Shown: piece by piece, positions 1-64,000 of the stretch | How the letters are laid out: each line of letters starts with the position of its first letter | Numbering within the stretch: position 1 is the first letter of the stretch | NCBI GenBank assembly: GCA_965213815.1 | Contig: OZ243917.1 | Location: 2,345,747 to 2,409,746, forward strand | Origin: Alphaproteobacteria bacterium | Lineage (GTDB): Bacteria > Pseudomonadota > Alphaproteobacteria > SP197 | Length of the DNA stretch: 64,000 nt | Direction: 5' to 3' | Position numbers and translations under genes: made by a program | Notes under the pieces: generated by a model | The model's input: only the letters and a program-made list of their open reading frames with translations | The model's database searches: none | What the model was told of the DNA's origin: nothing

Positions 1-1
1 T

Positions 2-1981
2 GCCCTCGCGGCCTATGCAGCAGGGGTGAATGCCTGGCTCGCCACACGCACCGGTCCCTCGGCACCGGAGCTGGCTCTCGTTCTGGCCAACGAGCCGGAA
101 CCCTGGCAAGCGGCCGATTCCGTCTCCTGGCTCAAGATCATGGCCCTCATGCTCTCGGGCAACTGGCGCGAAGAGGCGCTGCACGCTGCGCTGGTGCAGC
201 GACTGGGAGCGGACAAGGCAGCAAGTTTCCTTCCCCCCTCCCCTGACACCGATACAACCGTCATCGAAGCCGCGGAAGGGATTGATTTTGCGGCAGTCGC
301 AACGCTCTTCGCCCACCTTCTGCCCGATACCAACAACGGTTCCAACAACTGGGCGGTGAGTGGCGCCCATACCGTTTCGGCATCCCCACTCGCCGCCAAC
401 GACCCCCATCTCGGCCTTGCCATCCCCTCGGTCTGGTACCTTGCCCACATGACAGCTCCGGGGCTGAGCGTTGCCGGCGCCACACTGCCAGGCCTGCCAT
501 TCGTTCTCGTCGGCACCAATGGCGCCATCGCCTGGACACTCTCGAATACCGGACCCGACACCCAGGATCTCTTTGTCGAACGTCGCGACCCGGACAACCC
601 GGATCACTACCTGACGCCGGCCGGACCGGTACCCTTTGCCGTGCGTGATGAGACCATTGCCGTCCGGTTTTCCGGAAGCCGACAGATCAGAATGCTCGAG
701 ACCCGCCATGGCCCGGTCCTGACGGGAATGGTCAGTTCCCTTCAAGGTGGCCCCGACGATGACGAAGTCCTGGCACTCGCCTGGACGATGCTGCACGACG
801 ACGACCAGAGCGCCAACGCGGCGCTTCTCCTGCACACGGCCACGGATTGGCAGACCTTCAACAACGCTGCCCGCTCCTTCGCCGGTCCAATGCAGAACAT
901 CATCTATGCCGACAGGGACGGATCCATCGGAGTGCTGTCACCGGGACTCGTGCCGGTGCGCCGCTCCGGTGACGGCCGGCTTCCCGTCGACGGGAGTTCG
1001 GGAGAAGCGGACTGGGCTGGACGCATCCCCTTCGAAGAATTGCCCCGCGTCGTCGATCCACCGTCCGGCATCATCGCTGCCGCCAACAACCGCCCCGTCG
1101 GCAAGGAGTACCCCTACTTCCTCAGTCATCGATGGGAGCCTGAATGGCGGGCGCAGCGCATTGACGAGCTTCTGGGTTCAGGAGCACCTCACGATCTGGC
1201 CAGTTTCACCCGTATCCAGCGTGACACCTGGTCGGGTCTTGCCGCCGTCCTGGTTCCTCATGCCCTCGCCGGCACGCCTCAAACCACGGCCGGACGACTG
1301 TTGCAGATTCGCCTTGAAGACTGGGACTACACCATGGACGCCGACCTTGTGGCGCCCACGATCTTTCATACCTGGTATCGCGCCCTGACACGGGCCATCT
1401 ACGCTGACGAGCTGGGCGACCTCTTCGCAAAGGCATGGTGGGACCGCCCGCTCTTCGTTCTTGCCACTCTCGACGCCGACACTCACGGCTGGTGCAACGA
1501 TGTCGTGAGCGGTGAGACCCTCACCTGCGCCGAAGTCTCAGGGCGCGCCCTCGACGAGGCGGCAGACACCCTTGTCAGGATTGCCGGCAGCGATCCGTCC
1601 GACTGGATCTGGGGTGATGTTCACGCGATGCATCTCAGACACCCGCTCTTCGGTTTCGTCCCCGTTCTCGACACCCTGACCGGCGTCAGCGTTCCGTTGG
1701 GTGGTGACGGCTACAGCATCTCCGCCACAAGCCACCGTTTCTCCCCGAGGCATGAGACGTTCAACACCGTCCACGGTCCGTCACTGCGTGCCGTGATCGA
1801 TTTCGATGATCCCGTGACAGGACACTTCGTCACCATGCCCGGCCAGTCAGGAAATCCCTTTTCGCCCTACTATGACAACCTGGTGGAACGCTGGCATGAA
1901 AACCGTCCGGTGGCGATTGTTCCCGGCAGAAGAATCACCGATGCCGCCCACCACCTCACCCTCGTGCCCGCTACGCCGTAA
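2..1981 (+). CDS. Penicillin amidase / acyl-homoserine-lactone acylase family protein (Ntn hydrolase), 5'-partial
   Basis: The reading frame is open from the window edge (ALAAYAAGVNAWL...), so the start lies upstream. The autoproteolytic Ntn-hydrolase junction motif ...TNNG SNNWAVSG... is present. Length and composition fit the beta chain of PvdQ/QuiP/penicillin G acylase. Confidence 0.8.
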   Translation, partial: ALAAYAAGVNAWLATRTGPSAPELALVLANEPEPWQAADSVSWLKIMALMLSGNWREEALHAALVQRLGADKAASFLPPSPDTDTTVIEAAEGIDFAAVATLFAHLLPDTNNGSNNWAVSGAHTVSASPLAANDPHLGLAIPSVWYLAHMTAPGLSVAGATLPGLPFVLVGTNGAIAWTLSNTGPDTQDLFVERRDPDNPDHYLTPAGPVPFAVRDETIAVRFSGSRQIRMLETRHGPVLTGMVSSLQGGPDDDEVLALAWTMLHDDDQSANAALLLHTATDWQTFNNAARSFAGPMQNIIYADRDGSIGVLSPGLVPVRRSGDGRLPVDGSSGEADWAGRIPFEELPRVVDPPSGIIAAANNRPVGKEYPYFLSHRWEPEWRAQRIDELLGSGAPHDLASFTRIQRDTWSGLAAVLVPHALAGTPQTTAGRLLQIRLEDWDYTMDADLVAPTIFHTWYRALTRAIYADELGDLFAKAWWDRPLFVLATLDADTHGWCNDVVSGETLTCAEVSGRALDEAADTLVRIAGSDPSDWIWGDVHAMHLRHPLFGFVPVLDTLTGVSVPLGGDGYSISATSHRFSPRHETFNTVHGPSLRAVIDFDDPVTGHFVTMPGQSGNPFSPYYDNLVERWHENRPVAIVPGRRITDAAHHLTLVPATP

Positions 1982-1987
1982 AGGACC

Positions 1988-2794
1988 ATGCCTGTGCAGA
2001 CATCCATCGTGAAACGGGGCCAGGCCCCCCTTGTCGTCAGTTTCCCCCATGTCGGCACCCGGCTTCCCGCGTCAATTGCGGACCGAATGACCCCGATCGC
2101 CCGGCACCTGCCCGACACCGACTGGTATGTTGACAGGCTCTACGCCTGTGCCGAAGGCCTCGATGCGACTGTGGTGACCGCCACCCATTCCCGATATGTC
2201 GTTGATCTCAACCGGGCAACGGACGAACGTGTGCTCTACCCGGGGGAGGACACGTCCGAACTGGTCCCCCTTACGACCTTTGACCACGAAGAGATCTACC
2301 TTCCCGGACAGCGTCCCGACGCGCGAGCCATCGAGGAACGCATCTCTTCCTACTGGAAGCCCTGGCACGACACACTCACCGGCGAGATCGCGAGGCTGCT
2401 GGAGCGCCATCGGCAGATCGTCCTCCTCGATGGTCACTCCATCCGCTCCGAAGTGCCGCGACTCTTTGATGGCAGGCTTGCCGACTTCAATGTCGGAACA
2501 GCAGACGGCGCCGCGGCGCATCCGGACCTTCTGGGGTCGGTCATCGCTCCGTTGATCGCGCAGGACACCTTCAGCGTCGCCATCAATGGCCGTTTCAAGG
2601 GAGGCTACATCACACGTCACTACGGCAGGCCGTCACGTGGCGTCCATGCCATCCAGCTGGAACTCTCCCAGGCCATCTACATGGAGGAGACCCTTCCCCT
2701 GCGCTGGCGCGGCGACACCGCACAATCCGTCAGCGACCTCATCACCCGGTACGTGACCGCGGCCCTCGACTGGATCAACGGCGCCAGCGGATGA
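1988..2794 (+). CDS. N-formylglutamate amidohydrolase family protein
   Basis: 268 aa; the N-terminus (...LVVSFPHVGTRLP...) and overall layout resemble the FGase/HutG-like zinc amidohydrolase family. It lies 6 bp after the acylase stop on the same strand, so it is probably co-transcribed. Confidence 0.65.
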   Translation: MPVQTSIVKRGQAPLVVSFPHVGTRLPASIADRMTPIARHLPDTDWYVDRLYACAEGLDATVVTATHSRYVVDLNRATDERVLYPGEDTSELVPLTTFDHEEIYLPGQRPDARAIEERISSYWKPWHDTLTGEIARLLERHRQIVLLDGHSIRSEVPRLFDGRLADFNVGTADGAAAHPDLLGSVIAPLIAQDTFSVAINGRFKGGYITRHYGRPSRGVHAIQLELSQAIYMEETLPLRWRGDTAQSVSDLITRYVTAALDWINGASG

Positions 2795-2796
2795 CT

Positions 2797-3312
2797 TCAG
2801 GACCATTCAAGGTCCGCCACATCCGGTGTCAGCGAACGGTAGTGTCCCTGGAAGTAGAGGAGAGGGTCGGCCGGATCTCCCAGCATCATCGAAAAGGCTT
2901 CGCCGACAAAGATGACGTGGTCACCACCGTCGTAGTGAAATCGCGTGTAGCACTCGAAACGCGCCAGTGAGCCTGGAAACATCGGACATCCCGTCACGCC
3001 GGTCTCGAAGGCGACATCCTTCCACTTGTCGACCGATGCCCGGGCGAAACGGTCGGACAGCGCACGTTGACCCGTCGACAGGATGTTGACGGCGAAGAAA
3101 TCAGATGTCTCGAACTTGTTGAGACTGTGCGCCTCGCGCGACAGGCTGAACAGCACCATGGGCGGATCAAGCGACACCGCATTGAAGGAATTCGCCGTGA
3201 TTCCGAGGAGTTCGCCGTCACGTGTGGAGGACGTGATGATGGTCACACCGGTGGTGAACATGCCCAGTGCATCACGCAACTGGCGTTTGGTGAAGGTCCG
3301 CTTGCGACTCAT
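2797..3312 (-). CDS. Flavin reductase-like (NADH:flavin oxidoreductase, HpaC/RutF-like) protein
   Basis: 171 aa; GVTIITS...ITANSFNAVSLDPPMVLFSL...FAVNIL... is the conserved flavin-reductase-domain core. Confidence 0.75.
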   Translation of the reverse strand: MSRKRTFTKRQLRDALGMFTTGVTIITSSTRDGELLGITANSFNAVSLDPPMVLFSLSREAHSLNKFETSDFFAVNILSTGQRALSDRFARASVDKWKDVAFETGVTGCPMFPGSLARFECYTRFHYDGGDHVIFVGEAFSMMLGDPADPLLYFQGHYRSLTPDVADLEWS

Positions 3313-3455
3313 GCCATCACCCGTGCTCGCCTACGGGTTGTAACACCTAAGGCTTCCAGCCGCCACAAGGACCTTCAACTCTTGCCAGAGGGCCGCTGGC
3401 ACACGTCACCAGCGGAGCGCTCCCACCGCATGCCCCGATGGCGCCGGGGCAGAGG

Positions 3456-4347
3456 TCATGTCTCTTGAGGCTTGCGTTCGCTGACGAGATACATGGCCAC
3501 CGCCAGCAGGACCACTGCACCCCAGACCCATGATGAATGGCTTTCCTGCCACAGGATGATACCCCAGAAAACGCCAAACACCATGTTGAGGTAGCCAGCG
3601 AATGTCGCGAAGACGGGGCCGGCTGCCGAGATCAGATAGAGAAAGATGACGTAGGCGGTCACGTTGATGACAGCGATGCCACCCACGGCCATCGAGGCCG
3701 TATCCCACCCTGGCAGGATGTCATGGGCCGCTCCGCCAAGGAGCACCACGGGCAACAGGACCAGCGCACTCGAGAGCAGCATGCCCGCCACCAGCATCAT
3801 GGCATCTCCCTCTGGAGGTCTTCTGAGAGCAATGATCAGACTTTCAACGGCATAACAGGTTGGAATGAACAAGGAGATGAGGAGCCATGCTGTCAGGGAC
3901 CCTAGCTCGATCTCGAGGTCCGGGAGAACGATGAGAAGCACGGCGGCAAAGCCCAGGCCGATACCGGCAAGGCGCCCGAAGCTGTGCGGTTCAAATCCGA
4001 GAACGAGAGCGCCGAAATAGGTGAGGACGGGGGCAAGCGCGATCATGATGGCGATCATGCCGGCGCCAACCTCGGGGGAGGCGGCGAACACGATGGCTGT
4101 CGGGATCGTGGTCCCGGTGAAGCCGCACACGGTGTAGAACCACAGGTGATGCCAGGACAGATGAAATGTCTTGCCACGCACGAGTGTCAGGGCCAACAGA
4201 ACGAATCCGCCCGCCAGGGCCTGCAGGAACGTTGCATTGAGTACATCCGCACCCTCGCTGGTGGCCAGCCGCGCCAGGCTTGGCACGAGCCCCCAGGTGA
4301 TACCGATGTAGAGCAGACAGACTGTCAGCCACAACCGTCGACCCATG
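3456..4347 (-). CDS. EamA/DMT-family transporter
   Basis: The C-terminal ~297 aa of ORF 3456..5243 (from MGRRLWLTV..., ATG at 4347) form a 10-TM hydrophobic duplicated EamA-like protein. The upstream 300 aa of that ORF are Arg/Pro-rich low-complexity read-through and are not included. Confidence 0.7.
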
Positions 4348-4866
4348 GTGATTCGCTCTTCACTGTCGTTCCGTCGCCCGGAAGACAGCCGAGCTCTCGT
4401 CCCGTGGGTGGCGCAGATCACTCTACCCCGGTTTGCCGGACCGGAACACTCTGCCGAAGAGGCGCCAAGGCGCCTGGATATCGCAGGGTGGCGAGAGCTG
4501 TGAACTTCTTGGCGAGCACAAGGCGAATCCGTTCTGATTCTTGTGGATTGATTGGCTCTCCTTGCACCTGTTCGGGCACGCTGGATTACATGACTTCGAG
4601 AGATGCGGGGACTGGGAGCGCTGGGATGATCCTGTGCCTCGGACGCGGGATCATGGCAAGGTTCGGACATGCGGGAGCGCCCCCCTTTGGCGGGGGAGTG
4701 TGATCGCTTGAGCGAACCTGGCGGGTATCGGTCAACAGTAGCCTCAACGCCTCGCAAGACAACCGAATACAGGCGGCAAGCCTGCACCGGTCTGTGTTGG
4801 CGGTGTCTGGAGCATTCACCCACATTCACAATTGAACCCGCAGGCCGGGCGTGACAACAATTTCTC

Positions 4867-6396
4867 ATGAGCACGACTGGCAACCAGAGGGTGAGGCGGT
4901 CGAGACCCCGACGGTCGGCCGGTCTCCCTGCAGCTGCTCCCCGCAGGGAACGGGGCGGCCGGCTTGCGCCGCTCGATGACACGTCCCGGGACATGATCGT
5001 CGACAACGCCCTTTCGATTCTCGAACGGATCGGCATGGCATCGGCCCCGGACTGGTTCATGTCGTTGGCCATCGATGATGGCGCCAGACGGCACGGGGAG
5101 GGGCGCCTTCTCTTCCCGCGGCCACGGATTGAGAAGGCGCTGGCACGGGCGGCAAAATGCGTGGCCATACCGGGCCTTGTCGAGGAGCGGGGTATCGATG
5201 TCGGCTCTGGTCTGGTCCACACCGGCACCGGTGGTGCCGCCATCGACGTGCTTGACGCCGCGACGGAACACTATCGCGCCTCCACGCTTGACGATCTCCT
5301 CGCCATCATGCGGGTGGTCGACGCGTGCCCCAACGTGCATTACGGAATCCGCCCCCTTGTGGCGCGGGACATGACCGACGCGTTCGAACTCGACGTCAAT
5401 ACGGCCTACGCCTGCCTCGCCGGAACGGGCAAGCCCATCGGAACGTCGTTCATCCATGCCGAACACGTCGCCCCGGTGGTGTCCATGTTCGACTGCGCCC
5501 TTGGGGTCGAAGGCGGCTTTCAACGGCAACCCTTCTGCATGGCGGTCGTGGTGCATGCGGTTTCTCCCCTTCGCTACGCGGCCGATGGTGTCGACATCAT
5601 GCGGGCCGCCATTGCCGAGGGCATGCCGGTTCAGACATGTTCGGCGGGTCAGGCGGGCGCCACCAGTCCCGTCACCCTCGCCGGCGCCCTCGCCCAGGGC
5701 CTCGCCGAGACTCTCGCCGGGCTCATGGTGGTGGACATCCTCAAGCCCGGTCACCCCGCCATTCATGCCTTCATGCCCTTCATCTCCGATCTCAGGACCG
5801 GCGCCATGAGTGGCGGAGGCGGCGAATCGGCCATTGCGAATGCCGCAGCGGCACAACTCCTGCGCCATCTCCAGCTGCCTTCCACCGTTGCCGCCGGCAT
5901 GACCGACTCCAAGGAGTCGGATGTCCAGGCAGGGTACGAGAAGGCCTACACCATTGCCCTGGCGGCACACGCGGGAGCGGACATGATCAACCTTTCTGCA
6001 GGCATGCTGGGTTCCATCACGGTGGCATCACCGGAGGCCCTTGTCATCGACGACGAGATGCTGGGCGCCATCCTGCGTTCAGTGCGCGGCATCGACGTCA
6101 CACCCGACGCCATCGATCTTGAGGCCATGGAGCGCGTAGTCTGCGGCGATGGCCACTACCTTGGCGAACCGCAGACCCTGGCGCTCATGAAGAGCGAATA
6201 TATCTACCCGCGCCTGGGCGACAGGCGCGGTGTTCACGAGTGGGTCGAATCCGGTTCCGAGTCACTCTGGGAACGGGCAAGGTCCAGGGTCACCCGAATC
6301 GCCGACGCCCCACCGCCGACTCACCTTCCGGAGGCGGCGGATCAGGCCATCCGCTCACGCTTCCCCATCAGACTTCCAGGAATTGGAGACGAGTGA
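4867..6396 (+). CDS. MttB-superfamily (trimethylamine methyltransferase-like, non-pyrrolysine) methyltransferase
   Basis: 509 aa with an uninterrupted frame and no in-frame amber codon. The Arg-rich N-terminus (RVRRSRPRRS...RRERGGR) is typical of proteobacterial MttB homologues. The central ...HAVSPLRY... and TIM-barrel-like layout fit this family, whose characterised members are quaternary-amine:corrinoid/THF methyltransferases. Confidence 0.75.
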   Translation: MSTTGNQRVRRSRPRRSAGLPAAAPRRERGGRLAPLDDTSRDMIVDNALSILERIGMASAPDWFMSLAIDDGARRHGEGRLLFPRPRIEKALARAAKCVAIPGLVEERGIDVGSGLVHTGTGGAAIDVLDAATEHYRASTLDDLLAIMRVVDACPNVHYGIRPLVARDMTDAFELDVNTAYACLAGTGKPIGTSFIHAEHVAPVVSMFDCALGVEGGFQRQPFCMAVVVHAVSPLRYAADGVDIMRAAIAEGMPVQTCSAGQAGATSPVTLAGALAQGLAETLAGLMVVDILKPGHPAIHAFMPFISDLRTGAMSGGGGESAIANAAAAQLLRHLQLPSTVAAGMTDSKESDVQAGYEKAYTIALAAHAGADMINLSAGMLGSITVASPEALVIDDEMLGAILRSVRGIDVTPDAIDLEAMERVVCGDGHYLGEPQTLALMKSEYIYPRLGDRRGVHEWVESGSESLWERARSRVTRIADAPPPTHLPEAADQAIRSRFPIRLPGIGDE

Positions 6397-6834
6397 ATGC
6401 ATGTTTGCCGCAGTCTCATCATCAAGGCCCCTATCGAGACAACATGGGCCGCCGTCAGGGAATTCGACAGTGTGGGCAGGTGGAATCCGGCCGTCTTGGC
6501 CGCCCGCATGGAGACCGGAACGTCGACCGCAGTCGGGTCGGTGCGGCATCTCGACATCGCCGACGGCACCATCTTTCGCGAGACGCTCCTGGCGCACTCC
6601 GATGTCGAGCATTCCTACACCTACGACATTGTCGAGGGCCCCCTGCCCTGTACCAACTATCTTTCCACGCACCGCTTCGTGGCGATCACCGAAGGCGACT
6701 GGACACTCGGCATCTGGGAAGGAACCTTCGAGTGTGCCAGGGAGGATGAAACGAAACTGGACTCGATTGTCGGCGATCTCATCTACCGCGATGGCATGAA
6801 GGGCCTTGCCGCCTGGCTGAGGGACAACAGCTGA
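6397..6834 (+). CDS. SRPBCC (Bet v1-like / polyketide-cyclase fold) family protein
   Basis: 145 aa; ...IKAPIETTWAAVREFDSVGRWNP... is the typical SRPBCC N-terminus. Its start directly abuts the MttB-family stop. Confidence 0.6.
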   Translation: MHVCRSLIIKAPIETTWAAVREFDSVGRWNPAVLAARMETGTSTAVGSVRHLDIADGTIFRETLLAHSDVEHSYTYDIVEGPLPCTNYLSTHRFVAITEGDWTLGIWEGTFECAREDETKLDSIVGDLIYRDGMKGLAAWLRDNS

Positions 6835-7539
6835 ATGACCGACACACTGGGTTACCGTTCCATCATCGGGGTCATGACACCGGCGATGAACACCGTCGTG
6901 CAGCCGGAACTCGAATCCCTGCGCCCCCCTGGCGTGACAAACCAGATGCAACGATTCCGTCTGGGCGGCGAGAGGATTTCGGACGACCTCGACGACGAGG
7001 CCATCAGGCTCATGGACTGCCATCCGGCAGCCCTGGCGATCGGTCTGACGACGGATGCGGGGCCAGGTGGCGTGAAGAAACTTCAGGAGCGCTGTCGCGG
7101 TCTGGCATTGTCACTGGGTATTCCGGTCTTCAATGCCTCGACTGCCTGCCACGAGGCCCTGCGGCGCCTCGATGCCAGGAAGATCTCCATCGTCACACCC
7201 TTTGGTGACGATACCAATCGGGTTGTTGCCGGCAATGCGGCGGATGCCGGGTTCACCGTGGCGGCGGTCGCCGGCACGGACGCTCCGTCGCTGCCGGAAA
7301 TCTGCGAGACTTCGACAGAGGACATCGAGGCGGCCTTTCGCGAGGTCGCCGCCAGTGACTGTGATGCCATTCTCCAGGTGGGAACAGCACTACCGGTCTG
7401 CGACCTCCTGGCCTCCCTCGAGACCCTCACCGGCAAGCCGGTGGTCGCCTGCAATGCGGCGCTCTACTGGCAGACCCTGCGGCACCTCGGGATCACGGAC
7501 CCGATCGCGGGTTTTGGCCGGCTGCTGGCCGAACACTAG
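6835..7539 (+). CDS. Asp/Glu/hydantoin-racemase superfamily protein (maleate isomerase / arylmalonate decarboxylase-like)
   Basis: 234 aa; paired Cys-containing half-sites (...NASTACHEAL... and ...GTALPVCDLL...) and a length typical of this superfamily. Its start abuts the SRPBCC stop. Confidence 0.55.
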   Translation: MTDTLGYRSIIGVMTPAMNTVVQPELESLRPPGVTNQMQRFRLGGERISDDLDDEAIRLMDCHPAALAIGLTTDAGPGGVKKLQERCRGLALSLGIPVFNASTACHEALRRLDARKISIVTPFGDDTNRVVAGNAADAGFTVAAVAGTDAPSLPEICETSTEDIEAAFREVAASDCDAILQVGTALPVCDLLASLETLTGKPVVACNAALYWQTLRHLGITDPIAGFGRLLAEH

Positions 7540-7543
7540 AACG

Positions 7544-9949
7544 ATGCAGAAATCGGCCAGGGTCGTTGTCATCGGCGGCGGCGCCGTCGGTGTTTCCTGC
7601 CTGTGGCACCTGGCCCGCGCCGGTATCACGGAATGTCTGCTGATCGAGAGGGATGAACTCGCATCGGGATCCACCTGGCATGCCGCAGGGAACATTCCGA
7701 CCTATGCGACAAGCTGGCTCGGCATGCGTGCCGGCGCCTATGCACGGCGTCTCTACAGCGCGCTTGGCGAGGACGTCACCTATCACCATACCGGCGCCTT
7801 CTGGCCGGCGCACGGCGACGACCGCATGGATCACTTTCGCCACCTGACCGGTCTGGCGGTCTCCGCCGGCGTCGACTTGACGATGATCACACCTGGCGAG
7901 ATGGAGGCTCTGCACCCGCACTACACGGCCGGACCTGATGTCGTCGGCGGCATCCTCGATCCGAGTGAGGGAGACATCGATCCCTCCCAGCTCACCCAGG
8001 CGCTTGCCGGGCAAGCCCGCAAGGCCGGCGCACAAATCGCGCGCTTCACCTCCGTCACGGGCCTTGCGCCGACACCCAGCGGTGAATGGCGGGTGACGAC
8101 TGACAAGGGAGATGTGATCACGCAGGCAGTCGTCAATGCCGCCGGCTTCCATGGCGCCGCCGTGGCGCACCTTGCCGGACAGTCCATTCCCGTGGCGACC
8201 CTCAGGCACCAATACCTGGTCACGGAACCTCTCTGCGCCGTCGAGGACACCGATGATCCCTTCCCCCTGGTGCGGGATCCCGATCTCGGCTTCTACCTGA
8301 GGCGCGAAGGATCAGGAATGCTGCTGGGATCCTACGATCATCCCGGCCGGCCGGCCTTCACCGAGGGACCGCCACAGGACTTTGCCCACCAGCTCTTCGA
8401 CGAATCACCCGACGACATCGCGGAAGCCTTCGAGAAGGCGCTCGCTCATTTTCCGCTGCTTCGGGAGGCCGGAATCCGGCGTTTCGTCAACGGCCCCATC
8501 GCCTACTCTCCCGATGCCCTGCCGCTGTGCGGTCCGGCTCATGGACTGAGGAACTTCTACCATGCCTGCGGCATCCAGATCGGCATCACCCACTCCGCCG
8601 CCGCCGGCAAGGCCATTGCCGAATGGATCAGCGAAGGCGAGACCGAGTGGGACATGGCGGCCTGGGACCCCCGCCGCTACGGCGACTGGGCCACGCCAAA
8701 GATGGCAGTCGAACGCGCGGTCGAGGTCTACGGCCTGCAGTACGCCATTCCCTATCCCCGCCGCCTTCTCTCATCATCTCGACCCATGCGGACAACACCG
8801 CTCTATTGCCCCCTGGCCTCCAGGGAAGCGGTCTTCGGCGAGATCGGTGGCTGGGAACGCGCCTTCTGGTTCGATACCAACGGCACAAGGGATGAGGCGC
8901 TTTTGAGTTTTCGCGACCGGGAACCGTGGCGCGATCCGGTGCGGCGCGAATGCGAGGGAGTCCGCGACCGTGTCGGCATCATGGATCATGGCGGCTTCAC
9001 CAAGTTCGAGGTGGAGGGACCGGATGCGACGCGGTATCTCGAACGGGTGTTCTGCGGCCGGATTCCGGGGGTCCTGCGCACACGCCTTGCCTACATGCTC
9101 ACACCATCGGGCCGAATCTGGAGCGAGGCCACCGTCACGCGCCTGGAGGAGAATCGCTACCTCCTGTGTGGTCCGACCCTGGCCGAACGCCGTGATCACG
9201 ACTGGTTGCGGGAAGCCCTGCCGGCAGGGTGGCGTGTCGATCTCAGACGCGGTTCCGAGAGAGACGCCACCCTCATGCTGGCGGGGCCCCTGTCGCGCGA
9301 TCTTCTGACAACCGTGACCGATGCCGATCTCGGGAATGACGCCATGCCCTGGCTCAGCGCGGCCTGCGTCACTGTCGCAGGGTGTGCTGCAACGGCGCTG
9401 CGTGTCTCCTATGCCGGTGAACTGGGCTGGGAACTTCATCTCGCTTCCAGCGACCTCCCGACGGTCCATGACGCCCTGCGCGATTCAGGTCAGAACTTTG
9501 GCCTCACCGATTTCGGCTCTTGGGCCCTTGATTCGCTGCGTCTCGAAAAGGGTTATCATGCCTGGGGCCTCGACATCGGTACCGAGTACACCCCCTTCGA
9601 TGCCGGACTGGACCGCTTCATTGCTTTCGACAGGAAGGACTTCATCGGCAGTGGCGCCGTGATGCGCCAGCGCCAGACCGCCTCTGAATGGCGATTCGCC
9701 GGATTTGTCATAGCCGACAGCGAAGCGGATGCCCTTGCCGGTGATCCGATCCTTCTCGATTCGGTCCCGGTCGGCTATGTGACGTCGGCCGGCACCGGTT
9801 TTCGCATGATGAAGCGTCTGGCGCTGGGCTACGTCAGGGCCGACGCGCCATCGGACGCCTGGTCCATCAGGATCCTCGGAAGGGATTGCCCCGCGACGCC
9901 GGCGCCCCTGCCCTTCTACGATCCCTGCAACACCCGCCTGAAGGCCTGA
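7544..9949 (+). CDS. Dimethylglycine/sarcosine dehydrogenase-family FAD oxidoreductase fused to an aminomethyltransferase (GcvT-like) domain
   Basis: N-terminal Rossmann motif VVVIGGGAVGVSCLWHLARAG (DAO family). The C-terminal ~400 aa carry GcvT-like folate-binding domains (...GWELH..., ...RLEKGY...). The true start is taken as ATG 7544 (MQKSARVVVIGGG), not the 7133 ORF start that overlaps the previous gene. Confidence 0.8.
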   Translation: MQKSARVVVIGGGAVGVSCLWHLARAGITECLLIERDELASGSTWHAAGNIPTYATSWLGMRAGAYARRLYSALGEDVTYHHTGAFWPAHGDDRMDHFRHLTGLAVSAGVDLTMITPGEMEALHPHYTAGPDVVGGILDPSEGDIDPSQLTQALAGQARKAGAQIARFTSVTGLAPTPSGEWRVTTDKGDVITQAVVNAAGFHGAAVAHLAGQSIPVATLRHQYLVTEPLCAVEDTDDPFPLVRDPDLGFYLRREGSGMLLGSYDHPGRPAFTEGPPQDFAHQLFDESPDDIAEAFEKALAHFPLLREAGIRRFVNGPIAYSPDALPLCGPAHGLRNFYHACGIQIGITHSAAAGKAIAEWISEGETEWDMAAWDPRRYGDWATPKMAVERAVEVYGLQYAIPYPRRLLSSSRPMRTTPLYCPLASREAVFGEIGGWERAFWFDTNGTRDEALLSFRDREPWRDPVRRECEGVRDRVGIMDHGGFTKFEVEGPDATRYLERVFCGRIPGVLRTRLAYMLTPSGRIWSEATVTRLEENRYLLCGPTLAERRDHDWLREALPAGWRVDLRRGSERDATLMLAGPLSRDLLTTVTDADLGNDAMPWLSAACVTVAGCAATALRVSYAGELGWELHLASSDLPTVHDALRDSGQNFGLTDFGSWALDSLRLEKGYHAWGLDIGTEYTPFDAGLDRFIAFDRKDFIGSGAVMRQRQTASEWRFAGFVIADSEADALAGDPILLDSVPVGYVTSAGTGFRMMKRLALGYVRADAPSDAWSIRILGRDCPATPAPLPFYDPCNTRLKA

Positions 9950-9952
9950 ACG

Positions 9953-10834
9953 TCACTCCTTCGTCACACCAGGACGGATGGCCCGGTAGATGGCGGAGAT
10001 GTCGAGGTCGCCATGTCCGGATGCGGCAAAGCGTGCGAAACGCCGGGCGGCTTCGGCGCCGAAGGGGGTTGTCTGACCTGAGGCCGATGCCGCCTGCTGG
10101 GCGAGGGAGAGGTCCTTGGCCATCAGCCGTGCGGCGAACCCCGGAGCGTAGTCATGGGTGGCCGGCGCGTCGGACGCCAGTCCCGGCACCGGACAACGGT
10201 TATCCAGGATCCAGCTTTGTGCCGCGGCACCGCGGCACAGGTCGAGAAACTTCCCGGCATCGAGATCAAGGGACTCCGCCAGGGCGAATGCCTCGCACAC
10301 ACCCAGCATGGTGATGCCGCAGATCATGTTGTGACAGGCCTTGGCGGCCTGGCCCGACCCGGACTCGCCGAAATGGATGATCCGGCTTCCCATGATCTCG
10401 AGGAGAGGCCGGATCCGGGTAACATGATCCGGGGATCCGCCGACCATGAAACTCAGGGTTCCGTTCCCGGCGCCCTCGGGGCCTCCCGAGACCGGTGCAT
10501 CGACAAACCCGCATCCCGCCGCCACCGCCACCTCGGCAAGACGCCGTGTGGTCGCGACATCGATCGAGGAACAGTCGAGAAAGATGCGATCCTGCCGCTG
10601 TTCAAGGAGGGTTTCGACCACCGAGGCGACGCTGCCGCCATCCGGGAGCATGGTGATCACGGTGCCGGCCCCGCGCGCCGTCTCCTCGAGGGATGCCAGG
10701 GCCAGTCCCTCCCTCGCATCGGCATCGCTGTCCCAACCAGTGACATCGCATCCGGCCGACCCGAGGTGGCGCGCCATGGGACGGCCCATGGTTCCAAGTC
10801 CGATCACGCAGATTGTCTCAGGCATGAGCATCAA
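9953..10834 (-). CDS. NAD(P)-dependent 3-hydroxyisobutyrate dehydrogenase-family oxidoreductase
   Basis: 293 aa; N-terminal ICVIGLGTMGRPMARHL dinucleotide fold, and ...GESGSGQAAKACHNM... is the catalytic Lys region of the HIBADH/6PGDH-like family. Confidence 0.8.
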   Translation of the reverse strand: MMLMPETICVIGLGTMGRPMARHLGSAGCDVTGWDSDADAREGLALASLEETARGAGTVITMLPDGGSVASVVETLLEQRQDRIFLDCSSIDVATTRRLAEVAVAAGCGFVDAPVSGGPEGAGNGTLSFMVGGSPDHVTRIRPLLEIMGSRIIHFGESGSGQAAKACHNMICGITMLGVCEAFALAESLDLDAGKFLDLCRGAAAQSWILDNRCPVPGLASDAPATHDYAPGFAARLMAKDLSLAQQAASASGQTTPFGAEAARRFARFAASGHGDLDISAIYRAIRPGVTKE

Positions 10835-10899
10835 GTCCTCTCAGGCAGGTGGCATTCCGCAGCCGAAAGTACGCGCGGCGCCTTTCACTAAGAACTTAT

Positions 10900-10923
10900 C
10901 GCGAAGAGCGAGCGGTCTTCGCG
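10900..10923 (-). terminator. Candidate stem-loop (8-bp perfect stem cgcgaaga/tcttcgcg, 8-nt loop) 3' of the abiEii-like gene
   Basis: The inverted repeat was read directly. It lies about 125 bp downstream of the AbiEii-like stop, but the trailing sequence is only weakly U-rich on the minus strand. Confidence 0.25.
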
Positions 10924-11046
10924 AAGATAAGTCTAACGTGTCCTCACCGTGCGGGTTTCCGTACCAAGCAGAGGTTATCAAGAAATTCTCAGAGAAAGCT
11001 GACATTACACTCACAGATGCTGGCCGCTCGGTGGCTCGAGATTACC

Positions 11047-12474
11047 TCAGAATCGTGTGTCAACGAGAATTCCGGTCCGGCCCGGACAGGGATAGCCGGA
11101 CTTTCCCTTGTGGGGGTTGAGCCTGGATGTCGTCTTCTTTCGAGTGAAGCGCTTGCCGCAATATGTGCACTCGTAGATGTATCGAGGACCGTCTGGCCAG
11201 GCGACTGACCTGGATCGGCGAGGTGCCGTATGCACTCGCCTGCGCGACAGACTGAGAGATTTCGCCCGGCTCGCGGTCAGTGGAATGACGGGCGGGCCCT
11301 GCGGGGTCAGTTCCACGGCGAAGCGGGGAATGAAGCTCTGCCGGGTCGCTCGAGCGCCCTGCATGCGGTCGATGCGGTAGCTCCGATGCTCACCGTCCGA
11401 GGCTCTTGTGGCATGCAGCACGATATTGTCGTCTCGGGTGCGGCGTAGCGAGTACGGCTCGATCCGCCGGACAGAACCCTGATACTCGAGGTCTACGCAC
11501 AAACGGTTTGCAGCCGCGAAACGGATGATCTCCAGATACGCCTGTACCCTGCCCGGAACCGGAAGGCGCAGGGTACGCTCCCTGATCAGGGTTTCGCCCG
11601 CAGCCAGCCGGTACGTGGCCGGCTCGGCCGGCATCACGCCTGTCTGGAGCCAGGCGAAGAACTCGGGCAGTGCTTCCCAGAAACTCTCGACAGGCGGCAA
11701 CTCCTGGAGCTGGTGGCCCAGCATCGGTTGCCAGGAGCCCTCGATATCGCCTCTGTGTGTCTCCAGCCCCCCGGGCGTCGGAACAGCAAGGGCGCGGTGT
11801 TCGCATTTCTGCTGGAGGACATCAAGCAGCACGGCGGCACGGGGCCGCGCTTCGGCATTGCGATAGAGATTGATCACATCGTACAGATCGCGTGGGCGCG
11901 CGCGGTCGCCGAGGGCGCGCACCTTTTCAGCGAAAGCCTCCTCATAGGCGTAGCACAGAACGGCGATCCCCTCCTCAGGCGCATCGCCGTAGTCGTGGAA
12001 GATGACACGCTCGACCGGCGGCAGGACGAGAAGCTCGTCAGGCGTCAGATCGAGCTTGACGCGCGGGAGACCACCGGAGCGAGGAGCGATCGGCCCCCGG
12101 TAGCTCAACTTGCCTTGACAGGAGACCGTGCCGCGAGGGTTTTCGAAAACGTCGAACTCCTGCAGCTCTTCTGGAAGCTCGATGCCAGTCTGTTCGTAGA
12201 CCCATTCTCCGACGTCACGGAACATGCCCGCTAGGAAGCCGCGGTCGATTTGAGAAGGATCGGTGAGCGTAAAGTCGAGGTCTTCGGAGAAACGATAGGT
12301 CTCGAAATAGCATTTCTTGAGGCAGGTCCCGCCCTTGAATATCCAGCTCTTGGCAAGAGTTCTCTGCCCATAGATCCCGGCAAGAACCCAGCCCAGCACG
12401 TAGTCCTTCTCCACGACATGAGGCAGCAGACCAAAGGTCTCCGCCGTATCGAGGATCTCGCGTCGGTCGATCAT
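11047..12474 (-). CDS. AbiEii/AbiGii-family nucleotidyltransferase toxin (DUF1814) with long C-terminal extension (WYL-like segment + C2HC-type zinc ribbon)
   Basis: N-terminal ~200 aa have all AbiEii hallmarks: ...HVVEKDYVLGWVL..., the hG[GS] motif in IFKGGTCLKKCY, the acidic SEDLDF motif, and EKVRALGDRARPRDLYDV. The protein is 475 aa against the usual ~300. The extra C-terminal part contains ...RRIEPYSL...HATRASDGEHRSYRIDRM..., which is WYL-domain-like, and ends ...YECTYCGKRFTRKKTTSRLNPHKGKSGYPCPG (Cys-x2-Cys...His...Cys, basic-rich). Confidence 0.8.
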   Translation of the reverse strand: MIDRREILDTAETFGLLPHVVEKDYVLGWVLAGIYGQRTLAKSWIFKGGTCLKKCYFETYRFSEDLDFTLTDPSQIDRGFLAGMFRDVGEWVYEQTGIELPEELQEFDVFENPRGTVSCQGKLSYRGPIAPRSGGLPRVKLDLTPDELLVLPPVERVIFHDYGDAPEEGIAVLCYAYEEAFAEKVRALGDRARPRDLYDVINLYRNAEARPRAAVLLDVLQQKCEHRALAVPTPGGLETHRGDIEGSWQPMLGHQLQELPPVESFWEALPEFFAWLQTGVMPAEPATYRLAAGETLIRERTLRLPVPGRVQAYLEIIRFAAANRLCVDLEYQGSVRRIEPYSLRRTRDDNIVLHATRASDGEHRSYRIDRMQGARATRQSFIPRFAVELTPQGPPVIPLTASRAKSLSLSRRRVHTAPRRSRSVAWPDGPRYIYECTYCGKRFTRKKTTSRLNPHKGKSGYPCPGRTGILVDTRF

Positions 12475-13310
12475 GCAGGCACTGCCGGGATCCAGCTCTC
12501 CGGAACAAACAGGCGCCAGCGAGTCACCAGCCGCCGGCAGGGAAGTGCGGGATCGAGCCTGGCATTGCCCTTCGTCAGCCGCTCCCTGCAGGCGTCGAGA
12601 AGAGCGTTGCTGCTGGACTTGCGTTCCGCCAGGAAGCCCAGCCGCTTGAAAATGGCACCGTTGCCGATCCGATGGGCGTAGGCGACCAGCATTTCATCGT
12701 CCCGGTCCCTGCGACCGAAATAGGATGCGAGACAGTCGTCGACATGCTGGATGCCGGCCCCCAACGCAGGGTCGTCCAGCATGTCTATGATGGTGCGGTG
12801 TACGTCCGACACGGCGATCCTGGTCTTGCCACGCCATACATTCCTGGTCCCAAACATCATGTCCGCCCGAACGTGCCGCAGGGTGAATCTGGTGCCATGA
12901 CGCATCTGGTTTCCCGCACGCACCGGCCGCTCCGTCAGTACGACAATGTCGCGAAAAATCTGTTCCGTCAGGTCCCAGTGTTCCGCCGCGGTTCGACCGC
13001 CGATGTAGGCGGGATCGTACAGTGTCGGCACCAGCACCCAGGGGTCGTCGAGTACTTGCTCGCTGAACAGGGAGTCGAGACTGACCGGTGCATAGGCACC
13101 AGAGCCCACGCGGCGTAACCAGCCCTGTCGGCTCCACCGGGACAGCAGTTTGGCGGCAGCGGTACGGCTGACGTCGAGAGCTCGCTCGGCATCGGCGATC
13201 CGGACGATGTCGCCTGCTTCCCGGATCACCGCGGCCAGTCGGCGACGTCCTTCAGGTATGGAGGCCTCTTTGCTCATGTAGGGGTATAGTCTCGCTGCGA
13301 TTATTCGCAT
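12471..13310 (-). CDS. AbiEi-family antitoxin / transcriptional regulator (type IV TA, AbiEi_4-like)
   Basis: The N-terminal winged-HTH signature ...AGDIVRIADAERALDVSRTAAAKLLSRWSRQGWLRRVGSGAY... is the AbiEi_4 domain. Its stop overlaps the AbiEii ATG by 4 bp (ATGA). The exact start is uncertain (MRIIA at 13310 or MSKEAS at 13277). Confidence 0.8.
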   Translation of the reverse strand: MRIIAARLYPYMSKEASIPEGRRRLAAVIREAGDIVRIADAERALDVSRTAAAKLLSRWSRQGWLRRVGSGAYAPVSLDSLFSEQVLDDPWVLVPTLYDPAYIGGRTAAEHWDLTEQIFRDIVVLTERPVRAGNQMRHGTRFTLRHVRADMMFGTRNVWRGKTRIAVSDVHRTIIDMLDDPALGAGIQHVDDCLASYFGRRDRDDEMLVAYAHRIGNGAIFKRLGFLAERKSSSNALLDACRERLTKGNARLDPALPCRRLVTRWRLFVPESWIPAVPA

Positions 13311-13330
13311 TTCCCGGGAATTTCAACCGT

Positions 13331-13413
13331 ATTATTGCACTAAATTCGGACTCGTGCAAGGAACTAGTGTGTCCGCGCTGCAGTACTTCGCGCTTTATGC
13401 GATTTATTGCATT
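13331..13413 (-). promoter_or_regulatory. Putative abiEi promoter/operator region with repeated TTATTGCA(C/T)T motif
   Basis: Two copies of (a/t)TTATTGCA(c/t)T sit at 13331-13341 and 13403-13413, in a lower-GC stretch immediately upstream of the abiEi start. AbiEi proteins are known autorepressors that bind repeats in their own promoter. Confidence 0.3.
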
Positions 13414-13798
13414 CACGATATACTTCCACACCTGTCAGCCAGCCTCATGCCTGCTTGCCGCGAAACCGGCTTGCCACCTCGCTGTCCCCTGCTGGCGGAT
13501 TCAGCCAAGTGTCCATCTGAAACGAAGTGACTACTCGCGAAGTACCCACTACATGGACGCTCAACCTGTCCTGGTTCCGGATCGTGCGGTGTGATCATGG
13601 TTCAGGTTCTTCGAGCGAGAGCGTCCTACCCGCCGGCCTGTCTCCTCGATCTGAGGAGACCCCGGTCGTTCGCACGAACTCTCGTTGCTGGCCGCCCGGC
13701 ATGGGAGGGATCTGTCTGCTATACTGCGCCGCTCGATCCCGGATTGCACAAGCATGCCATGACCGGGAACATCCAGAGAGCGGGAGCACAGGTTTCAC

Positions 13799-14536
13799 AT
13801 GACGAAACCAGGGGACACCGCACCGCTTGTCCTGTTTTCCGCATCGAGGGAGCGCGCCTGTCCCTACCTGCCTGATCGCGAGGAGCGGATGGTGCTGACA
13901 GACCTCCAGGCAGCCCGCGAACCGGGTCGGCTCCATGACATCCTGAGTCAGGCCGGATTCCGCCGCTCCCACCAGGTGGCCTACCGGCCGACGTGTGTCG
14001 GCTGCAATGCCTGTGTGCCCGTCAGGATACCGGTCGCGGACTATCGGGCATCACGCAGCCACCGCCGCATCCTGCGGCGCAACCGGGATCTCGCGGTCAG
14101 CGTTGTCGCGCCGAAAGCCACACCTGAGTACCATGGGCTCTTCCGCCGCTACATCGAGGCACGCCACCAGGGAGGCGGCATGGCGGCGATGGACTACGGC
14201 GACTTCAGGCAGATGGTCTGCGACACACCTGTCGACACCCGCCTCGTCGAGGCGCGCACCGCCGACGGTGTCCTCGTCGCCTTGTCGCTCACCGACTGGA
14301 TGGAGAACGGGCTTTCAGGAGTCTACAAGTGCTTCGATCCCGATCTGGCGCGCCGCAGCCTCGGCACCTGGCTCATTCTCTGGCACATCACCCATGCCCG
14401 TCGGACAGGTCGTGCCCATGTCTACCTGGGCTACTGGATCGCCGGCAGCGACACCATGTCCTACAAGGGACACTTGCGCCCGCTGCAGGCCCTGACCGAC
14501 GAGGGCTGGACCGATCTCCCGCCAAGGTCCGGCTGA
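13799..14536 (+). CDS. bpt: Aspartate/glutamate leucyltransferase (arginyl-tRNA-protein transferase-like, Bpt)
   Basis: 245 aa; N-terminal ...CPYLPDREERM... and the Cys cluster ...CVGCNACVPVRIPV... are characteristic of bacterial Bpt (ATE1-like N-end-rule transferase). Confidence 0.75.
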   Translation: MTKPGDTAPLVLFSASRERACPYLPDREERMVLTDLQAAREPGRLHDILSQAGFRRSHQVAYRPTCVGCNACVPVRIPVADYRASRSHRRILRRNRDLAVSVVAPKATPEYHGLFRRYIEARHQGGGMAAMDYGDFRQMVCDTPVDTRLVEARTADGVLVALSLTDWMENGLSGVYKCFDPDLARRSLGTWLILWHITHARRTGRAHVYLGYWIAGSDTMSYKGHLRPLQALTDEGWTDLPPRSG

Positions 14537-14600
14537 CCGCGACGTCACCGAGATCCGGGATCGGGCATTGATGACATGCGTGCATCCGGAAGGGAGCTGA

Positions 14601-16955
14601 TCAGTGTTCGGGCAGGAGTTCCGGGAGGAAGGTCGTGATGTCGGGGATGAACCACATCAGCGCCAGTGCGACGATCTGGATGATGACGAAGGGCACCACG
14701 CCCCTGTAGATCTGGCCCGTGGTGATGCCCGGCGGCGCCACGCCGCGCAGGTAGAAGAGCGCAAATCCGAAGGGCGGCGTCAGGAACGATGTCTGCAGGT
14801 TGACGGCGATCATGATCGTCACCCACTTGGGATCGAGTGTGCCGCCGTAGATCACCGGTCCGACAATGGGAATGACGATGTAGATGATTTCCAGGAAATC
14901 AAGGACAAACCCCAGGACAAAGAGAACGGCCATGACCACCAGGAAGACGACCATCTCGTCATCGAAGGAGCGCAGGAACTCCTGGATGTGCTCTTCGCCA
15001 CCATAGGAAATGACCACGAGGTTGAGCATCTGTGAACCGATCAGGATGGCGAACACCATCGCCGTCACCTTCGCCGTGTCGCGCACCACGGACCTTAGAA
15101 TCCCCTCTCGGTAGAGAATGACACAGGAATAGATCAGCCCGCCGAAGGCAACGTGGTAGGCAACGATGGAGACTATGAAGGCCACCCAGTTCTCGAAGCC
15201 GACCACCTCAATCGATGTTCTGAGATCGAAGTTGATGCCCACGAGCAGGAAGACCACAACGGCCCACGCCGACATGATGATGATCCTGCCCTTGCGGCGC
15301 TCCTTGCGTTCGGAGAGCCGCCGGTAGGCCGACAGCATGAGGGCGCCCGATGCTCCGAGACCGGCGGCGGCGGTCGGGCTCGTCACACCGCCGAGAATCG
15401 AGCCGAGCACGGCCACAATGAGAACGAGAGGCGGAAACACGACGCGCAGGATCTCGACCTCGGCGAGGCGGGGCAGGGCATGACGCAGCCCATGGAGCAC
15501 GGCAACGATCGGCAGTGCCAGGATGAGCCAGGCGGTTCCGGTGCTCATCACCGGCGTCACGAGCCAGGCATCGGCCGCCAGCGTGGCGGCAATCCCGCCG
15601 ACACCAATGAGAAGGGGCCGCCGGGAGGCGGACGGCGCGACACCCCAGGAGATCGACATGACGAGGCCCAGGAAGACGAGGCCGACCAGCAGTTTCTCGG
15701 AAACCGGAGGCAGGAAGTCGATCGCTTCGGCCTCCAGAGCATCGAGTTCCTCGTCGGTCGGCGCAACAAACTCGGCCGCCGCCCCGATTTCCGCCATGGC
15801 AAGCGACCGATCCCACTTTTCCTGCCCGTGGAGCTCGATCATGGAGTCCTTGCAGTCGTCGGGAACATTGGTGCGCAGTTCCGGCGATTCGGGCCGCTCG
15901 ACGAGAGCCAGCCGATCGACGGTCTGCGGACCGGCAAGGCCGGCCGTCACCATGCCTCCTGCCAGGGCGATCACCAGACCCGGGACGGCGAGGAACCAGA
16001 AGAGGCGATGGTTGAGCGTGGCGCCCTCGTCCGTCAGGCCGGCGGAGGTGACGCGAACGGGAGGCGCCTTGGAGGGACGCACCAGGGCATAGCAAAACAC
16101 ATAGGCCGCATAGATGAACGCCAGCAGCAGTCCGGGCACGATCGCCGCCTTGAAGAGTGTGCCCACGGAGACCACGGCCGCCTCGCCAAGATAGGTGAGA
16201 GCATCGCGGCACCCGGCCGTGATCGCGCGTTCTTCCTGGGCCGTCGAGTAGAGATCGCCGGCAAGGGTCCCGAGGAGAACGATCACGATCGATGGCGGGA
16301 TGATCTGCCCCAGGGTGCCGGATGCCGAAATCACGCCGGTCGCCAGCTCAGGCGAATACTGGTTGCGCAGCATGGTCGGCAGGGACAGCAGCCCCATGGT
16401 GACGACGGTGGCGCCGACAATGCCGGTCGAGGCAGCGAGAAAGGCGCCCACCACCACCACCGAGACTGCCAACCCGCCCGGCAGGGCGCCGAAGACACGG
16501 GCCATGGAGGTGAGCAGGTCCTGGGCAATCCGCGAACGCTCCAGGGAAATGCCCATGAGGATGAACATGGCGACGGCCAGAAGCAGTTCGATGGAGGGGC
16601 CGGCGAGCACCCGCTCGTTCATCCGGTTGACGATGAAGGTCAGGATGCGGAAGAAGGCGCCATCCACGCCATTCTCGAAGACGGGAACTGTCAGCGTCGG
16701 CAGTTCGGGATACCTGAAAAGGGTGATGGCGTGTTCCTTGACGCCCGAGCCGACGAGTGCCGCATAGTCGTCGCTGCGATTGTCGATGATCTCCTTGACC
16801 AGGAGGCCGGATTCACTCAGGCCGGCGATGATGGCAAAGGCGACAAGGGCGGATCCGCCGATGGCGAAGGCCACGGGATAGCCGGACAGTATTCCGGCAA
16901 ACAGGCACACCAGGGTAATGAGGAGCCCGACCTCGACACCGTCAAATCCGAACAT
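14601..16955 (-). CDS. TRAP transporter large permease (DctM family) with large hydrophilic insertions
   Basis: DctM-like blocks are present (...GTLGQIIPPSIVIVLLG..., ...VTSPTAAAGLGASGALMLSAYRRLS...). At 784 aa it is far longer than the usual DctM of about 430 aa, with about 150 aa of acidic soluble loop (...ERPESPELRTNVPDDCKDSMIELHGQEKWDRS...EELDALEAEAIDF...). Confidence 0.7.
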   Translation of the reverse strand: MFGFDGVEVGLLITLVCLFAGILSGYPVAFAIGGSALVAFAIIAGLSESGLLVKEIIDNRSDDYAALVGSGVKEHAITLFRYPELPTLTVPVFENGVDGAFFRILTFIVNRMNERVLAGPSIELLLAVAMFILMGISLERSRIAQDLLTSMARVFGALPGGLAVSVVVVGAFLAASTGIVGATVVTMGLLSLPTMLRNQYSPELATGVISASGTLGQIIPPSIVIVLLGTLAGDLYSTAQEERAITAGCRDALTYLGEAAVVSVGTLFKAAIVPGLLLAFIYAAYVFCYALVRPSKAPPVRVTSAGLTDEGATLNHRLFWFLAVPGLVIALAGGMVTAGLAGPQTVDRLALVERPESPELRTNVPDDCKDSMIELHGQEKWDRSLAMAEIGAAAEFVAPTDEELDALEAEAIDFLPPVSEKLLVGLVFLGLVMSISWGVAPSASRRPLLIGVGGIAATLAADAWLVTPVMSTGTAWLILALPIVAVLHGLRHALPRLAEVEILRVVFPPLVLIVAVLGSILGGVTSPTAAAGLGASGALMLSAYRRLSERKERRKGRIIIMSAWAVVVFLLVGINFDLRTSIEVVGFENWVAFIVSIVAYHVAFGGLIYSCVILYREGILRSVVRDTAKVTAMVFAILIGSQMLNLVVISYGGEEHIQEFLRSFDDEMVVFLVVMAVLFVLGFVLDFLEIIYIVIPIVGPVIYGGTLDPKWVTIMIAVNLQTSFLTPPFGFALFYLRGVAPPGITTGQIYRGVVPFVIIQIVALALMWFIPDITTFLPELLPEH

Positions 16956-17863
16956 CAGGCGCCGGCCTCCGTGCTCCGGGCCGGCTTCTCGGGCACGATG
17001 TCGGGGACGGTATCAAGATCCTTGTAGCGGTTGGCTGACGCCTCCCCTTCCCTGAACTCCAGCAGGCTGCGGTAGAAGTGCCCCAGCCCCTGGAGGAACA
17101 TCAGACCGGCAAACGACACCAGCAGGACCTTGAAGAGAAAGTAGGCGTCGAAGCCGTTTGGCGAGAATCCGATGGTCTCGACATTCCACCGCAGCAGCTG
17201 CGCCTTGCGCTCGAGGAGTTCGAGGGTGTCAAGCGCCGAGACCTTCGGCGTGATGAGATGACGCCACAGGAAGAACCAGCCGAAGAGCCACACGACGCCA
17301 CAGAACGGCATCACGAAAAAGACCGAACCGAACATGTCCAGCAGCCGCTTCGTGCGGAAGGACACGGAAGCATAGACGAGATCGACCCGCACATGACCGC
17401 CCTGGACGAACGTGTAGGCCGCGCACAGGGCCACGATCGTCGCGTTGTAGAGCTTGAGCTCCTCGCTGAACCAGCTGAGATCCCTGGTAAACACGACACC
17501 GAACGGACCCACGGTGATCTCCGAAACGAGGAAGATGCGCTGCAGGGCGATGATCATGATCTGCTGGATGACCATGATGAGAACCGCCCACGCGGCAATG
17601 CGGCCGACGAGATTGGAGAGCCCCTCGATGGCGCGCACCACGAGCCACAGGAATCCAGGTTTCAGGAGTCCGATGACCAGGATGATGAGGGCCAGGTCGA
17701 TGATGACGAACAGGAACTCGAGGGAGGCGCCGAAGTAGACGATCCTGACCAGTCCCGCACTCTCGGAGGGGTCAGGCCACGCCCCGGGCTCGATCAACAG
17801 ATGAAAGAGATTGGCCAGCCCGTCGAGAAGATGGCTCAGGGGCCAGAGAATGACGTCCGGCAT
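16955..17863 (-). CDS. TRAP transporter small permease (DctQ-like), enlarged
   Basis: 302 aa multi-TM protein immediately upstream of the DctM-like gene with a 1-bp overlap. Hydrophobic segments are interspersed with charged loops. It is assigned by position and hydropathy. Confidence 0.55.
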   Translation of the reverse strand: MPDVILWPLSHLLDGLANLFHLLIEPGAWPDPSESAGLVRIVYFGASLEFLFVIIDLALIILVIGLLKPGFLWLVVRAIEGLSNLVGRIAAWAVLIMVIQQIMIIALQRIFLVSEITVGPFGVVFTRDLSWFSEELKLYNATIVALCAAYTFVQGGHVRVDLVYASVSFRTKRLLDMFGSVFFVMPFCGVVWLFGWFFLWRHLITPKVSALDTLELLERKAQLLRWNVETIGFSPNGFDAYFLFKVLLVSFAGLMFLQGLGHFYRSLLEFREGEASANRYKDLDTVPDIVPEKPARSTEAGA

Positions 17864-17919
17864 GTATTGCGCACAAGGGCCGGCGCCCGCATCTCATCGC
17901 GATGCGGGCGCCGTGGAGA

Positions 17920-19014
17920 TCAGATGCCCATGACGCGGTTGCGCTGCTCCGCGTAGGCACTCGACGACAGCGCATTCCAGCTCGCCGACTTGACGAGCGA
18001 GTCGCGATAGGAGTCGTAGATCGTCTTGAACAGCGGGTCGGCCATGTTTTCCGCATAGACTTTCTCGGAGGCCACGCCGAAGGCGTCCCAGACACTCTCG
18101 GGGAAGGAGAAGGTCTGCACACCCGAGGCGATGAGCCTCTGGAGTGCAGCCGAGTTGTTGGCGAGGAACTGTGAGAGATTCCACACGTTGGCCTCGCCCG
18201 CCGCACATTCGATGATCTTCTGCTCGGATGGTGACAGTCCATCGAAGACGTCCCGGTTGACGGCAAGCGAGAGGCCCGGACCCGGCTCATGGAAACCGGA
18301 GGTATAGTAGATCTTCGTGATCTCGAAGAATCCGGCCTTCTCGTCGGCCCACGGACCAATCCACTCGGTACCGTCGATCTCGCCCTTGGAGAGCGCGTTG
18401 TAGACCTCGGCCCCGGGAATGTTCTGGACGGAGGCGCCGAGTTCGCCGAGCGCCTTGCCGCCGAGGCCGGGCATGCGGAATCGCAGGCCCTCGAAGTCAT
18501 CGGGGCCGTTGATCTCCTTGTGGAACCAGCCACCTGCCTGAGATCCGGTATTGCCGGCAAGGAAGGTCTTCAGGTTGAAGATCGAGGTCAGATCGTCCTG
18601 CAGTTCCCGGCCGCCCATGTGGTAGTACCAGTTGTTCAGTTCCTCGGCCGTCATGCCGAAGGGAACCGATGTGTAGAAGGCGAAGGCCGGATGCTGACCG
18701 ACGAAGTAGTAGTCGGCAGCGTGATAGATGTCAGCCTGCCCGGACGACACGGCATCGAAGCACTCGAAGGCGCCAACGAGTTCGCCCGCCGCCTTGAAGT
18801 CGATTTCGATCATGCCATCGGACATGGCGGTGATGTTGTTCGCACAACGCTCTGCGGCATCATGGACGCCGGCGAGGCCGCGTCCCCACGATGTCACCAT
18901 GGTCAGGGTCTTGCGGCCCTGCGAAATGGCCGGTGTCGGAAACGCTGTGGCCACCGAGCCCGCGGCGCCTGCCGCAGCGATACCGGTGCCAGCCAGGAAC
19001 TTGCGTCTGTTCAT
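17920..19014 (-). CDS. TRAP transporter substrate-binding protein (DctP family) with Tat signal
   Basis: 364 aa; twin-arginine signal MNRRKFLAGTGIAAAGAAG. The mature part (...TMVTSWGRGLAGV...FRMPGLGGKALGELGASVQNIPGAEVYNALSKGEIDGTEW...) matches DctP-type TRAP SBPs. Confidence 0.8.
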   Translation of the reverse strand: MNRRKFLAGTGIAAAGAAGSVATAFPTPAISQGRKTLTMVTSWGRGLAGVHDAAERCANNITAMSDGMIEIDFKAAGELVGAFECFDAVSSGQADIYHAADYYFVGQHPAFAFYTSVPFGMTAEELNNWYYHMGGRELQDDLTSIFNLKTFLAGNTGSQAGGWFHKEINGPDDFEGLRFRMPGLGGKALGELGASVQNIPGAEVYNALSKGEIDGTEWIGPWADEKAGFFEITKIYYTSGFHEPGPGLSLAVNRDVFDGLSPSEQKIIECAAGEANVWNLSQFLANNSAALQRLIASGVQTFSFPESVWDAFGVASEKVYAENMADPLFKTIYDSYRDSLVKSASWNALSSSAYAEQRNRVMGI

Positions 19015-19144
19015 GGTACTTCTTCTCCCGATTCTTCAAGGTTCCACATGACACGGCAACTGGACCCGTCCCGAGGGACAGCCGTTGCTCTCCTGAGCGG
19101 CATTATGCACACCGTTGAGACACATGCACGACCTGCCTCGCCCT

Positions 19145-19828
19145 TCAGACAGGTGCGTCGGCCGCCTCGAGATAGGATTCGTAAAGGTCAACGTTGACGA
19201 CATCTGACAGGGGTGCATTCGCACCCCACAGTTCACGGGCCCTGAACGCCACCGTGTAGCAATGTTCGGGACACTCCCCGAGATCACGGGCATGGGTATC
19301 GGGATAGACGAAGACACCATGGTCGCTGACGATCTCCCCTCTGCGCCCCCTCGTGTAGCGCGGTGCGCGCGTATGGTGGCAGGGGTGTTCATTGAGCACC
19401 CGGACCTGGTCGCCGGGTCCAAATCGCGGGGATGTTCCGGCACCATCGCGCCGTGTCGATGCGCCCCGCGCCACCGCCTCCTCGATGTCATCGAGAGTGG
19501 CGCCCCGGCCGCCACCGGGACGCGTCGGCGACGCCATGTGCGCCATGGATGCTTCGATGGCCTCCGCCTGGAGGAGTCCCCGTTCGGCGAGAAAGGACTC
19601 AAGTGCACGGGTCCATCTCTCGTAATAGCTCGCCTGGAGGTAGGTGAGAGGCGCAATGCGCTCGATGTGAGCGCGCAGGTGGTCATCGGATAATCCGACA
19701 TGCCCCGACACCTGCAGGAGCAGTCCGAAGGCCAACTTCTCCCAATCCTCGTGAAAGAGAGGCTCGTCTTCCTCGCGCTCGACGGCACCGAAACCCATCA
19801 TGCCGCCCATGTCGTGAATGCCATCCAT
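19145..19828 (-). CDS. nthB: Nitrile hydratase beta subunit
   Basis: 227 aa; the N-terminus MDGIHDMGGMMGFG...DEPLFHEDWE... is the canonical NHase beta start. Confidence 0.8.
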   Translation of the reverse strand: MDGIHDMGGMMGFGAVEREEDEPLFHEDWEKLAFGLLLQVSGHVGLSDDHLRAHIERIAPLTYLQASYYERWTRALESFLAERGLLQAEAIEASMAHMASPTRPGGGRGATLDDIEEAVARGASTRRDGAGTSPRFGPGDQVRVLNEHPCHHTRAPRYTRGRRGEIVSDHGVFVYPDTHARDLGECPEHCYTVAFRARELWGANAPLSDVVNVDLYESYLEAADAPV

Positions 19829-19838
19829 GACGCCTCCG

Positions 19839-20435
19839 TCACACTCTGGCCACGCCGATCATGCCATCGCGAGTCACGAGGCCGGCAAGCTCTTCACGGG
19901 AGAGTCCGTCGCTCCCTGCGGGACATTGCGGCAGGACCATGTAGCGCAGGTCCGCACTGGAATCCCAGACGCGGATCTCGACATCGTCCGCCACCTCGCA
20001 TCCCATCTCGGCCAGCACGGCCCGCGGCTCGCGCACGACACGGGCCCGGTAGGGCTCGCTCTTGTACCAGCGCGGAGGCAGGCCGAGTACGGGCCACGGA
20101 TAGCACGAACACAGGGTACACACGACCACATTGTGGACCCCGGGCGAGTTCTCGACGACCACCATGCTCTCGCCCTGCATGCCCGATATGCCGAGCCCCG
20201 CCATGGCTTCGGAGGCGTTGGCAAGAAGGCGTTCACGGAAGGCTGCGTCACGCCACGCCTCGGCCACCACCCTGGCGCCGTGGTGCGGGCCAACCCTGGT
20301 CTCGTAGAGCTCGACGAGACGATCGATGGTGTCGGGATCGCAATAGCCCTTGTCCGTCAGCAGTTGCTCAAGGGCGGCGACGCGCAGGGCCATGGCCGAA
20401 GGGGGCTGATGATGATGCTGTGACATCTCCCTCAC
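19839..20435 (-). CDS. nthA: Nitrile hydratase alpha subunit, cobalt-type
   Basis: 198 aa; metal-binding claw [10 protein letters not shown] (Thr/Tyr variant is characteristic of Co-type; Fe-type is VCSLCSCTAW). It lies 10 bp upstream of the beta-subunit gene. Confidence 0.85.
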
Positions 20436-21153
20436 TCAGGGCAGGCTGGATCCGGCGATTATTCCCACCCCGGCCACCCGGCGTCAACCGAAGGGTCTGT
20501 CGGGTAGTGTCCCAATTTCGCTGAAACACCGCCAGGATCCGCGTTTCATGTTCCGGGGTGAGCGCAAGCGCTCACGGATGCTTGACTTACGGGCCTCCCG
20601 CCCGTCCCGGGCTTCGGACCTGGCTTGTTCGGCTTCGGCGCCCGCGCGTCGATGAGGCCGACGATCCATTCCATGTCATGCAGCGTATCGGGGACGCCAG
20701 CCGCCACGGCCGGTGTCATGCGAAGGGTCTTGTGCACCCGCACGAAGTTGTAGTGCAGTGTACGAAGTGGAGCGACATCATGTGCAGATGGTTCTCGATT
20801 TTCTTCGAGAACGCATTGGTGAGCTGAGTGAAGCGGCGCATACCCATGCGCATGGAGAGGTCGCCACGCTCGACGCAGGACTTGCTGATGTGTGCTGGGC
20901 CCGGCCTGCCTTCAACGCATGGCCGCTCCCAAATGCGCACTGGCTTGGTCCAGTTTGCATTGACCCGACCGAGGACACAGCATACATTTGGACTATGACG
21001 AATCTCCAGATCCAATCCGTTCGCAGTCCATTCGACAACCCGAGGCTCGCCTCCGTGGCGATCGAGACACTAACGCGTGCCGATGCGATGGGTCTGCTCT
21101 TGCGTCCCGTCACCTGCCTGGACTATTCCGCAATTCAGGGGCTTGAAACGGGC

Positions 21154-21615
21154 ATGGCCGAAGCCGGTATCGGCCGCAGGTTCCTTGCCGAACTTCACCG
21201 GATGCCTTGCTCCGATGCCGCACGGCTTTCCACACTCCTGGAAAAGATCAACGAGGCCTTCGACCAGTCCCCGGCCCCCGCGCACGAATGGTGCGCCCTG
21301 GAGAGCGTCCTGGGAGTGGAGATGCTGACCCGCCTCCTCGGCATTTCCCGGTCGAGTGCGCGGCGCTACATTTCCGGTGACCGCTCCACCCCGGACGCGA
21401 TCGCCGCCCGGCTCCACTTTCTCGCCTTCGTGGCAGGGGACCTTGGCGGCGCATACAATGATATTGGAGTGCGGCGCTGGTTTGATCGGCCTCGCGAACG
21501 GCTCGGCGGCGATACGCCCTCGCAGGCGCTCGGCGACGCGTGGTCGCCAGAAGAAGATGGCCCGCGAAGGGTCCGGGATCTCGCCCGAGCATTGGCGTCG
21601 TCGCCTGCGACATGA
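21154..21615 (+). CDS. Xre-family antitoxin with DUF2384 (MbcA/ParS-like) toxin-binding domain
   Basis: The C-terminal ~150 aa of ORF 20713..21615 carry an HTH-like segment and a DUF2384-like tail (...ARLHFLAFVAGDLGGAYNDIGVRRWFDRPRERLGGDTPSQAL...). Its stop overlaps the RES-toxin ATG (ATGA). The start is uncertain: ATG 21154 is chosen, 21088 and 20713 are alternatives. Confidence 0.6.
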   Translation: MAEAGIGRRFLAELHRMPCSDAARLSTLLEKINEAFDQSPAPAHEWCALESVLGVEMLTRLLGISRSSARRYISGDRSTPDAIAARLHFLAFVAGDLGGAYNDIGVRRWFDRPRERLGGDTPSQALGDAWSPEEDGPRRVRDLARALASSPAT

Positions 21616-22151
21616 TAGTCTATCGCCATGTTGATCCCCGCTTTCCCTTTCTGCGGGAGGATTCGTCGCAATACGCCGGCCGGTGGAATGCGCCGGGCGA
21701 GCTGACCCACTACTTCTGCGACACGCCGGACGGCGCCTGGGCGGAGTTTCTTCGACACGAGGAGATCCGCGACCCGCAGGATCTCGCCACCGTGCGCCGG
21801 GGCCTCTGGGCGGTCGACATCGGTGAAATCCCGTCGCATCGACCAGACCTGCCTCGCGAAACACTGATCGGTGGACCGGAAACCTGGCCGGCATGCCAGC
21901 AGGCTGCCCGGCGGCATCGCGAACATGCCGATGGTCTCGCCGCGCCTTCGGCGGCGCTGAAGTCCGGCGCGGCTCACGGATACCGAGTGGACGGCGGCCT
22001 CCAACCCGGTCCCGACCGGGACGGACGGGTCATCGCGCTGTTCGGAAGGCGCTCGGACGTCATCGGCTGGGCCGCGACCGTCGACGGCCGTCCCGGCCCG
22101 GAATTGCTGCCGAAGGTCCGGCATTTCCAACCGGACGAGCCCGGCCACTAA
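21612..22151 (+). CDS. RES-domain toxin (NAD+-targeting RES family)
   Basis: 179 aa starting MIVYRHVDPRF...YAGRWN...; spacing of conserved R/E/S/Y positions fits the RES domain. It is translationally coupled to the upstream Xre/DUF2384 gene. Confidence 0.7.
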   Translation: MIVYRHVDPRFPFLREDSSQYAGRWNAPGELTHYFCDTPDGAWAEFLRHEEIRDPQDLATVRRGLWAVDIGEIPSHRPDLPRETLIGGPETWPACQQAARRHREHADGLAAPSAALKSGAAHGYRVDGGLQPGPDRDGRVIALFGRRSDVIGWAATVDGRPGPELLPKVRHFQPDEPGH

Positions 22152-22300
22152 CGCTCACCCGCATTCACGCCGACTGGTCGTTGGTCAGCGCCCTTGAACA
22201 CGACTGCGCCCCTACGACGGGCATGATCTCCACTCAAGGTGCGGCCTCGAGATCGTTGTCGATGCTGTCGCGGAGACCTTCACGGTATCGCGGGCAAGAT

Positions 22301-22314
22301 GGGGGGGGGGGGGG
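22301..22314. repeat. G14 homopolymer tract
   Basis: Read directly: ...gcaagat(g)14aaagcg... It lies in the 336-bp convergent intergenic region between the RES toxin gene and the parC stop. Confidence 0.9.
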
Positions 22315-22487
22315 AAAGCGCCCCTCCACCACCCCAACGGATGAATGCGAGACAATCTGTCCCACTCCCTACGAAACAGTGTGGGATAATCCTGTCGATA
22401 CAATCAGGAATCCAACAGGTTGGAATCCCGACGGAAGGGCCAGGACGAAACATGGATTCTCAACGAGTTGGTGACAATGCAGAGGTC

Positions 22488-24710
22488 TCAACTGAAGCGG
22501 TTGTTCCGCGAAAGACCGGGGGGCGCCGGTTGACCGGCCTGGCCGCGCTTGCCGAGCCATGGTGCAAGGTCTTGCTGTGTCCGCGTGCGGGTGCCCGATT
22601 GCCAGGCAAGACCGGCATCGAGCGCAAAGACAGTCGCATCCGAGAGTCCACCCTCCCGGTAGCGCTGCAGGATGACGCCCGAGCCCCTGGCCTGTTCCGG
22701 CACATCCTGCAACGGGAACACGAGCAACCTGCCGTTCTCGCCAACGACAGCCACGTGGTCTCCCTCGACAACCCTGAGCACCATGGCCTCGTCACCTGCT
22801 GCAGGCGACAACACCTGCTTTCCTCCCCTTTTGCGGGACTCCACGAGATCCTCGCCAACCACAAACCCCTTGCCACCGGAGGACGCCACGAGGAACTTGC
22901 GCCCCCCCTTGAAGACCATCATGGCGGCCACATCGACATCGTTGCCCATGTCGAGCATGAGGCGCAGCGGGTCGCCGAACCCCCTGGCCGCCGGCAGTCC
23001 GTCGCAGGCCAGGGTGAAGAACTTGCCGTCGGTGGCGAGAACCAGCAGCCTGTCAGTCGTCCAAGCATCGAGACGCAACCTCTCGCGATCGCCCTCCTTG
23101 AAGCGCAGATCGCCCACCTGCTCGCCATGGCCCCTGGCGGCGCGGATCCAGCCCTTGTCGGAGAGCACCACCGTGATGGCCTCGCGGTGCACCGTGGCGT
23201 CGACCGGGATGGCGTCCACCGGCGGCGGGCTGCCGAAAGCGGTGCGCCGCCTGCCCAATGCGCTCTCCTCCCCGAACTGCCGGGAGATGTCCGCAAACTC
23301 GGCCTTCAGCGCCTTCTTCTGCCTGCTGTCGGAGTCCAGAAGGCGCCGCAGGTCGTCCGACTCCGCGGTCAGCTCTGCCATCTCGTCGGCAATTCTCATC
23401 TCCTCGAGACGGCGCAGTGAACGCAGGCGCATGTTGAGTATGGCCTCCGTCTGTACATCGCTGAGAGAAAAGCGCCGGGCCAGCGCCGCGGCCGGGTCGT
23501 CCTCGTCGCGGATGATGCGGATCACCTCGTCGAGATTGAGATAGACAACACGATGCCCCTCAAGGATCTCCAGGCGGCGGTCTATGGCGGCAAGACGGTT
23601 GCGCGACCGGCGCACCAGAACGGTGCGCCGGTGATCGATGAAGGCGTTCAGCACGCCGTTGAGATCCATGACCCTGGGGATGCCGGAGGCATCGAGCACG
23701 TTCATGTTGAGCGAGAAACGCGATTCCAGGTCCGTGACGCGAAACAGGGACTCCATGAGGATGGTGGGATCCACGGAACGGTTCTTCGGCTGCAGCACGA
23801 GACGGATGTCTTCGGTCGATTCGTCGCTCACGCCCTCGAGCAACGGCAGTTTGCGGGCCTCGACGAGTTCGGCAATGCGTTCGACCAGGCGCGATTTCTG
23901 GACCTGGAACGGCATCTCGGTGACGACGATCCGCCAGGTGCCCCGGGCCTGTTTCTCGATGTTCCAGCGCGCCCTGATGCGAAACGATCCTCTCCCCGTT
24001 TCGTAGGCCGCGCGGATGGTGGCGGGATCGTCGATGAGTTCGCCACCGGTGGGAAAATCCGGCCCCTTCACGATGGCCACAAGATCGCCAACCGGGGCGC
24101 GGGGCGTCTCCACAAGGTGGATCAGCGCCGCGCACAGTTCCGCGACGTTGTGCGGCGGGATACTCGTCGCCATGCCCACGGCAATGCCGCTGGCGCCGTT
24201 GGCCAGAAGATTGGGGAAGCGCGATGGCAGCACCACCGGTTCCGATTCCGAGCCGTCGTAGGTGTCGCGAAAATCGACGACATCGTCGTCGAGTCCGTCG
24301 AGCAGGGCCACCGCCACCGCGGTCAGGCGCGCCTCGGTGTAGCGCATGGCCGCGGCATTGTCGCCATCGACATTGCCGAAGTTGCCCTGGCCGTCGACCA
24401 GCGGGTAGCGCGCCGCAAAGTCCTGGGCGAGACGCACGAGAGCGTCGTAAATGGCCTGATCGCCATGGGGGTGGTACTTGCCGATGACGTCGCCCACCAC
24501 GCGCGCCGACTTCTTGAACCCCTCCTTAGGGTCGAGGCGAAGCTGCCGCATGGCATAGAGAATCCGGCGATGGACCGGTTTGAGACCATCCCTCACGTCC
24601 GGCAACGAACGCGACGTGATGGTCGACATCGCGTAGGCAAGATAGCGTTGCGTGAGCGCATCGGCCAGACCGACGGTCTCGATGACGCCGTCATGTACAC
24701 TCTCGGTCAT
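22488..24710 (-). CDS. parC: DNA topoisomerase IV subunit A
   Basis: 740 aa; N-terminal type-IIA topoisomerase A-subunit core (...[21 protein letters not shown]..., ...GKYHPHGD..., catalytic-Tyr region [10 protein letters not shown]). The length is of the ParC class (about 750 aa) rather than GyrA (about 850-900 aa). Confidence 0.75.
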
Positions 24711-25460
24711 GAGTTCTGCATACCGCTACATGTGGTGGATTGTCCAGACAGCAGGTCCACAAGGCGTTGTCGGGCCGGTGGCAGTCCGGTTCTTTCCCCG
24801 GCCACGACATGACGCTCGAGAAAGTGCCCGGTCAACCTGAGGCCGGCGAGAACGTCGACCGGCCGGACGCCTTGCGCTCCGATCAGGAATCCTGGCAGAT
24901 CGAGGAGCTTTTTCTGCCATGGCGCTCCAGCTTGTGCCGAGACGGCGCGGCCGCTGCGCGGCGACACCCAGATGAGTTCCTCGGTGGATCCGGTCAGCGC
25001 ACAGTGCGTGAGATCGAGTCCGTATCCGAGAACGTCCAGCAGGCCGAGTTCCCATCTGACATAGGCTGCGTCCCAGTGACTGGCGCCCAGCCGCAACTGC
25101 CCCACCAGCATCTCGGTGGCGGTGAAGAGTGCTTCGCAGGCAAGGCGATCTGCGAGTGTCCTTTCGGCAAGGGCACAGGCGCTGGCAAGGCAGGCAAGAC
25201 GCAATGGATCCTCGAGGAGTGCCGATGCCACGGCGGCCTCGGGTTCGATGACAAGGGTTCCGAGATGATCGGGCAATCGGGCCTGCCACCGCGCGGCGAC
25301 AATGTTGCCGGTCTGCAGCACTCCGGCATGACGGCGGCTGCGCCCACCGCGCACGAGGCCCGCATGACGTCCGTGACCGGCCGTCAACAACGTGGCGATC
25401 ACGGAGGTCTCGCCATGCGGGCGCACACCCAGGACAATGGCGCGGTCGTGCCATTCCATC
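24707..25460 (-). CDS. recO: DNA repair protein RecO
   Basis: The 3' ~250 aa of ORF 24707..25714 from [19 protein letters not shown]... form an RecO N-terminal OB-fold plus C-terminal domain. The ATG at 25460 lies 4 bp after the era stop, and the recO stop overlaps the parC start. Confidence 0.8.
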
Positions 25461-25464
25461 GCCG

Positions 25465-26361
25465 TCAGCCCGGAAACTCGAGTCCGATCTCGCGGTATCG
25501 CGCCGGATCGTCGAGCCAGCCGGTCCGCACCTTGACGTGGAGAAAGAGATGCACCCTGCACTCCAGCAGTGTCTCGAGTTCCCGGCGCGCCGCCTTGCCG
25601 ACATCGCGAATGGTGCGGCCGTTCCTGCCCAGCACGATGGGCTTGTGGCCGCGCCGGGCAACATAGATCACCTGATCGATCCTGACCGCCTCCTCGTCGG
25701 GAATGTCGGTCCACAGTTCGGTCTCGACCGAGAGTTCATAGGGCAGTTCCTGATGGACTCTGACAAAGAGCTTTTCGCGGGTGATTTCGGCGGCAAGACG
25801 GGGGAGAGGCTGATCGCTCAGGCGATCGCTCTGAAACAACCATGGCCGGACCGGCAACCGTTGCCCGAGCGCTGCGACGACGTCACCGACGCCGTCGCCG
25901 TTCAGCGCCGAAATGTAGAAGATCTCCTCGACCACCTCATGCCTGCCGATGCCTTTGGCAAGGGGCAGCAGAGCGTCGCGCCCCACCAGGTCGATCTTGT
26001 TGATGGCGCACAGCACATTCGGGTGCCGGGCCAGACGGGAGAGGATGGCCGAGGCGGCCTCGTCAAGGCCGCGCCGGGCATCGATCACCAGGAGTGTGGC
26101 GTCGGCGCCCACGGCGCCGTTCCACGCTGTCTGGACCAGGGCACGCTCCAGGCGTTTCCTTGGCTCGAAGATGCCCGGTGTGTCGACCAGAACGATCTGC
26201 GTGCGACCGGCGGTACAGATGCCGGTGACGCGTCCCCGGGTGGTCTGCACCTTGTGGGTGACGATCGACACCTTGGCCCCGACCAGCGTGTTGACGAGGG
26301 TCGACTTTCCGGCGTTCGGTGCTCCGAGAATGGCGACATGGCCGCACCGCTCGGCTGTCAC
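25465..26361 (-). CDS. era: GTPase Era
   Basis: G1 motif GAPNAGKST, DTPG, NKIDL, and a C-terminal KH domain (...VRIDQVIYVARRGHKPIVLGRNGRTIRDVG...). A probable GTG start at 26361 overlaps the rnc stop (GTGA). Confidence 0.85.
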   Translation of the reverse strand: MTAERCGHVAILGAPNAGKSTLVNTLVGAKVSIVTHKVQTTRGRVTGICTAGRTQIVLVDTPGIFEPRKRLERALVQTAWNGAVGADATLLVIDARRGLDEAASAILSRLARHPNVLCAINKIDLVGRDALLPLAKGIGRHEVVEEIFYISALNGDGVGDVVAALGQRLPVRPWLFQSDRLSDQPLPRLAAEITREKLFVRVHQELPYELSVETELWTDIPDEEAVRIDQVIYVARRGHKPIVLGRNGRTIRDVGKAARRELETLLECRVHLFLHVKVRTGWLDDPARYREIGLEFPG

Positions 26362-27035
26362 CGCGGCGCCTCCATCAGGAAGTTGCGGGCAGCGAGCTGC
26401 TCGGCCGCACGCCGGCTGGTCCCGCACGCCCGGATGCCGGCAAAGCCCTCGACGAGAACTTCCACGGTCATGAGCGGCGCGTGGTCCGGGCCAGTCATCT
26501 CGAGCAGGCGGTATTCGGGAAGCGCCAGACCCTGCTTGAGCGCCCATTCCTGGAGACGGGTCTTGTCGTCGCGTCCGTCGCCGTCCTCCAGGCGCAGGCG
26601 TGTCTGCCAGCAGCGGCGGATGAAGGCCTCCGCGGCGCCATGCCCGGCATCGAGGTAGAGGGCGCCGATCAGGGCCTCGACGACGTCCGCCAGAATCGAG
26701 ATATTGCGCCGCATCCCGCCTCTTTTCTCGTGCGGGCCCACCACGACGAAACGGTCAATCTCCAGTTCCAGGGCAATGTCGCCCAGGGTTCGGTTGGCGA
26801 CCAGCCTCGCATAGCGCCTCGAGAGCTCCCCTTCGGGCGCCTCGGCGTGCTCGTGGAAGACCATGGCGGCAACGACGGCCCCCAGAATGTGATCGCCCAG
26901 AAACTCGAGGCGTTGATAGCCGTGACTGTCAGTGGCGCAGGGCGCACTGCGATGGGTCACGGCCCGTTTCATGAGACTCCTGTCGGCGAAGACATGCCCG
27001 AGGATGGCCTCGAGTTCGCCAGATCCGGCACTCAT
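26358..27035 (-). CDS. rnc: Ribonuclease III
   Basis: The RNase III signature ...YQRLEFLGDHILGAVVA... and a C-terminal dsRBD (...TRLQEWALKQGLALPEYRLLEMTGPDHAP...). ATG at 27035 overlaps the lepB stop (ATGA). Confidence 0.85.
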   Translation of the reverse strand: MSAGSGELEAILGHVFADRSLMKRAVTHRSAPCATDSHGYQRLEFLGDHILGAVVAAMVFHEHAEAPEGELSRRYARLVANRTLGDIALELEIDRFVVVGPHEKRGGMRRNISILADVVEALIGALYLDAGHGAAEAFIRRCWQTRLRLEDGDGRDDKTRLQEWALKQGLALPEYRLLEMTGPDHAPLMTVEVLVEGFAGIRACGTSRRAAEQLAARNFLMEAPR

Positions 27036-27925
27036 GAAATCGACCGGAACAGGCGGTCCCAGCGAATCGATGCCGGCCACGACAGGGGATTGAAGAGCGA
27101 GCCGCAGCCATCCGTGGAAAAGAAAAGGAACTCGGCGCGGCCGATAAGGTTCTCCCTTGGCACGAATCCGACAAGCTGCGTGACCCGGCTGTCGTTCGAA
27201 CTGTCGCGGTTGTCCCCCATCATGAAGAAGTGGTCGGGCGGCACCACGTATTCCGGCGTGTTGTCGAGCCTGCCGCTGTCGGTGATGTTGAGCACGCTGT
27301 GGCGCGCCCCGTTCGGCAGGATCTCGGTCTGGCGCTCGATGGCCCTTGACGAGGAACACGACCGGTCCTCGAAGCGGGTGTCCTCCTCCAGAGTCACCGC
27401 CATGCCGTTGACGTGGAGGACGCCGTCGGACATGCGGATGCGATCGCCTGGAAGGCCCACGAGCCGCTTGATGAAGTCCACTGAGGTGTCGGTCGGCTGG
27501 CGGAACACGATGACATCGCCGCGCTCGGGCTCGCCTTCGAACAGACGCTCGTCGAGGAGACCGAGGTCGGTGCCGAATCCCAGGGAATAGTCGCTGTAGC
27601 CGTAGGAAAACTTCGAGACAAACAGGTAATCCCCGACCAGCAGGGTGGGTTTCATGGAGCCGGAGGGGATGTTGAAGGGTTCGTAGGCGAGGGTGCGCAC
27701 GGCCAGGGCGATGATGACCGCATAGACCATGGTCTTGACGGTACCGACCATCCCCTCATCACCCCTCAGACCGGCGGGGAGCAGGCGTTCGACGGGGCTG
27801 AACACCACCTTCAGGAGCCACTCCAGCGGCCGCAGCAGGAGGCCCAGCAGACTGAACGGCAACAGCAGCACGGCCAGCACGACCTGCAGCGCGGACCAGG
27901 AGTCCTCACCGGTCAGCCGGGTCAT
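27032..27925 (-). CDS. lepB: Signal peptidase I
   Basis: ...IPSGSMKPTLLVGDYLFVSKFSYGY... (catalytic Ser box), ...VFRQPTD..., ...YFMMGDNRDSSNDSR... are the SPase I boxes B-E. The start is taken at ATG 27925 (MTRLTG...). Confidence 0.8.
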   Translation of the reverse strand: MTRLTGEDSWSALQVVLAVLLLPFSLLGLLLRPLEWLLKVVFSPVERLLPAGLRGDEGMVGTVKTMVYAVIIALAVRTLAYEPFNIPSGSMKPTLLVGDYLFVSKFSYGYSDYSLGFGTDLGLLDERLFEGEPERGDVIVFRQPTDTSVDFIKRLVGLPGDRIRMSDGVLHVNGMAVTLEEDTRFEDRSCSSSRAIERQTEILPNGARHSVLNITDSGRLDNTPEYVVPPDHFFMMGDNRDSSNDSRVTQLVGFVPRENLIGRAEFLFFSTDGCGSLFNPLSWPASIRWDRLFRSIS

Positions 27926-28028
27926 GACGAGTCGCAGCGCGGCCTTCACCGTCTGCGCTCCCCGGCGATGATGGTGGTCCGCCGGCCGGCGCGGAATGGA
28001 ATTGCCTGTCGCACTGGTCCTCTTCCTC

Positions 28029-30149
28029 TCAAGCGCCCCTGGAGATGTCCATGACAATCGCGATCGACCGCAGGGCGGCGATGATGGATGTCAGGTGATG
28101 AACGTCCTGGACTTCAAGGTCAATGAGCATGCCGAAAAAATCGGCGGTGCGGGCATTGATCTTCAGATTGGTGATGTTGGCGTCCTGATGGCCGATGGCG
28201 GTGGTGATCTCGCCAAGGGCGCCGCGCTGGTTGATGACGTCCACGGCGATGCGCCCGACATAGTGTTCGGGCGCAGCACCATCGGGGGACCATGAGACAT
28301 CGAGCCACTCCTCGAACGAGTCCTCGTGCTCCTGCAGGCTGTCGCAGTCGATGGTGTGGATGGCGACTCCCTTGCCGGTCTCGACGATGCCGACGATTCG
28401 GTCGCCGGGAAGCGGATGACAGCATTCGGCGAGGTGGATGGCCATGCCGGGGGTAAGTCCGGCGATCGAGACGGCATGCTTGCCCGACGAGGGGAAGCGC
28501 CGGCGCTTGCGCGATGGCGAACGCCTTGACGTCAGCTGACGTCGCACCCTCTCGCTGGTGATTTCGCCACGGCCCACGGCCTCGAGGAGATCGTTCACGG
28601 TGCGCTTGCCCAACGCCTCGGAGAACTTCCCGAGGAGATCGTCGTCGGCCGCGCGGCGCAGAGAGGCGCATGTCTGCTGGATGATGGCCCGTCCCAGCCG
28701 GATGTACTCGCCGCGCTCCTTGATGCGGATGTGGCGGCGGATCCGTGAATTGGCCCGGGCGCTGACGACGAAGTCCTTCCACAACGGGTTGGGCGAGGCG
28801 TAGCGCGAACGCATGATCTCGACCTGATCGCCATTCTGAAGGACCGTGTCGAGACGCTTGGCCACGCCGTTGATCTTGGCGCCGACACAGGTATCCCCGA
28901 TCTTCGTGTGGATGGCATAGGCAAAGTCGACGGGCGTCGCATGGCGCGGCAGGTCATGAATGTCGCCCATGGGGGTGAAGCAGTACACCCTGTCCTGGAA
29001 GAGCTGCAACTTGGTGTTCTTGAGGAATTCCTCAGGGTCCGACGTGCTGTCGATGGAATCCAGCAGTTCGCGCACCCACTGGTACTGGCGGCCCTCGCTC
29101 GCCGAGGCCCGGTCCTCGCCGGCGGCGTAGCTCCAGTGGGCGGCAACGCCATATTCTGCAACCTCGTCCATCTCCCGGGTCCGGATCTGGATCTCGAGAC
29201 GCTTGCCCTCGGGCCCCTGCACCGTCGTGTGGATGGACCGGTACCCGTTGGGCTTGGGCGTCGAGAGGTAGTCCTTGAAGCGATCGGGAATCATCGGCCA
29301 GACACCGTGAATGACGCCGAGCGCCGCATAGCAGTCGGGAACCTCTTCGACCACCACCCGGAAGGCGACGATGTCGGAGAGTTGATCGAAGGAGACATTC
29401 TTGCGCTGCATCTTGCGCCAGATGGCATGGGGTTTCTTTTCGCGGCCGTCGACCCTGGCATCGAGACCGCCCTTCTTGAGGACCCGTTTGAGATGGCGTT
29501 CAATCTTCGCCAGGTTGGAGTCCGGCCGCAGGAAGCGCAGGCGTTCGATGATGGAGTTGCGGGCATCCCCGTTGATGTGGCCAAACGCGAGGTCCTCGAG
29601 TTCCTCCTTGACCCACTGCATGCCGATCCGCTCGGCCATGGGGACGTAGATTTCCATGGTCTCGCGGGCAATCCGCAGGCGCTTGTCGCCGTGCTGCACG
29701 TAATGCAGCGTGCGCATGTTGTGGAGGCGGTCGGCGAGCTTGACCAGGAGGACGCGCAGATCCTCCGACATGGCCAGGAAGAGCTTGGAGTAGTTGCGCA
29801 TGGTGCGCTGGCCTTCCTCGGCCTGGCTCTCGAGGCGAGACAACTTGGTGACGCCGTCAACCAGCCGGGCGACCCTGGGCCCGAACTTGCCCGAGATTTC
29901 GTCGAGCGTGGTGTTGGTGTCCTCGACGGTATCGTGCAGCAGGCCTGTGATGATGGACTCGCCGTCCAGCTTCATGTCGGCCAAAATGCCGGCGACCTCG
30001 ACGGGATGCGAGAAATAGGGGTCGCCCGAATCACGGATCTGGGAGCCATGCTTGACCATGGCGAACACGTAGGCGCTGTTGAGGGCTGTCTCGTCGACCC
30101 CCGCGTCGTAACTCCTGACCCGCTCAACCAGTTCAAATTGCCGGAGCAT
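28029..30149 (-). CDS. spoT: Bifunctional (p)ppGpp synthetase/hydrolase (RelA/SpoT homologue)
   Basis: 706 aa; N-terminal HD hydrolase (...HPVEVAGILADMKLD...LLHDTVEDT...), RelA/SpoT synthetase domain, and TGS and ACT-like C-terminal domains. It lies immediately downstream of rpoZ, as in many proteobacteria. Confidence 0.9.
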   Translation of the reverse strand: MLRQFELVERVRSYDAGVDETALNSAYVFAMVKHGSQIRDSGDPYFSHPVEVAGILADMKLDGESIITGLLHDTVEDTNTTLDEISGKFGPRVARLVDGVTKLSRLESQAEEGQRTMRNYSKLFLAMSEDLRVLLVKLADRLHNMRTLHYVQHGDKRLRIARETMEIYVPMAERIGMQWVKEELEDLAFGHINGDARNSIIERLRFLRPDSNLAKIERHLKRVLKKGGLDARVDGREKKPHAIWRKMQRKNVSFDQLSDIVAFRVVVEEVPDCYAALGVIHGVWPMIPDRFKDYLSTPKPNGYRSIHTTVQGPEGKRLEIQIRTREMDEVAEYGVAAHWSYAAGEDRASASEGRQYQWVRELLDSIDSTSDPEEFLKNTKLQLFQDRVYCFTPMGDIHDLPRHATPVDFAYAIHTKIGDTCVGAKINGVAKRLDTVLQNGDQVEIMRSRYASPNPLWKDFVVSARANSRIRRHIRIKERGEYIRLGRAIIQQTCASLRRAADDDLLGKFSEALGKRTVNDLLEAVGRGEITSERVRRQLTSRRSPSRKRRRFPSSGKHAVSIAGLTPGMAIHLAECCHPLPGDRIVGIVETGKGVAIHTIDCDSLQEHEDSFEEWLDVSWSPDGAAPEHYVGRIAVDVINQRGALGEITTAIGHQDANITNLKINARTADFFGMLIDLEVQDVHHLTSIIAALRSIAIVMDISRGA

Positions 30150-30168
30150 CGTCCGGGCTCACATTCTT

Positions 30169-30534
30169 CTAGCGGGTGGATCCGTCTTCGATGCCGGTGC
30201 CCCAGGCTTCGTTGTGCTGATCGCTGTCGAGGTCGAGATTGGCAAAGGCGCGATCGAGTGGATTGTCTGCCGCCAGGCCGAGCTCCTCGACATTGTCGGC
30301 ATTCTCGTCCTCTTCGGTCTCGGCGCCGTAGACCAGCTTGCGGCGCACCGCATCCAGCGAAATCGTGTCGTCGGCAATCTCGCGCAGGGCGATGACGGGA
30401 TGCTTGTCGTTGTCCCTGTCGACAGTCAGTTCCGCCCCCTTGCCCAGATCGCGGGCCCGCTGGGCGGCCAGGAGTACCAGCTCGAAACGGTTGCTCACGC
30501 GTTCGATACAGTCTTCAACAGTCAGTCGGGCCAT
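30169..30534 (-). CDS. rpoZ: DNA-directed RNA polymerase subunit omega
   Basis: 121 aa; [30 protein letters not shown]... is the conserved RpoZ N-terminus, followed by an acidic tail. Confidence 0.85.
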
Positions 30535-30589
30535 TCATCACCTCGATGTGGGAGCCGCAGCCAGAGCCGAAAATGCCAGCATCGCGCCC

Positions 30590-31135
30590 TCATGACAAGC
30601 CCTGACCGGAGTCGCCGGCCAGGCGCGCAATGTCGCCATCGCGCCGGGGGAGCGCCTGGATGAGAGAGGCGATGGAGTGGCCGGTCACCGGATGCCTCCA
30701 CGCCGGCGCCACATCATGGAGCGGCAGCAGGACGAAGAGCCTTTCGGCGGCGCCGGGATGGGGCAGCACGGGAGGCGGGCCGGTTCTCTCGAGGCCACGG
30801 TAATCGATGAGGTCGAGATCCACGGTGCGGGACTCCCAGCGCAGGCGCCGCTGGCGGCCGAGCCCTTCCTCCACCTCGTGAAGGAGGGCAAGCAGGGCCT
30901 CGGGATCATGCGCGGTGTCGACCTCGGCGACGGCGTTGACATAGCGGGGCTGATCGCGGTCCTCCATGGGCCGGGTTTCATACCAGGGGGAGGCGTCGAG
31001 AACCTCCACACCGGCGCGGCGCATCCGCACCAGTGCCTCCTCGAGCGTGCGCCGCGGTGGCCCGATCGGTGAAGCAAGGTTGGCGCCCAGGGCCACATAT
31101 ATGCCGCCCCGGGGGCGGGAGGGGAGTGCCGACAT
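30590..31135 (-). CDS. folK: 2-amino-4-hydroxy-6-hydroxymethyldihydropteridine pyrophosphokinase
   Basis: The 3' ~182 aa of ORF 30590..31414 from MSALPS... ; ...GIYVALGANL..., ...PRYVNAVAEVDT..., ...RWESRTVDLDLI... are HPPK motifs. The upstream 93 codons of the ORF are excluded. Confidence 0.8.
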   Translation of the reverse strand: MSALPSRPRGGIYVALGANLASPIGPPRRTLEEALVRMRRAGVEVLDASPWYETRPMEDRDQPRYVNAVAEVDTAHDPEALLALLHEVEEGLGRQRRLRWESRTVDLDLIDYRGLERTGPPPVLPHPGAAERLFVLLPLHDVAPAWRHPVTGHSIASLIQALPRRDGDIARLAGDSGQGLS

Positions 31136-31220
31136 CTGCGGTTGCTTCTTATAGGGTGCATCAGTGCGTCTGCAACCCTTCCGCGTGCGGGCGCCGCCAC
31201 GAACGAAACGAGGCGCCCCG

Positions 31221-31862
31221 ATGACCCCAGACGAGCCCCTGCCCGACTGCCCGCTTTGCCCGCGTCTCATGGCCTTCCGCCATGAATGGCGCGAGAAGGA
31301 ACCGGACTGGTTCAATGCCCCTGTTCCCACCTTCGGACCCCGTGATGCCCGCCTCCTGGTGGTGGGGCTGGCGCCGGGCCTGAGGGGCGCCAACGCCTCC
31401 GGTCGACCATTCACCGGCGATGGCGCGGGGGATTTCCTCTATCCGGCGCTGATCGCAGCGGGTTACGCCAGGGGCAACTATGGCGCCCGGCCGAACGACG
31501 GTCTGGAGCTGGTGAACTGCCGGATCACCAATGCGGTGCGCTGCGTGCCGCCTGGCAACAGGCCTCTTGCCGGCGAAATCCGTTCCTGCAACCCCTTCCT
31601 TGCCCGGGAACTCGCCCGACTGCCCTGCCTCGATACAGTCCTTGCCCTCGGTGGCCTCGCCCACCAGGCCATCCTCGACGCCGTCGGCGCCAGGCGTTCC
31701 GCCTTCCGGTTTGCCCATGGCGCCATCCATGAACCGGCTGGCGGCCTCGTCCTCGTCGACAGCTACCACTGCTCGCGGCTGAACACCAACACGCGGCGCC
31801 TGACGTGGGAGATGTTCACCGACATCTTCACCCTCATCGCCGGGAGACACGCGGCAGGCTGA
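31221..31862 (+). CDS. Uracil-DNA glycosylase, family 4/5 (UdgA/B-type, Fe-S)
   Basis: Starts MTPDEPLPDCPLCPRL (the CxxC of the family-4 Fe-S cluster); ...GPRDARLLVVGLAPG..., ...GRPFTGDGAGDFL..., C-terminal ...HCSRLNTNTRRLT.... Start taken at ATG 31221. Confidence 0.75.
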   Translation: MTPDEPLPDCPLCPRLMAFRHEWREKEPDWFNAPVPTFGPRDARLLVVGLAPGLRGANASGRPFTGDGAGDFLYPALIAAGYARGNYGARPNDGLELVNCRITNAVRCVPPGNRPLAGEIRSCNPFLARELARLPCLDTVLALGGLAHQAILDAVGARRSAFRFAHGAIHEPAGGLVLVDSYHCSRLNTNTRRLTWEMFTDIFTLIAGRHAAG

Positions 31863-32712
31863 CAACGATGGCCGCAAGGATGGCGAGCGCGCCAGCCACA
31901 GCCTGCCAGTGAAGCGCCTCTCCGAACACCAGCCAGCCGGCAAGAAGCACGGTGACGAGTTCGGCCGAACCGGCCACGGCGGAACGCCCGCTCCCCGCCA
32001 TCGCGGTGCCGGCCACCACCAGGCAGGTGGCGAGGATCCCGGTGCCAAGACCGACCCAGCCAAGCGAGACCCAGCCCATCGCCGAGACCGGCCAGGAGAG
32101 CGCGGCATCCGACACCAGATGCCAGACAACGGTCACCGCACAGGCGGCAATGCTGACCATGAGGGTGCGCCACAGCACATGGCCCCCGGCCGATCCCAGG
32201 CAGGCGAGATAGAGTCCGTAACCCAGCGGCGCGCCAAAGGTGAGCAGCACGCTGCCAGGAGACGCCGCCTGCAGATTGCCGGGAGTGACGATGAGTGCGG
32301 CCGCACCCAGGACCAGAGCGATGGCCAGGACCATGCGCCGTTCCATGGCGGCACGGAAGAGAAGGCTTGCCAGAACGAGGGTAAAGGCAGGGTAGGTGTA
32401 GAACACGAGAATTGTCGTCGAGGCCGGCAGGCGTGCGTAGCCCTCGAAGAGAAAGATCGTGCCGGCCCCGATCCCGAGACCGGCAAGGAGCGGCGGGCCC
32501 AGGGGTCCCCCCGGACACCGCCGCCAGGCGACGACGGCGGCGAGCACCACGATGGAGACGCCAAACCGGACGAGCAGCGACGACGTCGAGCCAACTCCCT
32601 CCTCCCTCAGGATCTCAAGGGGCCGCGGCAGCAGGCCGTAACAGATGGCCCCGGCAGCGACCAGGAGTACGCCCGCCACCATGGCCGGCCGGTTTGCCTC
32701 GTTGACGCTCAC
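31834..32712 (-). CDS. EamA/DMT-family transporter
   Basis: 292 aa, about 10 predicted TM segments, duplicated EamA-like halves. Confidence 0.65.
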   Translation of the reverse strand: MSVNEANRPAMVAGVLLVAAGAICYGLLPRPLEILREEGVGSTSSLLVRFGVSIVVLAAVVAWRRCPGGPLGPPLLAGLGIGAGTIFLFEGYARLPASTTILVFYTYPAFTLVLASLLFRAAMERRMVLAIALVLGAAALIVTPGNLQAASPGSVLLTFGAPLGYGLYLACLGSAGGHVLWRTLMVSIAACAVTVVWHLVSDAALSWPVSAMGWVSLGWVGLGTGILATCLVVAGTAMAGSGRSAVAGSAELVTVLLAGWLVFGEALHWQAVAGALAILAAIVVSLPRVSRR

Positions 32713-32773
32713 GCATGGGTTCCTTTATGTCACAAGATCCAACGATGTTCCGAACGAATGAAAGGCAACGGTC

Positions 32774-33241
32774 ATGGCTGGGAAGATTGAGGCACGTCTC
32801 GCCGAACTCGGCATCAGGCTGCCTGAAGCCGCTGCTCCGGCGGCGAATTATGTGCCCTGGGCGATGACTGGCAACCTGGTCTTCGTATCCGGTCAGATCA
32901 CCCTTGCCGATGGCGCTCTCAAACACCAGGGCAAGCTCGGCGCGGACATCACTCTCGAGGAAGGCTATGCGGCGGCACGCCTGTGCGGCCTCAATGTCAT
33001 TGCCCAGATCAAGGCCGCCTGTGGCGGGGATCTCGACCGGGTGGTCAGGATCGTCAGGCTTGGTGGATTCGTCAATGCCTCGGGGGATTTCCACGACCAT
33101 CCAAAGGTCATCAACGGCGCCAGCGATCTCATGGTCGAGGTGTTCGGCGACAGGGGCCGTCACGCGCGGGCAGCCGTGGGCTGCGCCTCCCTGCCGCTCG
33201 ATGTGGCAACGGAGGTCGAGGCCGTGGCCGAGATCTCCTGA
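32774..33241 (+). CDS. RidA/YjgF/TdcF-family reactive-intermediate deaminase
   Basis: 155 aa; ...FVSGQI..., ...ARAAVGCASLPLDVATEVEAVAEI... is the typical RidA C-terminus. Confidence 0.8.
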   Translation: MAGKIEARLAELGIRLPEAAAPAANYVPWAMTGNLVFVSGQITLADGALKHQGKLGADITLEEGYAAARLCGLNVIAQIKAACGGDLDRVVRIVRLGGFVNASGDFHDHPKVINGASDLMVEVFGDRGRHARAAVGCASLPLDVATEVEAVAEIS

Positions 33242-33247
33242 GTTGAG

Positions 33248-34870
33248 ATGAATGGCGGCGAGGCGCTTGTCGCCACCCTTCTCAAGCACGGTGTGACGAC
33301 GGCATTCTGCGTCCCCGGTGAAAGCTATCTTGCGGTTCTCGAGGCGTTGCGCCGTCACGGCAACGCTATCCGCCTCGTCACCCATCGCCACGAATCGGGG
33401 GCGACCTTCGCCGCCAACGGCTACGCCAAGATCCAGGCGCGCCCGGGCGTTGTCCTGGTCAGCCGCGGCCCGGGAGCCACCAATGCCGCCATCGGCATTC
33501 ACACGGCTGCCCAGGACAGTGTGCCGGTGGTTCTGTTCATCGGCCAGGTGCCGACCGGTGAAATCGGCCGCGAGGCGTTCCAGGAAATCGACTATGCGTC
33601 CTTCTACGGCACCGTTGCCAAGGCAGTGATCGAACCTGCCGCCGCTGCGGATGTGGCAGACGCCACGGCGCGCGCCCTCTCCCTCGCTGTCGCGGGCCGG
33701 CCTGGCCCGGTGATCGTGGTTCTCCCTGAGGACGTCACTCTCGGCGATGCCGGGGACCCGGTGATTCCGGGACCGGCTGCCGGACTCCGGACCAGGGCCC
33801 CGGCGGACGACATCGCCCGGGCCGCAGCGATGATCGAGGGAGCCGACCGCGTGCTCATCGTGGCGGGCGAGATGGTGCGTCATGAAGCGGCCCACCCCGG
33901 GCTCGATCACCTGGCGCGGCGGTCGGGCGCTGCGGTGGTATCGGCATTCCGCTGCCAGGACTGCCTTGCAAACGACCATGATGCCTATGCGGGGTCCCTG
34001 GCCACGGGCCGGGCGGCCTACCTCGACAAGGCCTGGGACGAGGCGGATCTTGTGGTGATCGCCGGCGCCAGGTTCGACGCCATCACGTCCGCCGACTTCC
34101 GGTTTCGAAACGGATCGAAGCCGTTTGTCGTCATCCACCCCGACGCCGCCACCGTCGCCGCCCTTCGTCCCCGACTCGGCCTGGTGTCCGATGTCGGACC
34201 GGCGCTCGATGCCATCGCCGGCCGCCTTGCCGGACCGACAGCCTCCCGGATCGCATGGCGGTCCGGCCTGAAGGACGCGTGGATGCATTTCCAGGGTTCG
34301 GCGACGGCGGCCAGGGGAGCCGTCGACATGACGGCCGTCGTGCGCCACGTGAACCGGCGACTCGAATCGACCGATCACGTCATCACCAATGATGCCGGCA
34401 ACTTCTCGACCTGGGTGCAGCGCCACTTTTGTTACCGGCTGCCGGCCAGTCAGGCCGGGCCCATGTCGGGCGCCATGGGCTATGGTGTGCCTGCCGCCAT
34501 CGGTGCGGCGCTCGCCCGACGCGACGCCCGGGTTGTCGCCTTCGCCGGTGACGGCGGGTTCATGATGACCGGCCAGGAACTCACCATCGCCGTGGAGAAT
34601 GCCCTCAAGATCATTGTCATCGTCTGCGACAACGGACACTACGGCACCATCCTGATGCACCAGCAGCGTTATGCCGGACCAGAGAACACCATTGCCGTGG
34701 CTCTCCGGAGTCCTGATTTCCGGGCTATCGGCACCGCCTACGGGGCGCCGTCCTGGCGTGTCGAACACACCGGGGAGTTTGCGCCGGCCTTCGATGAGGC
34801 CCTCGGTCTTGACGGCCCTGCCCTCATCCATGTCGTCACCGACATCCGGGACCTTTCCGCCGGTAACTGA
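33248..34870 (+). CDS. Thiamine-pyrophosphate-dependent enzyme (acetolactate synthase large subunit-like)
   Basis: 540 aa; N-terminal Pyr domain (...FCVPGESYLAVLEAL..., ...GPGATNAAIGIHTAAQDSVPVVLFIGQV...) and a C-terminal PP domain with GDGGFMMTGQEL. It lies 6 bp after the RidA gene. Confidence 0.8.
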   Translation: MNGGEALVATLLKHGVTTAFCVPGESYLAVLEALRRHGNAIRLVTHRHESGATFAANGYAKIQARPGVVLVSRGPGATNAAIGIHTAAQDSVPVVLFIGQVPTGEIGREAFQEIDYASFYGTVAKAVIEPAAAADVADATARALSLAVAGRPGPVIVVLPEDVTLGDAGDPVIPGPAAGLRTRAPADDIARAAAMIEGADRVLIVAGEMVRHEAAHPGLDHLARRSGAAVVSAFRCQDCLANDHDAYAGSLATGRAAYLDKAWDEADLVVIAGARFDAITSADFRFRNGSKPFVVIHPDAATVAALRPRLGLVSDVGPALDAIAGRLAGPTASRIAWRSGLKDAWMHFQGSATAARGAVDMTAVVRHVNRRLESTDHVITNDAGNFSTWVQRHFCYRLPASQAGPMSGAMGYGVPAAIGAALARRDARVVAFAGDGGFMMTGQELTIAVENALKIIVIVCDNGHYGTILMHQQRYAGPENTIAVALRSPDFRAIGTAYGAPSWRVEHTGEFAPAFDEALGLDGPALIHVVTDIRDLSAGN

Positions 34871-34877
34871 ATCCGGT

Positions 34878-36737
34878 TCAGGTGCCCTCGACCGTCGAAA
34901 TCAGGGCGCCGGCGTCGTCGATGTCGTCGAAACTGGCGTAGTTCATGCGGTAGAGCATGCTGTAGAGACCGCCGGAGGCCATGAGGTCGTCGTGGGGGCC
35001 CTCCTCGATGATGCGGCCATCCTGCAGCACGATGATGCGGTCCGCACCCCTGATGGTGGTGAGGCGGTGGGCAATCACCAGGGCCGTACGCCCCTCGAGG
35101 AGACGGACAAGGGCCTGCTGAATCTTCAGTTCCGTGTAGCTGTCGACGTTTGCCGTGGCCTCGTCGAGTACGAGGATGGGCGCATCGGCCACCAGGGCCC
35201 GGGCAAAGCTCAGCAACTGGCGTTCGCCAAGCGACAGGGTCACCGCACCCTGATCCAGCAGGGTATCGTACCCCTTGGGCAGGTTCATGATGAAGTCGTG
35301 GGCGCCAACCGCCCGCGCCGCTTCGGCCACCTCGTGGCGGCTGGCTCCGGTCCTGTTGTAGCGGATGTTCTCGAAGACCGTCCCGGTGAAGAGATAGGGG
35401 TCCTGCAGGACCATGGCCACGTGCCTGCCCAGAGACTCCTGGGTGACGTCGCGGACATCGTGACCGCCGACCCTGACGGAACCCTCCCAGACATCATAGA
35501 AGCGGTGAATCAGGGCCATGGCGCTGGTCTTCCCTGAACCGGTCGGCCCGACCAGGGCGACGGTTTCCCCGTCCTTCACCCGAAAACTCACGTCCTTGAG
35601 AACGGGCTGCTTCTCGACATATCCGAAGGTGACGTCGGCGAACTCGACGGCGCCGTTGCCGCGGTCGAGTGTGATGGCGTCCGCCTTGTCGCGGACCTCC
35701 ACGTCGACATCGAGAACCTCGAAGATGCGCTGCCCGGCCGCCATGGCCCGCTGCATGATGCTGTACTGGATGGAGAGCGAGCGAATGGGATCGAAGAAAC
35801 GCTGCACATAGAAGAGAAAGGCGATCATGACGCCGATGTCGAGGGTGCTGTCCAGCACCAGCTGTCCACCGACGATGACGACAATCGCCATGGCACAGCC
35901 AGTCAGAAGGTCGACCACCGGGATCAGGACGTTGGCAAAGCGTGACGCCCTCAGGTGGGCGTTGCGGTTGTCGGCCGCCATCTCCTCGAAGAGGTCGAGA
36001 TTGACGCCTTCACGGCCGAGTTCCTGTATGGCCCGGATCCCATGGACGTTCTCGGCCAGCGCCGCGTTGACCGCACTGCTCGTCTCGCGGGCATGCAGGA
36101 AGGCCCGCCGGGCCATGGGAAGCCAGACCATGCGCACGACGATCAGCACCGGAAGAACCGCGAGGGTCAGGGAGGCAAGCCGGACATCGAGAATGAGGAG
36201 GACCGCGATGATGCCCACGAGGAGAACCACATCGCCAATGGCGAAGATGGACGATTCGACAAACTCCTGGAGAGCGTAGACATCTCCCTGAAGTCGCGAC
36301 ATCAGCCGGCCGACTTCCGTCTGGTCCATGAATCCCAGGGAGACGACCTGCAGGTGGGCATACATGGCCCGGCGCAGGTCGAACAGCAGGTGACCGGCGA
36401 TGCGTCCGACGATGCTCTCGAGAAGGAACATCGAGATGTAGTTGACGACGACAATGCCGAAGAACACACCCATGATGAGGACGAGGAGGACGCGGGCACC
36501 GTCACCGGCCGTCAACGCGTCGTCGATCGCCCAGCGTATGATGAGCGGCACCATGAGTTGCGTGGCAATGAAGAAGAGGACAGCAATCACCGCCAGCGCA
36601 ATCCGTGTCCGGTAGGGAGCCAGGTGCACCAGGAATCGCGCGATCACCCAGCGGTCGAAGGCGCGGCCGAAGAGTTCCTCGTCGCGCGACACCTGGGCAC
36701 CGACCACGGCAAGGGCAGGCTTGCGGTCGGCGGTCAT
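34878..36737 (-). CDS. ABC transporter permease/ATP-binding protein (type-I exporter half-transporter)
   Basis: 619 aa; 6-TM N-terminal domain plus an NBD with Walker A GPTGSGKTS, signature LSLGERQLL and Walker B ILVLDEATANVD. Confidence 0.8.
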   Translation of the reverse strand: MTADRKPALAVVGAQVSRDEELFGRAFDRWVIARFLVHLAPYRTRIALAVIAVLFFIATQLMVPLIIRWAIDDALTAGDGARVLLVLIMGVFFGIVVVNYISMFLLESIVGRIAGHLLFDLRRAMYAHLQVVSLGFMDQTEVGRLMSRLQGDVYALQEFVESSIFAIGDVVLLVGIIAVLLILDVRLASLTLAVLPVLIVVRMVWLPMARRAFLHARETSSAVNAALAENVHGIRAIQELGREGVNLDLFEEMAADNRNAHLRASRFANVLIPVVDLLTGCAMAIVVIVGGQLVLDSTLDIGVMIAFLFYVQRFFDPIRSLSIQYSIMQRAMAAGQRIFEVLDVDVEVRDKADAITLDRGNGAVEFADVTFGYVEKQPVLKDVSFRVKDGETVALVGPTGSGKTSAMALIHRFYDVWEGSVRVGGHDVRDVTQESLGRHVAMVLQDPYLFTGTVFENIRYNRTGASRHEVAEAARAVGAHDFIMNLPKGYDTLLDQGAVTLSLGERQLLSFARALVADAPILVLDEATANVDSYTELKIQQALVRLLEGRTALVIAHRLTTIRGADRIIVLQDGRIIEEGPHDDLMASGGLYSMLYRMNYASFDDIDDAGALISTVEGT

Positions 36738-38587
36738 GGTTCAGCGCTCCCACCCCTGGCCTGCAGGTCCCACAGGGCCCGATAGCGCCCCCCGAGCGCC
36801 AGCAGATCCTCGTGACGCCCGCGCTCGACGATTCGCCCCTCCTCCAGGAAAATGATCTCGTCGGCGTGAAGCAGCGAACGCAGGCGGTGTGCGATGATGA
36901 TGACGGCGCGCTCGCGGGTCAGATCCTGCAGGGCCTGATGGATGCGCTGCTCGGTGGCGGCATCCACAGCGGCCGTGGAATCGTCGAACACGATCACGGC
37001 GCTCTCGGGCAGAACGCCGCGGGCAATCGACAGGCGCTGGCGCTGGCCTCCCGACAGCGACACGCCCCGTTCACCGACAAGGGTGGCGTATCCGGTCGGC
37101 AGTTTCCTGATGTAGTTGTGAAGCTGGGCTGCCGCGGCGGAGTGCTCGATAGCCGCCCTCCCGGCCCAGGGATCGCCATAGGCCACGTTGTGATCGATGC
37201 CGGCGGTAAAGAGGAACGGCTGTTGCGGCACGATGGAGACATGCCGGCGCAGGCTCGCCAGTGTCAGCGAGCGGATGTCGGCGCCATCGATGGTGATGCG
37301 CCCGGACGTCACATCGTAGTAGCGCCCCGCCAGCTGTCCGATGGTGCTCTTGCCGCTGCCGGGAGGGCCGACGATGCCGAGTGTCCTGCCGGGTCCCACC
37401 TCGAAATCGATGCCGCTCAGCGTGCGCCTGTCACGCACCGAGGCCGGATAGGCGAAGTCGACACTCTCGAACTTCAGGATGCCATCGCGCACCTCCAGCG
37501 GCGCGGCACCGGGCTGATCGGCGACGCTCGGCTCGAGATCGAGCACGTTGAAGAGGCGCCCGCCGCAGGTCGAGGCCCGGGCGACGGAGTTGATCATCCA
37601 GCCGATCTGACGCACCGGCATCTGCAGAATGGCCATGAAGGCAAGGCATTCCGCGAGTTCACCCAGCGTGATCTCGCCGGCCATCGCCTTTTCTCCTCCC
37701 ACCCACAAGACGAGACCCATGGCGGCGAGGAAAATGAATGTCATGCGTGTGCTGGAACGCACGAAGAGCGCGATCCGGCGATGCGACAGGGCAAGTGCGC
37801 GCGCGGCGATGGTGTCATAGCGCATCAATTCGTAGGCCGTCGAGGCAAAGGCGCGCACCACCCGAATGCCGCCGAGATTTTCCTCAATGACCTTGGTGAG
37901 CTGCGAGAGCTCCTCCTGCAAGGCAAGCCAGGCGTCACGCAGCTTGAGGCGGGCACCCGAGGCCATCACGGCGATGACGGGAACGAACCCCAGGGCCAGC
38001 AGGCCCAGCACCGGGTCGATGCGGACAAGCAGGATGGCGCCGCCGACGATGAGGGTCGACAGGAACACACAGCGCAGGATGCCGGTGTCCACCCACAGGC
38101 GCACGCCCTCGATATCAAGGATTCCCCTGGTCATCAGTTCACCGGAGTGAACACGGTCATGCCATGACAGGCTCAAGACCTGCAGTTGCCTGTAATAGGC
38201 CATGCGCAGGTCGTAGCCGATGATCTGGCCGACGGATTCACCCTGGTAGTTCTGAACCATGGCAAAGAGGCCACGCAGCACGCTGGTGGCGATCAGCAGC
38301 ATGGCGGTCGTCATCAGCGCCTCGCCCGCAAGATCCCGGCTGATCCCGGTGCCCAGCAGGCCCTGGGCCTCGTCCACCGCACGCCCGAGGAACTGTGGCA
38401 CGAACAGCTGGAAGAACCCCGCGGCGAGTGCGGCCACGATACCGAGCGCCATGCGCCAGCGGTTGCGGAAGGCCATGGCCGAGATTCGCCACAAGACCCC
38501 GGCGTCGACCCGCGATACATCAATGTTGTAACGACCGTCGAACTCGAGATCGATGCGACGCCGGGTTCGGTTCCCCTGTGTTGTCAT
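36734..38587 (-). CDS. ABC transporter permease/ATP-binding protein (partner half-transporter)
   Basis: 617 aa; TMD plus an NBD with GPPGSGKST, LSGGQRQRLSIARG, VIVFDDSTAAVD. There is a 4-bp overlap with the downstream half-transporter gene, which suggests a heterodimer. Confidence 0.8.
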   Translation of the reverse strand: MTTQGNRTRRRIDLEFDGRYNIDVSRVDAGVLWRISAMAFRNRWRMALGIVAALAAGFFQLFVPQFLGRAVDEAQGLLGTGISRDLAGEALMTTAMLLIATSVLRGLFAMVQNYQGESVGQIIGYDLRMAYYRQLQVLSLSWHDRVHSGELMTRGILDIEGVRLWVDTGILRCVFLSTLIVGGAILLVRIDPVLGLLALGFVPVIAVMASGARLKLRDAWLALQEELSQLTKVIEENLGGIRVVRAFASTAYELMRYDTIAARALALSHRRIALFVRSSTRMTFIFLAAMGLVLWVGGEKAMAGEITLGELAECLAFMAILQMPVRQIGWMINSVARASTCGGRLFNVLDLEPSVADQPGAAPLEVRDGILKFESVDFAYPASVRDRRTLSGIDFEVGPGRTLGIVGPPGSGKSTIGQLAGRYYDVTSGRITIDGADIRSLTLASLRRHVSIVPQQPFLFTAGIDHNVAYGDPWAGRAAIEHSAAAAQLHNYIRKLPTGYATLVGERGVSLSGGQRQRLSIARGVLPESAVIVFDDSTAAVDAATEQRIHQALQDLTRERAVIIIAHRLRSLLHADEIIFLEEGRIVERGRHEDLLALGGRYRALWDLQARGGSAEP

Positions 38588-39092
38588 GTTCTGCCTGATC
38601 TTGACAAGATGTTACTGGTCTTTCCTTGACTCTCATCCGTCTTCATGGCGGCAAGCGAATACACTTGACGCCTGCGACGCCGCCGTGTTCCTCGTTCGCT
38701 TCGCGGGCTGCCCATCGGCAGTTTGTGGCAGGCATGCGTTGATGGCGACACAACGGCGCATATCATGGCACGCCAGCACGCCTTGTATAACCCATCAAGT
38801 GGCCCCCTCCGGCGACGGCCTGCCGATCTCCCTGGCCGAGGCCACCCGTGTGGGCGTCAGGGTGGCGAGAAGAAGAAGCGCTCCCTTGCGGAGGTGCTTG
38901 CATACGCCGAGAACGGCCACCTTGTCGACAGTGGGCAGTTGAAGTCGTCCAACGGGAGCCATATGGTCACGCGCAGCGTCGGCCTTGCAACCTGAAAGGC
39001 CCCGACAGTCTGACTCCCGGGGTACAGGTTTGCCGCGCGGGGATCACGAGATGTGGTGGCGCGGAGACCGGGCATCCCCTGCAGGATGCGAC

Positions 39093-40736
39093 ATGGGATT
39101 GCCTTGGGGGGAAGGCGCGGTGGTGGAGCATGTGGCCGGCGTGGTCGGCGGACTTGGGTTGTTTGTCTTTGGAATGTGGTTCCTTACCGAGAACCTCAAG
39201 AAACTGGCAAGCCGGCGGCTGCGGCGAACCGCGCAGCGCCTGACGGGGCATCCCCTGAGCGCCTTCTTCTGGGGCGGTCTCGCCGGCGGTGCCACGCAAA
39301 GCATGACCGGACTGGCCTTTATCGTGGTCAGCATCCTGCGCTCGGGGATGATTACAACGAAGAGCGCGTTCGCACTCATTCTCGGCGGTGGCAGCGGCGT
39401 GACGCTTCTCGTGCTGATCGTCACCTTCGACGTCAGGATGGTGGCGCTGTTCGTGCTCGGCCTTTCCGGCCTTGCCATGGCCAGCAAGTCCCTGTCGAAT
39501 CACCGCCGGATCGCGGCGGCGTTCCTGGGCGGCGCCATCGTTGTCTTCGGGCTGACCCTGCTGAAGGACTCGGCAGCACCGCTGGCCGATCAGCCCTGGT
39601 TCAGGGATGCCATGGAGGGGACCGGGACTTCGCTGCTGTTTGCGTTCCTGATCGCGACCGGGCTTACAGCCGCCGTGCAGTCTTCAAGCACGGTATCCGT
39701 GTTCGGCATCAGCCTTTCCGCCGCCGGGGTCCTCACCATGGACCAGGCCATCATGGTCATTTACGGCACCTTTATCGGATCAAGCGCCGTCATGTACATC
39801 CTGTCGGCGAACCTGACTGGCCGGTCCCGCCAGGTCTCCATGTATCTGGTGTATCTCAACGTTGTGATCTGCGCCGTGATGGTCCCCCTGTTTTACGCTG
39901 AGCTCTATCTCGATGTGCCAGCGGTCAGGGCCCTGGTTCTTGCCCTCCCGGTCCCGCTGGAGCAGCAATTGGCGATTGTCTATCTGATCGGCTCGCTGGC
40001 CCTGCTTCCGGTGCTGCTTGTGTTGCTCAATCCAACGACCCGGCTTTTCGAACGACTCTGGCCGGTGTCGCCCATCGACGAGCTCTCAAAGGCGCATTTC
40101 ATCTACGACCATGCGTCGGTGGACCTGGACACCTCGGCGATGCTGGTCGAGCTGGAGCAGAAGCGTGTGTTCGGGATCTTTTCTCACTATTTCAACGTTG
40201 TGCGGCAAGGCACGGACCTGATGCCGGTGCGGGATGCGTGCCGGAATGTGCTTGGCGAGATCGAGCACTTTCTGGGCGAACTGCACGCGTCCAACCCCTT
40301 GCAGGGCATGGAAAGCCGCAATGCGATGGTGAGTCGCCTGAAACTGCTTTCCTGGATGGAAAATGCGGTGGGGGGCATGTGTGAGACCTTGCTGGACCTC
40401 GGCGACCGACCCGGGCTGGAGAAACTCCGCAACGACATCTGCGAAGGCGTCGACGCCGTGTTCCTGTCGGTACATGACGCCATGGAGTCCGGCGACGAGG
40501 TCTCCTGGACTATCGCATCGCGACTCATCGGGGATCGGCGCGCCCAGATGCGCGAGATGCGCGCCCGCTACGTGGGGCTGGACTCGCCCCTTCTGCACAG
40601 GGATCTGACCAATATCCTGCTTGTCACCAATGCGGTGGAGGAAACCTTCTTCCTGATGTCCAAGCTCGAGGCAGAATTCAACCCCTGGTCCCAGAACACC
40701 GAGCAAGGCACGATTGCCATACAGCAAAGCGCATGA
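39093..40736 (+). CDS. Na+/phosphate cotransporter family protein (NptA/YjbB-like) with PhoU-like C-terminal region
   Basis: Duplicated ...GGLGLFVFGM... and ...SSSTVSVFGISLSAAG... Na/Pi-cotransporter repeats, followed by a soluble C-terminal helical domain. Start taken at ATG 39093 (MGLPWGEG...); ORF-track alternatives are 39051 and 38985. Confidence 0.65.
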   Translation: MGLPWGEGAVVEHVAGVVGGLGLFVFGMWFLTENLKKLASRRLRRTAQRLTGHPLSAFFWGGLAGGATQSMTGLAFIVVSILRSGMITTKSAFALILGGGSGVTLLVLIVTFDVRMVALFVLGLSGLAMASKSLSNHRRIAAAFLGGAIVVFGLTLLKDSAAPLADQPWFRDAMEGTGTSLLFAFLIATGLTAAVQSSSTVSVFGISLSAAGVLTMDQAIMVIYGTFIGSSAVMYILSANLTGRSRQVSMYLVYLNVVICAVMVPLFYAELYLDVPAVRALVLALPVPLEQQLAIVYLIGSLALLPVLLVLLNPTTRLFERLWPVSPIDELSKAHFIYDHASVDLDTSAMLVELEQKRVFGIFSHYFNVVRQGTDLMPVRDACRNVLGEIEHFLGELHASNPLQGMESRNAMVSRLKLLSWMENAVGGMCETLLDLGDRPGLEKLRNDICEGVDAVFLSVHDAMESGDEVSWTIASRLIGDRRAQMREMRARYVGLDSPLLHRDLTNILLVTNAVEETFFLMSKLEAEFNPWSQNTEQGTIAIQQSA

Positions 40737-41120
40737 TTACAACAGACTGCGTCAACAACTTACCCGCTGTGGCATGACCAGGAGGGTGAAGAGCATGGTC
40801 CTGCCCTATCGCTCCCTGATCGGATACGACGTGTCTCTTGCAGCGGATCACAAGCCGGGCGGGAGGGGCAGCGGTTCCATCGCGAACTGATTGTACATGG
40901 CCTATCAGCACCTTGCCGGCTTGCCGATTGACAGACAGGCAGACGAAGAATGACGTGCTGGCGGGCCTTGACCCCGTGCGGCGGTTCTGAGTCGAGGTCC
41001 CATCCGGGTCCCTCGGGCCTTGCCGGCTTCTGTCCACGGCGCTCATGTGCCGGACCCGAGACCGGCGCTTTACTATTGCGATACATCACCGGACAATCCG
41101 TCGCCACAACCGAGGGCAGG

Positions 41121-42281
41121 ATGGCTCCAGGAACGGACACGGGCAGGCAGGATCGTTACAGCGCCCGCTCCATTGCCAGCATCCACGAGATCAGCCGGGA
41201 TGACTGGGACCGTCTTGCCGGCACCGACAATCCGTTTGTCCGCCATGACTTTCTTGCCTGTCTCGAGGACAGCGGCTCGGCATCCCCGGAAACGGGGTGG
41301 GGCCCGGCCCATGTCCTTCTCGAGGACTCCTGCCAACAGCTGGTTGGCACGGCCCCTGCCTGGTTCAAGAGCCATTCAATGGGAGAATATGTTTTCGATC
41401 AGGGGCTTGCCGACGCCTTTGAACGGGCCGGCGGCCACTACTACCCCAAGCTCCTCGTCGCGGTGCCCTTCACCCCGGTCACCGGACCAAGGCTGCTGAC
41501 CGGAGAGGCCACGAACGCGCAACGCGCCGAACGCCAGCGCGCACTGGCGTCGGCCCTTGTCTCCCTGGCGAAGAACGCCGGAGTCTCGTCGGCACACATC
41601 AATTTCCTGACAACGGGCGAGGCGGGTGTGGTCTCCCGTCTCGGGTTCCTCCAGCGAACCGGCATCCAGTTCCACTGGGAGAACAAGGGGTACGACTCCT
41701 TCGACGGGTTTCTGGCCAGCCTGTCATCGCGCAAGCGCAAGGCCATCCGGCGCGAGCGCCGGGAGGTTGCGGCCAGCGATATCTCCATCCACCGGTTGAC
41801 CGGCGACGCGCTGACGGACGAAATCTGGGATGCCTTCTACGGCTTCTACCACGATACCGGGCACCGCAAGTGGGGCATTCCCTACCTCACACGCGCCTTC
41901 TTCGAACTGCTCGGCCAGCGCATGGGCGAGAATGTCGTGCTTGTCATGTGCCGGCGGGACGACCGCTGGATTGCCGGCGCCCTCAACATCGCCGGCACAT
42001 CGACACTCTTCGGCCGCCACTGGGGCTGCATCGAGGATCACCGGATGCTTCACTTCGAGTGCTGCTACTACCAGGCCATCGAGCATGCCATCTGCAACGG
42101 ATTTCATCGGGTCGAGGCCGGAGCCCAGGGCGGCCACAAGATCCAGCGGGGCTACATGCCGGTCACGACCCATTCGTCCCACTGGTTTGCCCACCGCGGC
42201 ATGGCGGATGCCGTCTCCCGGTTCTTTGCCGAGGAGGGCAGTCACATTGAAGAGCAGGCCGACTACATCGAACGTGAACTC

Positions 42282-42302
<21 letters not shown>
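41121..42302 (+). CDS. FemAB-like/GNAT-fold acyltransferase family protein (DUF482-type)
   Basis: 393 aa from ATG 41121; ...WDRLAGTDNPFVRHDFLACLEDSGSASPETGWGPAHVLL... is the characteristic N-terminus of this family. Confidence 0.65.
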
Positions 42303-44588
<2,286 letters not shown>

Positions 44589-44595
44589 GGAGGGA

Positions 44596-44922
44596 TCAAT
44601 CCTTCTCGAGCGTCGCCTGCAGGGGATGCTCGTTGTGCCGGGCAAAGTCGATGACCTGGGTCACCTTACTCTCGGCCACATCGAAGGGATAGACACCGCA
44701 CAGGCCGACACCGTGGCGGTGTACGTGAAGCATGATCCGGGCGGCCTCTTCGGGGCTCTTGTGAAAGAACCTGATCAGCACGTGAACGACAAACTCCATC
44801 GGCGTGTAGTCGTCATTGAGCAGGAACACCTTGTACATGGAGGGCTTGCGGGTCTTCTGGCGCACCTGGGTCGCGACACCGGTCCCGTTGCCATCACTGT
44901 TCCGGCGATCATCGTCACTCAT
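44596..44922 (-). CDS. clpS: ATP-dependent Clp protease adaptor ClpS
   Basis: 108 aa; ...[21 protein letters not shown]...[29 protein letters not shown]... is the conserved ClpS core. Confidence 0.85.
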
Positions 44923-45018
44923 GAGGCACCATCTGACGCAGGCAAGATCTCAGACAACCCATGATACTCCCAAGGCAGCCGCACGTGTACCGATAAGTTG
45001 ACTCCAGGGCGGCGGTGA

Positions 45019-45034
45019 GGGGCCGTCAGGCCCC
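45019..45034 (-). terminator. Candidate stem-loop (ggggcc-gtca-ggcccc) 5 nt downstream of the giant-gene stop
   Basis: A perfect 6-bp GC stem was read directly. No U-tract follows on the minus strand, so it would be an atypical intrinsic terminator. Confidence 0.25.
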
Positions 45035-45039
45035 ACACG

Positions 45040-46140
45040 TCACCACCGCAAGGTGATCTGCAGCCCGAAGGTGTGCTGCGGTGCCGTATACTCGCTTTCC
45101 CTGCGTGTCAGGGTCACGCCGACCGAAAGGTCGAGCGCCTCGCTCTCCGGCGTCAGCCGCCACCCCAGCGTGTAGTCGCGCTCGTCCCTGGCAAGGCCGA
45201 ATCCCAGGTGCGGACTGCCGATATACTGACCCTCAAGGAGCGCCATGCCCCACGCGGCCTCCACCTGCCAGCGACTTTCCGTCTCCGCGCCTGAACGGGC
45301 CTCCAGCACCTCCGGCGCAAGCAGGCGGTCAAGCCCGCCCGTCGCCGCACCGCCCGTCTCCTGGCGCAAGGCAAGCGACAGTCCAAGTTCGGAGGCCGGA
45401 TCCGGATCGAAAGCCACTGAAGCCGCATAGCCCCGGTCCTCGAAGTCGTCCGCGGCGTGGCTGATCAGGGTGCGGCCCGAGAGATCGAGACTGAGCCCCA
45501 GACCGGGATCACTCCAGACAATGCCGCCGCCAACCTCCACCCCGGAGCCGGTCTCGGCATCGCCGCCGTCATGGCGCGCACCCACCTCGACCCTGGGCGT
45601 CACACTGCCGTCACCTTCCAGGGCGACCTTCCAGCTCCCCTCCAGACCGAGCCGCAGGCGTGTCACATCGGACTGCGATGCAACAAGCCCTTGCGTCCTG
45701 TCTGACTCTGTCCGCGCCCACAGGGCGTCGGTCGTCAACGCCAGGGCAGGCCCGCTCTCCGGGGCAATCACGTCGCCACGCGCCGCCAGCGCCGCCATGG
45801 TCCAGGAGATGTCCGCCTCCATCTCCTTGCCCTCGCCGGGCTTGAGCGTGACGTCTCCCGTGCCGTGGCCCAGGGCACCCCACACCTTCAACCGCTCCGA
45901 GGCCTGCAATGCCGCATAGGGAACCGCCGCCGTCAGCGACGCCTCCACCGTGCCGCCGTCCTCCTCGTCAGTGCCGGCATAGGCACCCTCGCCGGCACTC
46001 TGCAGCAGCGCCAGACCGACGAGCCACGGACCCCGGGCATAGTCGCCCCCCAGCATGGCCGTCGTGGTCTCGCCAGCAAGCGACAACGACCCTTCCCTGC
46101 CGTCGAAGTCCGAGCGTGCTCCCCGGCCCCACAAGGCAAG
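45040..46140 (-). other. Autotransporter-like beta-barrel translocator domain of the giant protein
   Basis: The segment from ...GGSLALWGRGARSDFDGREGSLSLAGETTTAMLGGDYARGPWLVGLAL... to the terminal ...GLQITLRW shows amphipathic beta-strand periodicity, a terminal aromatic residue, and a WGRG...S...DGD-like opening typical of autotransporter beta-domains. Confidence 0.6.
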
Positions 46141-49100
46141 ACTGCCGCCTCGTGAATCGCTCTCCCCTGTCACCGCGAAGCTGCTGGCAAGCATCACCTC
46201 GCGCATGGTCATGCCTTGAGACTGCGTCCCGGACACATCATCACTCCAGGCATCAGGGCCCGCCGCCAGAGTGGCCGGAGGACTCTGCCCCCCAGTGCCA
46301 AGGCTGAACGCCTGCCCGGCAAGCGTGCCCTCGACACCCGCCGTGCGAGGCGCCGCCATGCGCCCGGCAATGCCGTCGAGTGCCGCTTCAGCCACCGCGC
46401 GTCCGAAGCGCGCCAGCCATGCCGCCGGCATCGGATCCGAATTGATGATGGTGCCCGTCGCCAGTTCGTCCACGATGATGGCGCCCTCTGCCTCGGTCAG
46501 CACGACGGTGAGGGTCTCGCGGCCCTCGTCGTGGAAGTCATCGAAGGTCTCGACCCAGAATTCCCCTCGAGTCGACCCCGGGTAAACGGTCACCCGGCTG
46601 TCGGCGTAGCGGAAATCCGCGTGGGGGATCGCCTCCCCGTAGCTCGGCCCGTGGCCGTTTTCGTCGTCGTGGTAGTTCGCCCCAAATCGGGTCTCCCAGT
46701 AAACGACTACCTCGTGGTCCACCGCATGGGAGAGCGTGAACGTGAAATGCAAATCGTCGCCCTCCGCCGCCTCGACATCGTCAATATGGATCGTCGGCAA
46801 GGACGGCACTTCGTCGTCGGCCACCGCGACGGTGGCGCTGGCATCTGTCGCGTGCGGGGTGTAGCCGGTTCCCGGTTCGACGATAATGGTGAGGCTGCCG
46901 TCGTCTTCAAGCGTCGAGTCGTCGACGGTCGGGATGTCAACGGTGACGGTGGCGTCCGTGCCGAGCGTCACGGGCCGCGCACCGAGCTCTCCGTCCCCGG
47001 CGAAGGCGCCGCTTTGCGTCACGCGCAGGTTCACGGTGATGTCCTGCGAAGGGGCCGGGGCGCCTGTCAGCGTGAAGCGCGCAACGCCCCCTTCGGTGAT
47101 ATCGGCACCGCCGGTGATGCGCACGACGGTCGCCCGAGCGTCATCGTCACCGTCGTTGTCGGCCACCGCCACTGTCGCCGTGGACGGGCTGGCGACCCGG
47201 TAGCCGGTTCCGGCCTCCAGCGTCGCCGACACGCCGCCATTCGCCTCGTCGAGATCGTCATCCGTTGTCGCGAGCGTGTAGGTGGCCGTGTCGCTCCCCG
47301 CGGCGATCGTGACCGTCTTCGATCCCTCCTCGCCATCCGTCAGAAAGTCGCTCACCGCGTCGTCTGCAATGGCCAGCGCGATCTCGAGGTCCGACGCCGG
47401 CGCCGGACTTGCCTGGACGGTGAACACGGCGTCGCCGCCTTCGGTGATGTCGCCGCCGGCCGCAATCGTAATCTCGGGATCGGGGTCGGGGGTGTCGCCT
47501 ATGATCGTGACCCTCGTGTAACACAGGGCGGTCGAGGTGCAATGGGCCGCGGCGGCGTTGAATGGGTAGCTCTTCACGCCGGGGAAACCGCGATCCGGGT
47601 TGCCGAGCCACTGGAGGCTGTCCCAGCTGGCAGTGAAGGTTTTGCCCACGGAACCCTTGCACAACTCGATTTCCAGTTCGATCGTGTCGGTATTGATGTC
47701 CTCGGCGATGCGCACCAGGGGTCCGGTTCTCACCATCCCCTCGGGGTAGGAGGGCCAGTGGCCCCAATCGACCACATCCGTTCCAGGTTCCCTGCAATCG
47801 CCCCCACCCTGGGCCGTGCCGGGGCCCCAATCGAAATAGAAGGCCACATCAATACCGTGGCCTTTCAGACCCGCCGGCACGGGCATCAGGATCCGGCTTT
47901 TTCTGCCGGCATACACCGCCGTGGCCGTCTCAGGTGGCGTGATCCCGCTCACGCGCTCCCGGATCGTGACGACGGCCGTGTCAGGCTCGCCGAGGGTCAC
48001 GGTGCCCGGTAGTTCGGATGCCCGGATTGCCAGCTTGAAGGTCTCATTGGGGTCATTCTGGTTGTCGCGTGTGGTCGGAATGTGCGCCTTCCCGCTCGTT
48101 GTGCCCGCCCGGATCGTGACCGTCTGCACGCCACCAACGTAGTCCGCGCCGGGTGTCGCGCTGTAGCCGCCCGGGCTGGTCGCCTCCAACTCAATCATCG
48201 TATCGGCAGCAGGGGCCTCGGACAGGTTGACCGTCACCGAGAGCGAATCGCCCTCCAGCACCTCGTAGCGCGATGTCGAGAGCGAGACCGTGCCCGCCGG
48301 CCCCGACGCGTCATTGTCGACGATGGTGACCGTGGCCGGGGTAATGGTCAGCGCGCCGAAGGTTCCGGTGACCTCGATCATCTCATCCTCCTCGTGCAGG
48401 GCGTCGTCGGTGGGTGTCAGATCGAATGTGCCGGTCTCGCTGGCATCGCCCGCAGCGATGGTGATGTCGAAATTCGACACCGCGCCGTAATCCGTGCCCG
48501 ATATCGCCGTGCCCCCGCCCACGCTCACCGTCACCGTCTTCGCGTCCACGTAGCGCGTCGTGCCGTTCACGGCGGCCGTCACCGTGATTTGGGTCAATCC
48601 ATCGCCCTCGCCCAGCGTGGCGGGCGACACCGAGAGCGTGATGCCGGTGGGCGGCGCGTCATCGTCGGTGATGGTGAGGGTCTGGTTGTCCGGGTTGGTG
48701 ACGCCCCCGCCGCTGGCGGTGGCCGAGACCGTCACACTCTTGTTCGGCGCGTCCACGTTGTTGTTAACCGCGGTGATCTTCACAGTGCCGGTGCTGGTGG
48801 TCGCACCCGCCGCGATCGTCAGCGTCTTGTTGTTGCTCACCGTGAAATCGCCCGCGACCGTGTTGGCCCCCGCCGCCGCGGCCACCGTCAGGGTCACCGC
48901 CGTGTTGGACTTCCCCGAGAGCATCGCCGTCACCGCGCTCGCGTTCGTCGCGCCGCTCTCATTGATGGTGGTTGGCCTCAACACCAGGGTCACGGTGGGC
49001 GTGCCCTCGTCATCCGTAATGGTGAGTGTCTGATTAGCCGGGTTCGTCACCCCGCCGCCCGACGCCGCGCCCGACACCACGACCGACGCATTCGCCGCAT

Positions 49101-52100
49101 CCACGTCATTGTCCACCGCCGTGATCGTCACCGTGCCGGTGCTGGCCTTCGAGCCCGCCGTGATCGTCAGCGTCTTGTTGGCGCTCAACGTGACCGGGGC
49201 AGTGTTCGGCACCGAGACCTCCACCGTCACCGCCGCACTCGACTCGCCCGACAGCGTTGCCGTCACCGTGCTGGCGTTGCCATTCCCGCTCTCGTTAATC
49301 GTGCCTGGCGTCAACACCAGGGTCACGGTGGGCGTGCCCTCGTCGTCCGTGAGGGTGATGGCTGTCCCGGTGACGGTGACGCCGGTGAGCGTGCCTTCTA
49401 TGCTGATGCTCTCAACGGGCTCGTCTATATCGTCGTCGGCGGGCGTGAGCGTGAAATCCACATAGCCGCTCGACGCCCCTGCGTTGATCGTGATGCTCTT
49501 GCTCGTCACTTCCGTGTAGTCCGTCCCCTCCGTCGCGCCGTCGGCGTCCGGACCCACCTCCACCGTCACCGTCTTGGCCTCGGCGAAGGTCGAGCTGCCG
49601 CCCAGCGTGGCCGTCACCCGCACCATCTTCGCACCGCCATCCTCGGCCAGGGAGGTCTGGGTTCCCATCGTGCCCGTGTCCGCATCCACCGACAGCGTCA
49701 GTGCCGTCGGCACCGCGTCGTCGTCGGTGATCGTGCCGGTGGCCTCGGCATCGCCGATGATGGCGCCGACCGGCTCGGTCAGCTCCACCAGGAAGGTCTC
49801 GTTGCCCTCATGCAGCGTGTCCTCGGTGGTGGCGACCGTGAAGGTCTGGCTGCTCGCGCCGCTGGCGAAATCCAGCTTCGTCGCCGTGGTCATCGCGGTG
49901 TAGTCGGTGGTAGCCGCCGCGCCCGCCCCGGTGGCCGCCTTGGTGTTCCACTTCACCGACACCGCGTTGTCCATGGCACCGCTGCGGGTCACCGTGAAGG
50001 TGATCGTATCGCCCTCATCGGCGCTCGCGTCGGCTACGGCAAATGACGGCTGGCCGTCGTCGTCCGTCAGAGTGAGCGAGGCGTCCGTCACCGTCACGCC
50101 CGTCACCGTCCCGTCCAGACCGATCGTCTCGTTGCCCTCGTGCAGATCGTCCTGCGTCGGCGTCAGGTCGAAGGTGCCCGCTTTGCTTGCATCGCCCGCG
50201 GCGATGGTGATGTCGAAGTTGGCCACCGCGTCGTAGTCCGTGTCCGATGTCGCCGTGCCGCCGCCGACGCTCACTGTGACCGTCTTCGCGTCCACGTAAC
50301 GCGTCGTGCCGTTCACCGTGGCGGTCACCGTGATCTCGGTCTCGCCGGCCCCCTCCCCGACCGTGGCCGGCGACACCGTCAGCGTGATGCCGCTGGGCGT
50401 CGCATCGTCGTCGGTCAGGGTCAGCGAGGTGTCCGTCACCGTCACGCCGGTCAACGTGCCGTCCAGGCTGATCGTCTCGGCGCCCTCGTGCAGCACGTCG
50501 TTGGTCGGCGTGAGGGTGAAATCGTGCGTGACGCTGGCGACTCCAGCGCCGATGGTGATGGTCCGGTCGGCGACGGTTGTGTAGTCGGCGCCTTCCACGG
50601 CGCTGTCACCGTCCTTGCCGACGGCGAGGGTGAGATCCGCGGCCTCCTCGAGGCGGGTGGTCCCATCTAGCGTGGCGGTGACGCGCACGGTCTTGCCGCC
50701 ACCATCCTCGGCGAGGGATGTCTGGACGTTGTCGGTGTCCTTGTCGGCATCGACGGTGAGCGTGATCGCCGGCGCGGCGTCCTCGCTGGTCAGCGTGATG
50801 GTGTCACCGCTGACGGTGACGCCGGCGAGGGCGCCTTCGAGGGAGATGGTCTCGTTCGCCTCGTGGAAGGCATCGTCGGTGGGCGTGATAGTGAAGGTGT
50901 GGGAGGCGCTTTGCGCGTTGGCGCCGATGGTGATGGTCTGGTCGGCGACATCCGTGTAGTCGGTGCCCTCGGTGGCGCTGTCGGCGTCGGCGTCGCCAAC
51001 GATGAGCGTGAGGTCCGTGCTCTTGTCGAAGCGGGTGGCGCCGGAGAGGGTCGCGGTGACGGTAACTGAGGTGGCCCCGGCGTTTTCGGCGAGGGTGTCC
51101 TGGTCGCCCTGCATCGTGCTGTTGGTGTCCACGGTGAGCGTGACGGCCGCGGCAGCATCGTCGCTGGTCAGAGAGATGGAGGCGCCGGCGACGGTGAGCC
51201 GGGCGACGGTGGCGTCGAAGGAGATGGTCTCGCTGGCCTCGTGGAAGGTGTCGTCGGTGGGCGTTAGAGTGAAGGTGTGCTCGACGTCCTGGTCGCCGGC
51301 GGGGATGGTGAGAGTGACGTCGGCGACGTCGGTGTAGTCCGTGCCTTCGGTGGCGCTGTCGGTGTTCTTGCCGACGATCAGCGTGAGGTCCTTGTCTTCG
51401 TCGAACTGGGTCGAGCCGCCGAGCGTGGCGGTGACGCGCACGGTCTTGGCCCCGCCGTTTTCCGCCAGCGAGGACTGAACGTTGTCGGTACCATCGTCGG
51501 CATCGACGGTCAGCGTGAGGGTGGTCGGCGCGGCGTCGTTGTCGGTGATGGATAGCGAGCCGTCGCTGACGGTGAGCCCGGCGAGGCTGCCGTCGAGCGA
51601 GATGGTCTCGCTGGCCTCGTGCCGGGTGTCGTCGGTGGGCGTCAGCGTGAACTCCACGTAGCCGCTTGCGGCGCCCGCATTGATCGGAATGCTCTTGCTC
51701 GTGACCTCCCTGTAGTCGGTGCTCTCCGTGGCGCTGTCGGCATCCGCGCCCACCTCCAACGTCACCGTCTTGGCTTCGACAAACCTCGTCTCGCCAGTGA
51801 TGGTTGCAGTAACCCGGACCGTCTTGGCGCCACCGTTCTCCGCGATGGTTGTCTGCGTGCCGTCCGTGCCCGTGTCCGCGTCCACCGAAATCGTGATTGC
51901 GCCGGGCGCGGCGTCATCGTCGGTGATGGTGACCGTGGTTGGGGTGATGGTCAGACTGCCGGACGTGCCCGCTACGTTGATCGTCTCGTTCGCCTCAGAG
52001 AGGACATCGTTGATGGGCGTCAGGTCGAACGTGCCGGCTTTGCTCGCATCGCTCGCGGCGATGGTGATGTCGAAGTTGTCCACCGCGTCGTAGTCCGTGC

Positions 52101-55100
52101 CCGATATCGCCGTGCCGCCGCCCACGCTCACCGTCACGGTCTTGGCGTCCGCGTAGCGCGTGGTGCCGTTTACGGTGGCCGTCACGGTGATTTCGGTCTC
52201 GCTGTCCTCCTCGCCTACCGCAGTGGGCGACACCGAAAGCGTGATGCCGGAGGGCGCGGCGTCGTCGTCGGTGATGGTCAGGGTCTGACTGGCCGGGTTG
52301 GCGACGTCCCTGCCGCTGGCGGTGGCCGAGACCGTCACCGTCTTGTTCGGGGCGTCCACGTCATTGTCCACCGCCGTGATCGTCACCGCGCCGGTACTGG
52401 CCTTCGAGCCCGCCGCGATGGTCAGGGTGGTGTTGCCACTCAACGTGACCGGGGCATCGTTCGGCACCGAGACCGTCACCGTCACCGCGGCGCTGGACTC
52501 GCCCGACAGCATTGCCGTCACCGTGCTGGCGTTGTCATCCCCGCTCTCGTCGATGGTGGTTGGCGTCAACACCAGCGTCACCGTGGGCGTGCCCTCGTCG
52601 TCCGTGATAGTGAGGGTCTGGTCGGCCGGGTTAGCAACGCCGCCGCCGCTGGCGGTGGCCGAAACCGTCACGCTCTTGTTCGGCGCGTCCACGTCATTGT
52701 CCACCGCCGTGATCGTCACCGCGCCGGCGCTGGTGGTCGCACCCGCCGCGATGGTCAGAGTCGTGGTGGCGCTCAACGTGAAATCGGCCGCAGCGGTGTT
52801 GGCGCCTGCCGCCGTTGCCACCGTCAGGGTCACCGCCGCGTTGGACTTGCCCGACAGCGTCGCCTTCACCGTGCTCGAGTTCGTCGCGCCGCTCTCGCTG
52901 ATAGAGGCTGGCGTCAGCACCAGGGTGGCCGTCGGGACGCCCTCGTCGTCGTTGATCGTCAGGGTCTGATTGTCCGGGTTGGCGACGCCTCCGCCGCTGG
53001 CGACGGCGGAAACCGTCACACTCTTGTTCGGCGCGTCAATGTCATTGTCCACCGCAGTGATCGTTACCGTGCCGGCGCTGGTGGTCACACCCGCCGCAAT
53101 CGTCAGGGTCTTGTTGGTGGTCACCGTGAAATCGCTCGCGACCGTGTCCGCGCCCGCCGCCGCGGCCACCGTCAGGGTCACCGCAACGCTCGACTTGCCC
53201 GACAACGTCGCCGTCACTGTGCTGGCGTTGCCATTCCCGCTCTCGTTGATGGCGGTTGGCGTCAGCACCAGGGTGACCGTCGGCGTAGTTTCATCGTCCG
53301 TGAGGGTGATGGCCGTGCCGGTGACGATGATGCCGGTCAGCGTGCCTTCAATGCTGATGCCCTCACTGGGCTCGTCTATGTCGTCGTCGGTAGGCGTGAG
53401 CGTGAAATCCACATAGCCGCTCAAGGAGCCCGCATCGATCGTGATGCTCTTGCTCGTGACCTCCGTGTAGTCCGTGCCCTCCGTCGCGCCGTCGGCGTCC
53501 GGACCCACCTCCACCGTCACCGTCTTGGCCTCGGTGAAGGTCGAGCTGCCGCCCAGCGTGGCCGTCACCCGCACCATCTTCGCACCGCCATCCTCGGCCA
53601 GGGAGGTCTGGGTTCCCATCGTGCCCGTGTCCGCATCCACCGACAGCGTCAGTGCCGTCGGCACCGCGTCGTCGTCGGTGATGGTGCCGGTGGCTTCGGC
53701 ATCGCTGATAATGCCGCCGACCGGCTCGGTCAGCTCCACCAGGAAGGTCTCGTCGCCCTCGTGCAGGGTGTCCTCGGTGGTGGCGACCGTGAAGGTCCGG
53801 CTGCTCGCGCCCTTGGCGAAATCCAGCTTCGTCGCCGTGGTCATCGCGGTGTAGTCGGTGGTAGCCGCCGCGCCCGCCCCGGTGGCCGCCTTGGTGTTCC
53901 ACTTCACCGACACCGCGTTGTCCATGGCACCGCTGCGGGTCACCGTGAAGGTGATCGTATCGCCCTCATCGGCGCTCGCGTCGGCTACGGCAAATGACGG
54001 CTGGCCGTCGTCGTCGGTGAGCGAGATCTCGGCTTTGGTGATTGTGAGCGCGCCCGAGGTGCCGGTGACGTCAATCGTCTCGCTGCCCTCGTGCAGATCG
54101 TCGTCGGTGGGCGTCAGGTCGAACGTGCCGGCCTTGCTCGCATCGCCCGCGGCGATGATGATGTCGAAGTTCGACACGGCGTCGTAGTCCGTGCCCGATA
54201 TCGCCGTGCCGCCACCGACGCTCACCGTCACCGTCTTCGCGTCCACGTAACGCGTGCTGCCATTCACCGTGGCGGTCACCGTGATCTCGGTCTCGCCGGC
54301 CCCCTCGCCCACCGTGGCCGGTGACACCGTCAGCGTGATGCCGCCGGGCGCCGCGTCATCGTCCGTCAGCGTGATCGTGGCGTCCGTCACCGTCACGCCG
54401 GTCAGCGTCCCGTCCAGGCTGATCGTCTCGCTGCCCTCATGCAGCACGTCCTGCATCGGCGTCAGCGTGAAATCGTGTGTGACGCTGGCGACTCCGGCGC
54501 CAATGGTGATGGTCCGGTCGGCGACGGTTGTGTAGTCGGTGCCTTCCACAGCGCTGTCGCCGTCCTTGCCGACGGCCAGCGTGAGGTCCGCGGCCTCTTC
54601 AAGGCGGGTGGTTCCATCGAGAGTCGCAGTAACGCGCACAGTCTTCACACCGCCGTCCTCGGCGAGGGATGTCTGCACGTTGCCGGTGTCCTTGTCGGCA
54701 TCGACAGTGAGTGTGATCGCCGGTGCGGCATCGTCGCTGGTCAGCGTGATACTGGCGCCGGTCACGACAACGCTGGCGAGAGTGACGTCGAAGGAGATCG
54801 TCTCGCTCGCCTCGTTGAAGGCGTCGTCGGTGGGCGTGAGCATGAAGGTGTGCTCAACGTCCTGGTCGCCGGCGGGGATGGTGAGGGTGACGTCGGCGAC
54901 GTTCGTGTAGTCCGTGCCTTCGGTGGCGCTGTCATCGTCGTCGCCGACGATTAGCGTCAAGGTCTTGTCTTCGTCGAACTGGGTCGAGCCGCCGAGCGTG
55001 GCGGTCACCTTGACGGTCTTCGCGCCGCCATTCTCGGCAAGCGAAGACTGGACGTTCTCGGCGTCGTCATCGGCGTCAACCGCGAGCGTGAGTGTTGTCG

Positions 55101-58100
55101 GAGCCGCGTCGTTATCGGTGAGCGAGAGGGAAACGTTGATGACAGTAACGCCGTCAAGGGCGCCCTCGAAGCTGATGGTTTCGCTGGTTTCGTGTCGGGT
55201 GTCGTCGATAGGCGTGAGCGTGAACTCCACATAGCCGCTCGACGCCCCAGCATTGATCGTGATGCTCTGTGTGCCCACATTGGTATAGTCCGTCCCCTCC
55301 GTGGCGCTGTCGGCGTCCGCGCCCACTTCCACTGTTACCGTCTTGGCCTCGGTGAAGGTTGAACTACCGCTCAGTGTCGCCGTCACTCGTACCGTCTTGG
55401 CGCCGCCGCCCTCCGCCAGCGAGGTCTGCACACCGTTCGTGTTCGTGTCCGCATCCACCGACAGCGTCAGTGCCGTCGGCGCCCCGTCGTCATCCGTCAG
55501 CGTGATCGTGGCGTCCGTCACCGTCACGCCGGTCAGCGTGCCGTCCAGGCTGATCGTCTCACTCCCCTCGTGCAGCGTGTCCTGCATCGGCGTCAGCGGG
55601 AAGTCCACGTACCCGCTTGAGGAGCCCGCATTGATCGTGATGCTCTGTGTGCCGACATTGGCATAGTCCGTCCCCTCCGTGGCGCTGTCGGCGTCCGCGC
55701 CCACTTCCACTGTTACCGTCTTGGCCTCGGTGAAGGTCGAGTTACCGCCCAGGGTCGCCGTAACCCGCACCGTCTTGACGCCGCCGTCCTCGGCAATGGT
55801 TGTCTGCGTGCCGTCCGTGCTGGTGTCCGCATCCACCGACAGCGTCAGTGCCGTCGGCACCGCGTCGTCGTCGGTGATCGTGCCGGTGGCCTCGGCATCG
55901 CCGATGATGGCGCCGACCGGCTCGGTCAGCTCCACCAGGAAGGTCTCGTTGCCCTCATGCAGCGTGTCCTCGGTGGTGGCGACCGTGAAGGTCTGAGTCT
56001 CCACGCCCTTGGCGAAATCCAGCTTCGTCGCCGTGGTCATCGCGGTGTAGTCGGTGGTAGCCGCCGCGCCCGCCCCGGTGGCCGCCTTGGTGTTCCACTT
56101 CACCGACACCGCGTTGTCCATGGCACCGCTGCGGGTCACCGTGAAGGTGATCGTATCGCCCTCCGACGCGCTGGCGTCGGCCACGGCAAACGAAGGCTCG
56201 GTGTCGTCGTTCTTGATCGTGCCGATGGCCGTGCCCTTGCCCGTCTCAATGCTTACCCCGGTGCCCGGATCGTCCTCCCCAAGCGCCGGCGCGCTCAAGA
56301 CCGCCCGGAACGTCTCGTCCGGCTCGAACAGGTCGTCCTGCGTCGTCTGCACCTCCACCGTCTGGCTGGTGACGCCCTTGGCAAAGTTCAACGTCTGCGC
56401 CGCGGCGATGGCGGTGTAGTCGTCCGTGCCGGCGGCTTTGACGCCGTCACCACTATCCGCCGCCGTCGCGATCTTCACCTCCGCCACGTTGTCTTCGGCC
56501 CCGGCGCGGCTCACGGTGAAGGTCACCTTGCCGCCCTCGGTGGCCTCCGCATCGGCAATCGAGAAGCTCACCGGGGCGTCGGTGTCGGTGAGGGTCACCA
56601 TCGCGCCGGTGATCGTGATGTCGGTGAGCGTGCCCGTCACGTCGATCGTCTCGTTGGCCTCGTCCAGGTCGTCGTCCACCGGCGTCACGGTGAAGCTGCC
56701 GGTCTGGCTGGCCGCGCCCGCGGCAATGGTGATGTTGAAGCCGCTCACCGCCGCATAGTCGGCGGGTGACGCCGCGGTGTCGTCCGCCACGCTCACCGCC
56801 ACGGTCTTGGCGTCCACGTAGCGCGTGGTGCCGTTCACCGTCGCCGTCACCGTCACCACCGTCGCCCCGGCATCCTCCGCCACCGTGCTCGGCGTGCCCG
56901 AGGTCGAACCGTTCGTGTCCACGGTCAACGTGATGCCGGTGGGAGCCGCATCGTCGTCGTTGATCGTGCCGGTGGCCTCGGCATCGCTGATGATGGCGCC
57001 GACCGGTTCGGTCAGCTCCACCAGGAAGGTCTCGTTGCCCTCATGCAGCGTGTCCTCGGTGGTGGCGACCGTGAAGGTCTGGCTGCCCACGCCCTTGGCG
57101 AAATCCAGCTTCGTCGCCGTGGTCATCGCGGTGTAGTCGGTGGTCGAGGCCGCACCCGCCCCGGTGGCCGCCTTGGTGTTCCACTTCACCGACACCGCGT
57201 TGTCCATGGCGCCGCTGCGGGTCACCGTGAAGGTGATCGCATCGCCCTCCGCCGCGCTGGCGTCCGCCACCGCGAACGAGGGCTGCGCATCGTCGTCGGT
57301 GAGCGTGAGCGAAGTGTCCGTCACCGTCACGCCGGTCAGCGTCCCGTCCAGGCTGATCGTTTCGCTGCCCTCGTACAGGTCGTCGTTGGTGGGCGTGAGC
57401 GTGAAATCATCTGTGACGCTGGCGACCCCGGCGCCGATGGTGATGGTCCGGTCGGCGACGTTGGCGTAGTCGGTGCCTTCCACAGCGCTGTCGCTGTTCT
57501 TGCCGACGGCCAGCGTGAGATCCGCGGCCTCCTCGAGGCGGGTGGTGCCGTCCAGCGTCGCGGTCACCCGCACGGTCTTCACGCCGCCGTCCTCGGCCAG
57601 GGATGTCTGGATGTTGTCGGTGTCCTTGTCGGCGTCAACTGTCAGCGTGATGGCCGGCGCGGCGTCCTCGCTGGTCAGCGTGATGCTGGCGCCGGTGACG
57701 ATGACGCTGGCGAGGGTCGCGTCGAAGGAGATGGTCTCGTTGTCCTCGCGGAAAGCGTCGTCGGTGGGCGTGAGGGTGAAGATGTGCTCAACGTCCTGGT
57801 CGCCGGCGGGGATGGTGAGGGTGACGTCGGCGACGTTCGTGTAGTCCGTGCCTTCGTTGGCGCTGTCATCGTCGTCGCCGACGATCAGCGTCAAGGTCTT
57901 GTCAACGTCGAACTGGGTCGAGCCGCCGAGCGTGACGGTTACCTTGACGGTCTTCGCGCCGCCGTTCTCGGCGAGCGAGGACTGGACGTTCTCAGCGTTG
58001 TTATCGGCATCGACGGCGAGCGTGAGGGTGGTCGGGGCCGCGTCGTCGTTGGTGATGGTGCCGGTGGCCTCGGCATCGGCAATCGTGGCACCGACCGGCT

Positions 58101-61100
58101 CGGTCAGCTCTATCAGGAAGGTCTCATCGGCCTCGTTCAGCGTGTCCTCGGTGGTGGCGACCGTAAACGTCTGAGTGCCCACGCCCTTGGCGAAATCCAG
58201 CTTCGTCGCCGTGGTCATCTCGGTGTAGTCGCTGGTCGAAGCCGCGCCCGCCCCGCTCGCCGCCTTGGTGTTCCACTTCACCGACACCGCGTTGTCCATC
58301 GCCCCGCTGCGAGTCACCGTGAAGGTGATCGCATCGCCCTCCGACGCGCTCGCATCGGCCACCGCAAACGACGGTTGAGCGTCGTCGTCTTCAAGGGTGA
58401 TCGAAGCCTTGGTGATGGTGAGCGTGCCGGAGACGCCGGTCACGTCAATCGTCTCGCTGCCCTCGTGCAGGTCGTCGTCGGTGGGCGTCAGGTCGAACGT
58501 GCCGGTGTGGCTGGCGGCGCCCGCGGCGATGGTGATGTCGAAGTTGGCCACCGCGTCGTAGTCCGTGTCCGATGTCGCCGTGCCGCCGCCGACGCTCACT
58601 GTCACCGTCTTCGCGTCCACGTAACGCGTCGTGCCGTTCACCGTGGCGGTCACCGTGATCTCGGTCTCGCCGTCCCCCTCCCCGACCGTGGCCGGCGACA
58701 CCGTCAGCGTGATGCCACTCGGCGCGGCGTCATCGTCGGTGATGGTGCCGGTGGCCTGGGCCGTGGCGATCGTGGCGCCAACCGCCCCGGTCAGCTCCAC
58801 CAGGAAGGTCTCGTCGTCCTCGTCCAGCACATCCTCGGTGGTGGCGACCGTGAAGGTCTGGCTGCTTGCGCCCTTGGCGAAGGTCAGCGTCCGCGCCGTC
58901 GTTACCGGCGTGTAGTCGCTGGGAAATGCCGCGTTCGCCTCAGCGCCGGAGTCCGAGCTGGTGTTCCACTTCACCGACACCACGTTGTCCATGGCCCCGC
59001 TGCGGGTCACCGTGAAGGTGATGGCGTCGCCCTCCGACGCGCTGGCGTCCGCCACCGCGAACGACGGCTGGGTGTCGTCGTTCTTGATCGTGCCGATGGC
59101 CGTGCCCTTGCCCGTCTCAATGCTCACCCCGGTGCCCGGGTCCCCGTCGCCCAGCGCCGGGGCGCTCAGCACCGCCCGGAACGTCTCGTCCGGCTCGAAC
59201 AGGTCGTCTTGCGTGGTCTGCACCTCGACCGTCTGGCTGGTGGTCCCGGCGGTAAAGTTCAACGTCTGCGCCGCGGCGATGGCGGTGTAGTCGTCCGCGT
59301 CGGCGGCATTGACGCCGTCGCCCGAGTCCGCCGTAGTCGCAATCTTCACCTCCGCCACGTTGTCCTCAGCCCCGGCGCGGCTCACCGTGAAAGTGACCTT
59401 GCCGCCCTCGGTGGCCTCGGCATCGGCAATCGAGAAACTCACCGGGGCGTCGGTGTCGGTCAGCGTTACCGTCGCGGCGGTGATCGTGATGTCGGTGAGT
59501 GTGCCCGTGACATCGATCGTCTCGTTGGCCTCGTCGAGGTCGTCGTCCACCGGCGTTACAGTGAAACTGCCGGTGTGGCTGGCGGCACCCGCGGCAATCG
59601 TGATGTTGAAGCCGCTCACCGCCGCATAGTCCGCCGGGGAGGCGGCTGTGCCGTCCGCTACGCTCACCGTCACGGTCTTGGCGTCCACGTAGCGCGTGGT
59701 GCCGTTCACCGTGGCCGTGACCGTGACCACCGTGGCCCCGGCGTCCTCGGCCACCGTGCTCGGCGTGCCGTCCTCGGCGCCGTTGGTGTCCACGCTCAGC
59801 GTGATGCCGCTCGGCGCCGCGTCATCGTCCGTGATGGTGATGGTGGCGTCGGTAAACGTGATGTTGGCCTGCGTGCCATGCACGCTGATGGTCTCGTTCG
59901 GCTCGTCGAGCACATCGGAGGTGGGCGTGAGGGTAAAGTCCACGTAACCACTGGCGGCACCCCCGTCAATCGTGATGGTGAGGGTGCCGACCTCGGTGTA
60001 GTCCGTGTCTTCCGTGGCGGAGTCCGCCGACTTGCCTACTTCGAATGTGACCGCCTGGTTGGCCGAAAAGCGCGTGGCGCTGGTGATGGTCGCGGTAACC
60101 CGTACCGTGGTGGCCCCGGCTTCCTCGCCCACACTGGTCGGCGTGCCGTTCCCGCCAGCGTTGGTGTCCACGGTCAGGGTAATGAATTCCGGCGCAGCGT
60201 CATCGTCGTTGATCGTGATTGTGGCCGGGGTGAAGGTAACGCCGGTCAGCTCGCCATCGACGCTTATGGTCTCATTCGTTTCGTCAAGGACGTCCTGTGT
60301 GGGAGCGAGGGAAAAGTCCACATAGGCGCTTGTCGCGCCAGCGGGGATATTGATGTTCTGGTCCGCCACCAGTGCGTAGTCCGTGCCTTCCGCGGCGGAG
60401 TCCCCGTCCTTGCCCACCTTCACCTTGACCGTTTGCTCGGTGGCAAAGCGCGTGGCGCTGGTGATGGTCGCGATGACTCGCACCGTGGTGGCCGCGGCCC
60501 CCTCGGCCAACGTGGTCGGTGTGCCGTCCCCTCCGGCGTTGGTGTCCACCGACAGCGTAATCGCGCTGGGCGCCGCGTCATCATCCGTGATGGTGATGGA
60601 GGAATTGGTGAACGTGACGCCGGTGAGCGTGCCGTCCACGCTGATGGTCTCGCTGCCCTCGAACAGCACGTCGGTGGTGGGCGTGAGCATGAACTCCACG
60701 TAGGCGCTGGCCGCGCCGATGGGAATTTCGATGCTCTGCTGGTCCACCGTGGCGTAGTCCGTGCCTTCCGTGGCGGAGTCTCCGTCCTTGCCCACCGTTA
60801 CCGTGACCGTCTGCGCGGTGGCAAAGCGCGTGGTGCCGTTGATGGTGGCAGTGACCCGCACCGTCTTGACGCCGCCTTCTTCGGCAATGCTGCTCTGCAC
60901 GTTGTTCGTGCCGGTGTCCGCATCCACCGACAGGGTGATCGCGCCGGGCGCGGCGTCGTCGTCCGTGATGGTGATGGCGGTATTGGTGAACGTGACGTCG
61001 GTGAGCGTTCCCTCCACGCTGATGGTTTCGCTTCCCTCGGACAGCACGTCGGTGGTGGGCGTGAGCGGGAAGTCCACGTAGGCGCTGGCCGCGCCGATGG

Positions 61101-63999
61101 GTATTTCGATGCTCTGCGCCGCTACGTTGGAATAGTCCGTGCCCTCCGTGGCGGAGTCGCCGTCCTTGCCCACCGTTACCGTGACCGTCTGCGCGGCGGC
61201 AAAGCGTGTGGCGCCGTTGATGGTGGCCGTGACCCGCACCGTCTTGACACCGCCTTCCTCGGCAATACTGCTCTGCACGTTGTTGGTGGCGGTGTCCGCA
61301 TCCACCGACAGGGTGATGCCGGTGGGGGCGGCGTCATCGTCAGTGATGGTGCCGGTGGCCTCGGCGGTGGCAATCGTGCCGCCCACCGCTCCGGTCAGCT
61401 CCACCAGGAAGGTCTCGTCGCCCTCGGCCAGCACGTCCTCGGTGGTGGCGACCGTGAAGGTCTGGCTGCTCACGTCCCTGGCGAAGTTCAGCACAGTCGC
61501 CGCTGTGACCGGCGTGTAGTCGGTGGCCGAAGCCGCGCCCGCTCCGCTGTCCGGCTTGGTGTTCCACTTCACCGACACCGCGTTGTCCATCGCCCCGCTC
61601 CGGGTCACCGTGAAGGTGACGCCGTTTCCTTCCGTGGCACTGGCATCGGCCACGGCAAACGACGGCTCGGTGTCGTCGTTCTTGATTGTCCCGGTGGCCG
61701 TGCCCTTGCCCGTGGCGATGCTCACCCCGGTGCCTGGGTCGTCCTCCGCCAGCGCCGGGGCGCTCAACACCGCCAGGAACGTCTCGTCCGGCTCGAACAG
61801 GTCGTCCTGTGTGGTCTGTACCTCCACGGTCTGACTGGCGACGCCCTTGGCAAAGTTCAACGTCTGCGCCGTGGCGATGGCGGTGTAATCGTCCGCATCG
61901 GCGGCATTGACCCCATCGCCGCTGTCCGTGGCCGTGGTTACTTTAACCGCCGCCACGTTATCCCCGGCCCCGGCGCGGCTCACCATGAAGGTCACCTTGC
62001 CGCCCTCGGTGGCCTCCGCATCAGCAATCGAGAAGCTCACCGGGTCGTCGTTGTCGGTGAAGGTTACTGTTGCGCCGGTGACCGTGACGCTGCTCAGCGT
62101 GCCCGTAACGTCGATCGTCTCGTTAGGTTCGTCGAGGTCATCGTCCACCGGCGTCACAGTGAAACTGCCAACCTGGCTGGCCGCGCCCGCGGCAATAGTG
62201 ATGTTGAAGTTGCTCACCGCCGCATAGTCGGCGGGCGATGCCGCGGTGCCGTCCGCCACGCTCACCGCCACAGTTTGTGCCTCCACATAGCGCGTGTCGC
62301 CGTTCACCGTGGCCGTCACGGTAACCTCTGTGGCGCCGGCGTCCTCGGCCACCGTGCTCGGCGCGCCGTCCCCGGCGCCGTTGGTGTCCACGCTCAACGT
62401 GATGCCGCTCGGCGCCGCGTCATCGTCCGTGAGAGTGATCTCATCAGGCGTTATCGTGATGCCGGACAGGGTTCCCGTAACGCCGATGGTCTCGTTGCCC
62501 TCGGCCAGCACGTCATTGTCGGGGGTGAGGGTGAAGGTGTTGCTCGCGTCGTCCTCGCCCACGCCTATGGTGATGTCGAAACTTTCCACGGCCGTGTAGT
62601 CCGTGCCGGAGATGGCCGTGCCGCCGCCCACGCTCACCGATACGGTCTGGGCCTGCGCGTAGCGGGTGGCGCCGTTCACCGCGGCGGTAACGGTGATGGT
62701 TTTGGCGCCGCCGTTCTCCGTGACCGAGTCGGGATTCGCCGTGAGAGTGATGCCGCTGGGGGCGGCGTCATCGTCGGTCACAGTCACCGCCACTCCCTCG
62801 ACAGTTTCGTCGGCGTAATCCGTCCCCACGGCGCTCACCGTGTGGGCGATGGTGGTGGCGCGCGCGTTGCCGGTGTTGTCGATGACGTCGGCTTGGCCGG
62901 TAACGGTCACCGTGCGTTCCGAATTCCAGTCGTCGGCGTCGAAGACCAGGCTCGCCGTATCGATCCTGGCCACGGACTCATCGCCGCTTTTCAGGTTGAC
63001 CGTTACCGCGCCGGTGGGCTCGCTTGTGAGCACCACCTTGTAGGTTTCCTGGTCCTCCCTTTCATCGGCGGTGCCCGTGTTGTCCGCCTCGGCCACGGTC
63101 AATGCCGTGGGAGTGATGCTGACGCCGCGGGTATCGTCATCCGTGATCGTCCCGCTGGCGGCGCCCGCGCCTTCGGCCGTCGAGACCGTGGCGTTTGTCG
63201 GCGTGCCCAGCGTGACCGTGATCGTTTCGTTTTCCTCGTCCACCTCATCGCCGGCCACGGGGATTACGATGCTCGCCTGCGTCTGCCCCGCGGCGATCAT
63301 CACGGAGCGCGGGTCGGGCTCGGTGTAGTCCGTGCCTGCCGTGGCCGTGCCGCTCAGCGTGTAGGGCACCGTCACGGTCCGGCCGCTGGCGGCCGAGAGC
63401 GTGACGGCGAAGGTCATGTTGGTGGGCGGATCGGGGGCCGCCACGTCGCCTTCGGTCACCGCCGCGGCGTCGGCGACGGATACCGTGGGCGTGGGGTCGT
63501 TGTCATTGATGGTTCCCGTGCCGTCCAGCGTGGTGGCGCCGCCCGTCAGTGTGGCATTGGAAGGCGAGGACAGGCGCACGACTACTGTCTCGTCGAGTTC
63601 ATCGATGGCATCGCCGCTCACCGTGACCGCCACGGGCTTGCTGGTCTCGCCGGGAGCGAAGGTCAGCATGCCGCTGGCCAGGGTCGCGTAGTCCGTGCCG
63701 CCCGAGGTTGCGGTGCCGGTGCCGGCGTCCGCGTAGTCCACGGTCACCTGTTTGTCGCTTGCCGGGGTCAGCCGCACGGTGAAGGTGAGCGTTGCCGTGG
63801 CGCGACCGTCCACCTCCATCACGGACGGGCTGTTGATGGACAGCGTCGACGGGCCATCGTCGTCATTGACCGTGACCGTCACATCGCTTGCCGATGCGCC
63901 GTCGTAATCCGTCCCCGTGGCGGTCACGGTATGGGTAATGGCGGCGGTGCGCCGGTCCATCTCGTTGTCGATACCGTCAGCCACCGCGGTCACCGTCAC
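45040..63999 (-). CDS. Giant Calx-beta-repeat surface protein with C-terminal autotransporter-type beta-barrel, 5'-partial (N-terminus beyond window)
   Basis: There is a single uninterrupted minus-strand frame of 6319 codons running to the window edge. It contains dozens of ~100-130-aa repeats with the Calx-beta signature (...TATSGTDY..V....T.G.........D...E.DETF.V.L......ATI....ATGTI.DDD...). The C-terminal ~360 aa have alternating hydrophobic beta-strand character and end ...HTFGLQITLRW, which is typical of type Va autotransporter translocator domains. Confidence 0.85.
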   Translation of the reverse strand: MTVTAVADGIDNEMDRRTAAITHTVTATGTDYDGASASDVTVTVNDDDGPSTLSINSPSVMEVDGRATATLTFTVRLTPASDKQVTVDYADAGTGTATSGGTDYATLASGMLTFAPGETSKPVAVTVSGDAIDELDETVVVRLSSPSNATLTGGATTLDGTGTINDNDPTPTVSVADAAAVTEGDVAAPDPPTNMTFAVTLSAASGRTVTVPYTLSGTATAGTDYTEPDPRSVMIAAGQTQASIVIPVAGDEVDEENETITVTLGTPTNATVSTAEGAGAASGTITDDDTRGVSITPTALTVAEADNTGTADEREDQETYKVVLTSEPTGAVTVNLKSGDESVARIDTASLVFDADDWNSERTVTVTGQADVIDNTGNARATTIAHTVSAVGTDYADETVEGVAVTVTDDDAAPSGITLTANPDSVTENGGAKTITVTAAVNGATRYAQAQTVSVSVGGGTAISGTDYTAVESFDITIGVGEDDASNTFTLTPDNDVLAEGNETIGVTGTLSGITITPDEITLTDDDAAPSGITLSVDTNGAGDGAPSTVAEDAGATEVTVTATVNGDTRYVEAQTVAVSVADGTAASPADYAAVSNFNITIAAGAASQVGSFTVTPVDDDLDEPNETIDVTGTLSSVTVTGATVTFTDNDDPVSFSIADAEATEGGKVTFMVSRAGAGDNVAAVKVTTATDSGDGVNAADADDYTAIATAQTLNFAKGVASQTVEVQTTQDDLFEPDETFLAVLSAPALAEDDPGTGVSIATGKGTATGTIKNDDTEPSFAVADASATEGNGVTFTVTRSGAMDNAVSVKWNTKPDSGAGAASATDYTPVTAATVLNFARDVSSQTFTVATTEDVLAEGDETFLVELTGAVGGTIATAEATGTITDDDAAPTGITLSVDADTATNNVQSSIAEEGGVKTVRVTATINGATRFAAAQTVTVTVGKDGDSATEGTDYSNVAAQSIEIPIGAASAYVDFPLTPTTDVLSEGSETISVEGTLTDVTFTNTAITITDDDAAPGAITLSVDADTGTNNVQSSIAEEGGVKTVRVTATINGTTRFATAQTVTVTVGKDGDSATEGTDYATVDQQSIEIPIGAASAYVEFMLTPTTDVLFEGSETISVDGTLTGVTFTNSSITITDDDAAPSAITLSVDTNAGGDGTPTTLAEGAAATTVRVIATITSATRFATEQTVKVKVGKDGDSAAEGTDYALVADQNINIPAGATSAYVDFSLAPTQDVLDETNETISVDGELTGVTFTPATITINDDDAAPEFITLTVDTNAGGNGTPTSVGEEAGATTVRVTATITSATRFSANQAVTFEVGKSADSATEDTDYTEVGTLTITIDGGAASGYVDFTLTPTSDVLDEPNETISVHGTQANITFTDATITITDDDAAPSGITLSVDTNGAEDGTPSTVAEDAGATVVTVTATVNGTTRYVDAKTVTVSVADGTAASPADYAAVSGFNITIAAGAASHTGSFTVTPVDDDLDEANETIDVTGTLTDITITAATVTLTDTDAPVSFSIADAEATEGGKVTFTVSRAGAEDNVAEVKIATTADSGDGVNAADADDYTAIAAAQTLNFTAGTTSQTVEVQTTQDDLFEPDETFRAVLSAPALGDGDPGTGVSIETGKGTAIGTIKNDDTQPSFAVADASASEGDAITFTVTRSGAMDNVVSVKWNTSSDSGAEANAAFPSDYTPVTTARTLTFAKGASSQTFTVATTEDVLDEDDETFLVELTGAVGATIATAQATGTITDDDAAPSGITLTVSPATVGEGDGETEITVTATVNGTTRYVDAKTVTVSVGGGTATSDTDYDAVANFDITIAAGAASHTGTFDLTPTDDDLHEGSETIDVTGVSGTLTITKASITLEDDDAQPSFAVADASASEGDAITFTVTRSGAMDNAVSVKWNTKAASGAGAASTSDYTEMTTATKLDFAKGVGTQTFTVATTEDTLNEADETFLIELTEPVGATIADAEATGTITNDDAAPTTLTLAVDADNNAENVQSSLAENGGAKTVKVTVTLGGSTQFDVDKTLTLIVGDDDDSANEGTDYTNVADVTLTIPAGDQDVEHIFTLTPTDDAFREDNETISFDATLASVIVTGASITLTSEDAAPAITLTVDADKDTDNIQTSLAEDGGVKTVRVTATLDGTTRLEEAADLTLAVGKNSDSAVEGTDYANVADRTITIGAGVASVTDDFTLTPTNDDLYEGSETISLDGTLTGVTVTDTSLTLTDDDAQPSFAVADASAAEGDAITFTVTRSGAMDNAVSVKWNTKAATGAGAASTTDYTAMTTATKLDFAKGVGSQTFTVATTEDTLHEGNETFLVELTEPVGAIISDAEATGTINDDDAAPTGITLTVDTNGSTSGTPSTVAEDAGATVVTVTATVNGTTRYVDAKTVAVSVADDTAASPADYAAVSGFNITIAAGAASQTGSFTVTPVDDDLDEANETIDVTGTLTDITITGAMVTLTDTDAPVSFSIADAEATEGGKVTFTVSRAGAEDNVAEVKIATAADSGDGVKAAGTDDYTAIAAAQTLNFAKGVTSQTVEVQTTQDDLFEPDETFRAVLSAPALGEDDPGTGVSIETGKGTAIGTIKNDDTEPSFAVADASASEGDTITFTVTRSGAMDNAVSVKWNTKAATGAGAAATTDYTAMTTATKLDFAKGVETQTFTVATTEDTLHEGNETFLVELTEPVGAIIGDAEATGTITDDDAVPTALTLSVDADTSTDGTQTTIAEDGGVKTVRVTATLGGNSTFTEAKTVTVEVGADADSATEGTDYANVGTQSITINAGSSSGYVDFPLTPMQDTLHEGSETISLDGTLTGVTVTDATITLTDDDGAPTALTLSVDADTNTNGVQTSLAEGGGAKTVRVTATLSGSSTFTEAKTVTVEVGADADSATEGTDYTNVGTQSITINAGASSGYVEFTLTPIDDTRHETSETISFEGALDGVTVINVSLSLTDNDAAPTTLTLAVDADDDAENVQSSLAENGGAKTVKVTATLGGSTQFDEDKTLTLIVGDDDDSATEGTDYTNVADVTLTIPAGDQDVEHTFMLTPTDDAFNEASETISFDVTLASVVVTGASITLTSDDAAPAITLTVDADKDTGNVQTSLAEDGGVKTVRVTATLDGTTRLEEAADLTLAVGKDGDSAVEGTDYTTVADRTITIGAGVASVTHDFTLTPMQDVLHEGSETISLDGTLTGVTVTDATITLTDDDAAPGGITLTVSPATVGEGAGETEITVTATVNGSTRYVDAKTVTVSVGGGTAISGTDYDAVSNFDIIIAAGDASKAGTFDLTPTDDDLHEGSETIDVTGTSGALTITKAEISLTDDDGQPSFAVADASADEGDTITFTVTRSGAMDNAVSVKWNTKAATGAGAAATTDYTAMTTATKLDFAKGASSRTFTVATTEDTLHEGDETFLVELTEPVGGIISDAEATGTITDDDAVPTALTLSVDADTGTMGTQTSLAEDGGAKMVRVTATLGGSSTFTEAKTVTVEVGPDADGATEGTDYTEVTSKSITIDAGSLSGYVDFTLTPTDDDIDEPSEGISIEGTLTGIIVTGTAITLTDDETTPTVTLVLTPTAINESGNGNASTVTATLSGKSSVAVTLTVAAAAGADTVASDFTVTTNKTLTIAAGVTTSAGTVTITAVDNDIDAPNKSVTVSAVASGGGVANPDNQTLTINDDEGVPTATLVLTPASISESGATNSSTVKATLSGKSNAAVTLTVATAAGANTAAADFTLSATTTLTIAAGATTSAGAVTITAVDNDVDAPNKSVTVSATASGGGVANPADQTLTITDDEGTPTVTLVLTPTTIDESGDDNASTVTAMLSGESSAAVTVTVSVPNDAPVTLSGNTTLTIAAGSKASTGAVTITAVDNDVDAPNKTVTVSATASGRDVANPASQTLTITDDDAAPSGITLSVSPTAVGEEDSETEITVTATVNGTTRYADAKTVTVSVGGGTAISGTDYDAVDNFDITIAASDASKAGTFDLTPINDVLSEANETINVAGTSGSLTITPTTVTITDDDAAPGAITISVDADTGTDGTQTTIAENGGAKTVRVTATITGETRFVEAKTVTLEVGADADSATESTDYREVTSKSIPINAGAASGYVEFTLTPTDDTRHEASETISLDGSLAGLTVSDGSLSITDNDAAPTTLTLTVDADDGTDNVQSSLAENGGAKTVRVTATLGGSTQFDEDKDLTLIVGKNTDSATEGTDYTDVADVTLTIPAGDQDVEHTFTLTPTDDTFHEASETISFDATVARLTVAGASISLTSDDAAAAVTLTVDTNSTMQGDQDTLAENAGATSVTVTATLSGATRFDKSTDLTLIVGDADADSATEGTDYTDVADQTITIGANAQSASHTFTITPTDDAFHEANETISLEGALAGVTVSGDTITLTSEDAAPAITLTVDADKDTDNVQTSLAEDGGGKTVRVTATLDGTTRLEEAADLTLAVGKDGDSAVEGADYTTVADRTITIGAGVASVTHDFTLTPTNDVLHEGAETISLDGTLTGVTVTDTSLTLTDDDATPSGITLTVSPATVGEGAGETEITVTATVNGTTRYVDAKTVTVSVGGGTATSDTDYDAVANFDITIAAGDASKAGTFDLTPTQDDLHEGNETIGLDGTVTGVTVTDASLTLTDDDGQPSFAVADASADEGDTITFTVTRSGAMDNAVSVKWNTKAATGAGAAATTDYTAMTTATKLDFASGASSQTFTVATTEDTLHEGNETFLVELTEPVGAIIGDAEATGTITDDDAVPTALTLSVDADTGTMGTQTSLAEDGGAKMVRVTATLGGSSTFAEAKTVTVEVGPDADGATEGTDYTEVTSKSITINAGASSGYVDFTLTPADDDIDEPVESISIEGTLTGVTVTGTAITLTDDEGTPTVTLVLTPGTINESGNGNASTVTATLSGESSAAVTVEVSVPNTAPVTLSANKTLTITAGSKASTGTVTITAVDNDVDAANASVVVSGAASGGGVTNPANQTLTITDDEGTPTVTLVLRPTTINESGATNASAVTAMLSGKSNTAVTLTVAAAAGANTVAGDFTVSNNKTLTIAAGATTSTGTVKITAVNNNVDAPNKSVTVSATASGGGVTNPDNQTLTITDDDAPPTGITLSVSPATLGEGDGLTQITVTAAVNGTTRYVDAKTVTVSVGGGTAISGTDYGAVSNFDITIAAGDASETGTFDLTPTDDALHEEDEMIEVTGTFGALTITPATVTIVDNDASGPAGTVSLSTSRYEVLEGDSLSVTVNLSEAPAADTMIELEATSPGGYSATPGADYVGGVQTVTIRAGTTSGKAHIPTTRDNQNDPNETFKLAIRASELPGTVTLGEPDTAVVTIRERVSGITPPETATAVYAGRKSRILMPVPAGLKGHGIDVAFYFDWGPGTAQGGGDCREPGTDVVDWGHWPSYPEGMVRTGPLVRIAEDINTDTIELEIELCKGSVGKTFTASWDSLQWLGNPDRGFPGVKSYPFNAAAAHCTSTALCYTRVTIIGDTPDPDPEITIAAGGDITEGGDAVFTVQASPAPASDLEIALAIADDAVSDFLTDGEEGSKTVTIAAGSDTATYTLATTDDDLDEANGGVSATLEAGTGYRVASPSTATVAVADNDGDDDARATVVRITGGADITEGGVARFTLTGAPAPSQDITVNLRVTQSGAFAGDGELGARPVTLGTDATVTVDIPTVDDSTLEDDGSLTIIVEPGTGYTPHATDASATVAVADDEVPSLPTIHIDDVEAAEGDDLHFTFTLSHAVDHEVVVYWETRFGANYHDDENGHGPSYGEAIPHADFRYADSRVTVYPGSTRGEFWVETFDDFHDEGRETLTVVLTEAEGAIIVDELATGTIINSDPMPAAWLARFGRAVAEAALDGIAGRMAAPRTAGVEGTLAGQAFSLGTGGQSPPATLAAGPDAWSDDVSGTQSQGMTMREVMLASSFAVTGESDSRGGSLALWGRGARSDFDGREGSLSLAGETTTAMLGGDYARGPWLVGLALLQSAGEGAYAGTDEEDGGTVEASLTAAVPYAALQASERLKVWGALGHGTGDVTLKPGEGKEMEADISWTMAALAARGDVIAPESGPALALTTDALWARTESDRTQGLVASQSDVTRLRLGLEGSWKVALEGDGSVTPRVEVGARHDGGDAETGSGVEVGGGIVWSDPGLGLSLDLSGRTLISHAADDFEDRGYAASVAFDPDPASELGLSLALRQETGGAATGGLDRLLAPEVLEARSGAETESRWQVEAAWGMALLEGQYIGSPHLGFGLARDERDYTLGWRLTPESEALDLSVGVTLTRRESEYTAPQHTFGLQITLRW
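48000..63999 (-). repeat. Tandem array of Calx-beta-domain coding repeats (several sub-families; 378-bp periodicity in places; higher-order near-identical copies at 3951-bp offset)
   Basis: Antisense spurious ORFs of near-identical sequence recur at 60383, 60761 and 61139 (378-nt spacing). Strings of at least 60 nt are identical at 49990 and 53941, and about 600 bp align with few mismatches at a 3951-bp offset. Related blocks recur near 56.1, 57.2, 58.3 and 59.0 kb. Confidence 0.85.
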
Positions 64000-64000
64000 C

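What the first reader, a model, noticed from the sequence alone, without database searches (positions are those of the whole stretch)
4867..9949. Tightly packed MttB-family / SRPBCC / racemase-family / DMGDH-GcvT operon: candidate aerobic quaternary-amine demethylation route without a corrinoid partner
Four same-strand genes are separated by 0, 0 and 4 bp. They are a non-pyrrolysine MttB-superfamily methyltransferase, a small SRPBCC ligand-binding-fold protein, an Asp/Glu/hydantoin-racemase-superfamily protein, and a dimethylglycine/sarcosine-dehydrogenase-family flavoenzyme with a THF-binding GcvT domain. Characterised MttB homologues demethylate glycine betaine, proline betaine, carnitine or gamma-butyrobetaine onto a corrinoid protein. 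No cobalamin-binding protein gene is visible here. The neighbour instead is a THF-linked N-methyl amino acid dehydrogenase, which would take the product one demethylation further. The SRPBCC and racemase-like genes have no assigned role in betaine catabolism, so the substrate and the methyl acceptor of this operon are open.
Basis: partly seen in the sequence, partly recalled or inferred. Interest (0 to 1): 0.65.

Follow-up and report, generated by a model that had tools for sequence, protein, structure and literature searches.

The report
Conserved betaine-type demethylation operon, substrate unknown
This is a real, widely conserved bacterial operon that most likely strips methyl groups from an unidentified trimethylammonium nutrient; its missing vitamin-B12 carrier gene is normal for aerobic marine bacteria, but two tightly conserved genes inside it have no known role.

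Summary
Four same-strand genes lie at 4867-9949 with gaps of 0, 0 and 4 bp: a non-pyrrolysine MttB, an SRPBCC protein, a maleate-isomerase/arylmalonate-decarboxylase-fold protein and a DMGDH-like flavoenzyme.

The MttB + DMGDH-like pair is adjacent in all 75 of 80 related genomes where the contig reaches far enough. SRPBCC and the isomerase-fold gene sit between them in 56.

"No corrinoid partner" is not special. Aerobic marine bacteria use an unlinked shared corrinoid protein, MtgC (Mausz 2025), and two cultured carrier species encode it.

This MttB is probably not a glycine-betaine enzyme. All four betaine-binding residues of MtgB are replaced. It is not the orthologue of Ruegeria pomeroyi MtgB1 or MtgB2. 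Its usual neighbours are a LysR regulator, an omega-aminotransferase and a 3-hydroxyisobutyrate-dehydrogenase-like gene.

The "racemase" lacks both catalytic cysteines. With SRPBCC, it never co-occurs with an aldehyde dehydrogenase / PLP enzyme / glutamate-cyclase-like trio found in a derived clade.

Best reading: corrinoid-dependent then flavin/THF-dependent demethylation of a non-glycine betaine, with an uncharacterised accessory pair. This is a new variant of a known kind. The substrate is unresolved.

The parts
3456..4400 (-). EamA/DMT-family membrane transporter, divergently transcribed from the operon. It is a lineage-specific neighbour and a possible substrate or product carrier.
   Evidence: Pfam EamA, E 7e-17. 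It is conserved next to the cluster in the 9 closest relatives at 79-90% identity and absent from other lineages. The start near 4400 is approximate.
4401..4866 (.). Divergent intergenic region, the presumed promoter and regulatory region.
   Evidence: No Rfam family, including no cobalamin riboswitch, matches here. The consensus promoter scan is uninformative.
4867..6396 (+). Non-pyrrolysine MttB-superfamily methyltransferase. It is the proposed substrate:corrinoid methyltransferase (MT1) for a trimethylammonium compound.
   Evidence: PF06253, E 8e-92. Its best solved relative is D. hafniense MtgB (9YCE/2QNE), E 5e-42. The MtgB glycine-betaine contacts Y97/R312/H348/F356 align to T121 (pairwise; G in the MAFFT alignment)/T340/L376/I384; the last three are fixed in 69 of 72 clade members. 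More than 3400 homologues were found, the top ones 60-87% identical.
5899..5998 (+). Stretch of the MttB coding sequence that matches Rfam PYLIS_3. The pyrrolysine UAG position is AUG (Met345) here.
   Evidence: 52.2 bits against a gathering score of 38. The alignment puts model bases 1-3 (UAG) on AUG. I read this as coding-sequence homology, not a recoding signal.
6397..6834 (+). Small SRPBCC (Bet v 1-like) ligand-binding-fold protein of unknown role.
   Evidence: PF10604, E 8e-20. Its closest solved relatives are uncharacterised Bacillus proteins 3F08/3CNW, E 7e-17. 51 columns are invariant among 15 orthologues. It always occurs with the next gene.
6835..7539 (+). Maleate-isomerase / arylmalonate-decarboxylase-fold protein (Asp/Glu-racemase superfamily) that lacks both catalytic cysteines. 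Its role is unknown.
   Evidence: PF17645, E 8e-14. TIGR02990 EutA scores 72 bits against a cutoff of 318. AF2 pLDDT is 90. The Foldseek top hit is 2XED maleate isomerase, TM 0.85. L71 and G183 occupy the Cys76/Cys194 (maleate isomerase) and G74/C188 (AMDase) positions, F123 replaces AMDase Tyr126, and T72-T73 match AMDase T75-S76. All are invariant in 20 orthologues.
7544..9949 (+). DMGDH/sarcosine-dehydrogenase-family flavoenzyme with a THF-binding GcvT domain. It is the proposed oxidative N-demethylase of the tertiary amine left by MttB.
   Evidence: DAO + FAO_M + GCV_T + GCV_T_C. It aligns full-length to rat and human DMGDH (4PAB/5L46), E 6e-152, with the STWHAAG histidine motif conserved. 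It is adjacent to this MttB clade in all 75 informative loci.
9953..10834 (-). 3-hydroxyisobutyrate-dehydrogenase-like NAD(P) oxidoreductase, convergent and 3 bp from the DMGDH-like stop. It is probably part of the same pathway.
   Evidence: NAD_binding_2 + NAD_binding_11. TIGR01692 HIBADH scores 279.7 bits against a cutoff of 291.6. An orthologue lies within 10 kb in 33 of 80 loci, on either side of the cluster.

Best explanation
The cluster encodes the first steps of catabolism of a trimethylammonium compound that is probably not glycine betaine. It is most likely a betaine whose backbone is an omega-amino acid.

Step 1 (inferred from the family): the MttB-type TIM-barrel enzyme transfers one methyl group to Co(I) of a corrinoid protein. 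That protein is encoded elsewhere and shared with other methyltransferases (MtgC-type). An MtgD-type enzyme passes the methyl group to THF.

Step 2 (inferred from architecture and adjacency): the DMGDH-like flavoenzyme oxidises an N-methyl group of the resulting tertiary amine and captures the one-carbon unit on THF in its GcvT domain.

Later steps are seen only in related genomes. They are a further DMGDH paralogue in some genomes, a LysR regulator, an omega-amino-acid:pyruvate-type aminotransferase that turns the free amine into an aldehyde, and a HIBADH-like or aldehyde dehydrogenase that disposes of it.

The SRPBCC protein and the Cys-less isomerase-fold protein form a fixed pair. I propose that they act on the carboxylate backbone, through binding, isomerisation or decarboxylation-type chemistry. 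They are not a thiol racemase and not part of methyl transfer. In a derived clade they are replaced by an aldehyde dehydrogenase, a PLP enzyme and a glutamate-cyclase-like protein.
For: Synteny: MttB and the DMGDH-like gene are adjacent in 75 of 75 informative loci.

Shared neighbours in full-flank loci outside the window lineage (variant A / variant B): LysR 23/29 and 11/16; the aminotransferase 14/29 and 8/16; HIBADH-like 10/29 and 7/16. The best solved relatives of the aminotransferase are omega-transaminases, including the P. jessenii 6-aminohexanoate enzyme and GABA aminotransferases.

Not glycine-betaine type: three of the four MtgB contacts, including the acid-anchoring Arg312, are replaced by residues fixed across the clade, and the fourth (Y97) aligns to a Thr or Gly (PMC13080624). 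A search seeded with the R. lacuscaerulensis clade member lists nothing attributable to R. pomeroyi down to 63% identity. MtgB1 and MtgB2 are 88% and 85% identical between these species. R. lacuscaerulensis and Roseovarius albus, both carrier species, also have MtgB1 and MtgB2.

Unlinked corrinoid partner: the genetics of R. pomeroyi; MtgC at 92% identity in R. lacuscaerulensis and Roseovarius albus CECT 7450; a corrinoid protein plus a URO-D-family MT2 gene in L042; and a BtuF-type ABC transporter next to the cluster in L079.

Accessory pair acts on the backbone: SRPBCC + isomerase-fold protein occur in 29/29 variant A and 0/16 variant B loci. The aldehyde dehydrogenase occurs in 0/29 and 15/16, the PLP enzyme in 0/29 and 11/16, and the cyclase-like protein in 0/29 and 10/16. 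Variant B is nested within variant A on the MttB tree.
Against: No experiment or paper addresses this clade. The source genome could not be searched for MtgC, MtgD or RamA.

Across 81 loci a B12-domain gene lies within 10 kb only once, so corrinoid dependence is inferred, not shown.

The acid-anchoring arginine conserved in all characterised non-Pyl members is absent. Other proteobacterial paralogues lack it too, so substrate class cannot be read from it.

The DMGDH-like enzyme resembles genuine DMGDH closely (E 6e-152), which fits glycine betaine.

The window itself has no aminotransferase, LysR regulator or aldehyde dehydrogenase.

The role proposed for the accessory pair rests only on a presence/absence pattern.
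Confidence: 0.5

Rival explanations
1. It is simply the aerobic glycine-betaine route. MttB would be an MtgB that makes dimethylglycine, and the neighbour would be the true dimethylglycine dehydrogenase.
For: The flavoenzyme aligns full-length with mammalian DMGDH, E 6e-152. Mausz et al. report mtgB near later glycine-betaine demethylation genes in several marine lineages. Some variant B loci carry a second DMGDH paralogue, which gives three demethylases for three methyl groups.
Against: All four glycine-betaine contacts of MtgB are replaced. The clade is not orthologous to the glycine-betaine-induced MtgB1 and MtgB2 of R. pomeroyi, and carriers have those as well. An omega-aminotransferase, a HIBADH-like enzyme, an aldehyde dehydrogenase and lactam-opening enzymes are not needed to degrade glycine betaine.
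Confidence: 0.15
2. This MttB clade would work without a corrinoid protein and pass the methyl group directly to THF, perhaps with help from the neighbouring proteins.
For: There is no B12-domain gene in the window and only one within 10 kb in 81 loci. The substrate pocket differs from all characterised members. Two conserved proteins of unknown role sit inside the operon.
Against: All characterised MttB-family enzymes methylate a corrinoid (PMC13080624, PMC12155760). Unlinked mtgC is essential in R. pomeroyi. Two cultured carrier species encode MtgC. Variant B lacks the two extra proteins and keeps the MttB + DMGDH-like pair, so they cannot be an obligatory methyl acceptor. Demethylating a quaternary ammonium ion needs a very strong nucleophile (established chemistry).
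Confidence: 0.08
3. The middle pair provides stereochemical conversion. The isomerase-fold protein would be a cofactor-independent epimerase for a chiral betaine or its N-methylated product, such as an amino-acid betaine or a carnitine-like compound. PLP enzymes cannot act on such substrates.
For: It has the Asp/Glu-racemase superfamily fold. The carboxylate-binding threonines are retained. Variant B carries PLP enzymes and a D-glutamate-cyclase-like protein instead, which could act after full demethylation. From memory, betaine epimerases are known in the hydroxyproline-betaine pathway.
Against: Both acid/base cysteine positions are Leu and Gly, and the tyrosine is Phe, all invariant. No alternative base was identified. 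The omega-transaminase context argues for an achiral or omega-amino backbone.
Confidence: 0.15

Closest known systems
MtgB-MtgC-MtgD glycine betaine:THF methyltransferase of aerobic marine bacteria (Ruegeria pomeroyi; Mausz et al. 2025, PMC12478193)
   Same: It has a PF06253 substrate methyltransferase in an aerobic alphaproteobacterial setting. The corrinoid and pterin modules are encoded elsewhere. Downstream DMGDH-type demethylation feeds THF-linked C1 oxidation.
   Different: This MttB is a different paralogue, not MtgB1 or MtgB2. It is always fused into an operon with a DMGDH-like gene, whereas MtgB1 and MtgB2 are solitary genes. It carries two extra genes and different pocket residues.
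Characterised non-pyrrolysine MttB members of anaerobes: MtgB (glycine betaine), MtpB (proline betaine), MtcB (carnitine), MtyB (gamma-butyrobetaine), MthB (phosphocholine)
   Same: Same superfamily and TIM-barrel fold, with about 30% identity to MtgB. The pyrrolysine position holds an ordinary residue.
   Different: The arginine that anchors the acidic group in all of these (R312) is Thr340 here, and the aromatic pair is absent. There is no adjacent corrinoid or MT2 gene. The partner is an oxidative demethylase, which anaerobes lack.
Dimethylglycine dehydrogenase / oxidase family (rat and human DMGDH 4PAB/5L46; Arthrobacter DMGO 1PJ5). From memory, also the gamma-N-methylaminobutyrate oxidase of Arthrobacter nicotinovorans.
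   Same: Identical four-domain architecture, the histidine of the covalent-FAD motif, and a THF-binding GcvT domain.
   Different: The substrate is unknown. The genomic partners point to a longer or different backbone than glycine.
Maleate cis-trans isomerase, arylmalonate decarboxylase and EutA branch of the Asp/Glu-racemase superfamily
   Same: Same fold (TM 0.85 to 2XED). The N-terminal P-x-x-N loop and the Thr-Thr pair at the AMDase dioxyanion-hole position are present.
   Different: No cysteine at either catalytic position, and Phe replaces the hole tyrosine. It scores far below the EutA and AMDase family cutoffs.
Omega-amino-acid / lactam catabolic clusters (for example Pseudomonas jessenii caprolactam: ATP-dependent lactamase, 6-aminohexanoate aminotransferase, aldehyde dehydrogenase)
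   Same: Related loci combine a close homologue of that aminotransferase (6G4B, E 9e-116) with an aldehyde dehydrogenase and, in some loci, HyuA/B- or PxpABC-type lactam-opening enzymes.
   Different: Here these genes accompany N-demethylases. None of them is in the window itself.

Membership tests
MttB superfamily (PF06253) | Full-length match to the family profile above the curated cutoff | tested here: met
   308 bits against a cutoff of 25, covering residues 10-496.
Pyrrolysine-containing trimethylamine methyltransferase MttB (TIGR02369) | In-frame UAG (pyrrolysine) at the catalytic position, and the equivalog score | tested here: not met
   The ORF is uninterrupted. The UAG of the PYLIS_3 model aligns to AUG (Met345). 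TIGR02369 scores 266 bits against a cutoff of 525.
MtgB-type glycine betaine methyltransferase (D. hafniense type) | Glycine-betaine contacts Y97, F356 (cation-pi) and R312, H348 (carboxylate) | tested here: not met
   They align to T121 (pairwise; G in the MAFFT alignment), I384, T340 and L376. The last three are fixed in 69 of 72 clade members; the other 3 have Ala at 340.
MtgB1 / MtgB2 of Ruegeria pomeroyi (aerobic glycine betaine enzymes) | Orthology to SPO2108 or SPO2134 | tested here: not met
   This test is indirect. R. lacuscaerulensis has MtgB1 and MtgB2 at 88% and 85% identity to R. pomeroyi. A search with its member of this clade lists nothing attributable to R. pomeroyi (by name or by a contig the size of its replicons) down to 63% identity. 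The R. pomeroyi sequences themselves were not available for alignment.
Corrinoid-dependent three-component methyltransferase system | A cognate corrinoid protein and an MT2 enzyme in the same genome | not testable with these tools
   None is in the window. The source genome was not retrievable. Indirect support: MtgC in two cultured carrier species and a local corrinoid + MT2 pair in L042.
Dimethylglycine/sarcosine dehydrogenase family | DAO + FAO_M + GCV_T + GCV_T_C architecture with the covalent-FAD histidine motif | tested here: met
   All four domains are present. STWHAAG aligns with the same motif in rat DMGDH over the full length, E 6e-152. That this histidine is the flavinylation site is from memory.
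Dimethylglycine dehydrogenase proper (substrate = dimethylglycine) | Activity on dimethylglycine | not testable with these tools
   No NCBIfam equivalog is reached. The context argues against it but does not exclude it.
Asp/Glu/hydantoin racemases and maleate isomerase | Two catalytic cysteines facing the substrate | tested here: not met
   Leu71 and Gly183 occupy those positions and are invariant in 20 orthologues.
Arylmalonate decarboxylase | A single catalytic Cys188 plus the dioxyanion hole (Thr75, Ser76, Tyr126, Gly189) | tested here: not met
   Gly183 is at the Cys188 position and Phe123 at Tyr126. Only Thr72-Thr73 are retained. NF052327 scores 49 bits against a cutoff of 225.
Ectoine utilisation protein EutA (TIGR02990) | Equivalog score | tested here: not met
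   72 bits against a cutoff of 318, matching the C-terminal half only.
SRPBCC / Polyketide_cyc2 | Family profile match | tested here: met
   72 bits against a cutoff of 27.4. The fold could not be confirmed because the single-sequence model had pLDDT 36.
3-hydroxyisobutyrate dehydrogenase (TIGR01692) | Equivalog score | tested here: not met
   279.7 bits against a cutoff of 291.6. This is a near miss and by far the best-scoring family.

The most novel reading that the evidence does not exclude
The SRPBCC protein and the cysteine-less isomerase-fold protein form a new two-protein catalytic or substrate-handling module that is specific to N-methylated amino-acid catabolism. It could be a cofactor-independent decarboxylase, lyase or epimerase using a non-thiol mechanism. 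The operon would then define a previously unknown aerobic route for an abundant marine or host-derived betaine, such as gamma-butyrobetaine, beta-alanine betaine, a carnitine relative or trimethyllysine. The stronger form is that this MttB clade needs no dedicated corrinoid protein.
Probability: 0.2. Interest if true: 0.75.

Novelty: new variant of a known kind. Interest (0 to 1): 0.5.

Why it matters
Aerobic marine and symbiotic bacteria carry many MttB paralogues. So far only glycine betaine has been assigned to any of them.

This clade is widespread in Alpha- and Gammaproteobacteria and Acidimicrobiia, including symbionts of marine invertebrates. It is always paired with an oxidative demethylase. 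It also occurs in cultured strains such as Ruegeria lacuscaerulensis, R. halocynthiae and Roseovarius albus CECT 7450, so its substrate can be found by direct experiment.

Identifying the substrate would add a route to marine methylated-amine and vitamin-B12 budgets. The invariant, cysteine-less isomerase-fold protein and its SRPBCC partner could reveal new chemistry in a well-studied enzyme superfamily.

Tried and rejected
1. Retrieving the source genome to look for MtgC, MtgD and RamA failed. Exact-protein look-ups of P0001, the SRPBCC protein and the 801-aa flavoenzyme found no recorded gene. Cluster look-up showed only an unnamed 3,853,775-bp NCBI/ENA contig.

2. A cobalamin riboswitch or other RNA element upstream was sought and none found. 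The only Rfam hit is the PYLIS_3 coding-homology match.

Only L042 was positive, and Pfam confirmed it.

4. The SRPBCC structure could not be obtained. No fold search was made.

5. The AFDB50 fold search for the isomerase-fold protein was not possible because the library is unavailable.

6. Literature searches for this gene combination, beta-alanine betaine catabolism and DUF4392/MJ0158 found nothing specific.

7. I considered reading the substrate from the missing Arg312. I rejected this because other proteobacterial paralogues, in R. pomeroyi pDSS-3, S. meliloti pSymB and A. scapharcae, also lack it.

8. Specific substrate guesses were considered: choline-O-sulfate from the sulfatase in 7 loci, DGTA/DGTS head groups, glutamate betaine and trimethyllysine. 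None is excluded and none is supported well enough to name.

9. Solved relatives of the glutamate-cyclase-like and MJ0158-like proteins are themselves uncharacterised.

Full report
**Observation.** Four + strand ORFs are present as described.
- The MttB homologue lies at 4867-6396 (509 aa).
- The SRPBCC protein lies at 6397-6834 (145 aa).
- An Asp/Glu-racemase-superfamily protein lies at 6835-7539 (234 aa).
- A DMGDH-like flavoenzyme lies at 7544-9949 (801 aa).

The longest ORF of the fourth gene starts at 7133. ATG 7544 is the real start, because the FAD domain begins a few codons later and the exact 801-aa product is in the public collection. The gaps are 0, 0 and 4 bp.

Pfam gives MTTB (E 8e-92), Polyketide_cyc2 (8e-20), Amdase (8e-14) and DAO + FAO_M + GCV_T + GCV_T_C. 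The MttB ORF has no internal stop. Rfam's PYLIS_3 model matches 5899-5998 and aligns its UAG to AUG (Met345). This confirms a non-pyrrolysine member, and I read the RNA hit as coding homology.

No B12-binding domain is encoded in the 64 kb. The rest of the window holds housekeeping genes (parC, era, spoT/relA, clpA), transporters, an AbiE toxin-antitoxin pair and a giant Calx-beta protein.

**Conservation.** A scan of one genome per species returned 80 loci whose MttB is 56-87% identical to the window's.
- The DMGDH-like gene directly follows MttB, or the middle pair, in every locus where the contig extends far enough: 75 of 80. L008 carries it with frameshifts.
- In 56 loci ("variant A") the SRPBCC and isomerase-fold genes lie between them, always together and in the same order.
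- In 24 loci ("variant B") they are absent.
- On a neighbour-joining tree of MttB, variant B is mostly one derived clade nested within variant A. All members are well separated from a 45%-identical paralogue.
- Carriers include Alpha- and Gammaproteobacteria and Acidimicrobiia, many from metagenome-assembled genomes, among them a Poriferihabitaceae genome and the Olavius algarvensis Gamma 3 endosymbiont.
- Cultured carriers include Ruegeria lacuscaerulensis, R. haliotis, R. halocynthiae, Roseovarius albus, R. conchicola, Shimia abyssi and Alisedimentitalea scapharcae.

**The wider gene set.** I clustered all ORFs of the loci and then ran targeted tblastn. The counts below are for loci with full 10-kb flanks outside the window's own lineage, given as variant A / variant B.

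| Neighbour | Variant A | Variant B |
|---|---|---|
| LysR regulator | 23/29 | 11/16 |
| Class-III aminotransferase | 14/29 | 8/16 |
| HIBADH-like dehydrogenase | 10/29 | 7/16 |
| SRPBCC + isomerase-fold pair | 29/29 | 0/16 |
| BADH-like aldehyde dehydrogenase | 0/29 | 15/16 |
| MJ0158-like PLP enzyme | 0/29 | 11/16 |
| D-glutamate-cyclase-like protein (PF14336) | 0/29 | 10/16 |

- The first three rows are shared by both variants.
- The aminotransferase passes the NF004767 subfamily cutoff. Its best solved relatives are omega-transaminases, including the P. jessenii 6-aminohexanoate enzyme and GABA aminotransferases.
- The window's HIBADH-like copy scores 279.7 bits against the TIGR01692 cutoff of 291.6.
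- The last four rows are strictly alternative: the pair and the trio never co-occur. Variant B often also has a TRAP transporter.
- Lactam-opening enzymes of unrelated types recur sporadically: PxpABC in 5 loci and a fused HyuA/B oxoprolinase in 3. A sulfatase follows the flavoenzyme in 7 loci.

A paralogous module on the R. pomeroyi megaplasmid follows the same logic with a different aldehyde-handling enzyme. Its order is LysR | MttB (43% identity) - class-III aminotransferase - two DMGDH-like genes - an Xsc-like TPP enzyme.

The general pattern is therefore a trimethylammonium compound taken through up to three demethylations to a primary amine. The amine is transaminated to an aldehyde, which is then oxidised, reduced or cleaved.

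**The corrinoid question.** Mausz et al. (PMC12478193) showed the following for aerobic R. pomeroyi.
- PF06253 enzymes (MtgB1 SPO2108, MtgB2 SPO2134) work with an unlinked corrinoid protein MtgC (SPO2160) and a pterin methyltransferase MtgD (SPO1863). These also serve methionine synthesis.
- Genomes carry up to seven PF06253 paralogues of unknown substrate.

Absence of a local corrinoid gene is therefore expected. Their Dataset S02 lists MtgC at 92% identity in Roseovarius albus CECT 7450, the very strain of locus L066, and in R. lacuscaerulensis.

Among 81 loci only L042 has a B12-binding protein within 10 kb, there next to a URO-D-family MT2 gene. L079 has a BtuF/FecCD-type ABC transporter directly after the cluster.

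I could not retrieve the source genome. Corrinoid dependence of this particular protein remains an inference from the family.

**Is it a glycine-betaine enzyme?** Probably not, for four reasons.
- The best solved relative is D. hafniense MtgB (E 5e-42, about 30% identity). Picking et al. (PMC13080624) showed that Y97 and F356 hold the ammonium group and R312 and H348 hold the carboxylate. They also state that R312 is conserved in all characterised non-pyrrolysine members. Here these positions are T121 (G in the MAFFT alignment), I384, T340 and L376. The last three are fixed in 69 of 72 clade members.
- A search seeded with the R. lacuscaerulensis member of the clade lists homologues down to 63% identity from several Ruegeria and Roseovarius species. 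None is attributable to R. pomeroyi, by name or by a contig the size of its replicons. MtgB1 and MtgB2 are 88% and 85% identical between these two species. The clade is therefore a different paralogue, and R. lacuscaerulensis and Roseovarius albus already have MtgB1 and MtgB2.
- MtgB1 and MtgB2 are solitary genes, whereas this clade is always in an operon with a flavoenzyme.
- The aminotransferase and dehydrogenases would be superfluous for glycine betaine.

There is a caveat. Other proteobacterial paralogues also lack R312, so the pocket differences mark the proteobacterial branch rather than identify a substrate. The flavoenzyme's close resemblance to mammalian DMGDH (E 6e-152) also keeps glycine betaine alive as a rival, at about 0.15.

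**The "racemase".** Orthologues are exactly 233-236 aa long and 64-91% identical across phyla, with about 100 invariant positions.
- The AF2 model is confident (pLDDT 90). It superposes on maleate isomerase (2XED, TM 0.85) and arylmalonate decarboxylase. True racemases come far behind.
- Profile alignment to these structures places Leu71 at the first catalytic cysteine position (maleate isomerase C76, AMDase G74).
- Gly183 sits at the second position (maleate isomerase C194, AMDase C188).
- Phe123 sits at the AMDase dioxyanion-hole tyrosine. Thr72-Thr73 match AMDase Thr75-Ser76.

The protein therefore keeps part of the carboxylate-binding apparatus but lacks every known acid/base or nucleophile of the superfamily. 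It scores far below the EutA and AMDase cutoffs. It is either an enzyme with a new mechanism or a binding or scaffold subunit.

The SRPBCC partner resembles only uncharacterised Bacillus proteins (3F08/3CNW) and, distantly, PYR/PYL receptors. Its structure could not be modelled.

**Proposed mechanism.**
- Inferred from the family: MttB transfers one methyl group from a trimethylammonium substrate to Co(I) of an unlinked corrinoid protein, and on to THF.
- Inferred from architecture and invariant adjacency: the DMGDH-like enzyme removes the next methyl group or groups oxidatively, producing methylene-THF.
- Inferred from related genomes only: an omega-transaminase and HIBADH or aldehyde dehydrogenase steps follow, under LysR control.
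- Inferred from the mutually exclusive pattern: the SRPBCC/isomerase-fold pair acts on the carboxylate backbone, not on methyl transfer. Variant B does without it and has backbone-processing enzymes instead.

The omega-transaminase relatives and the recurrent lactam-opening enzymes point most towards a gamma- or delta-amino-acid or glutamate-like backbone. Gamma-butyrobetaine-type compounds are the leading candidates, followed by beta-alanine betaine, carnitine relatives and trimethyllysine. This is a ranking of guesses, not a result.

**Verdict.** The "no corrinoid partner" angle is explained by published work, and the "racemase" is not a canonical racemase.

What remains new is a widespread, uncharacterised MttB specificity group. 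It is hard-wired to a DMGDH-like enzyme and, in most lineages, to an invariant SRPBCC plus cysteine-less isomerase-fold pair. I rate it a new variant of a known kind, with interest 0.5.

Noticed in passing
window 5899-5998 (+): Rfam PYLIS_3 (pyrrolysine insertion sequence of mttB) matches above its gathering score (52.2 against 38 bits) inside this non-pyrrolysine gene, with the model's UAG aligned to AUG. It looks like coding-sequence homology, which suggests the Rfam model largely captures conserved codons rather than an RNA structure.
   Followed up: partly
window 11047-13310 (-): An AbiEii nucleotidyltransferase toxin (with a WYL domain) and an AbiEi antitoxin form a pair with a 4-bp overlap, inserted between the HIBADH-like gene and an arginyl/leucyl-tRNA protein transferase gene.
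   Followed up: no
window 45040-63999 (-): A giant ORF of at least 6319 codons runs off the window end. It has at least 15 Calx-beta repeats, and its C-terminal 1000 residues match no Pfam family. It is probably a giant adhesin-like surface protein.
   Followed up: partly
window 14601-19014 (-): A TRAP transporter (a DctM-type large permease of 784 aa, a DctQ-like protein and a DctP binding protein) lies 4.6 kb downstream of the cluster. Variant B loci have a TRAP system inside the cluster, so it may be related, but this was not tested.
   Followed up: no
window 4867-4992 (+): The public gene call for this MttB (P0001, 467 aa) starts 42 codons downstream of ATG 4867. The longer N-terminus is conserved in orthologues (87%-identical proteins cover 100% of it), so the database start is probably too short.
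   Followed up: partly
L082 6893-17189 (Ruegeria pomeroyi DSS-3 megaplasmid): A paralogous module reads LysR | MttB (43% identity) - GSA-aminomutase-like class-III aminotransferase - two DMGDH-like genes - a TPP enzyme whose best family is sulfoacetaldehyde acetyltransferase (401 bits, below cutoff). It may degrade a trimethylammonium sulfonate or a similar compound. The same module sits next to the main cluster in several gammaproteobacterial loci (L020, L024, L025, L027, L030).
   Followed up: partly
L034, L040, L046, L062, L074, L077, L081 and other variant B loci: An operon recurs with TRAP transporter - HIBADH-like - aldehyde dehydrogenase - MJ0158-like PLP enzyme - D-glutamate-cyclase-like (PF14336) - class-V aminotransferase. 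None of the last three has a characterised bacterial homologue. This unit is itself an unexplained conserved module.
   Followed up: partly
L042 27-1603 (+): In an Acidimicrobiales genome a URO-D-family methyltransferase and a B12-binding_2 + B12-binding corrinoid protein lie 8.4 kb upstream of the MttB + DMGDH-like pair. This is the only local corrinoid gene among 81 loci.
   Followed up: yes
L079 15129-17822 (+): A Peripla_BP_2 (BtuF/FhuD-type) binding protein, a FecCD permease and an ATPase lie directly after the DMGDH-like gene. This could be cobalamin uptake or merely siderophore uptake.
   Followed up: no
L008 11922-12620: This relative's copy of the isomerase-fold gene has an in-frame stop and frameshifts, and the following flavoenzyme gene is fragmented. 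The cause is either long-read assembly errors or decay of the operon in that lineage.
   Followed up: partly

Follow-up and report, generated by a model that had tools for sequence, protein, structure and literature searches.

The segment 20932-22229 on the forward strand of the 64,000-nt stretch of DNA analysed here (the window) is very probably a compact, horizontally mobile two-gene toxin-antitoxin (TA) cassette of the RES-Xre type (type II; COG5654-COG5642), lodged in a decayed mobile-element insertion. The locus is a known kind of system, in an uncharacterised variant with a long antitoxin. The conserved cassette spans about 1.3 kb and consists of a promoter, the antitoxin gene, the RES toxin gene and a short 3′ flank. 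Its limits are those of the maximal DNA homology to any related locus: in a blastn comparison of 20400-22600 with 80 related loci, the leftmost match was at 20932 and the rightmost at 22229, and both of these ends were also aligned. As a first-pass annotation of this DNA had correctly placed it, the pair, together with mobile-element debris, is wedged between the nitrile hydratase (NHase) alpha and beta genes, on their promoter side, and parC. The cassette illustrates neatly how a TA unit can outlast the mobile elements around it, here an IS1 element and an integrase, as they decay.

The same annotation had recognised a RES-type toxin with an upstream, overlapping antitoxin of the Xre/MbcA class, and this identification holds for the toxin domain, the antitoxin fold and the overlap. 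The toxin gene (21612-22151, forward strand) encodes 179 aa and matches Pfam RES (PF08808) with 32.2 bits, the gathering cut-off being 23.2; the RES domain was also matched in all 15 of 15 relatives (best E 6e-10). Among 71 sequences of the family, R24, E45 and S113 each recur in at least 95%, the equivalence of S113 to the serine of the RES motif being drawn from the APSAAL motif and its spacing only. The ATG of the RES gene at 21612 overlaps the antitoxin stop in the sequence ACATGA, as had been noted, and this start-stop overlap is kept in 70 of 70 intact relatives (ACGTGA in 40, ACATGA in 29 and ACTTGA in one). The antitoxin gene precedes the RES gene in 77 of the 80 related loci. Several relatives have decayed RES genes; therefore, the toxin is not always maintained.

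The antitoxin gene is assigned to 20995-21615 (forward strand) and encodes 206 aa, on the basis of the length and start of its homologues, codon-position divergence and an AlphaFold model. The ORF list contains a 300-codon ORF running from GTG 20713 to 21615, which had already been considered too long for such an antitoxin, and rightly so. Homologues are overwhelmingly 206 aa long and begin with MTNL(H/Q)IQSVRSPFDDP, which corresponds to the ATG at 20995 in the window. A search with the 300-aa ORF found 501 homologues, nearly all of 206 aa and covering 69% of the ORF, while 807 clusters at 50% identity match the antitoxin, mostly with 200-215 aa and over its full length. In none of the homologue searches did a sequence align to 20713-20994, i.e., to codons 1-94 of the 300-codon ORF; Pfam and NCBIfam gave no match there, and in blastn the DNA homology to the 80 related loci never extends to the left of 20932. 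GC3 is 0.70 downstream of 20995 versus 0.50 upstream, the real genes having values of 0.70-0.75. The stretch 20713-20994 is thus a spurious 5′ extension, non-coding in that frame. The 275-aa protein of the public annotation, P0001, takes ATG 20788, within this extension, as its start. Both the 300-codon ORF and the 275-aa annotation are over-extensions: while it crosses an IS1-family transposase pseudogene in antisense, the frame by chance contains no stop codon.

The first-pass annotation had described about 440 bp of lower-GC sequence of unclear coding status upstream of the antitoxin. The GC content of 20713-21153 is indeed lower (57.8% versus 64.8% for the window), as a modest dip rather than an outlier, comparable 200-nt dips occurring nearby. 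However, this segment is not one unit: GC3 and codon patterns, which the annotation had proposed to examine, divide it into non-coding codons before 20995 and 53 codons of conserved antitoxin coding sequence (20995-21153). In codons 1-53 of the 206-aa gene, divergence at the three codon positions is 0.205/0.14/0.46, as it is across the remaining codons. The lower GC of 20995-21153 recurs in 71 of 72 homologues and, to judge from these sequences, is a family trait, not a sign of foreign DNA.

A promoter-like site resembling the sigma-70 consensus, TTGACC-17 nt-TACATT, is located at 20960-20988 on the forward strand and was identified by a consensus scan and by its conservation in relatives in the form TTGACC-17-TAnATT. 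The scan returned three promoter-like sites in the region, with 0.4 expected. An exact TTGAC-N16-18-TAnnnT ending 4-9 nt before the start codon is present in 32 of 72 loci, in a conserved register, and at least four of the five TTGAC bases are kept in 64 of 73. The start codon itself is ATG in 68 of 72 loci. Because the -10 element ends only 6 nt before ATG 20995, the promoter abuts the start codon, and the mRNA probably has no leader or almost none. The promoter is flanked by an inverted repeat of 5-6 bp, GGTCCA...TGGACC, which was considered as an operator; this repeat is confined to the closest clade and is not conserved family-wide.

Upstream of the cassette, on the reverse strand, 20546-20916 holds a remnant of an IS1-family transposase gene, identified by tblastn, blastn and GC3. 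It represents the last ~105 codons (residues ~189-293), is truncated at its 5′ end with the N-terminal ~188 codons missing, and carries one frameshift near 20758-20770. In tblastn, residues 189-241 of a 293-aa IS1 family transposase from Hoeflea match 20916-20758 with 62% identity, and residues 236-279 match 20770-20639 in another frame with 73% identity (E 6e-32). A plasmid sequence annotated as 'IS1 family transposase' matches with 69% identity (E 9e-37, tblastn against plasmids), and a database blastn gave 71% identity over 20631-20892, within a transposase gene. GC3 of the remnant in its own two frames is 0.79 and 0.73; its stop at 20546 was taken from the ORF list. The Hoeflea transposase found no other transposase piece in the window by tblastn, no terminal inverted repeats flank the remnant, and a local nucleotide alignment with the Hoeflea IS, made in search of the IS end, gave no match at the settings used. 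With neither the N-terminal nor the catalytic (DDE) part and no terminal repeats, the sequence reads as a remnant and not as an intact element; just ~370 bp with a frameshift are left here of an IS1-family insertion sequence, and from them the C-terminal third of the transposase can still be made out, with an amino-acid identity of 62-73%. The two short opposite-strand ORFs pointed out earlier do exist (20716-21015 and 20778-21113), although they had not been recognised for what they are, namely the two frames of this single frameshifted pseudogene. They have no Pfam or NCBIfam match, the IS1 identity coming from tblastn alone. The suggestion that the upstream segment might be an acquisition scar is therefore right for the part occupied by the IS1 remnant; it does not apply to 20995-21153, which is antitoxin coding sequence.

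These observations bear on three other readings of the locus. That the long ORF is the real antitoxin (300 aa from GTG 20713 or 275 aa from ATG 20788), with a novel N-terminal domain of ~150 aa, is hardly credible. The frame is open, the 275-aa product stands in the public record P0001 and ORFs are called in extended form in a few close relatives as well (P0002 and P0004), but the extension, besides its GC3 of 0.50, is conserved in no homologue, and the extensions of the relatives are mutually unrelated apart from translated promoter DNA. DNA homology ends at 20932, a conserved promoter would lie inside the supposed coding region, and the extension runs opposite to the IS1 remnant, whose own strand has a GC3 like that of coding sequence. 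The boundary preferred in the first-pass annotation, near 21154, is very improbable as well. It would make the antitoxin a canonical-size protein of 153 aa and everything upstream a non-coding leader or regulatory DNA. An in-frame ATG does occur at 21154, the size is near the 149 aa of the P. putida Xre, the DNA before this position is poorer in GC, and some gene callers produce 153-aa versions in relatives (P0316-P0322). Against this, homologues start at 20995, residues 1-53 are among the most conserved of the family (RADAMGLL, TCLD) and their substitutions follow the coding pattern given above, the lower GC of these codons is shared by 71 of 72 relatives, the promoter lies upstream of 20995 and not of 21154, and in the AlphaFold model (pTM 0.91) residues 1-94 pack with the remainder of the protein into a single compact fold. 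The outcome that the annotation had named as refuting its own reading, with all homologues beginning near 21154 and no conservation before that point, is thus not what the homologues show. ATG 21154 may serve as an additional internal start. The earlier proposal of a novel N-terminal domain of ~147 aa is wrong in its extent; of the 147 codons in dispute, only 53 code for protein, and these belong to a conserved domain of ~94 aa. Finally, a third small gene or non-coding RNA within 20713-21150, forming a three-component system with the pair, is barely conceivable. Three-component TA systems are known and short ORFs are present on both strands. However, the minus-strand ORFs are accounted for by the single IS1 pseudogene, Rfam gave no match in 20300-22600, nothing upstream of about -63 is common to the loci (homology between them stops 45-63 nt before the ATG), and the neighbours differ in every locus examined; no conserved small ORF or RNA was seen beside the pair in the 80 loci. 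In practical terms, the public 275-aa model, the naive 300-aa ORF and the canonical-size 153-aa guess are all wrong. With the correct 206-aa model, the 807 clusters at 50% identity form a sizeable, unnamed family of long RES-system antitoxins.

The 206-aa antitoxin is predicted by AlphaFold to form one compact fold (pLDDT 95.1) when modelled from a more diverse alignment; the model from a shallow alignment had a pLDDT of 67.7. Residues 95-206 (21277-21612, forward strand) form the core, with an Xre-like HTH and a C-terminal toxin-binding region of the MbcA/ParS/NatR class. The top 11 Foldseek matches of the model are all RES-system antitoxins, and on this evidence the modelled protein has the fold of the solved antitoxins of such systems, the matches to which span only ~100-120 residues. 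By sequence, the antitoxin in the window falls below every curated threshold in Pfam and NCBIfam (Xre_MbcA_ParS_C, 15.3 bits versus a cut-off of 24.5; Xre_ParS, 19 versus 90), and its family profile had no significant match among PDB sequences. The label 'Xre(DUF2384)' given to it in the first-pass annotation is therefore not reached by the window protein itself but is justified by the fold and at the family level, where, among 87 members at E <= 0.01, PF09722 was found in 25 and PF20432 in 15.

The 53 once-disputed codons and the next ~41 residues make up the N-terminal domain (residues 1-94; 20995-21276, forward strand), delimited by conservation and the AlphaFold model. It is family-specific, absent from canonical antitoxins and modelled as four helices and a small beta bridge, and it is strongly conserved (RADAMGLL, TCLD, GMAEAGIG, SPAPAHEW). 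None of the 87 family members has a Pfam match in this domain, nor does it have a counterpart in the PDB, and a profile search restricted to the domain brought up fragments of this family and no other protein architecture. An internal duplication of the HTH half was ruled out as its origin (hhalign probability 1%). This extra helical domain of ~94 residues is the one real departure from characterised systems. Speculatively, its likeliest contribution is a surface for oligomerisation or for contact with the toxin.

Comparison with the characterised RES-Xre systems shows how far the resemblance goes. MbcT-MbcA of Mycobacterium tuberculosis (Rv1989c-Rv1990c; PDB 6fkg) [PMC6436930] shares the gene order, with the antitoxin first and the RES toxin next. 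The toxin in the window keeps the R...Y...E...S pattern (R24, Y34, E45, S113), and we infer that its spacings (R-Y 10, Y-E 11) are comparable to those of R47-Y58-E69 in MbcT. MbcA, which has no significant sequence match to the present antitoxin, is 113 aa long, in contrast to 206 aa with ~94 extra N-terminal residues here; NAD+ phosphorylase activity may be shared by the toxin in the window. NatR-NatT of Pseudomonas aeruginosa (PDB 8qnl) is a core-genome module, whereas the present cassette is scattered and linked to IS and integrase sequences; NatR has ~127 aa and lacks the N-terminal domain, and NatT carries a 'Flap' insertion [PMC11535050]. The P. putida Xre-RES pair (PDB 6gw6 and 9r35) [PMC12204516] includes the only solved RES toxin detectable by sequence, with weak similarity (E 0.007 over GRW...E.L.H) in the GRW...AEFLRHE stretch that holds the conserved R and E, and its antitoxin, of 149 aa, is a top Foldseek match to the antitoxin described here. 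Its autoregulation through a promoter operator would be the expected model for the cassette; no operator palindrome was identified in it, and the promoter here differs in abutting the start codon. ParS-ParT and PrsA-PrsT of Sphingobium and Sinorhizobium (NCBIfam NF049845 and NF049844) have the general RES-Xre architecture in common with the pair. The first-pass annotation had called the arrangement ParST/MbcTA-like, which is true of the antitoxin-first order with an overlapping RES start. However, since both proteins miss the ParS/ParT subfamily cut-offs by a wide margin (antitoxin, 19.1 bits versus 90; toxin, 15.9 versus 110), they are not members of that subfamily, and nothing here points to the ADP-ribosyltransferase activity of ParT.

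By analogy with the solved MbcTA (PMC6436930), NatRT (PMC11535050) and P. putida Xre-RES (PMC12204516) systems, the RES protein would attack NAD+ by hydrolysis (NADase) or phosphorolysis (phosphorylase); use of NAD+ to ADP-ribosylate a target is less likely. The C-terminal helix of the antitoxin would plug the active-site cleft of the toxin, and the HTH of the toxin-antitoxin complex would repress the promoter. Translation of the toxin from the probably leaderless mRNA is coupled to that of the antitoxin through the ACATGA overlap. With the same gene model, the RES protein could instead be a ParT-like ADP-ribosyltransferase acting on a protein target, or the pair could be a domesticated regulator-enzyme or defence module and not an addiction module. 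RES toxins do include the mART ParT/PrsT besides NAD+ phosphorylases and NADases (PMC12204516), NatRT serves persistence from the core genome (PMC11535050), the RES protein here has diverged widely from every solved one, and the extra antitoxin domain could be a sensor. We nevertheless consider such a role unlikely: there is no positive sign of a protein target, the toxin lies far below the ParT model, neither protein matched PADLOC-DB at E <= 0.01, and the scattered contexts linked to IS and integrase sequences, together with frequent decay, are more in keeping with a selfish cassette than with a domesticated one. It is a decidedly long shot that the N-terminal domain senses or binds a trigger, for instance a phage product, a signal from the host or a metabolite, and ties the freeing of the RES toxin to that specific cue, which would make the cassette a defence or persistence device spreading preferentially among co-resident marine-sponge symbionts across phyla. 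The reading as a mobile RES-Xre TA cassette leaves the current understanding of such systems in place; its points for the specialist are the extra antitoxin domain and the probable leaderless expression.

On the downstream side, the 3′ end of a tyrosine site-specific integrase gene survives as a remnant pointing towards the RES gene (22234-22302, reverse strand; 69 nt, ~23 codons, with a 13-nt deletion). It was identified from a shared 22-mer and by tblastn. The 22-mer (22248-22269, reverse strand) recurs without a mismatch immediately before the cassette in three related loci (L008, L015 and L058), where it forms the end of ...GKLLGHTQVQTTARYAHLARD...DSIDNDL..*, and tblastn against plasmids names this integrase end 'site-specific integrase'. 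The remnant in the window reads HLARDTVKVSA / DSIDNDLEAAP*. A G14 homopolymer tract, read directly from the sequence (22301-22314, forward strand), marks its truncation point. An integron-cassette reading of the 3′ flank was ruled out, as inspection of the alignment revealed no R''/R' core sites. There is no tRNA gene in the window that could serve as an att site.

Integrase 3′ ends adjoin the cassette in at least seven loci, and in the window such an end persists as the remnant. MAGs from no fewer than five phyla carry the cassette in contexts unrelated to one another, and every genomic context examined differs; neighbours were sampled from called genes, the largest flanking ORFs being dropped as spurious high-GC ORFs. 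By blastn, none of the 80 related loci shares the NHase genes or the IS1 remnant. The family was found in MAGs only and is absent from 72,556 plasmids, 50,697 phages and IMG/VR. Alpha- and Gammaproteobacteria share antitoxins of up to 95% identity, and Binatia and Thermodesulfobacteriota of up to 83.5%. The carriers are apparently sponge symbionts, and the cassette has moved repeatedly between their classes and phyla. These transfers fit the TA enrichment and lateral transfer reported in sponge microbiomes (PMC8163846).

The overlapping genes at this locus encode a RES-type toxin-antitoxin (TA) pair, as the first-pass annotation had proposed. The RES ORF (ATG 21612 to 22151, +; 179 aa) starts within the stop region of the upstream ORF, the overlap reading ACATGA. 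Its product scores above the Pfam RES threshold (32.2 bits, cut-off 23.2), and the same family is matched by 15 of 15 sampled relatives. Residues R24, E45 and S113, as well as R10 and Y34, are kept in at least 95% of 71 sequences. The stretch GRW...AEFLRHE aligns with the P. putida RES toxin; beyond it, the resemblance to solved RES toxins is weak.

The frame upstream of RES is open for 300 codons (GTG 20713 to 21615, +), and the antitoxin proper had been thought to begin near 21154. Homologues contradict this boundary. A query with the 300-aa ORF returned 501 relatives, nearly all exactly 206 aa and matching its last 69%. Once aligned, they open with MTNL(H/Q)IQSVRSPFDDPRL, corresponding to ATG 20995 and neither to 20713 nor to 21154. 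The 53 residues between ATGs 20995 and 21154 contain RADAMGLL, TCLD and GMAEAGIG, which are among the most conserved motifs of the family, and the codon-position divergence of codons 1-53 (0.205/0.14/0.46 in 63 ungapped homologous genes) is indistinguishable from that of the remainder of the gene. An exhaustive profile search gave 807 clusters at 50% identity (284 with E <= 1e-30), mostly of 200-215 aa and matched end to end; the proteins are named only 'hypothetical' or 'uncharacterized protein (DUF2384 family)'. The product annotated publicly for this locus (P0001, 275 aa) is 100% identical but has its start at ATG 20788, and is therefore, judged by the family consensus at 20995, over-extended by 69 codons. 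Gene callers also give relatives antitoxin versions of 153 aa (from an internal Met), 174 aa, 212 aa and longer.

The sequence upstream of ATG 20995 is of a different nature. On the minus strand lies the C-terminal third of an IS1-family transposase, in two frames with one frameshift near 20758-20770. Positions 20916..20758 (-) match residues 189-241 of a 293-aa Hoeflea transposase (62% identity) and 20770..20639 (-) match residues 236-279 (73% identity), with a joint E-value of 6e-32. A plasmid-wide tblastn of the remnant hit features annotated 'IS1 family transposase' (69% identity, E 9e-37), and blastn gave 71% across 20631-20892. GC at third codon positions (GC3) is coding-like in the remnant's own frames (0.79 and 0.73). 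The first ~188 transposase codons are not present anywhere in the window, and a search for terminal repeats of the remnant found none. The two short opposite-strand ORFs noticed previously thus exist, but they are the two frames of this remnant. The 300-codon ORF owes its first 94 codons to a frame that happens to be open antisense to the IS1 pseudogene and across the promoter. The ~440 bp previously regarded as one puzzling unit is instead composed of the pseudogene, 78 bp of junction and promoter DNA (20917-20994) and the antitoxin 5' end. The lower GC reported for 20713-21153 is real (57.8% vs 64.8% for the window), but it is modest and similar 200-nt dips occur nearby. The GC3 profile suggested for 20713-21150 is non-coding-like (0.50) up to 20994 and gene-like (0.70) from 20995 to 21153, reaching 0.74 beyond. 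The first 53 antitoxin codons are poorer in GC than the rest in 71 of 72 relatives (0.60 vs 0.66). This recurrence indicates that their lower GC is a trait of the encoded domain, not a scar.

In a blastn comparison of 20400-22600 with 80 related loci, matches never extended left of 20932 or right of 22229, which defines a conserved cassette of ~1.3 kb. It contains a promoter-like site, TTGACC-17 nt-TACATT (20960-20988, +), directly upstream of ATG 20995; three sites of this kind occur in the region vs 0.4 expected. The exact pattern TTGAC-N16-18-TAnnnT, ending 4-9 nt before the start, is conserved in register in 32 of 72 loci, and TTGAC is kept at four or more of its five bases in 64 of 73. 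The window's -10 element stops 6 nt short of the ATG, which places the expected transcription start at the A of the start codon; the antitoxin mRNA would then be leaderless or nearly so. Start-codon usage fits this reading: the antitoxin starts with ATG in 68 of 72 genes, whereas the coupled RES genes have mixed starts (40 GTG, 29 ATG and 1 TTG in 70 relatives). No operator was identified for the cassette promoter, and the locus matches no Rfam family. Close relatives (loci L007-L068) share a perfect 7-bp hairpin, GCCGACT-N8-AGTCGGC, ~20-45 nt past the RES stop, of which the window copy (22170-22195) is degenerate. Such a hairpin might act as a recombination site or, although it has no T-run, as a terminator.

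The label Xre(DUF2384) for the antitoxin holds at the level of fold, but sequence scores fall short of it. All matches of the upstream protein are sub-threshold (Xre_MbcA_ParS_C, 15 bits; HTH_3; NCBIfam Xre_ParS, 19 bits vs a cut-off of 90), all are confined to its last ~150 residues, and sequence profiles do not reach solved antitoxins. Among 87 family members, 25 match PF09722 and 15 match PF20432. A shallow alignment gave a poor AlphaFold model (pLDDT 67.7), and a diverse one of 87 sequences gave an excellent model (pLDDT 95.1, pTM 0.91); the top 11 matches of the latter model in a Foldseek PDB search were all RES-system antitoxins. These matches span only ~100-120 residues, the C-terminal half. 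In the good model, residues 1 to ~94 share one globule with the rest of the protein and fold into four helices plus a small beta bridge. No Pfam family covers this N-terminal region, nor could any similarity to the C-terminal half be detected, and a profile search with the region alone returned nothing outside fragments of the same family. The toxin falls below the NCBIfam ParT subfamily cut-off by a wide margin, the antitoxin likewise for ParS, and neither matches in PADLOC. We therefore classify the pair as a TA system of the RES-Xre type with a distinct, uncharacterised long-antitoxin architecture. Two family members are possible natural domain-shuffling variants: P0032 (364 aa), a long-form antitoxin with a second HTH_17 + Xre_MbcA_ParS_C module fused C-terminally, and P0094 (277 aa), in which residues ~48-110 are duplicated internally.

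The solved MbcTA (PMC6436930), NatRT (PMC11535050) and P. putida Xre-RES (PMC12204516) systems suggest how the pair may work. By analogy, the RES protein would consume NAD+ by phosphorolysis or hydrolysis; a ParT-like ADP-ribosylation is a minority alternative. The conserved antitoxin C-terminus (...RDLARALASSPAT) would occlude the active-site cleft of the toxin, and the HTH within the toxin-antitoxin complex would repress the promoter. Our best guess for the N-terminal domain is that it adds oligomerisation or toxin contact. The more interesting possibility is that it may be a sensor.

The cassette lies between a cobalt-type nitrile hydratase (NHase) alpha/beta pair and parC, as described before. 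In 77 of the 80 related loci the antitoxin is followed by RES, which is truncated or frameshifted in about six of them. The neighbourhoods all differ (IS5, IS6 and IS66 transposases, two ABC-transporter operons, amino-acid metabolism genes), and neither the NHase genes nor the IS1 remnant is common to any of these loci. Seven or more loci have a tyrosine integrase gene or gene fragment (...GKLLGHTQVQTTARYAHLARD...DSIDNDL*), named site-specific integrase by tblastn, whose end lies 65-100 nt ahead of the antitoxin and which is encoded on the antitoxin's strand. The window carries a 69-nt remnant of such an integrase 3' end downstream of RES (22234-22302, -), with a 13-nt deletion and a 22-mer identical to that of loci L008, L015 and L058; a G14 tract (22301-22314) cuts it off. 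Integrase 3' ends frequently adjoin the cassette directly, whichever way they point: in the window the remnant is on the minus strand beyond RES, and in the relatives the integrase precedes the antitoxin on its strand. Given the two remnants and the unshared neighbourhoods, the whole interval 20490-22487, from the NHase promoter-like site to the parC stop, looks like a decayed mobile-element insertion, of which the TA pair is the sole intact content.

The 80 best genomic relatives are all MAGs, by record titles 38 Alphaproteobacteria, 24 Gammaproteobacteria, 8 Binatia, 4 Thermodesulfobacteriota/Syntrophobacterales, 4 Acidimicrobiia and 1 Spirochaetia, and many of the loci are on multi-megabase, chromosome-level contigs. 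Searches of 72,556 plasmids, 50,697 phage records and IMG/VR yielded no relative. Antitoxins are up to 95% identical between one alpha- and one gammaproteobacterial genome, and up to 83.5% identical when Binatia are compared with Thermodesulfobacteriota; in 12 of 70 cases the nearest neighbour comes from another class. The names Candidatus Poriferisodalis and Poriferihabitaceae and the bin prefixes RHO1, CAR2, COS4 and SB06xx suggest marine sponge microbiomes as the source. A study of the sponge species in question reported an enrichment of TA systems and lateral transfer between the symbionts (PMC8163846). What makes the system of interest is its extra antitoxin N-terminal domain, its probably leaderless expression and its spread across phyla in symbiont MAGs. 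One MAG, jk18x9bins.50, has two cassette copies on separate contigs (L013, L021).

The best promoter-like site of the region, TTGACG-18-AATAAT (10/12 matches; 20487..20458, -), is just upstream of the NHase alpha gene, only ~60 bp from the stop codon of the IS1 remnant. The parC terminator may be an imperfect palindrome, GGAATCCAACAGGTTGGAATCC (+ strand, 22400-22440), which lies past the parC stop in a stretch of 55% GC. Two gammaproteobacterial loci (L041 and L069) carry a parC homologue (positions 7-1077, -; 47% identity) ~3 kb upstream of the cassette, on the opposite side from parC in the window, probably by coincidence. Elsewhere in the window, a giant minus-strand ORF (45040-63999), 6319 aa or longer, is still open where the window stops. 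Calx-beta repeats and a LapA domain are present in two 1300-aa pieces sampled from it, which suggests an adhesin or another large, repetitive protein of the cell surface. Proteins of this type are common in host-associated bacteria.

Follow-up and report, generated by a model that had tools for sequence, protein, structure and literature searches.

Giant adhesins of the LapA, SiiE, MpIBP and BapP type vary in length with the number of their repeats. In the tandem-repeat surface proteins alpha C/Rib (group B streptococcal), SasG/Aap and Esp, intragenic homologous recombination changes both repeat number and protein size. Some Ca2+-dependent adhesins have been described with Calx-beta-like modules in tandem, joined by DxD linkers (PMC12153261). 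Calx-beta domains are also reported to be enriched in sponge symbionts (PMC9531527, PMC11706023), and they abound in the sponge aggregation factor as well (PMC5400394).

The window that we analysed, a stretch of 64,000 nucleotides, ends in a giant gene in which a sequence-only reading had noted near-identical higher-order repeats. We consider it likely that these repeats are the Calx-beta array of a barrel-anchored giant surface protein, built by in-register duplication and later reworked by gene conversion. This reading of the sequence draws on the anatomy of the array, the folds of the protein, the uneven synonymous divergence, a mosaic tract and the differing arrays of relatives, all of which are described below.

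Results

All repeats lie inside a single minus-strand open reading frame (ORF; positions 45040–63999) of at least 6,319 codons, which has no internal stop and whose N-terminus lies beyond the window end. We counted 876 repeated 30-mers in 45001–64000 and none in 1–45000, indicating that the repeats are limited to the giant gene. Pfam Calx-beta matches (PF03160) run along the length of the ORF, with segment scores of 67–235 bits, above the gathering score of 27 bits. A profile derived from the repeats detected 46 modules and left a single gap of module size, which is occupied by a 47th. The ORF encodes 47 Calx-beta-like modules of 108–124 amino acids followed by a helix and a beta-barrel, with spacers of 0–3 residues between modules up to module 44. 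The unbroken reading frame ruled out CRISPR, satellite and mobile-element readings of the repeats.

Module types were defined by clustering at 50% identity, and their order from N- to C-terminus is ABCDDEFGGGGDEFDFGGFDEFGGGGDFGHHHDGGGGDFGHHDIJKL. When scored singly against PF03160, modules E (46.9 bits), F (44.2) and I (31.9) pass the cutoff, D is borderline (23.5–26.7), and G, H, C and L fall below it; G, the commonest type (16 of 47 modules), was assigned the Calx-beta fold. At 43 of the 46 junctions the linker is acidic and of the T-[IL]-T-D-D-D-A-A-P type, which keeps all modules in frame and in register.

Repetition occurs at three levels: single modules, a DEF cassette present three times and an 11-module block present twice. 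Single modules form runs of G at 378 bp and of H at 333–348 bp, among them a four-G run (59821–61326, minus strand like all features of the gene; G8 and G9 share 87% protein identity), a three-H run (52261–53283) and a two-H run (48658–49332). The DEF cassette copies (modules 5–7, 61333–62412; modules 12–14, 58729–59814; modules 20–22, 55864–56943) are 83–86% identical in nucleotides. The C-proximal copy of the higher-order block (48310–51906) comprises modules 34–43, GGGGDFGHHD, and the N-proximal copy (51913–55857) comprises modules 23–33, GGGGDFGHHHD, with one H more; the two are 80% identical in nucleotides and underlie the 3.95-kb offset between similar sequences. Multi-unit blocks thus recur as blocks, with copies more alike than neighbouring units. 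Adjacent modules share at most 87% protein identity and non-adjacent ones up to 95%; the closest pairs are never neighbours, and the most similar modules (93–95%) are separated by 2–8 kb.

Beyond the repeats lies a non-repeated passenger tail (46435–48300) formed by modules I (47959–48300), J (47152–47484), K (46813–47133) and L (46435–46797). Between I and J it holds a Cys-containing insert of 158 amino acids, insert X (47485–47958), which matched nothing in Pfam and for which searches of NCBIfam and of PDB sequences likewise yielded no usable result. Insert X is strongly conserved in the closest homologues (P0001–P0003).

On the opposite strand, the region 48000–64000 also contains ORFs of 654 and 792 amino acids and has an AT skew of −0.25 to −0.30, both of which follow from a GC-rich coding strand rich in Thr, Asp, Ala, Gly and Val codons. 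We rejected the plus-strand ORFs (48082–50046 and 51619–53997) as antisense artefacts of the GC-rich repeat, since the Pfam matches, the homologues and dN/dS values below 1 are all in the minus frame.

The sequence-only reading had singled out a string occurring identically at 49990 and 53941. We found exactly two copies of this 75-mer (49990–50064 and 53941–54015), where shuffled sequences gave an expectation of 0, and both are contained in the longest exact repeat of the gene, 202 bp at 49863–50064 and 53814–54015. The surroundings had been said to be nearly identical over about 600 bp with scattered mismatches, and this was close: at the offset of 3,951 bp, 527 of 539 positions are identical over 49526–50064 (97.8%), identity over the wider span 49330–50064 is 94.6%, and it drops abruptly at 50065. 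One copy of this tract (49526–50064) consists of module F39 and the first half of G40, and the other (53477–54015) of F28 and the first half of G29. Its upstream edge, in the coding sense, falls on the codons of a TDDDGQPS linker.

The self-comparison that had been proposed for the array was performed by self-BLAST of 44–64 kb. It placed the 539-bp tract within a 3.4-kb higher-order repeat (48575–51938 versus 52514–55889, 80.2%) and returned many more repeats, spaced by multiples of about 333–378 bp. The related copies reported near 55.7–56.2, 57.0–57.3 and 58.2–59.1 kb are indeed there, as F-type modules and their neighbours (55864–56196, 56950–57282, 58042–58374 and 58729–59067), and exact runs of 173, 160 and 154 bp occur among them. 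Tandem Repeats Finder recovered the 378-bp unit that had been described (50669–51651 and 59732–61351), as well as a 348-bp period at 52472–53284.

Synonymous divergence is uneven between the two block copies. It amounts to 0.36–1.16 in most module pairs, 0.17 in G29/G40 and 0.06 in F28/F39, and dN/dS in the pairs is 0.1–0.44, indicating purifying selection on the protein. Because protein selection cannot remove synonymous differences, the tract appears to have been homogenised recently. In a gap-free alignment of F39, F28 and F22, F39 goes with F28 to 49675, then with F22 for 173 bp, and then again with F28 to 50064. Within the mosaic sub-tract (49676–49848) F39 equals F22 (55823–55995) and F28 differs at nine consecutive informative sites; no such incompatible run arose when the sites were permuted 200,000 times (p<5e-6). 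Judged from the alignment, the three-way mosaic shows the signature of short-tract gene conversion between non-adjacent modules.

We also considered that the near-identity might be residual and involve no conversion, either because a recent block duplication was followed by fast divergence or because selection on protein or DNA fixed the tract. This would suit the fact that F is the most conserved module type across the gene (88–95% protein identity), but we regard it as very improbable. The roughly 20-fold spread of synonymous divergence inside one block cannot be explained by protein selection, and the nearest relative of F39, which changes from F28 to F22 and back to F28, is incompatible with a single duplication history. 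Furthermore, most other modules have closer orthologues in other genomes than inside this gene, which means that the block duplication predates those splits.

Gene conversion in this array seems to have been local. For eight modules, a sister in the same gene is at least as similar as any module of six related genes (F19, F22, F28, F39, G25, G26 and G40, with G29 tied). The best match is in another genome for 35 of the 39 remaining modules, at 74–99% nucleotide identity; module C3 had no match, and A1 and B2 were matched only in a relative. Wholesale concerted evolution was rejected, as the nearest relative lies in another genome for 35 of the 47 modules. Together, the local patches and the distant nearest relatives suggest that the array is old and was patched locally, not homogenised wholesale.

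Arrays of this kind had been flagged as prone to collapse or misordering by short-read assemblers, with the advice not to trust the repeat count without long reads. The caution is partly justified. The gene contains five exact repeats of 147–202 bp, each longer than 127 bp, which could tangle or misjoin a short-read de Bruijn graph, and 1.7% of its 127-mers are non-unique. However, the longest exact repeat measures 202 bp and all 203-mers are unique. The closest-matching segments share 91.6% identity over 1 kb and 82% over 2 kb; paired reads or any long reads resolve the array. In addition, a protein on a contig of 3,853,775 bp matches the ParC encoded in the window at 100% identity, and this suggests an assembly of long-read scale. 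Collinearity with the independent genomes L007 and L004 extends across the junctions D33>G34 and F22>G23, and all junction types were found in independent chromosome-scale relatives except B>C and C>D, the two formed by module C, which is specific to the window.

We weighed whether the 3.95-kb duplication or the module order could have been created or collapsed by an assembler at the near-identical repeats. Exact repeats longer than usual k-mer sizes would permit it, and frame breaks in two related genes (L001 and L002) could be assembly errors. The block copies, however, are 20% diverged and one whole H module apart, so a false duplication is unlikely, and the uniqueness of all 203-mers, the low 2-kb identity, a frame that stays open through 6,319 codons, the collinear junctions and the ParC match to the 3.85-Mb contig all speak against it. 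An artefact of this type is very unlikely, and from the sequence the module count is probably right.

Relatives of the gene were retrieved with the non-repeated tail (modules I–L) and the barrel. Two homologues, L001 and L002, come from a long-contig ENA metagenome assembly, and others from chromosome-scale metagenome-assembled genomes (MAGs): Alphaproteobacteria OZ244041.1 (two copies), Rhodospirillales OZ243926.1 and the gammaproteobacterial Ca. Poriferihabitaceae OZ243941.1. Repeat number, for which a comparison across isolates had been called for, was compared here across related genomes, and six related genes have the same module types in other numbers and orders. For example, the terminal D is preceded by 2, 3, 5, 6 or 8 H modules, depending on the relative. 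L002 and L004 align collinearly over the 3′ third of the array and onwards into the downstream flank (97.8%) and differ upstream, with orthology resting on the downstream flank only. L001 and L005 have downstream flanks that are 99.0% identical and arrays that differ, with orthology again taken from that flank only; the L001 array instead resembles that of the other paralogue, L004 (95.4% over 13.4 kb). The restructuring is thus seen in sister lineages, with orthology given by one flank.

These comparisons support changes in how many modules there are and how they are arranged, even between genomes with flanks of 98–99% identity, in agreement with size variation driven by recombination. The suggestion of strain-level size variation through recombination thus has support that is in part indirect, and it gains more from inside the gene, namely from the F mosaic, synonymous divergence of 0.06–1.16 within one block and the eight modules closest to, or tied with, their own sisters.

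Several of the related loci have features of their own. The L001 gene is split at about 9606–9638 and about 13140 (products of 4,511, 1,121 and 685 amino acids) and the L002 gene at about 10014–10085 (4,800 and 1,721 amino acids), each being either a pseudogene or an assembly error. In L005, the 5′ end of the 4,349-amino-acid ORF (401–1100; OZ244041.1 copy 2) is Arg/Pro-rich and looks non-coding, and a 170-bp direct repeat occurs at positions 1 and 199. In L002, the giant gene is followed immediately downstream by two tyrosine-integrase genes (15150–17483), which hints that this locus is on or beside a mobile element.

The integrase genes adjoining the L002 gene could be taken as a sign of programmed variation, whether by a diversity-generating retroelement, silent donor cassettes or a site-specific shufflon. 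We find this extremely unlikely for the array in the window. Searches of 1–45000 with blastn and tblastn detected no silent module copies elsewhere in the window, and the mismatches between near-identical copies are of all types and not adenine-specific. ClpS and ClpA are encoded directly downstream of the gene, and no recombinase was seen on that side within the window.

We next turn to the C-terminus. The last 466 amino acids (45040–46440) appear to form a helix followed by an outer-membrane beta-barrel, and they end in ...ITLRW. The barrel measures about 380 amino acids with about 18 predicted strands, as against 12 in type Va autotransporters, and its nearest folds appear to be the translocators of these autotransporters. 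By sequence, the domain matched no Pfam family at E≤10, PF03797 included; it had no sequence relative in the PDB, NCBIfam gave nothing usable, and a search of JGI metagenomes with the C-terminal protein found no relative. The product does not have the C-terminal RTX repeats or secretion signal of a type I RTX/LapA-like adhesin, as it ends in a barrel, and its matches to LapA (PF20579) score 21–25.4 bits, below the cutoff of 27. The N-termini of the homologues P0008, P0016 and P0027 are signal-peptide-like as judged by eye only. The folds suggest that the product is a giant surface protein of autotransporter-like type, with a Calx-beta stalk and a barrel as its anchor.

The barrel domain, for which Pfam has no model, is matched by 6,990 cluster representatives, 2,805 of them at E≤1e-30. 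Of the 150 matches listed, 149 have the end of the domain at most three residues from the C-terminus, in proteins of 515 to 7,300 amino acids. The domain defines a large, uncurated autotransporter-like family, which seems common in sponge symbionts.

Around the boundary between module L and the helix-barrel (46204–46310), identity to the relatives falls from about 95% to about 68%. The six relatives share 89.7–95% DNA identity with window positions 46310–49358 and only about 66–69% across the barrel (45036–46204), and the sharp breakpoint near 46310 suggests that barrel and passenger have different histories.

The neighbouring genes are ordinary chromosomal ones, coding for ClpS, ClpA, a FemAB-like protein, ABC transporters, RelA/SpoT and ParC. 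The relatives of ParC bear alphaproteobacterial names, and those of the giant gene were found in MAGs that bear the names of sponge symbionts or are typical of them. The bacterium that carries the window is a probable sponge-symbiont alphaproteobacterium. A 129-kb contig of a sister strain, L003 (ctg122957_31x_l), is 99.4% identical to window positions 26029–30609, which include RelA and rpoZ. Its similarity to the window ends beyond 30609, in a strain-level indel or rearrangement, and it therefore offers no second assembly of the array.

A gene in L006 (OZ243941.1, Ca. Poriferihabitaceae; positions 1–13861) matches window positions 57258–62947 at 90% DNA identity over 5.7 kb. The GC content is 67% in the gene versus 57–64% in its flanks, and the L006 flank has 57%. 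This identity and the difference in GC suggest a recent horizontal transfer across classes. More widely, passenger stretches share 90–95% DNA identity between the window, other alphaproteobacterial MAGs and the Ca. Poriferihabitaceae chromosome. A more far-reaching reading would treat the modules as a shared pool of cassettes exchanged among co-resident sponge symbionts of different classes, with the barrel swapped independently and the reshuffling tuning a Calx-beta stalk that engages or mimics the host aggregation factor. We hold this extended reading to be rather unlikely.

Discussion

Our preferred explanation for the array is duplication in register followed by local conversion. Unequal homologous recombination in the register of the linkers would have duplicated single modules, the DEF cassette (to three copies) and the 11-module block (to two copies), presumably by RecA-type action in register. 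The duplication of the 11-module block is old, and the near-identity of about 540 bp is probably a later patch, left by gene conversion over short tracts between F and G modules that are not neighbours. This process may also alter the number and order of modules across related genomes, so that the exposed stalk changes in length and composition. The linkers would be rigidified by Ca2+, and the protein may serve in adhesion or in interaction with a host.

For annotation, these findings mean that the repeats are in-frame coding sequence that should not be masked or called as satellite or CRISPR. For assembly quality control, reads or read pairs with more than about 200 bp of unique context resolve the array. 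The gene offers a clean case of a giant surface protein that would be rebuilt by in-register recombination, with old, conserved modules whose order and number change. The barrel-anchored family that lacks a Pfam model, rather than the repeats, is more worth pursuing.

Among known systems, the protein resembles LapA, SiiE, MpIBP and BapP/Cab in having tens of tandem beta-sandwich modules of about 100–125 amino acids, Calx-beta-like ones included, and acidic DxD-type linkers. Those adhesins, however, are type I substrates that carry an RTX signal at the C-terminus and a retention module at the N-terminus, whereas here the C-terminus is a beta-barrel and the LapA matches are sub-threshold. The protein also differs from type Va autotransporters such as EstA, NalP, AIDA-I and Hbp: PF03797 is not found at E≤10, the predicted strands number about 18 and not 12, and the passenger is a string of Calx-beta modules in place of a beta-helix. 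With alpha C/Rib, SasG/Aap and Esp it shares the design of a tandem-repeat surface protein and, as our comparisons suggest, size variation by intragenic recombination. Adjacent repeats in those proteins are nearly identical, whereas here neighbours do not exceed 87% identity and mostly belong to different types. The Calx-beta proteins of sponge symbionts and the sponge aggregation factor have the same domain as the giant gene; the studies concerned count domains (PMC9531527, PMC11706023, PMC5400394), and the architecture and repeat dynamics of the giant gene are not described there. In-frame domain repeats with recombination are well known in giant adhesins, and what we describe is a new gene and not a new kind of element.
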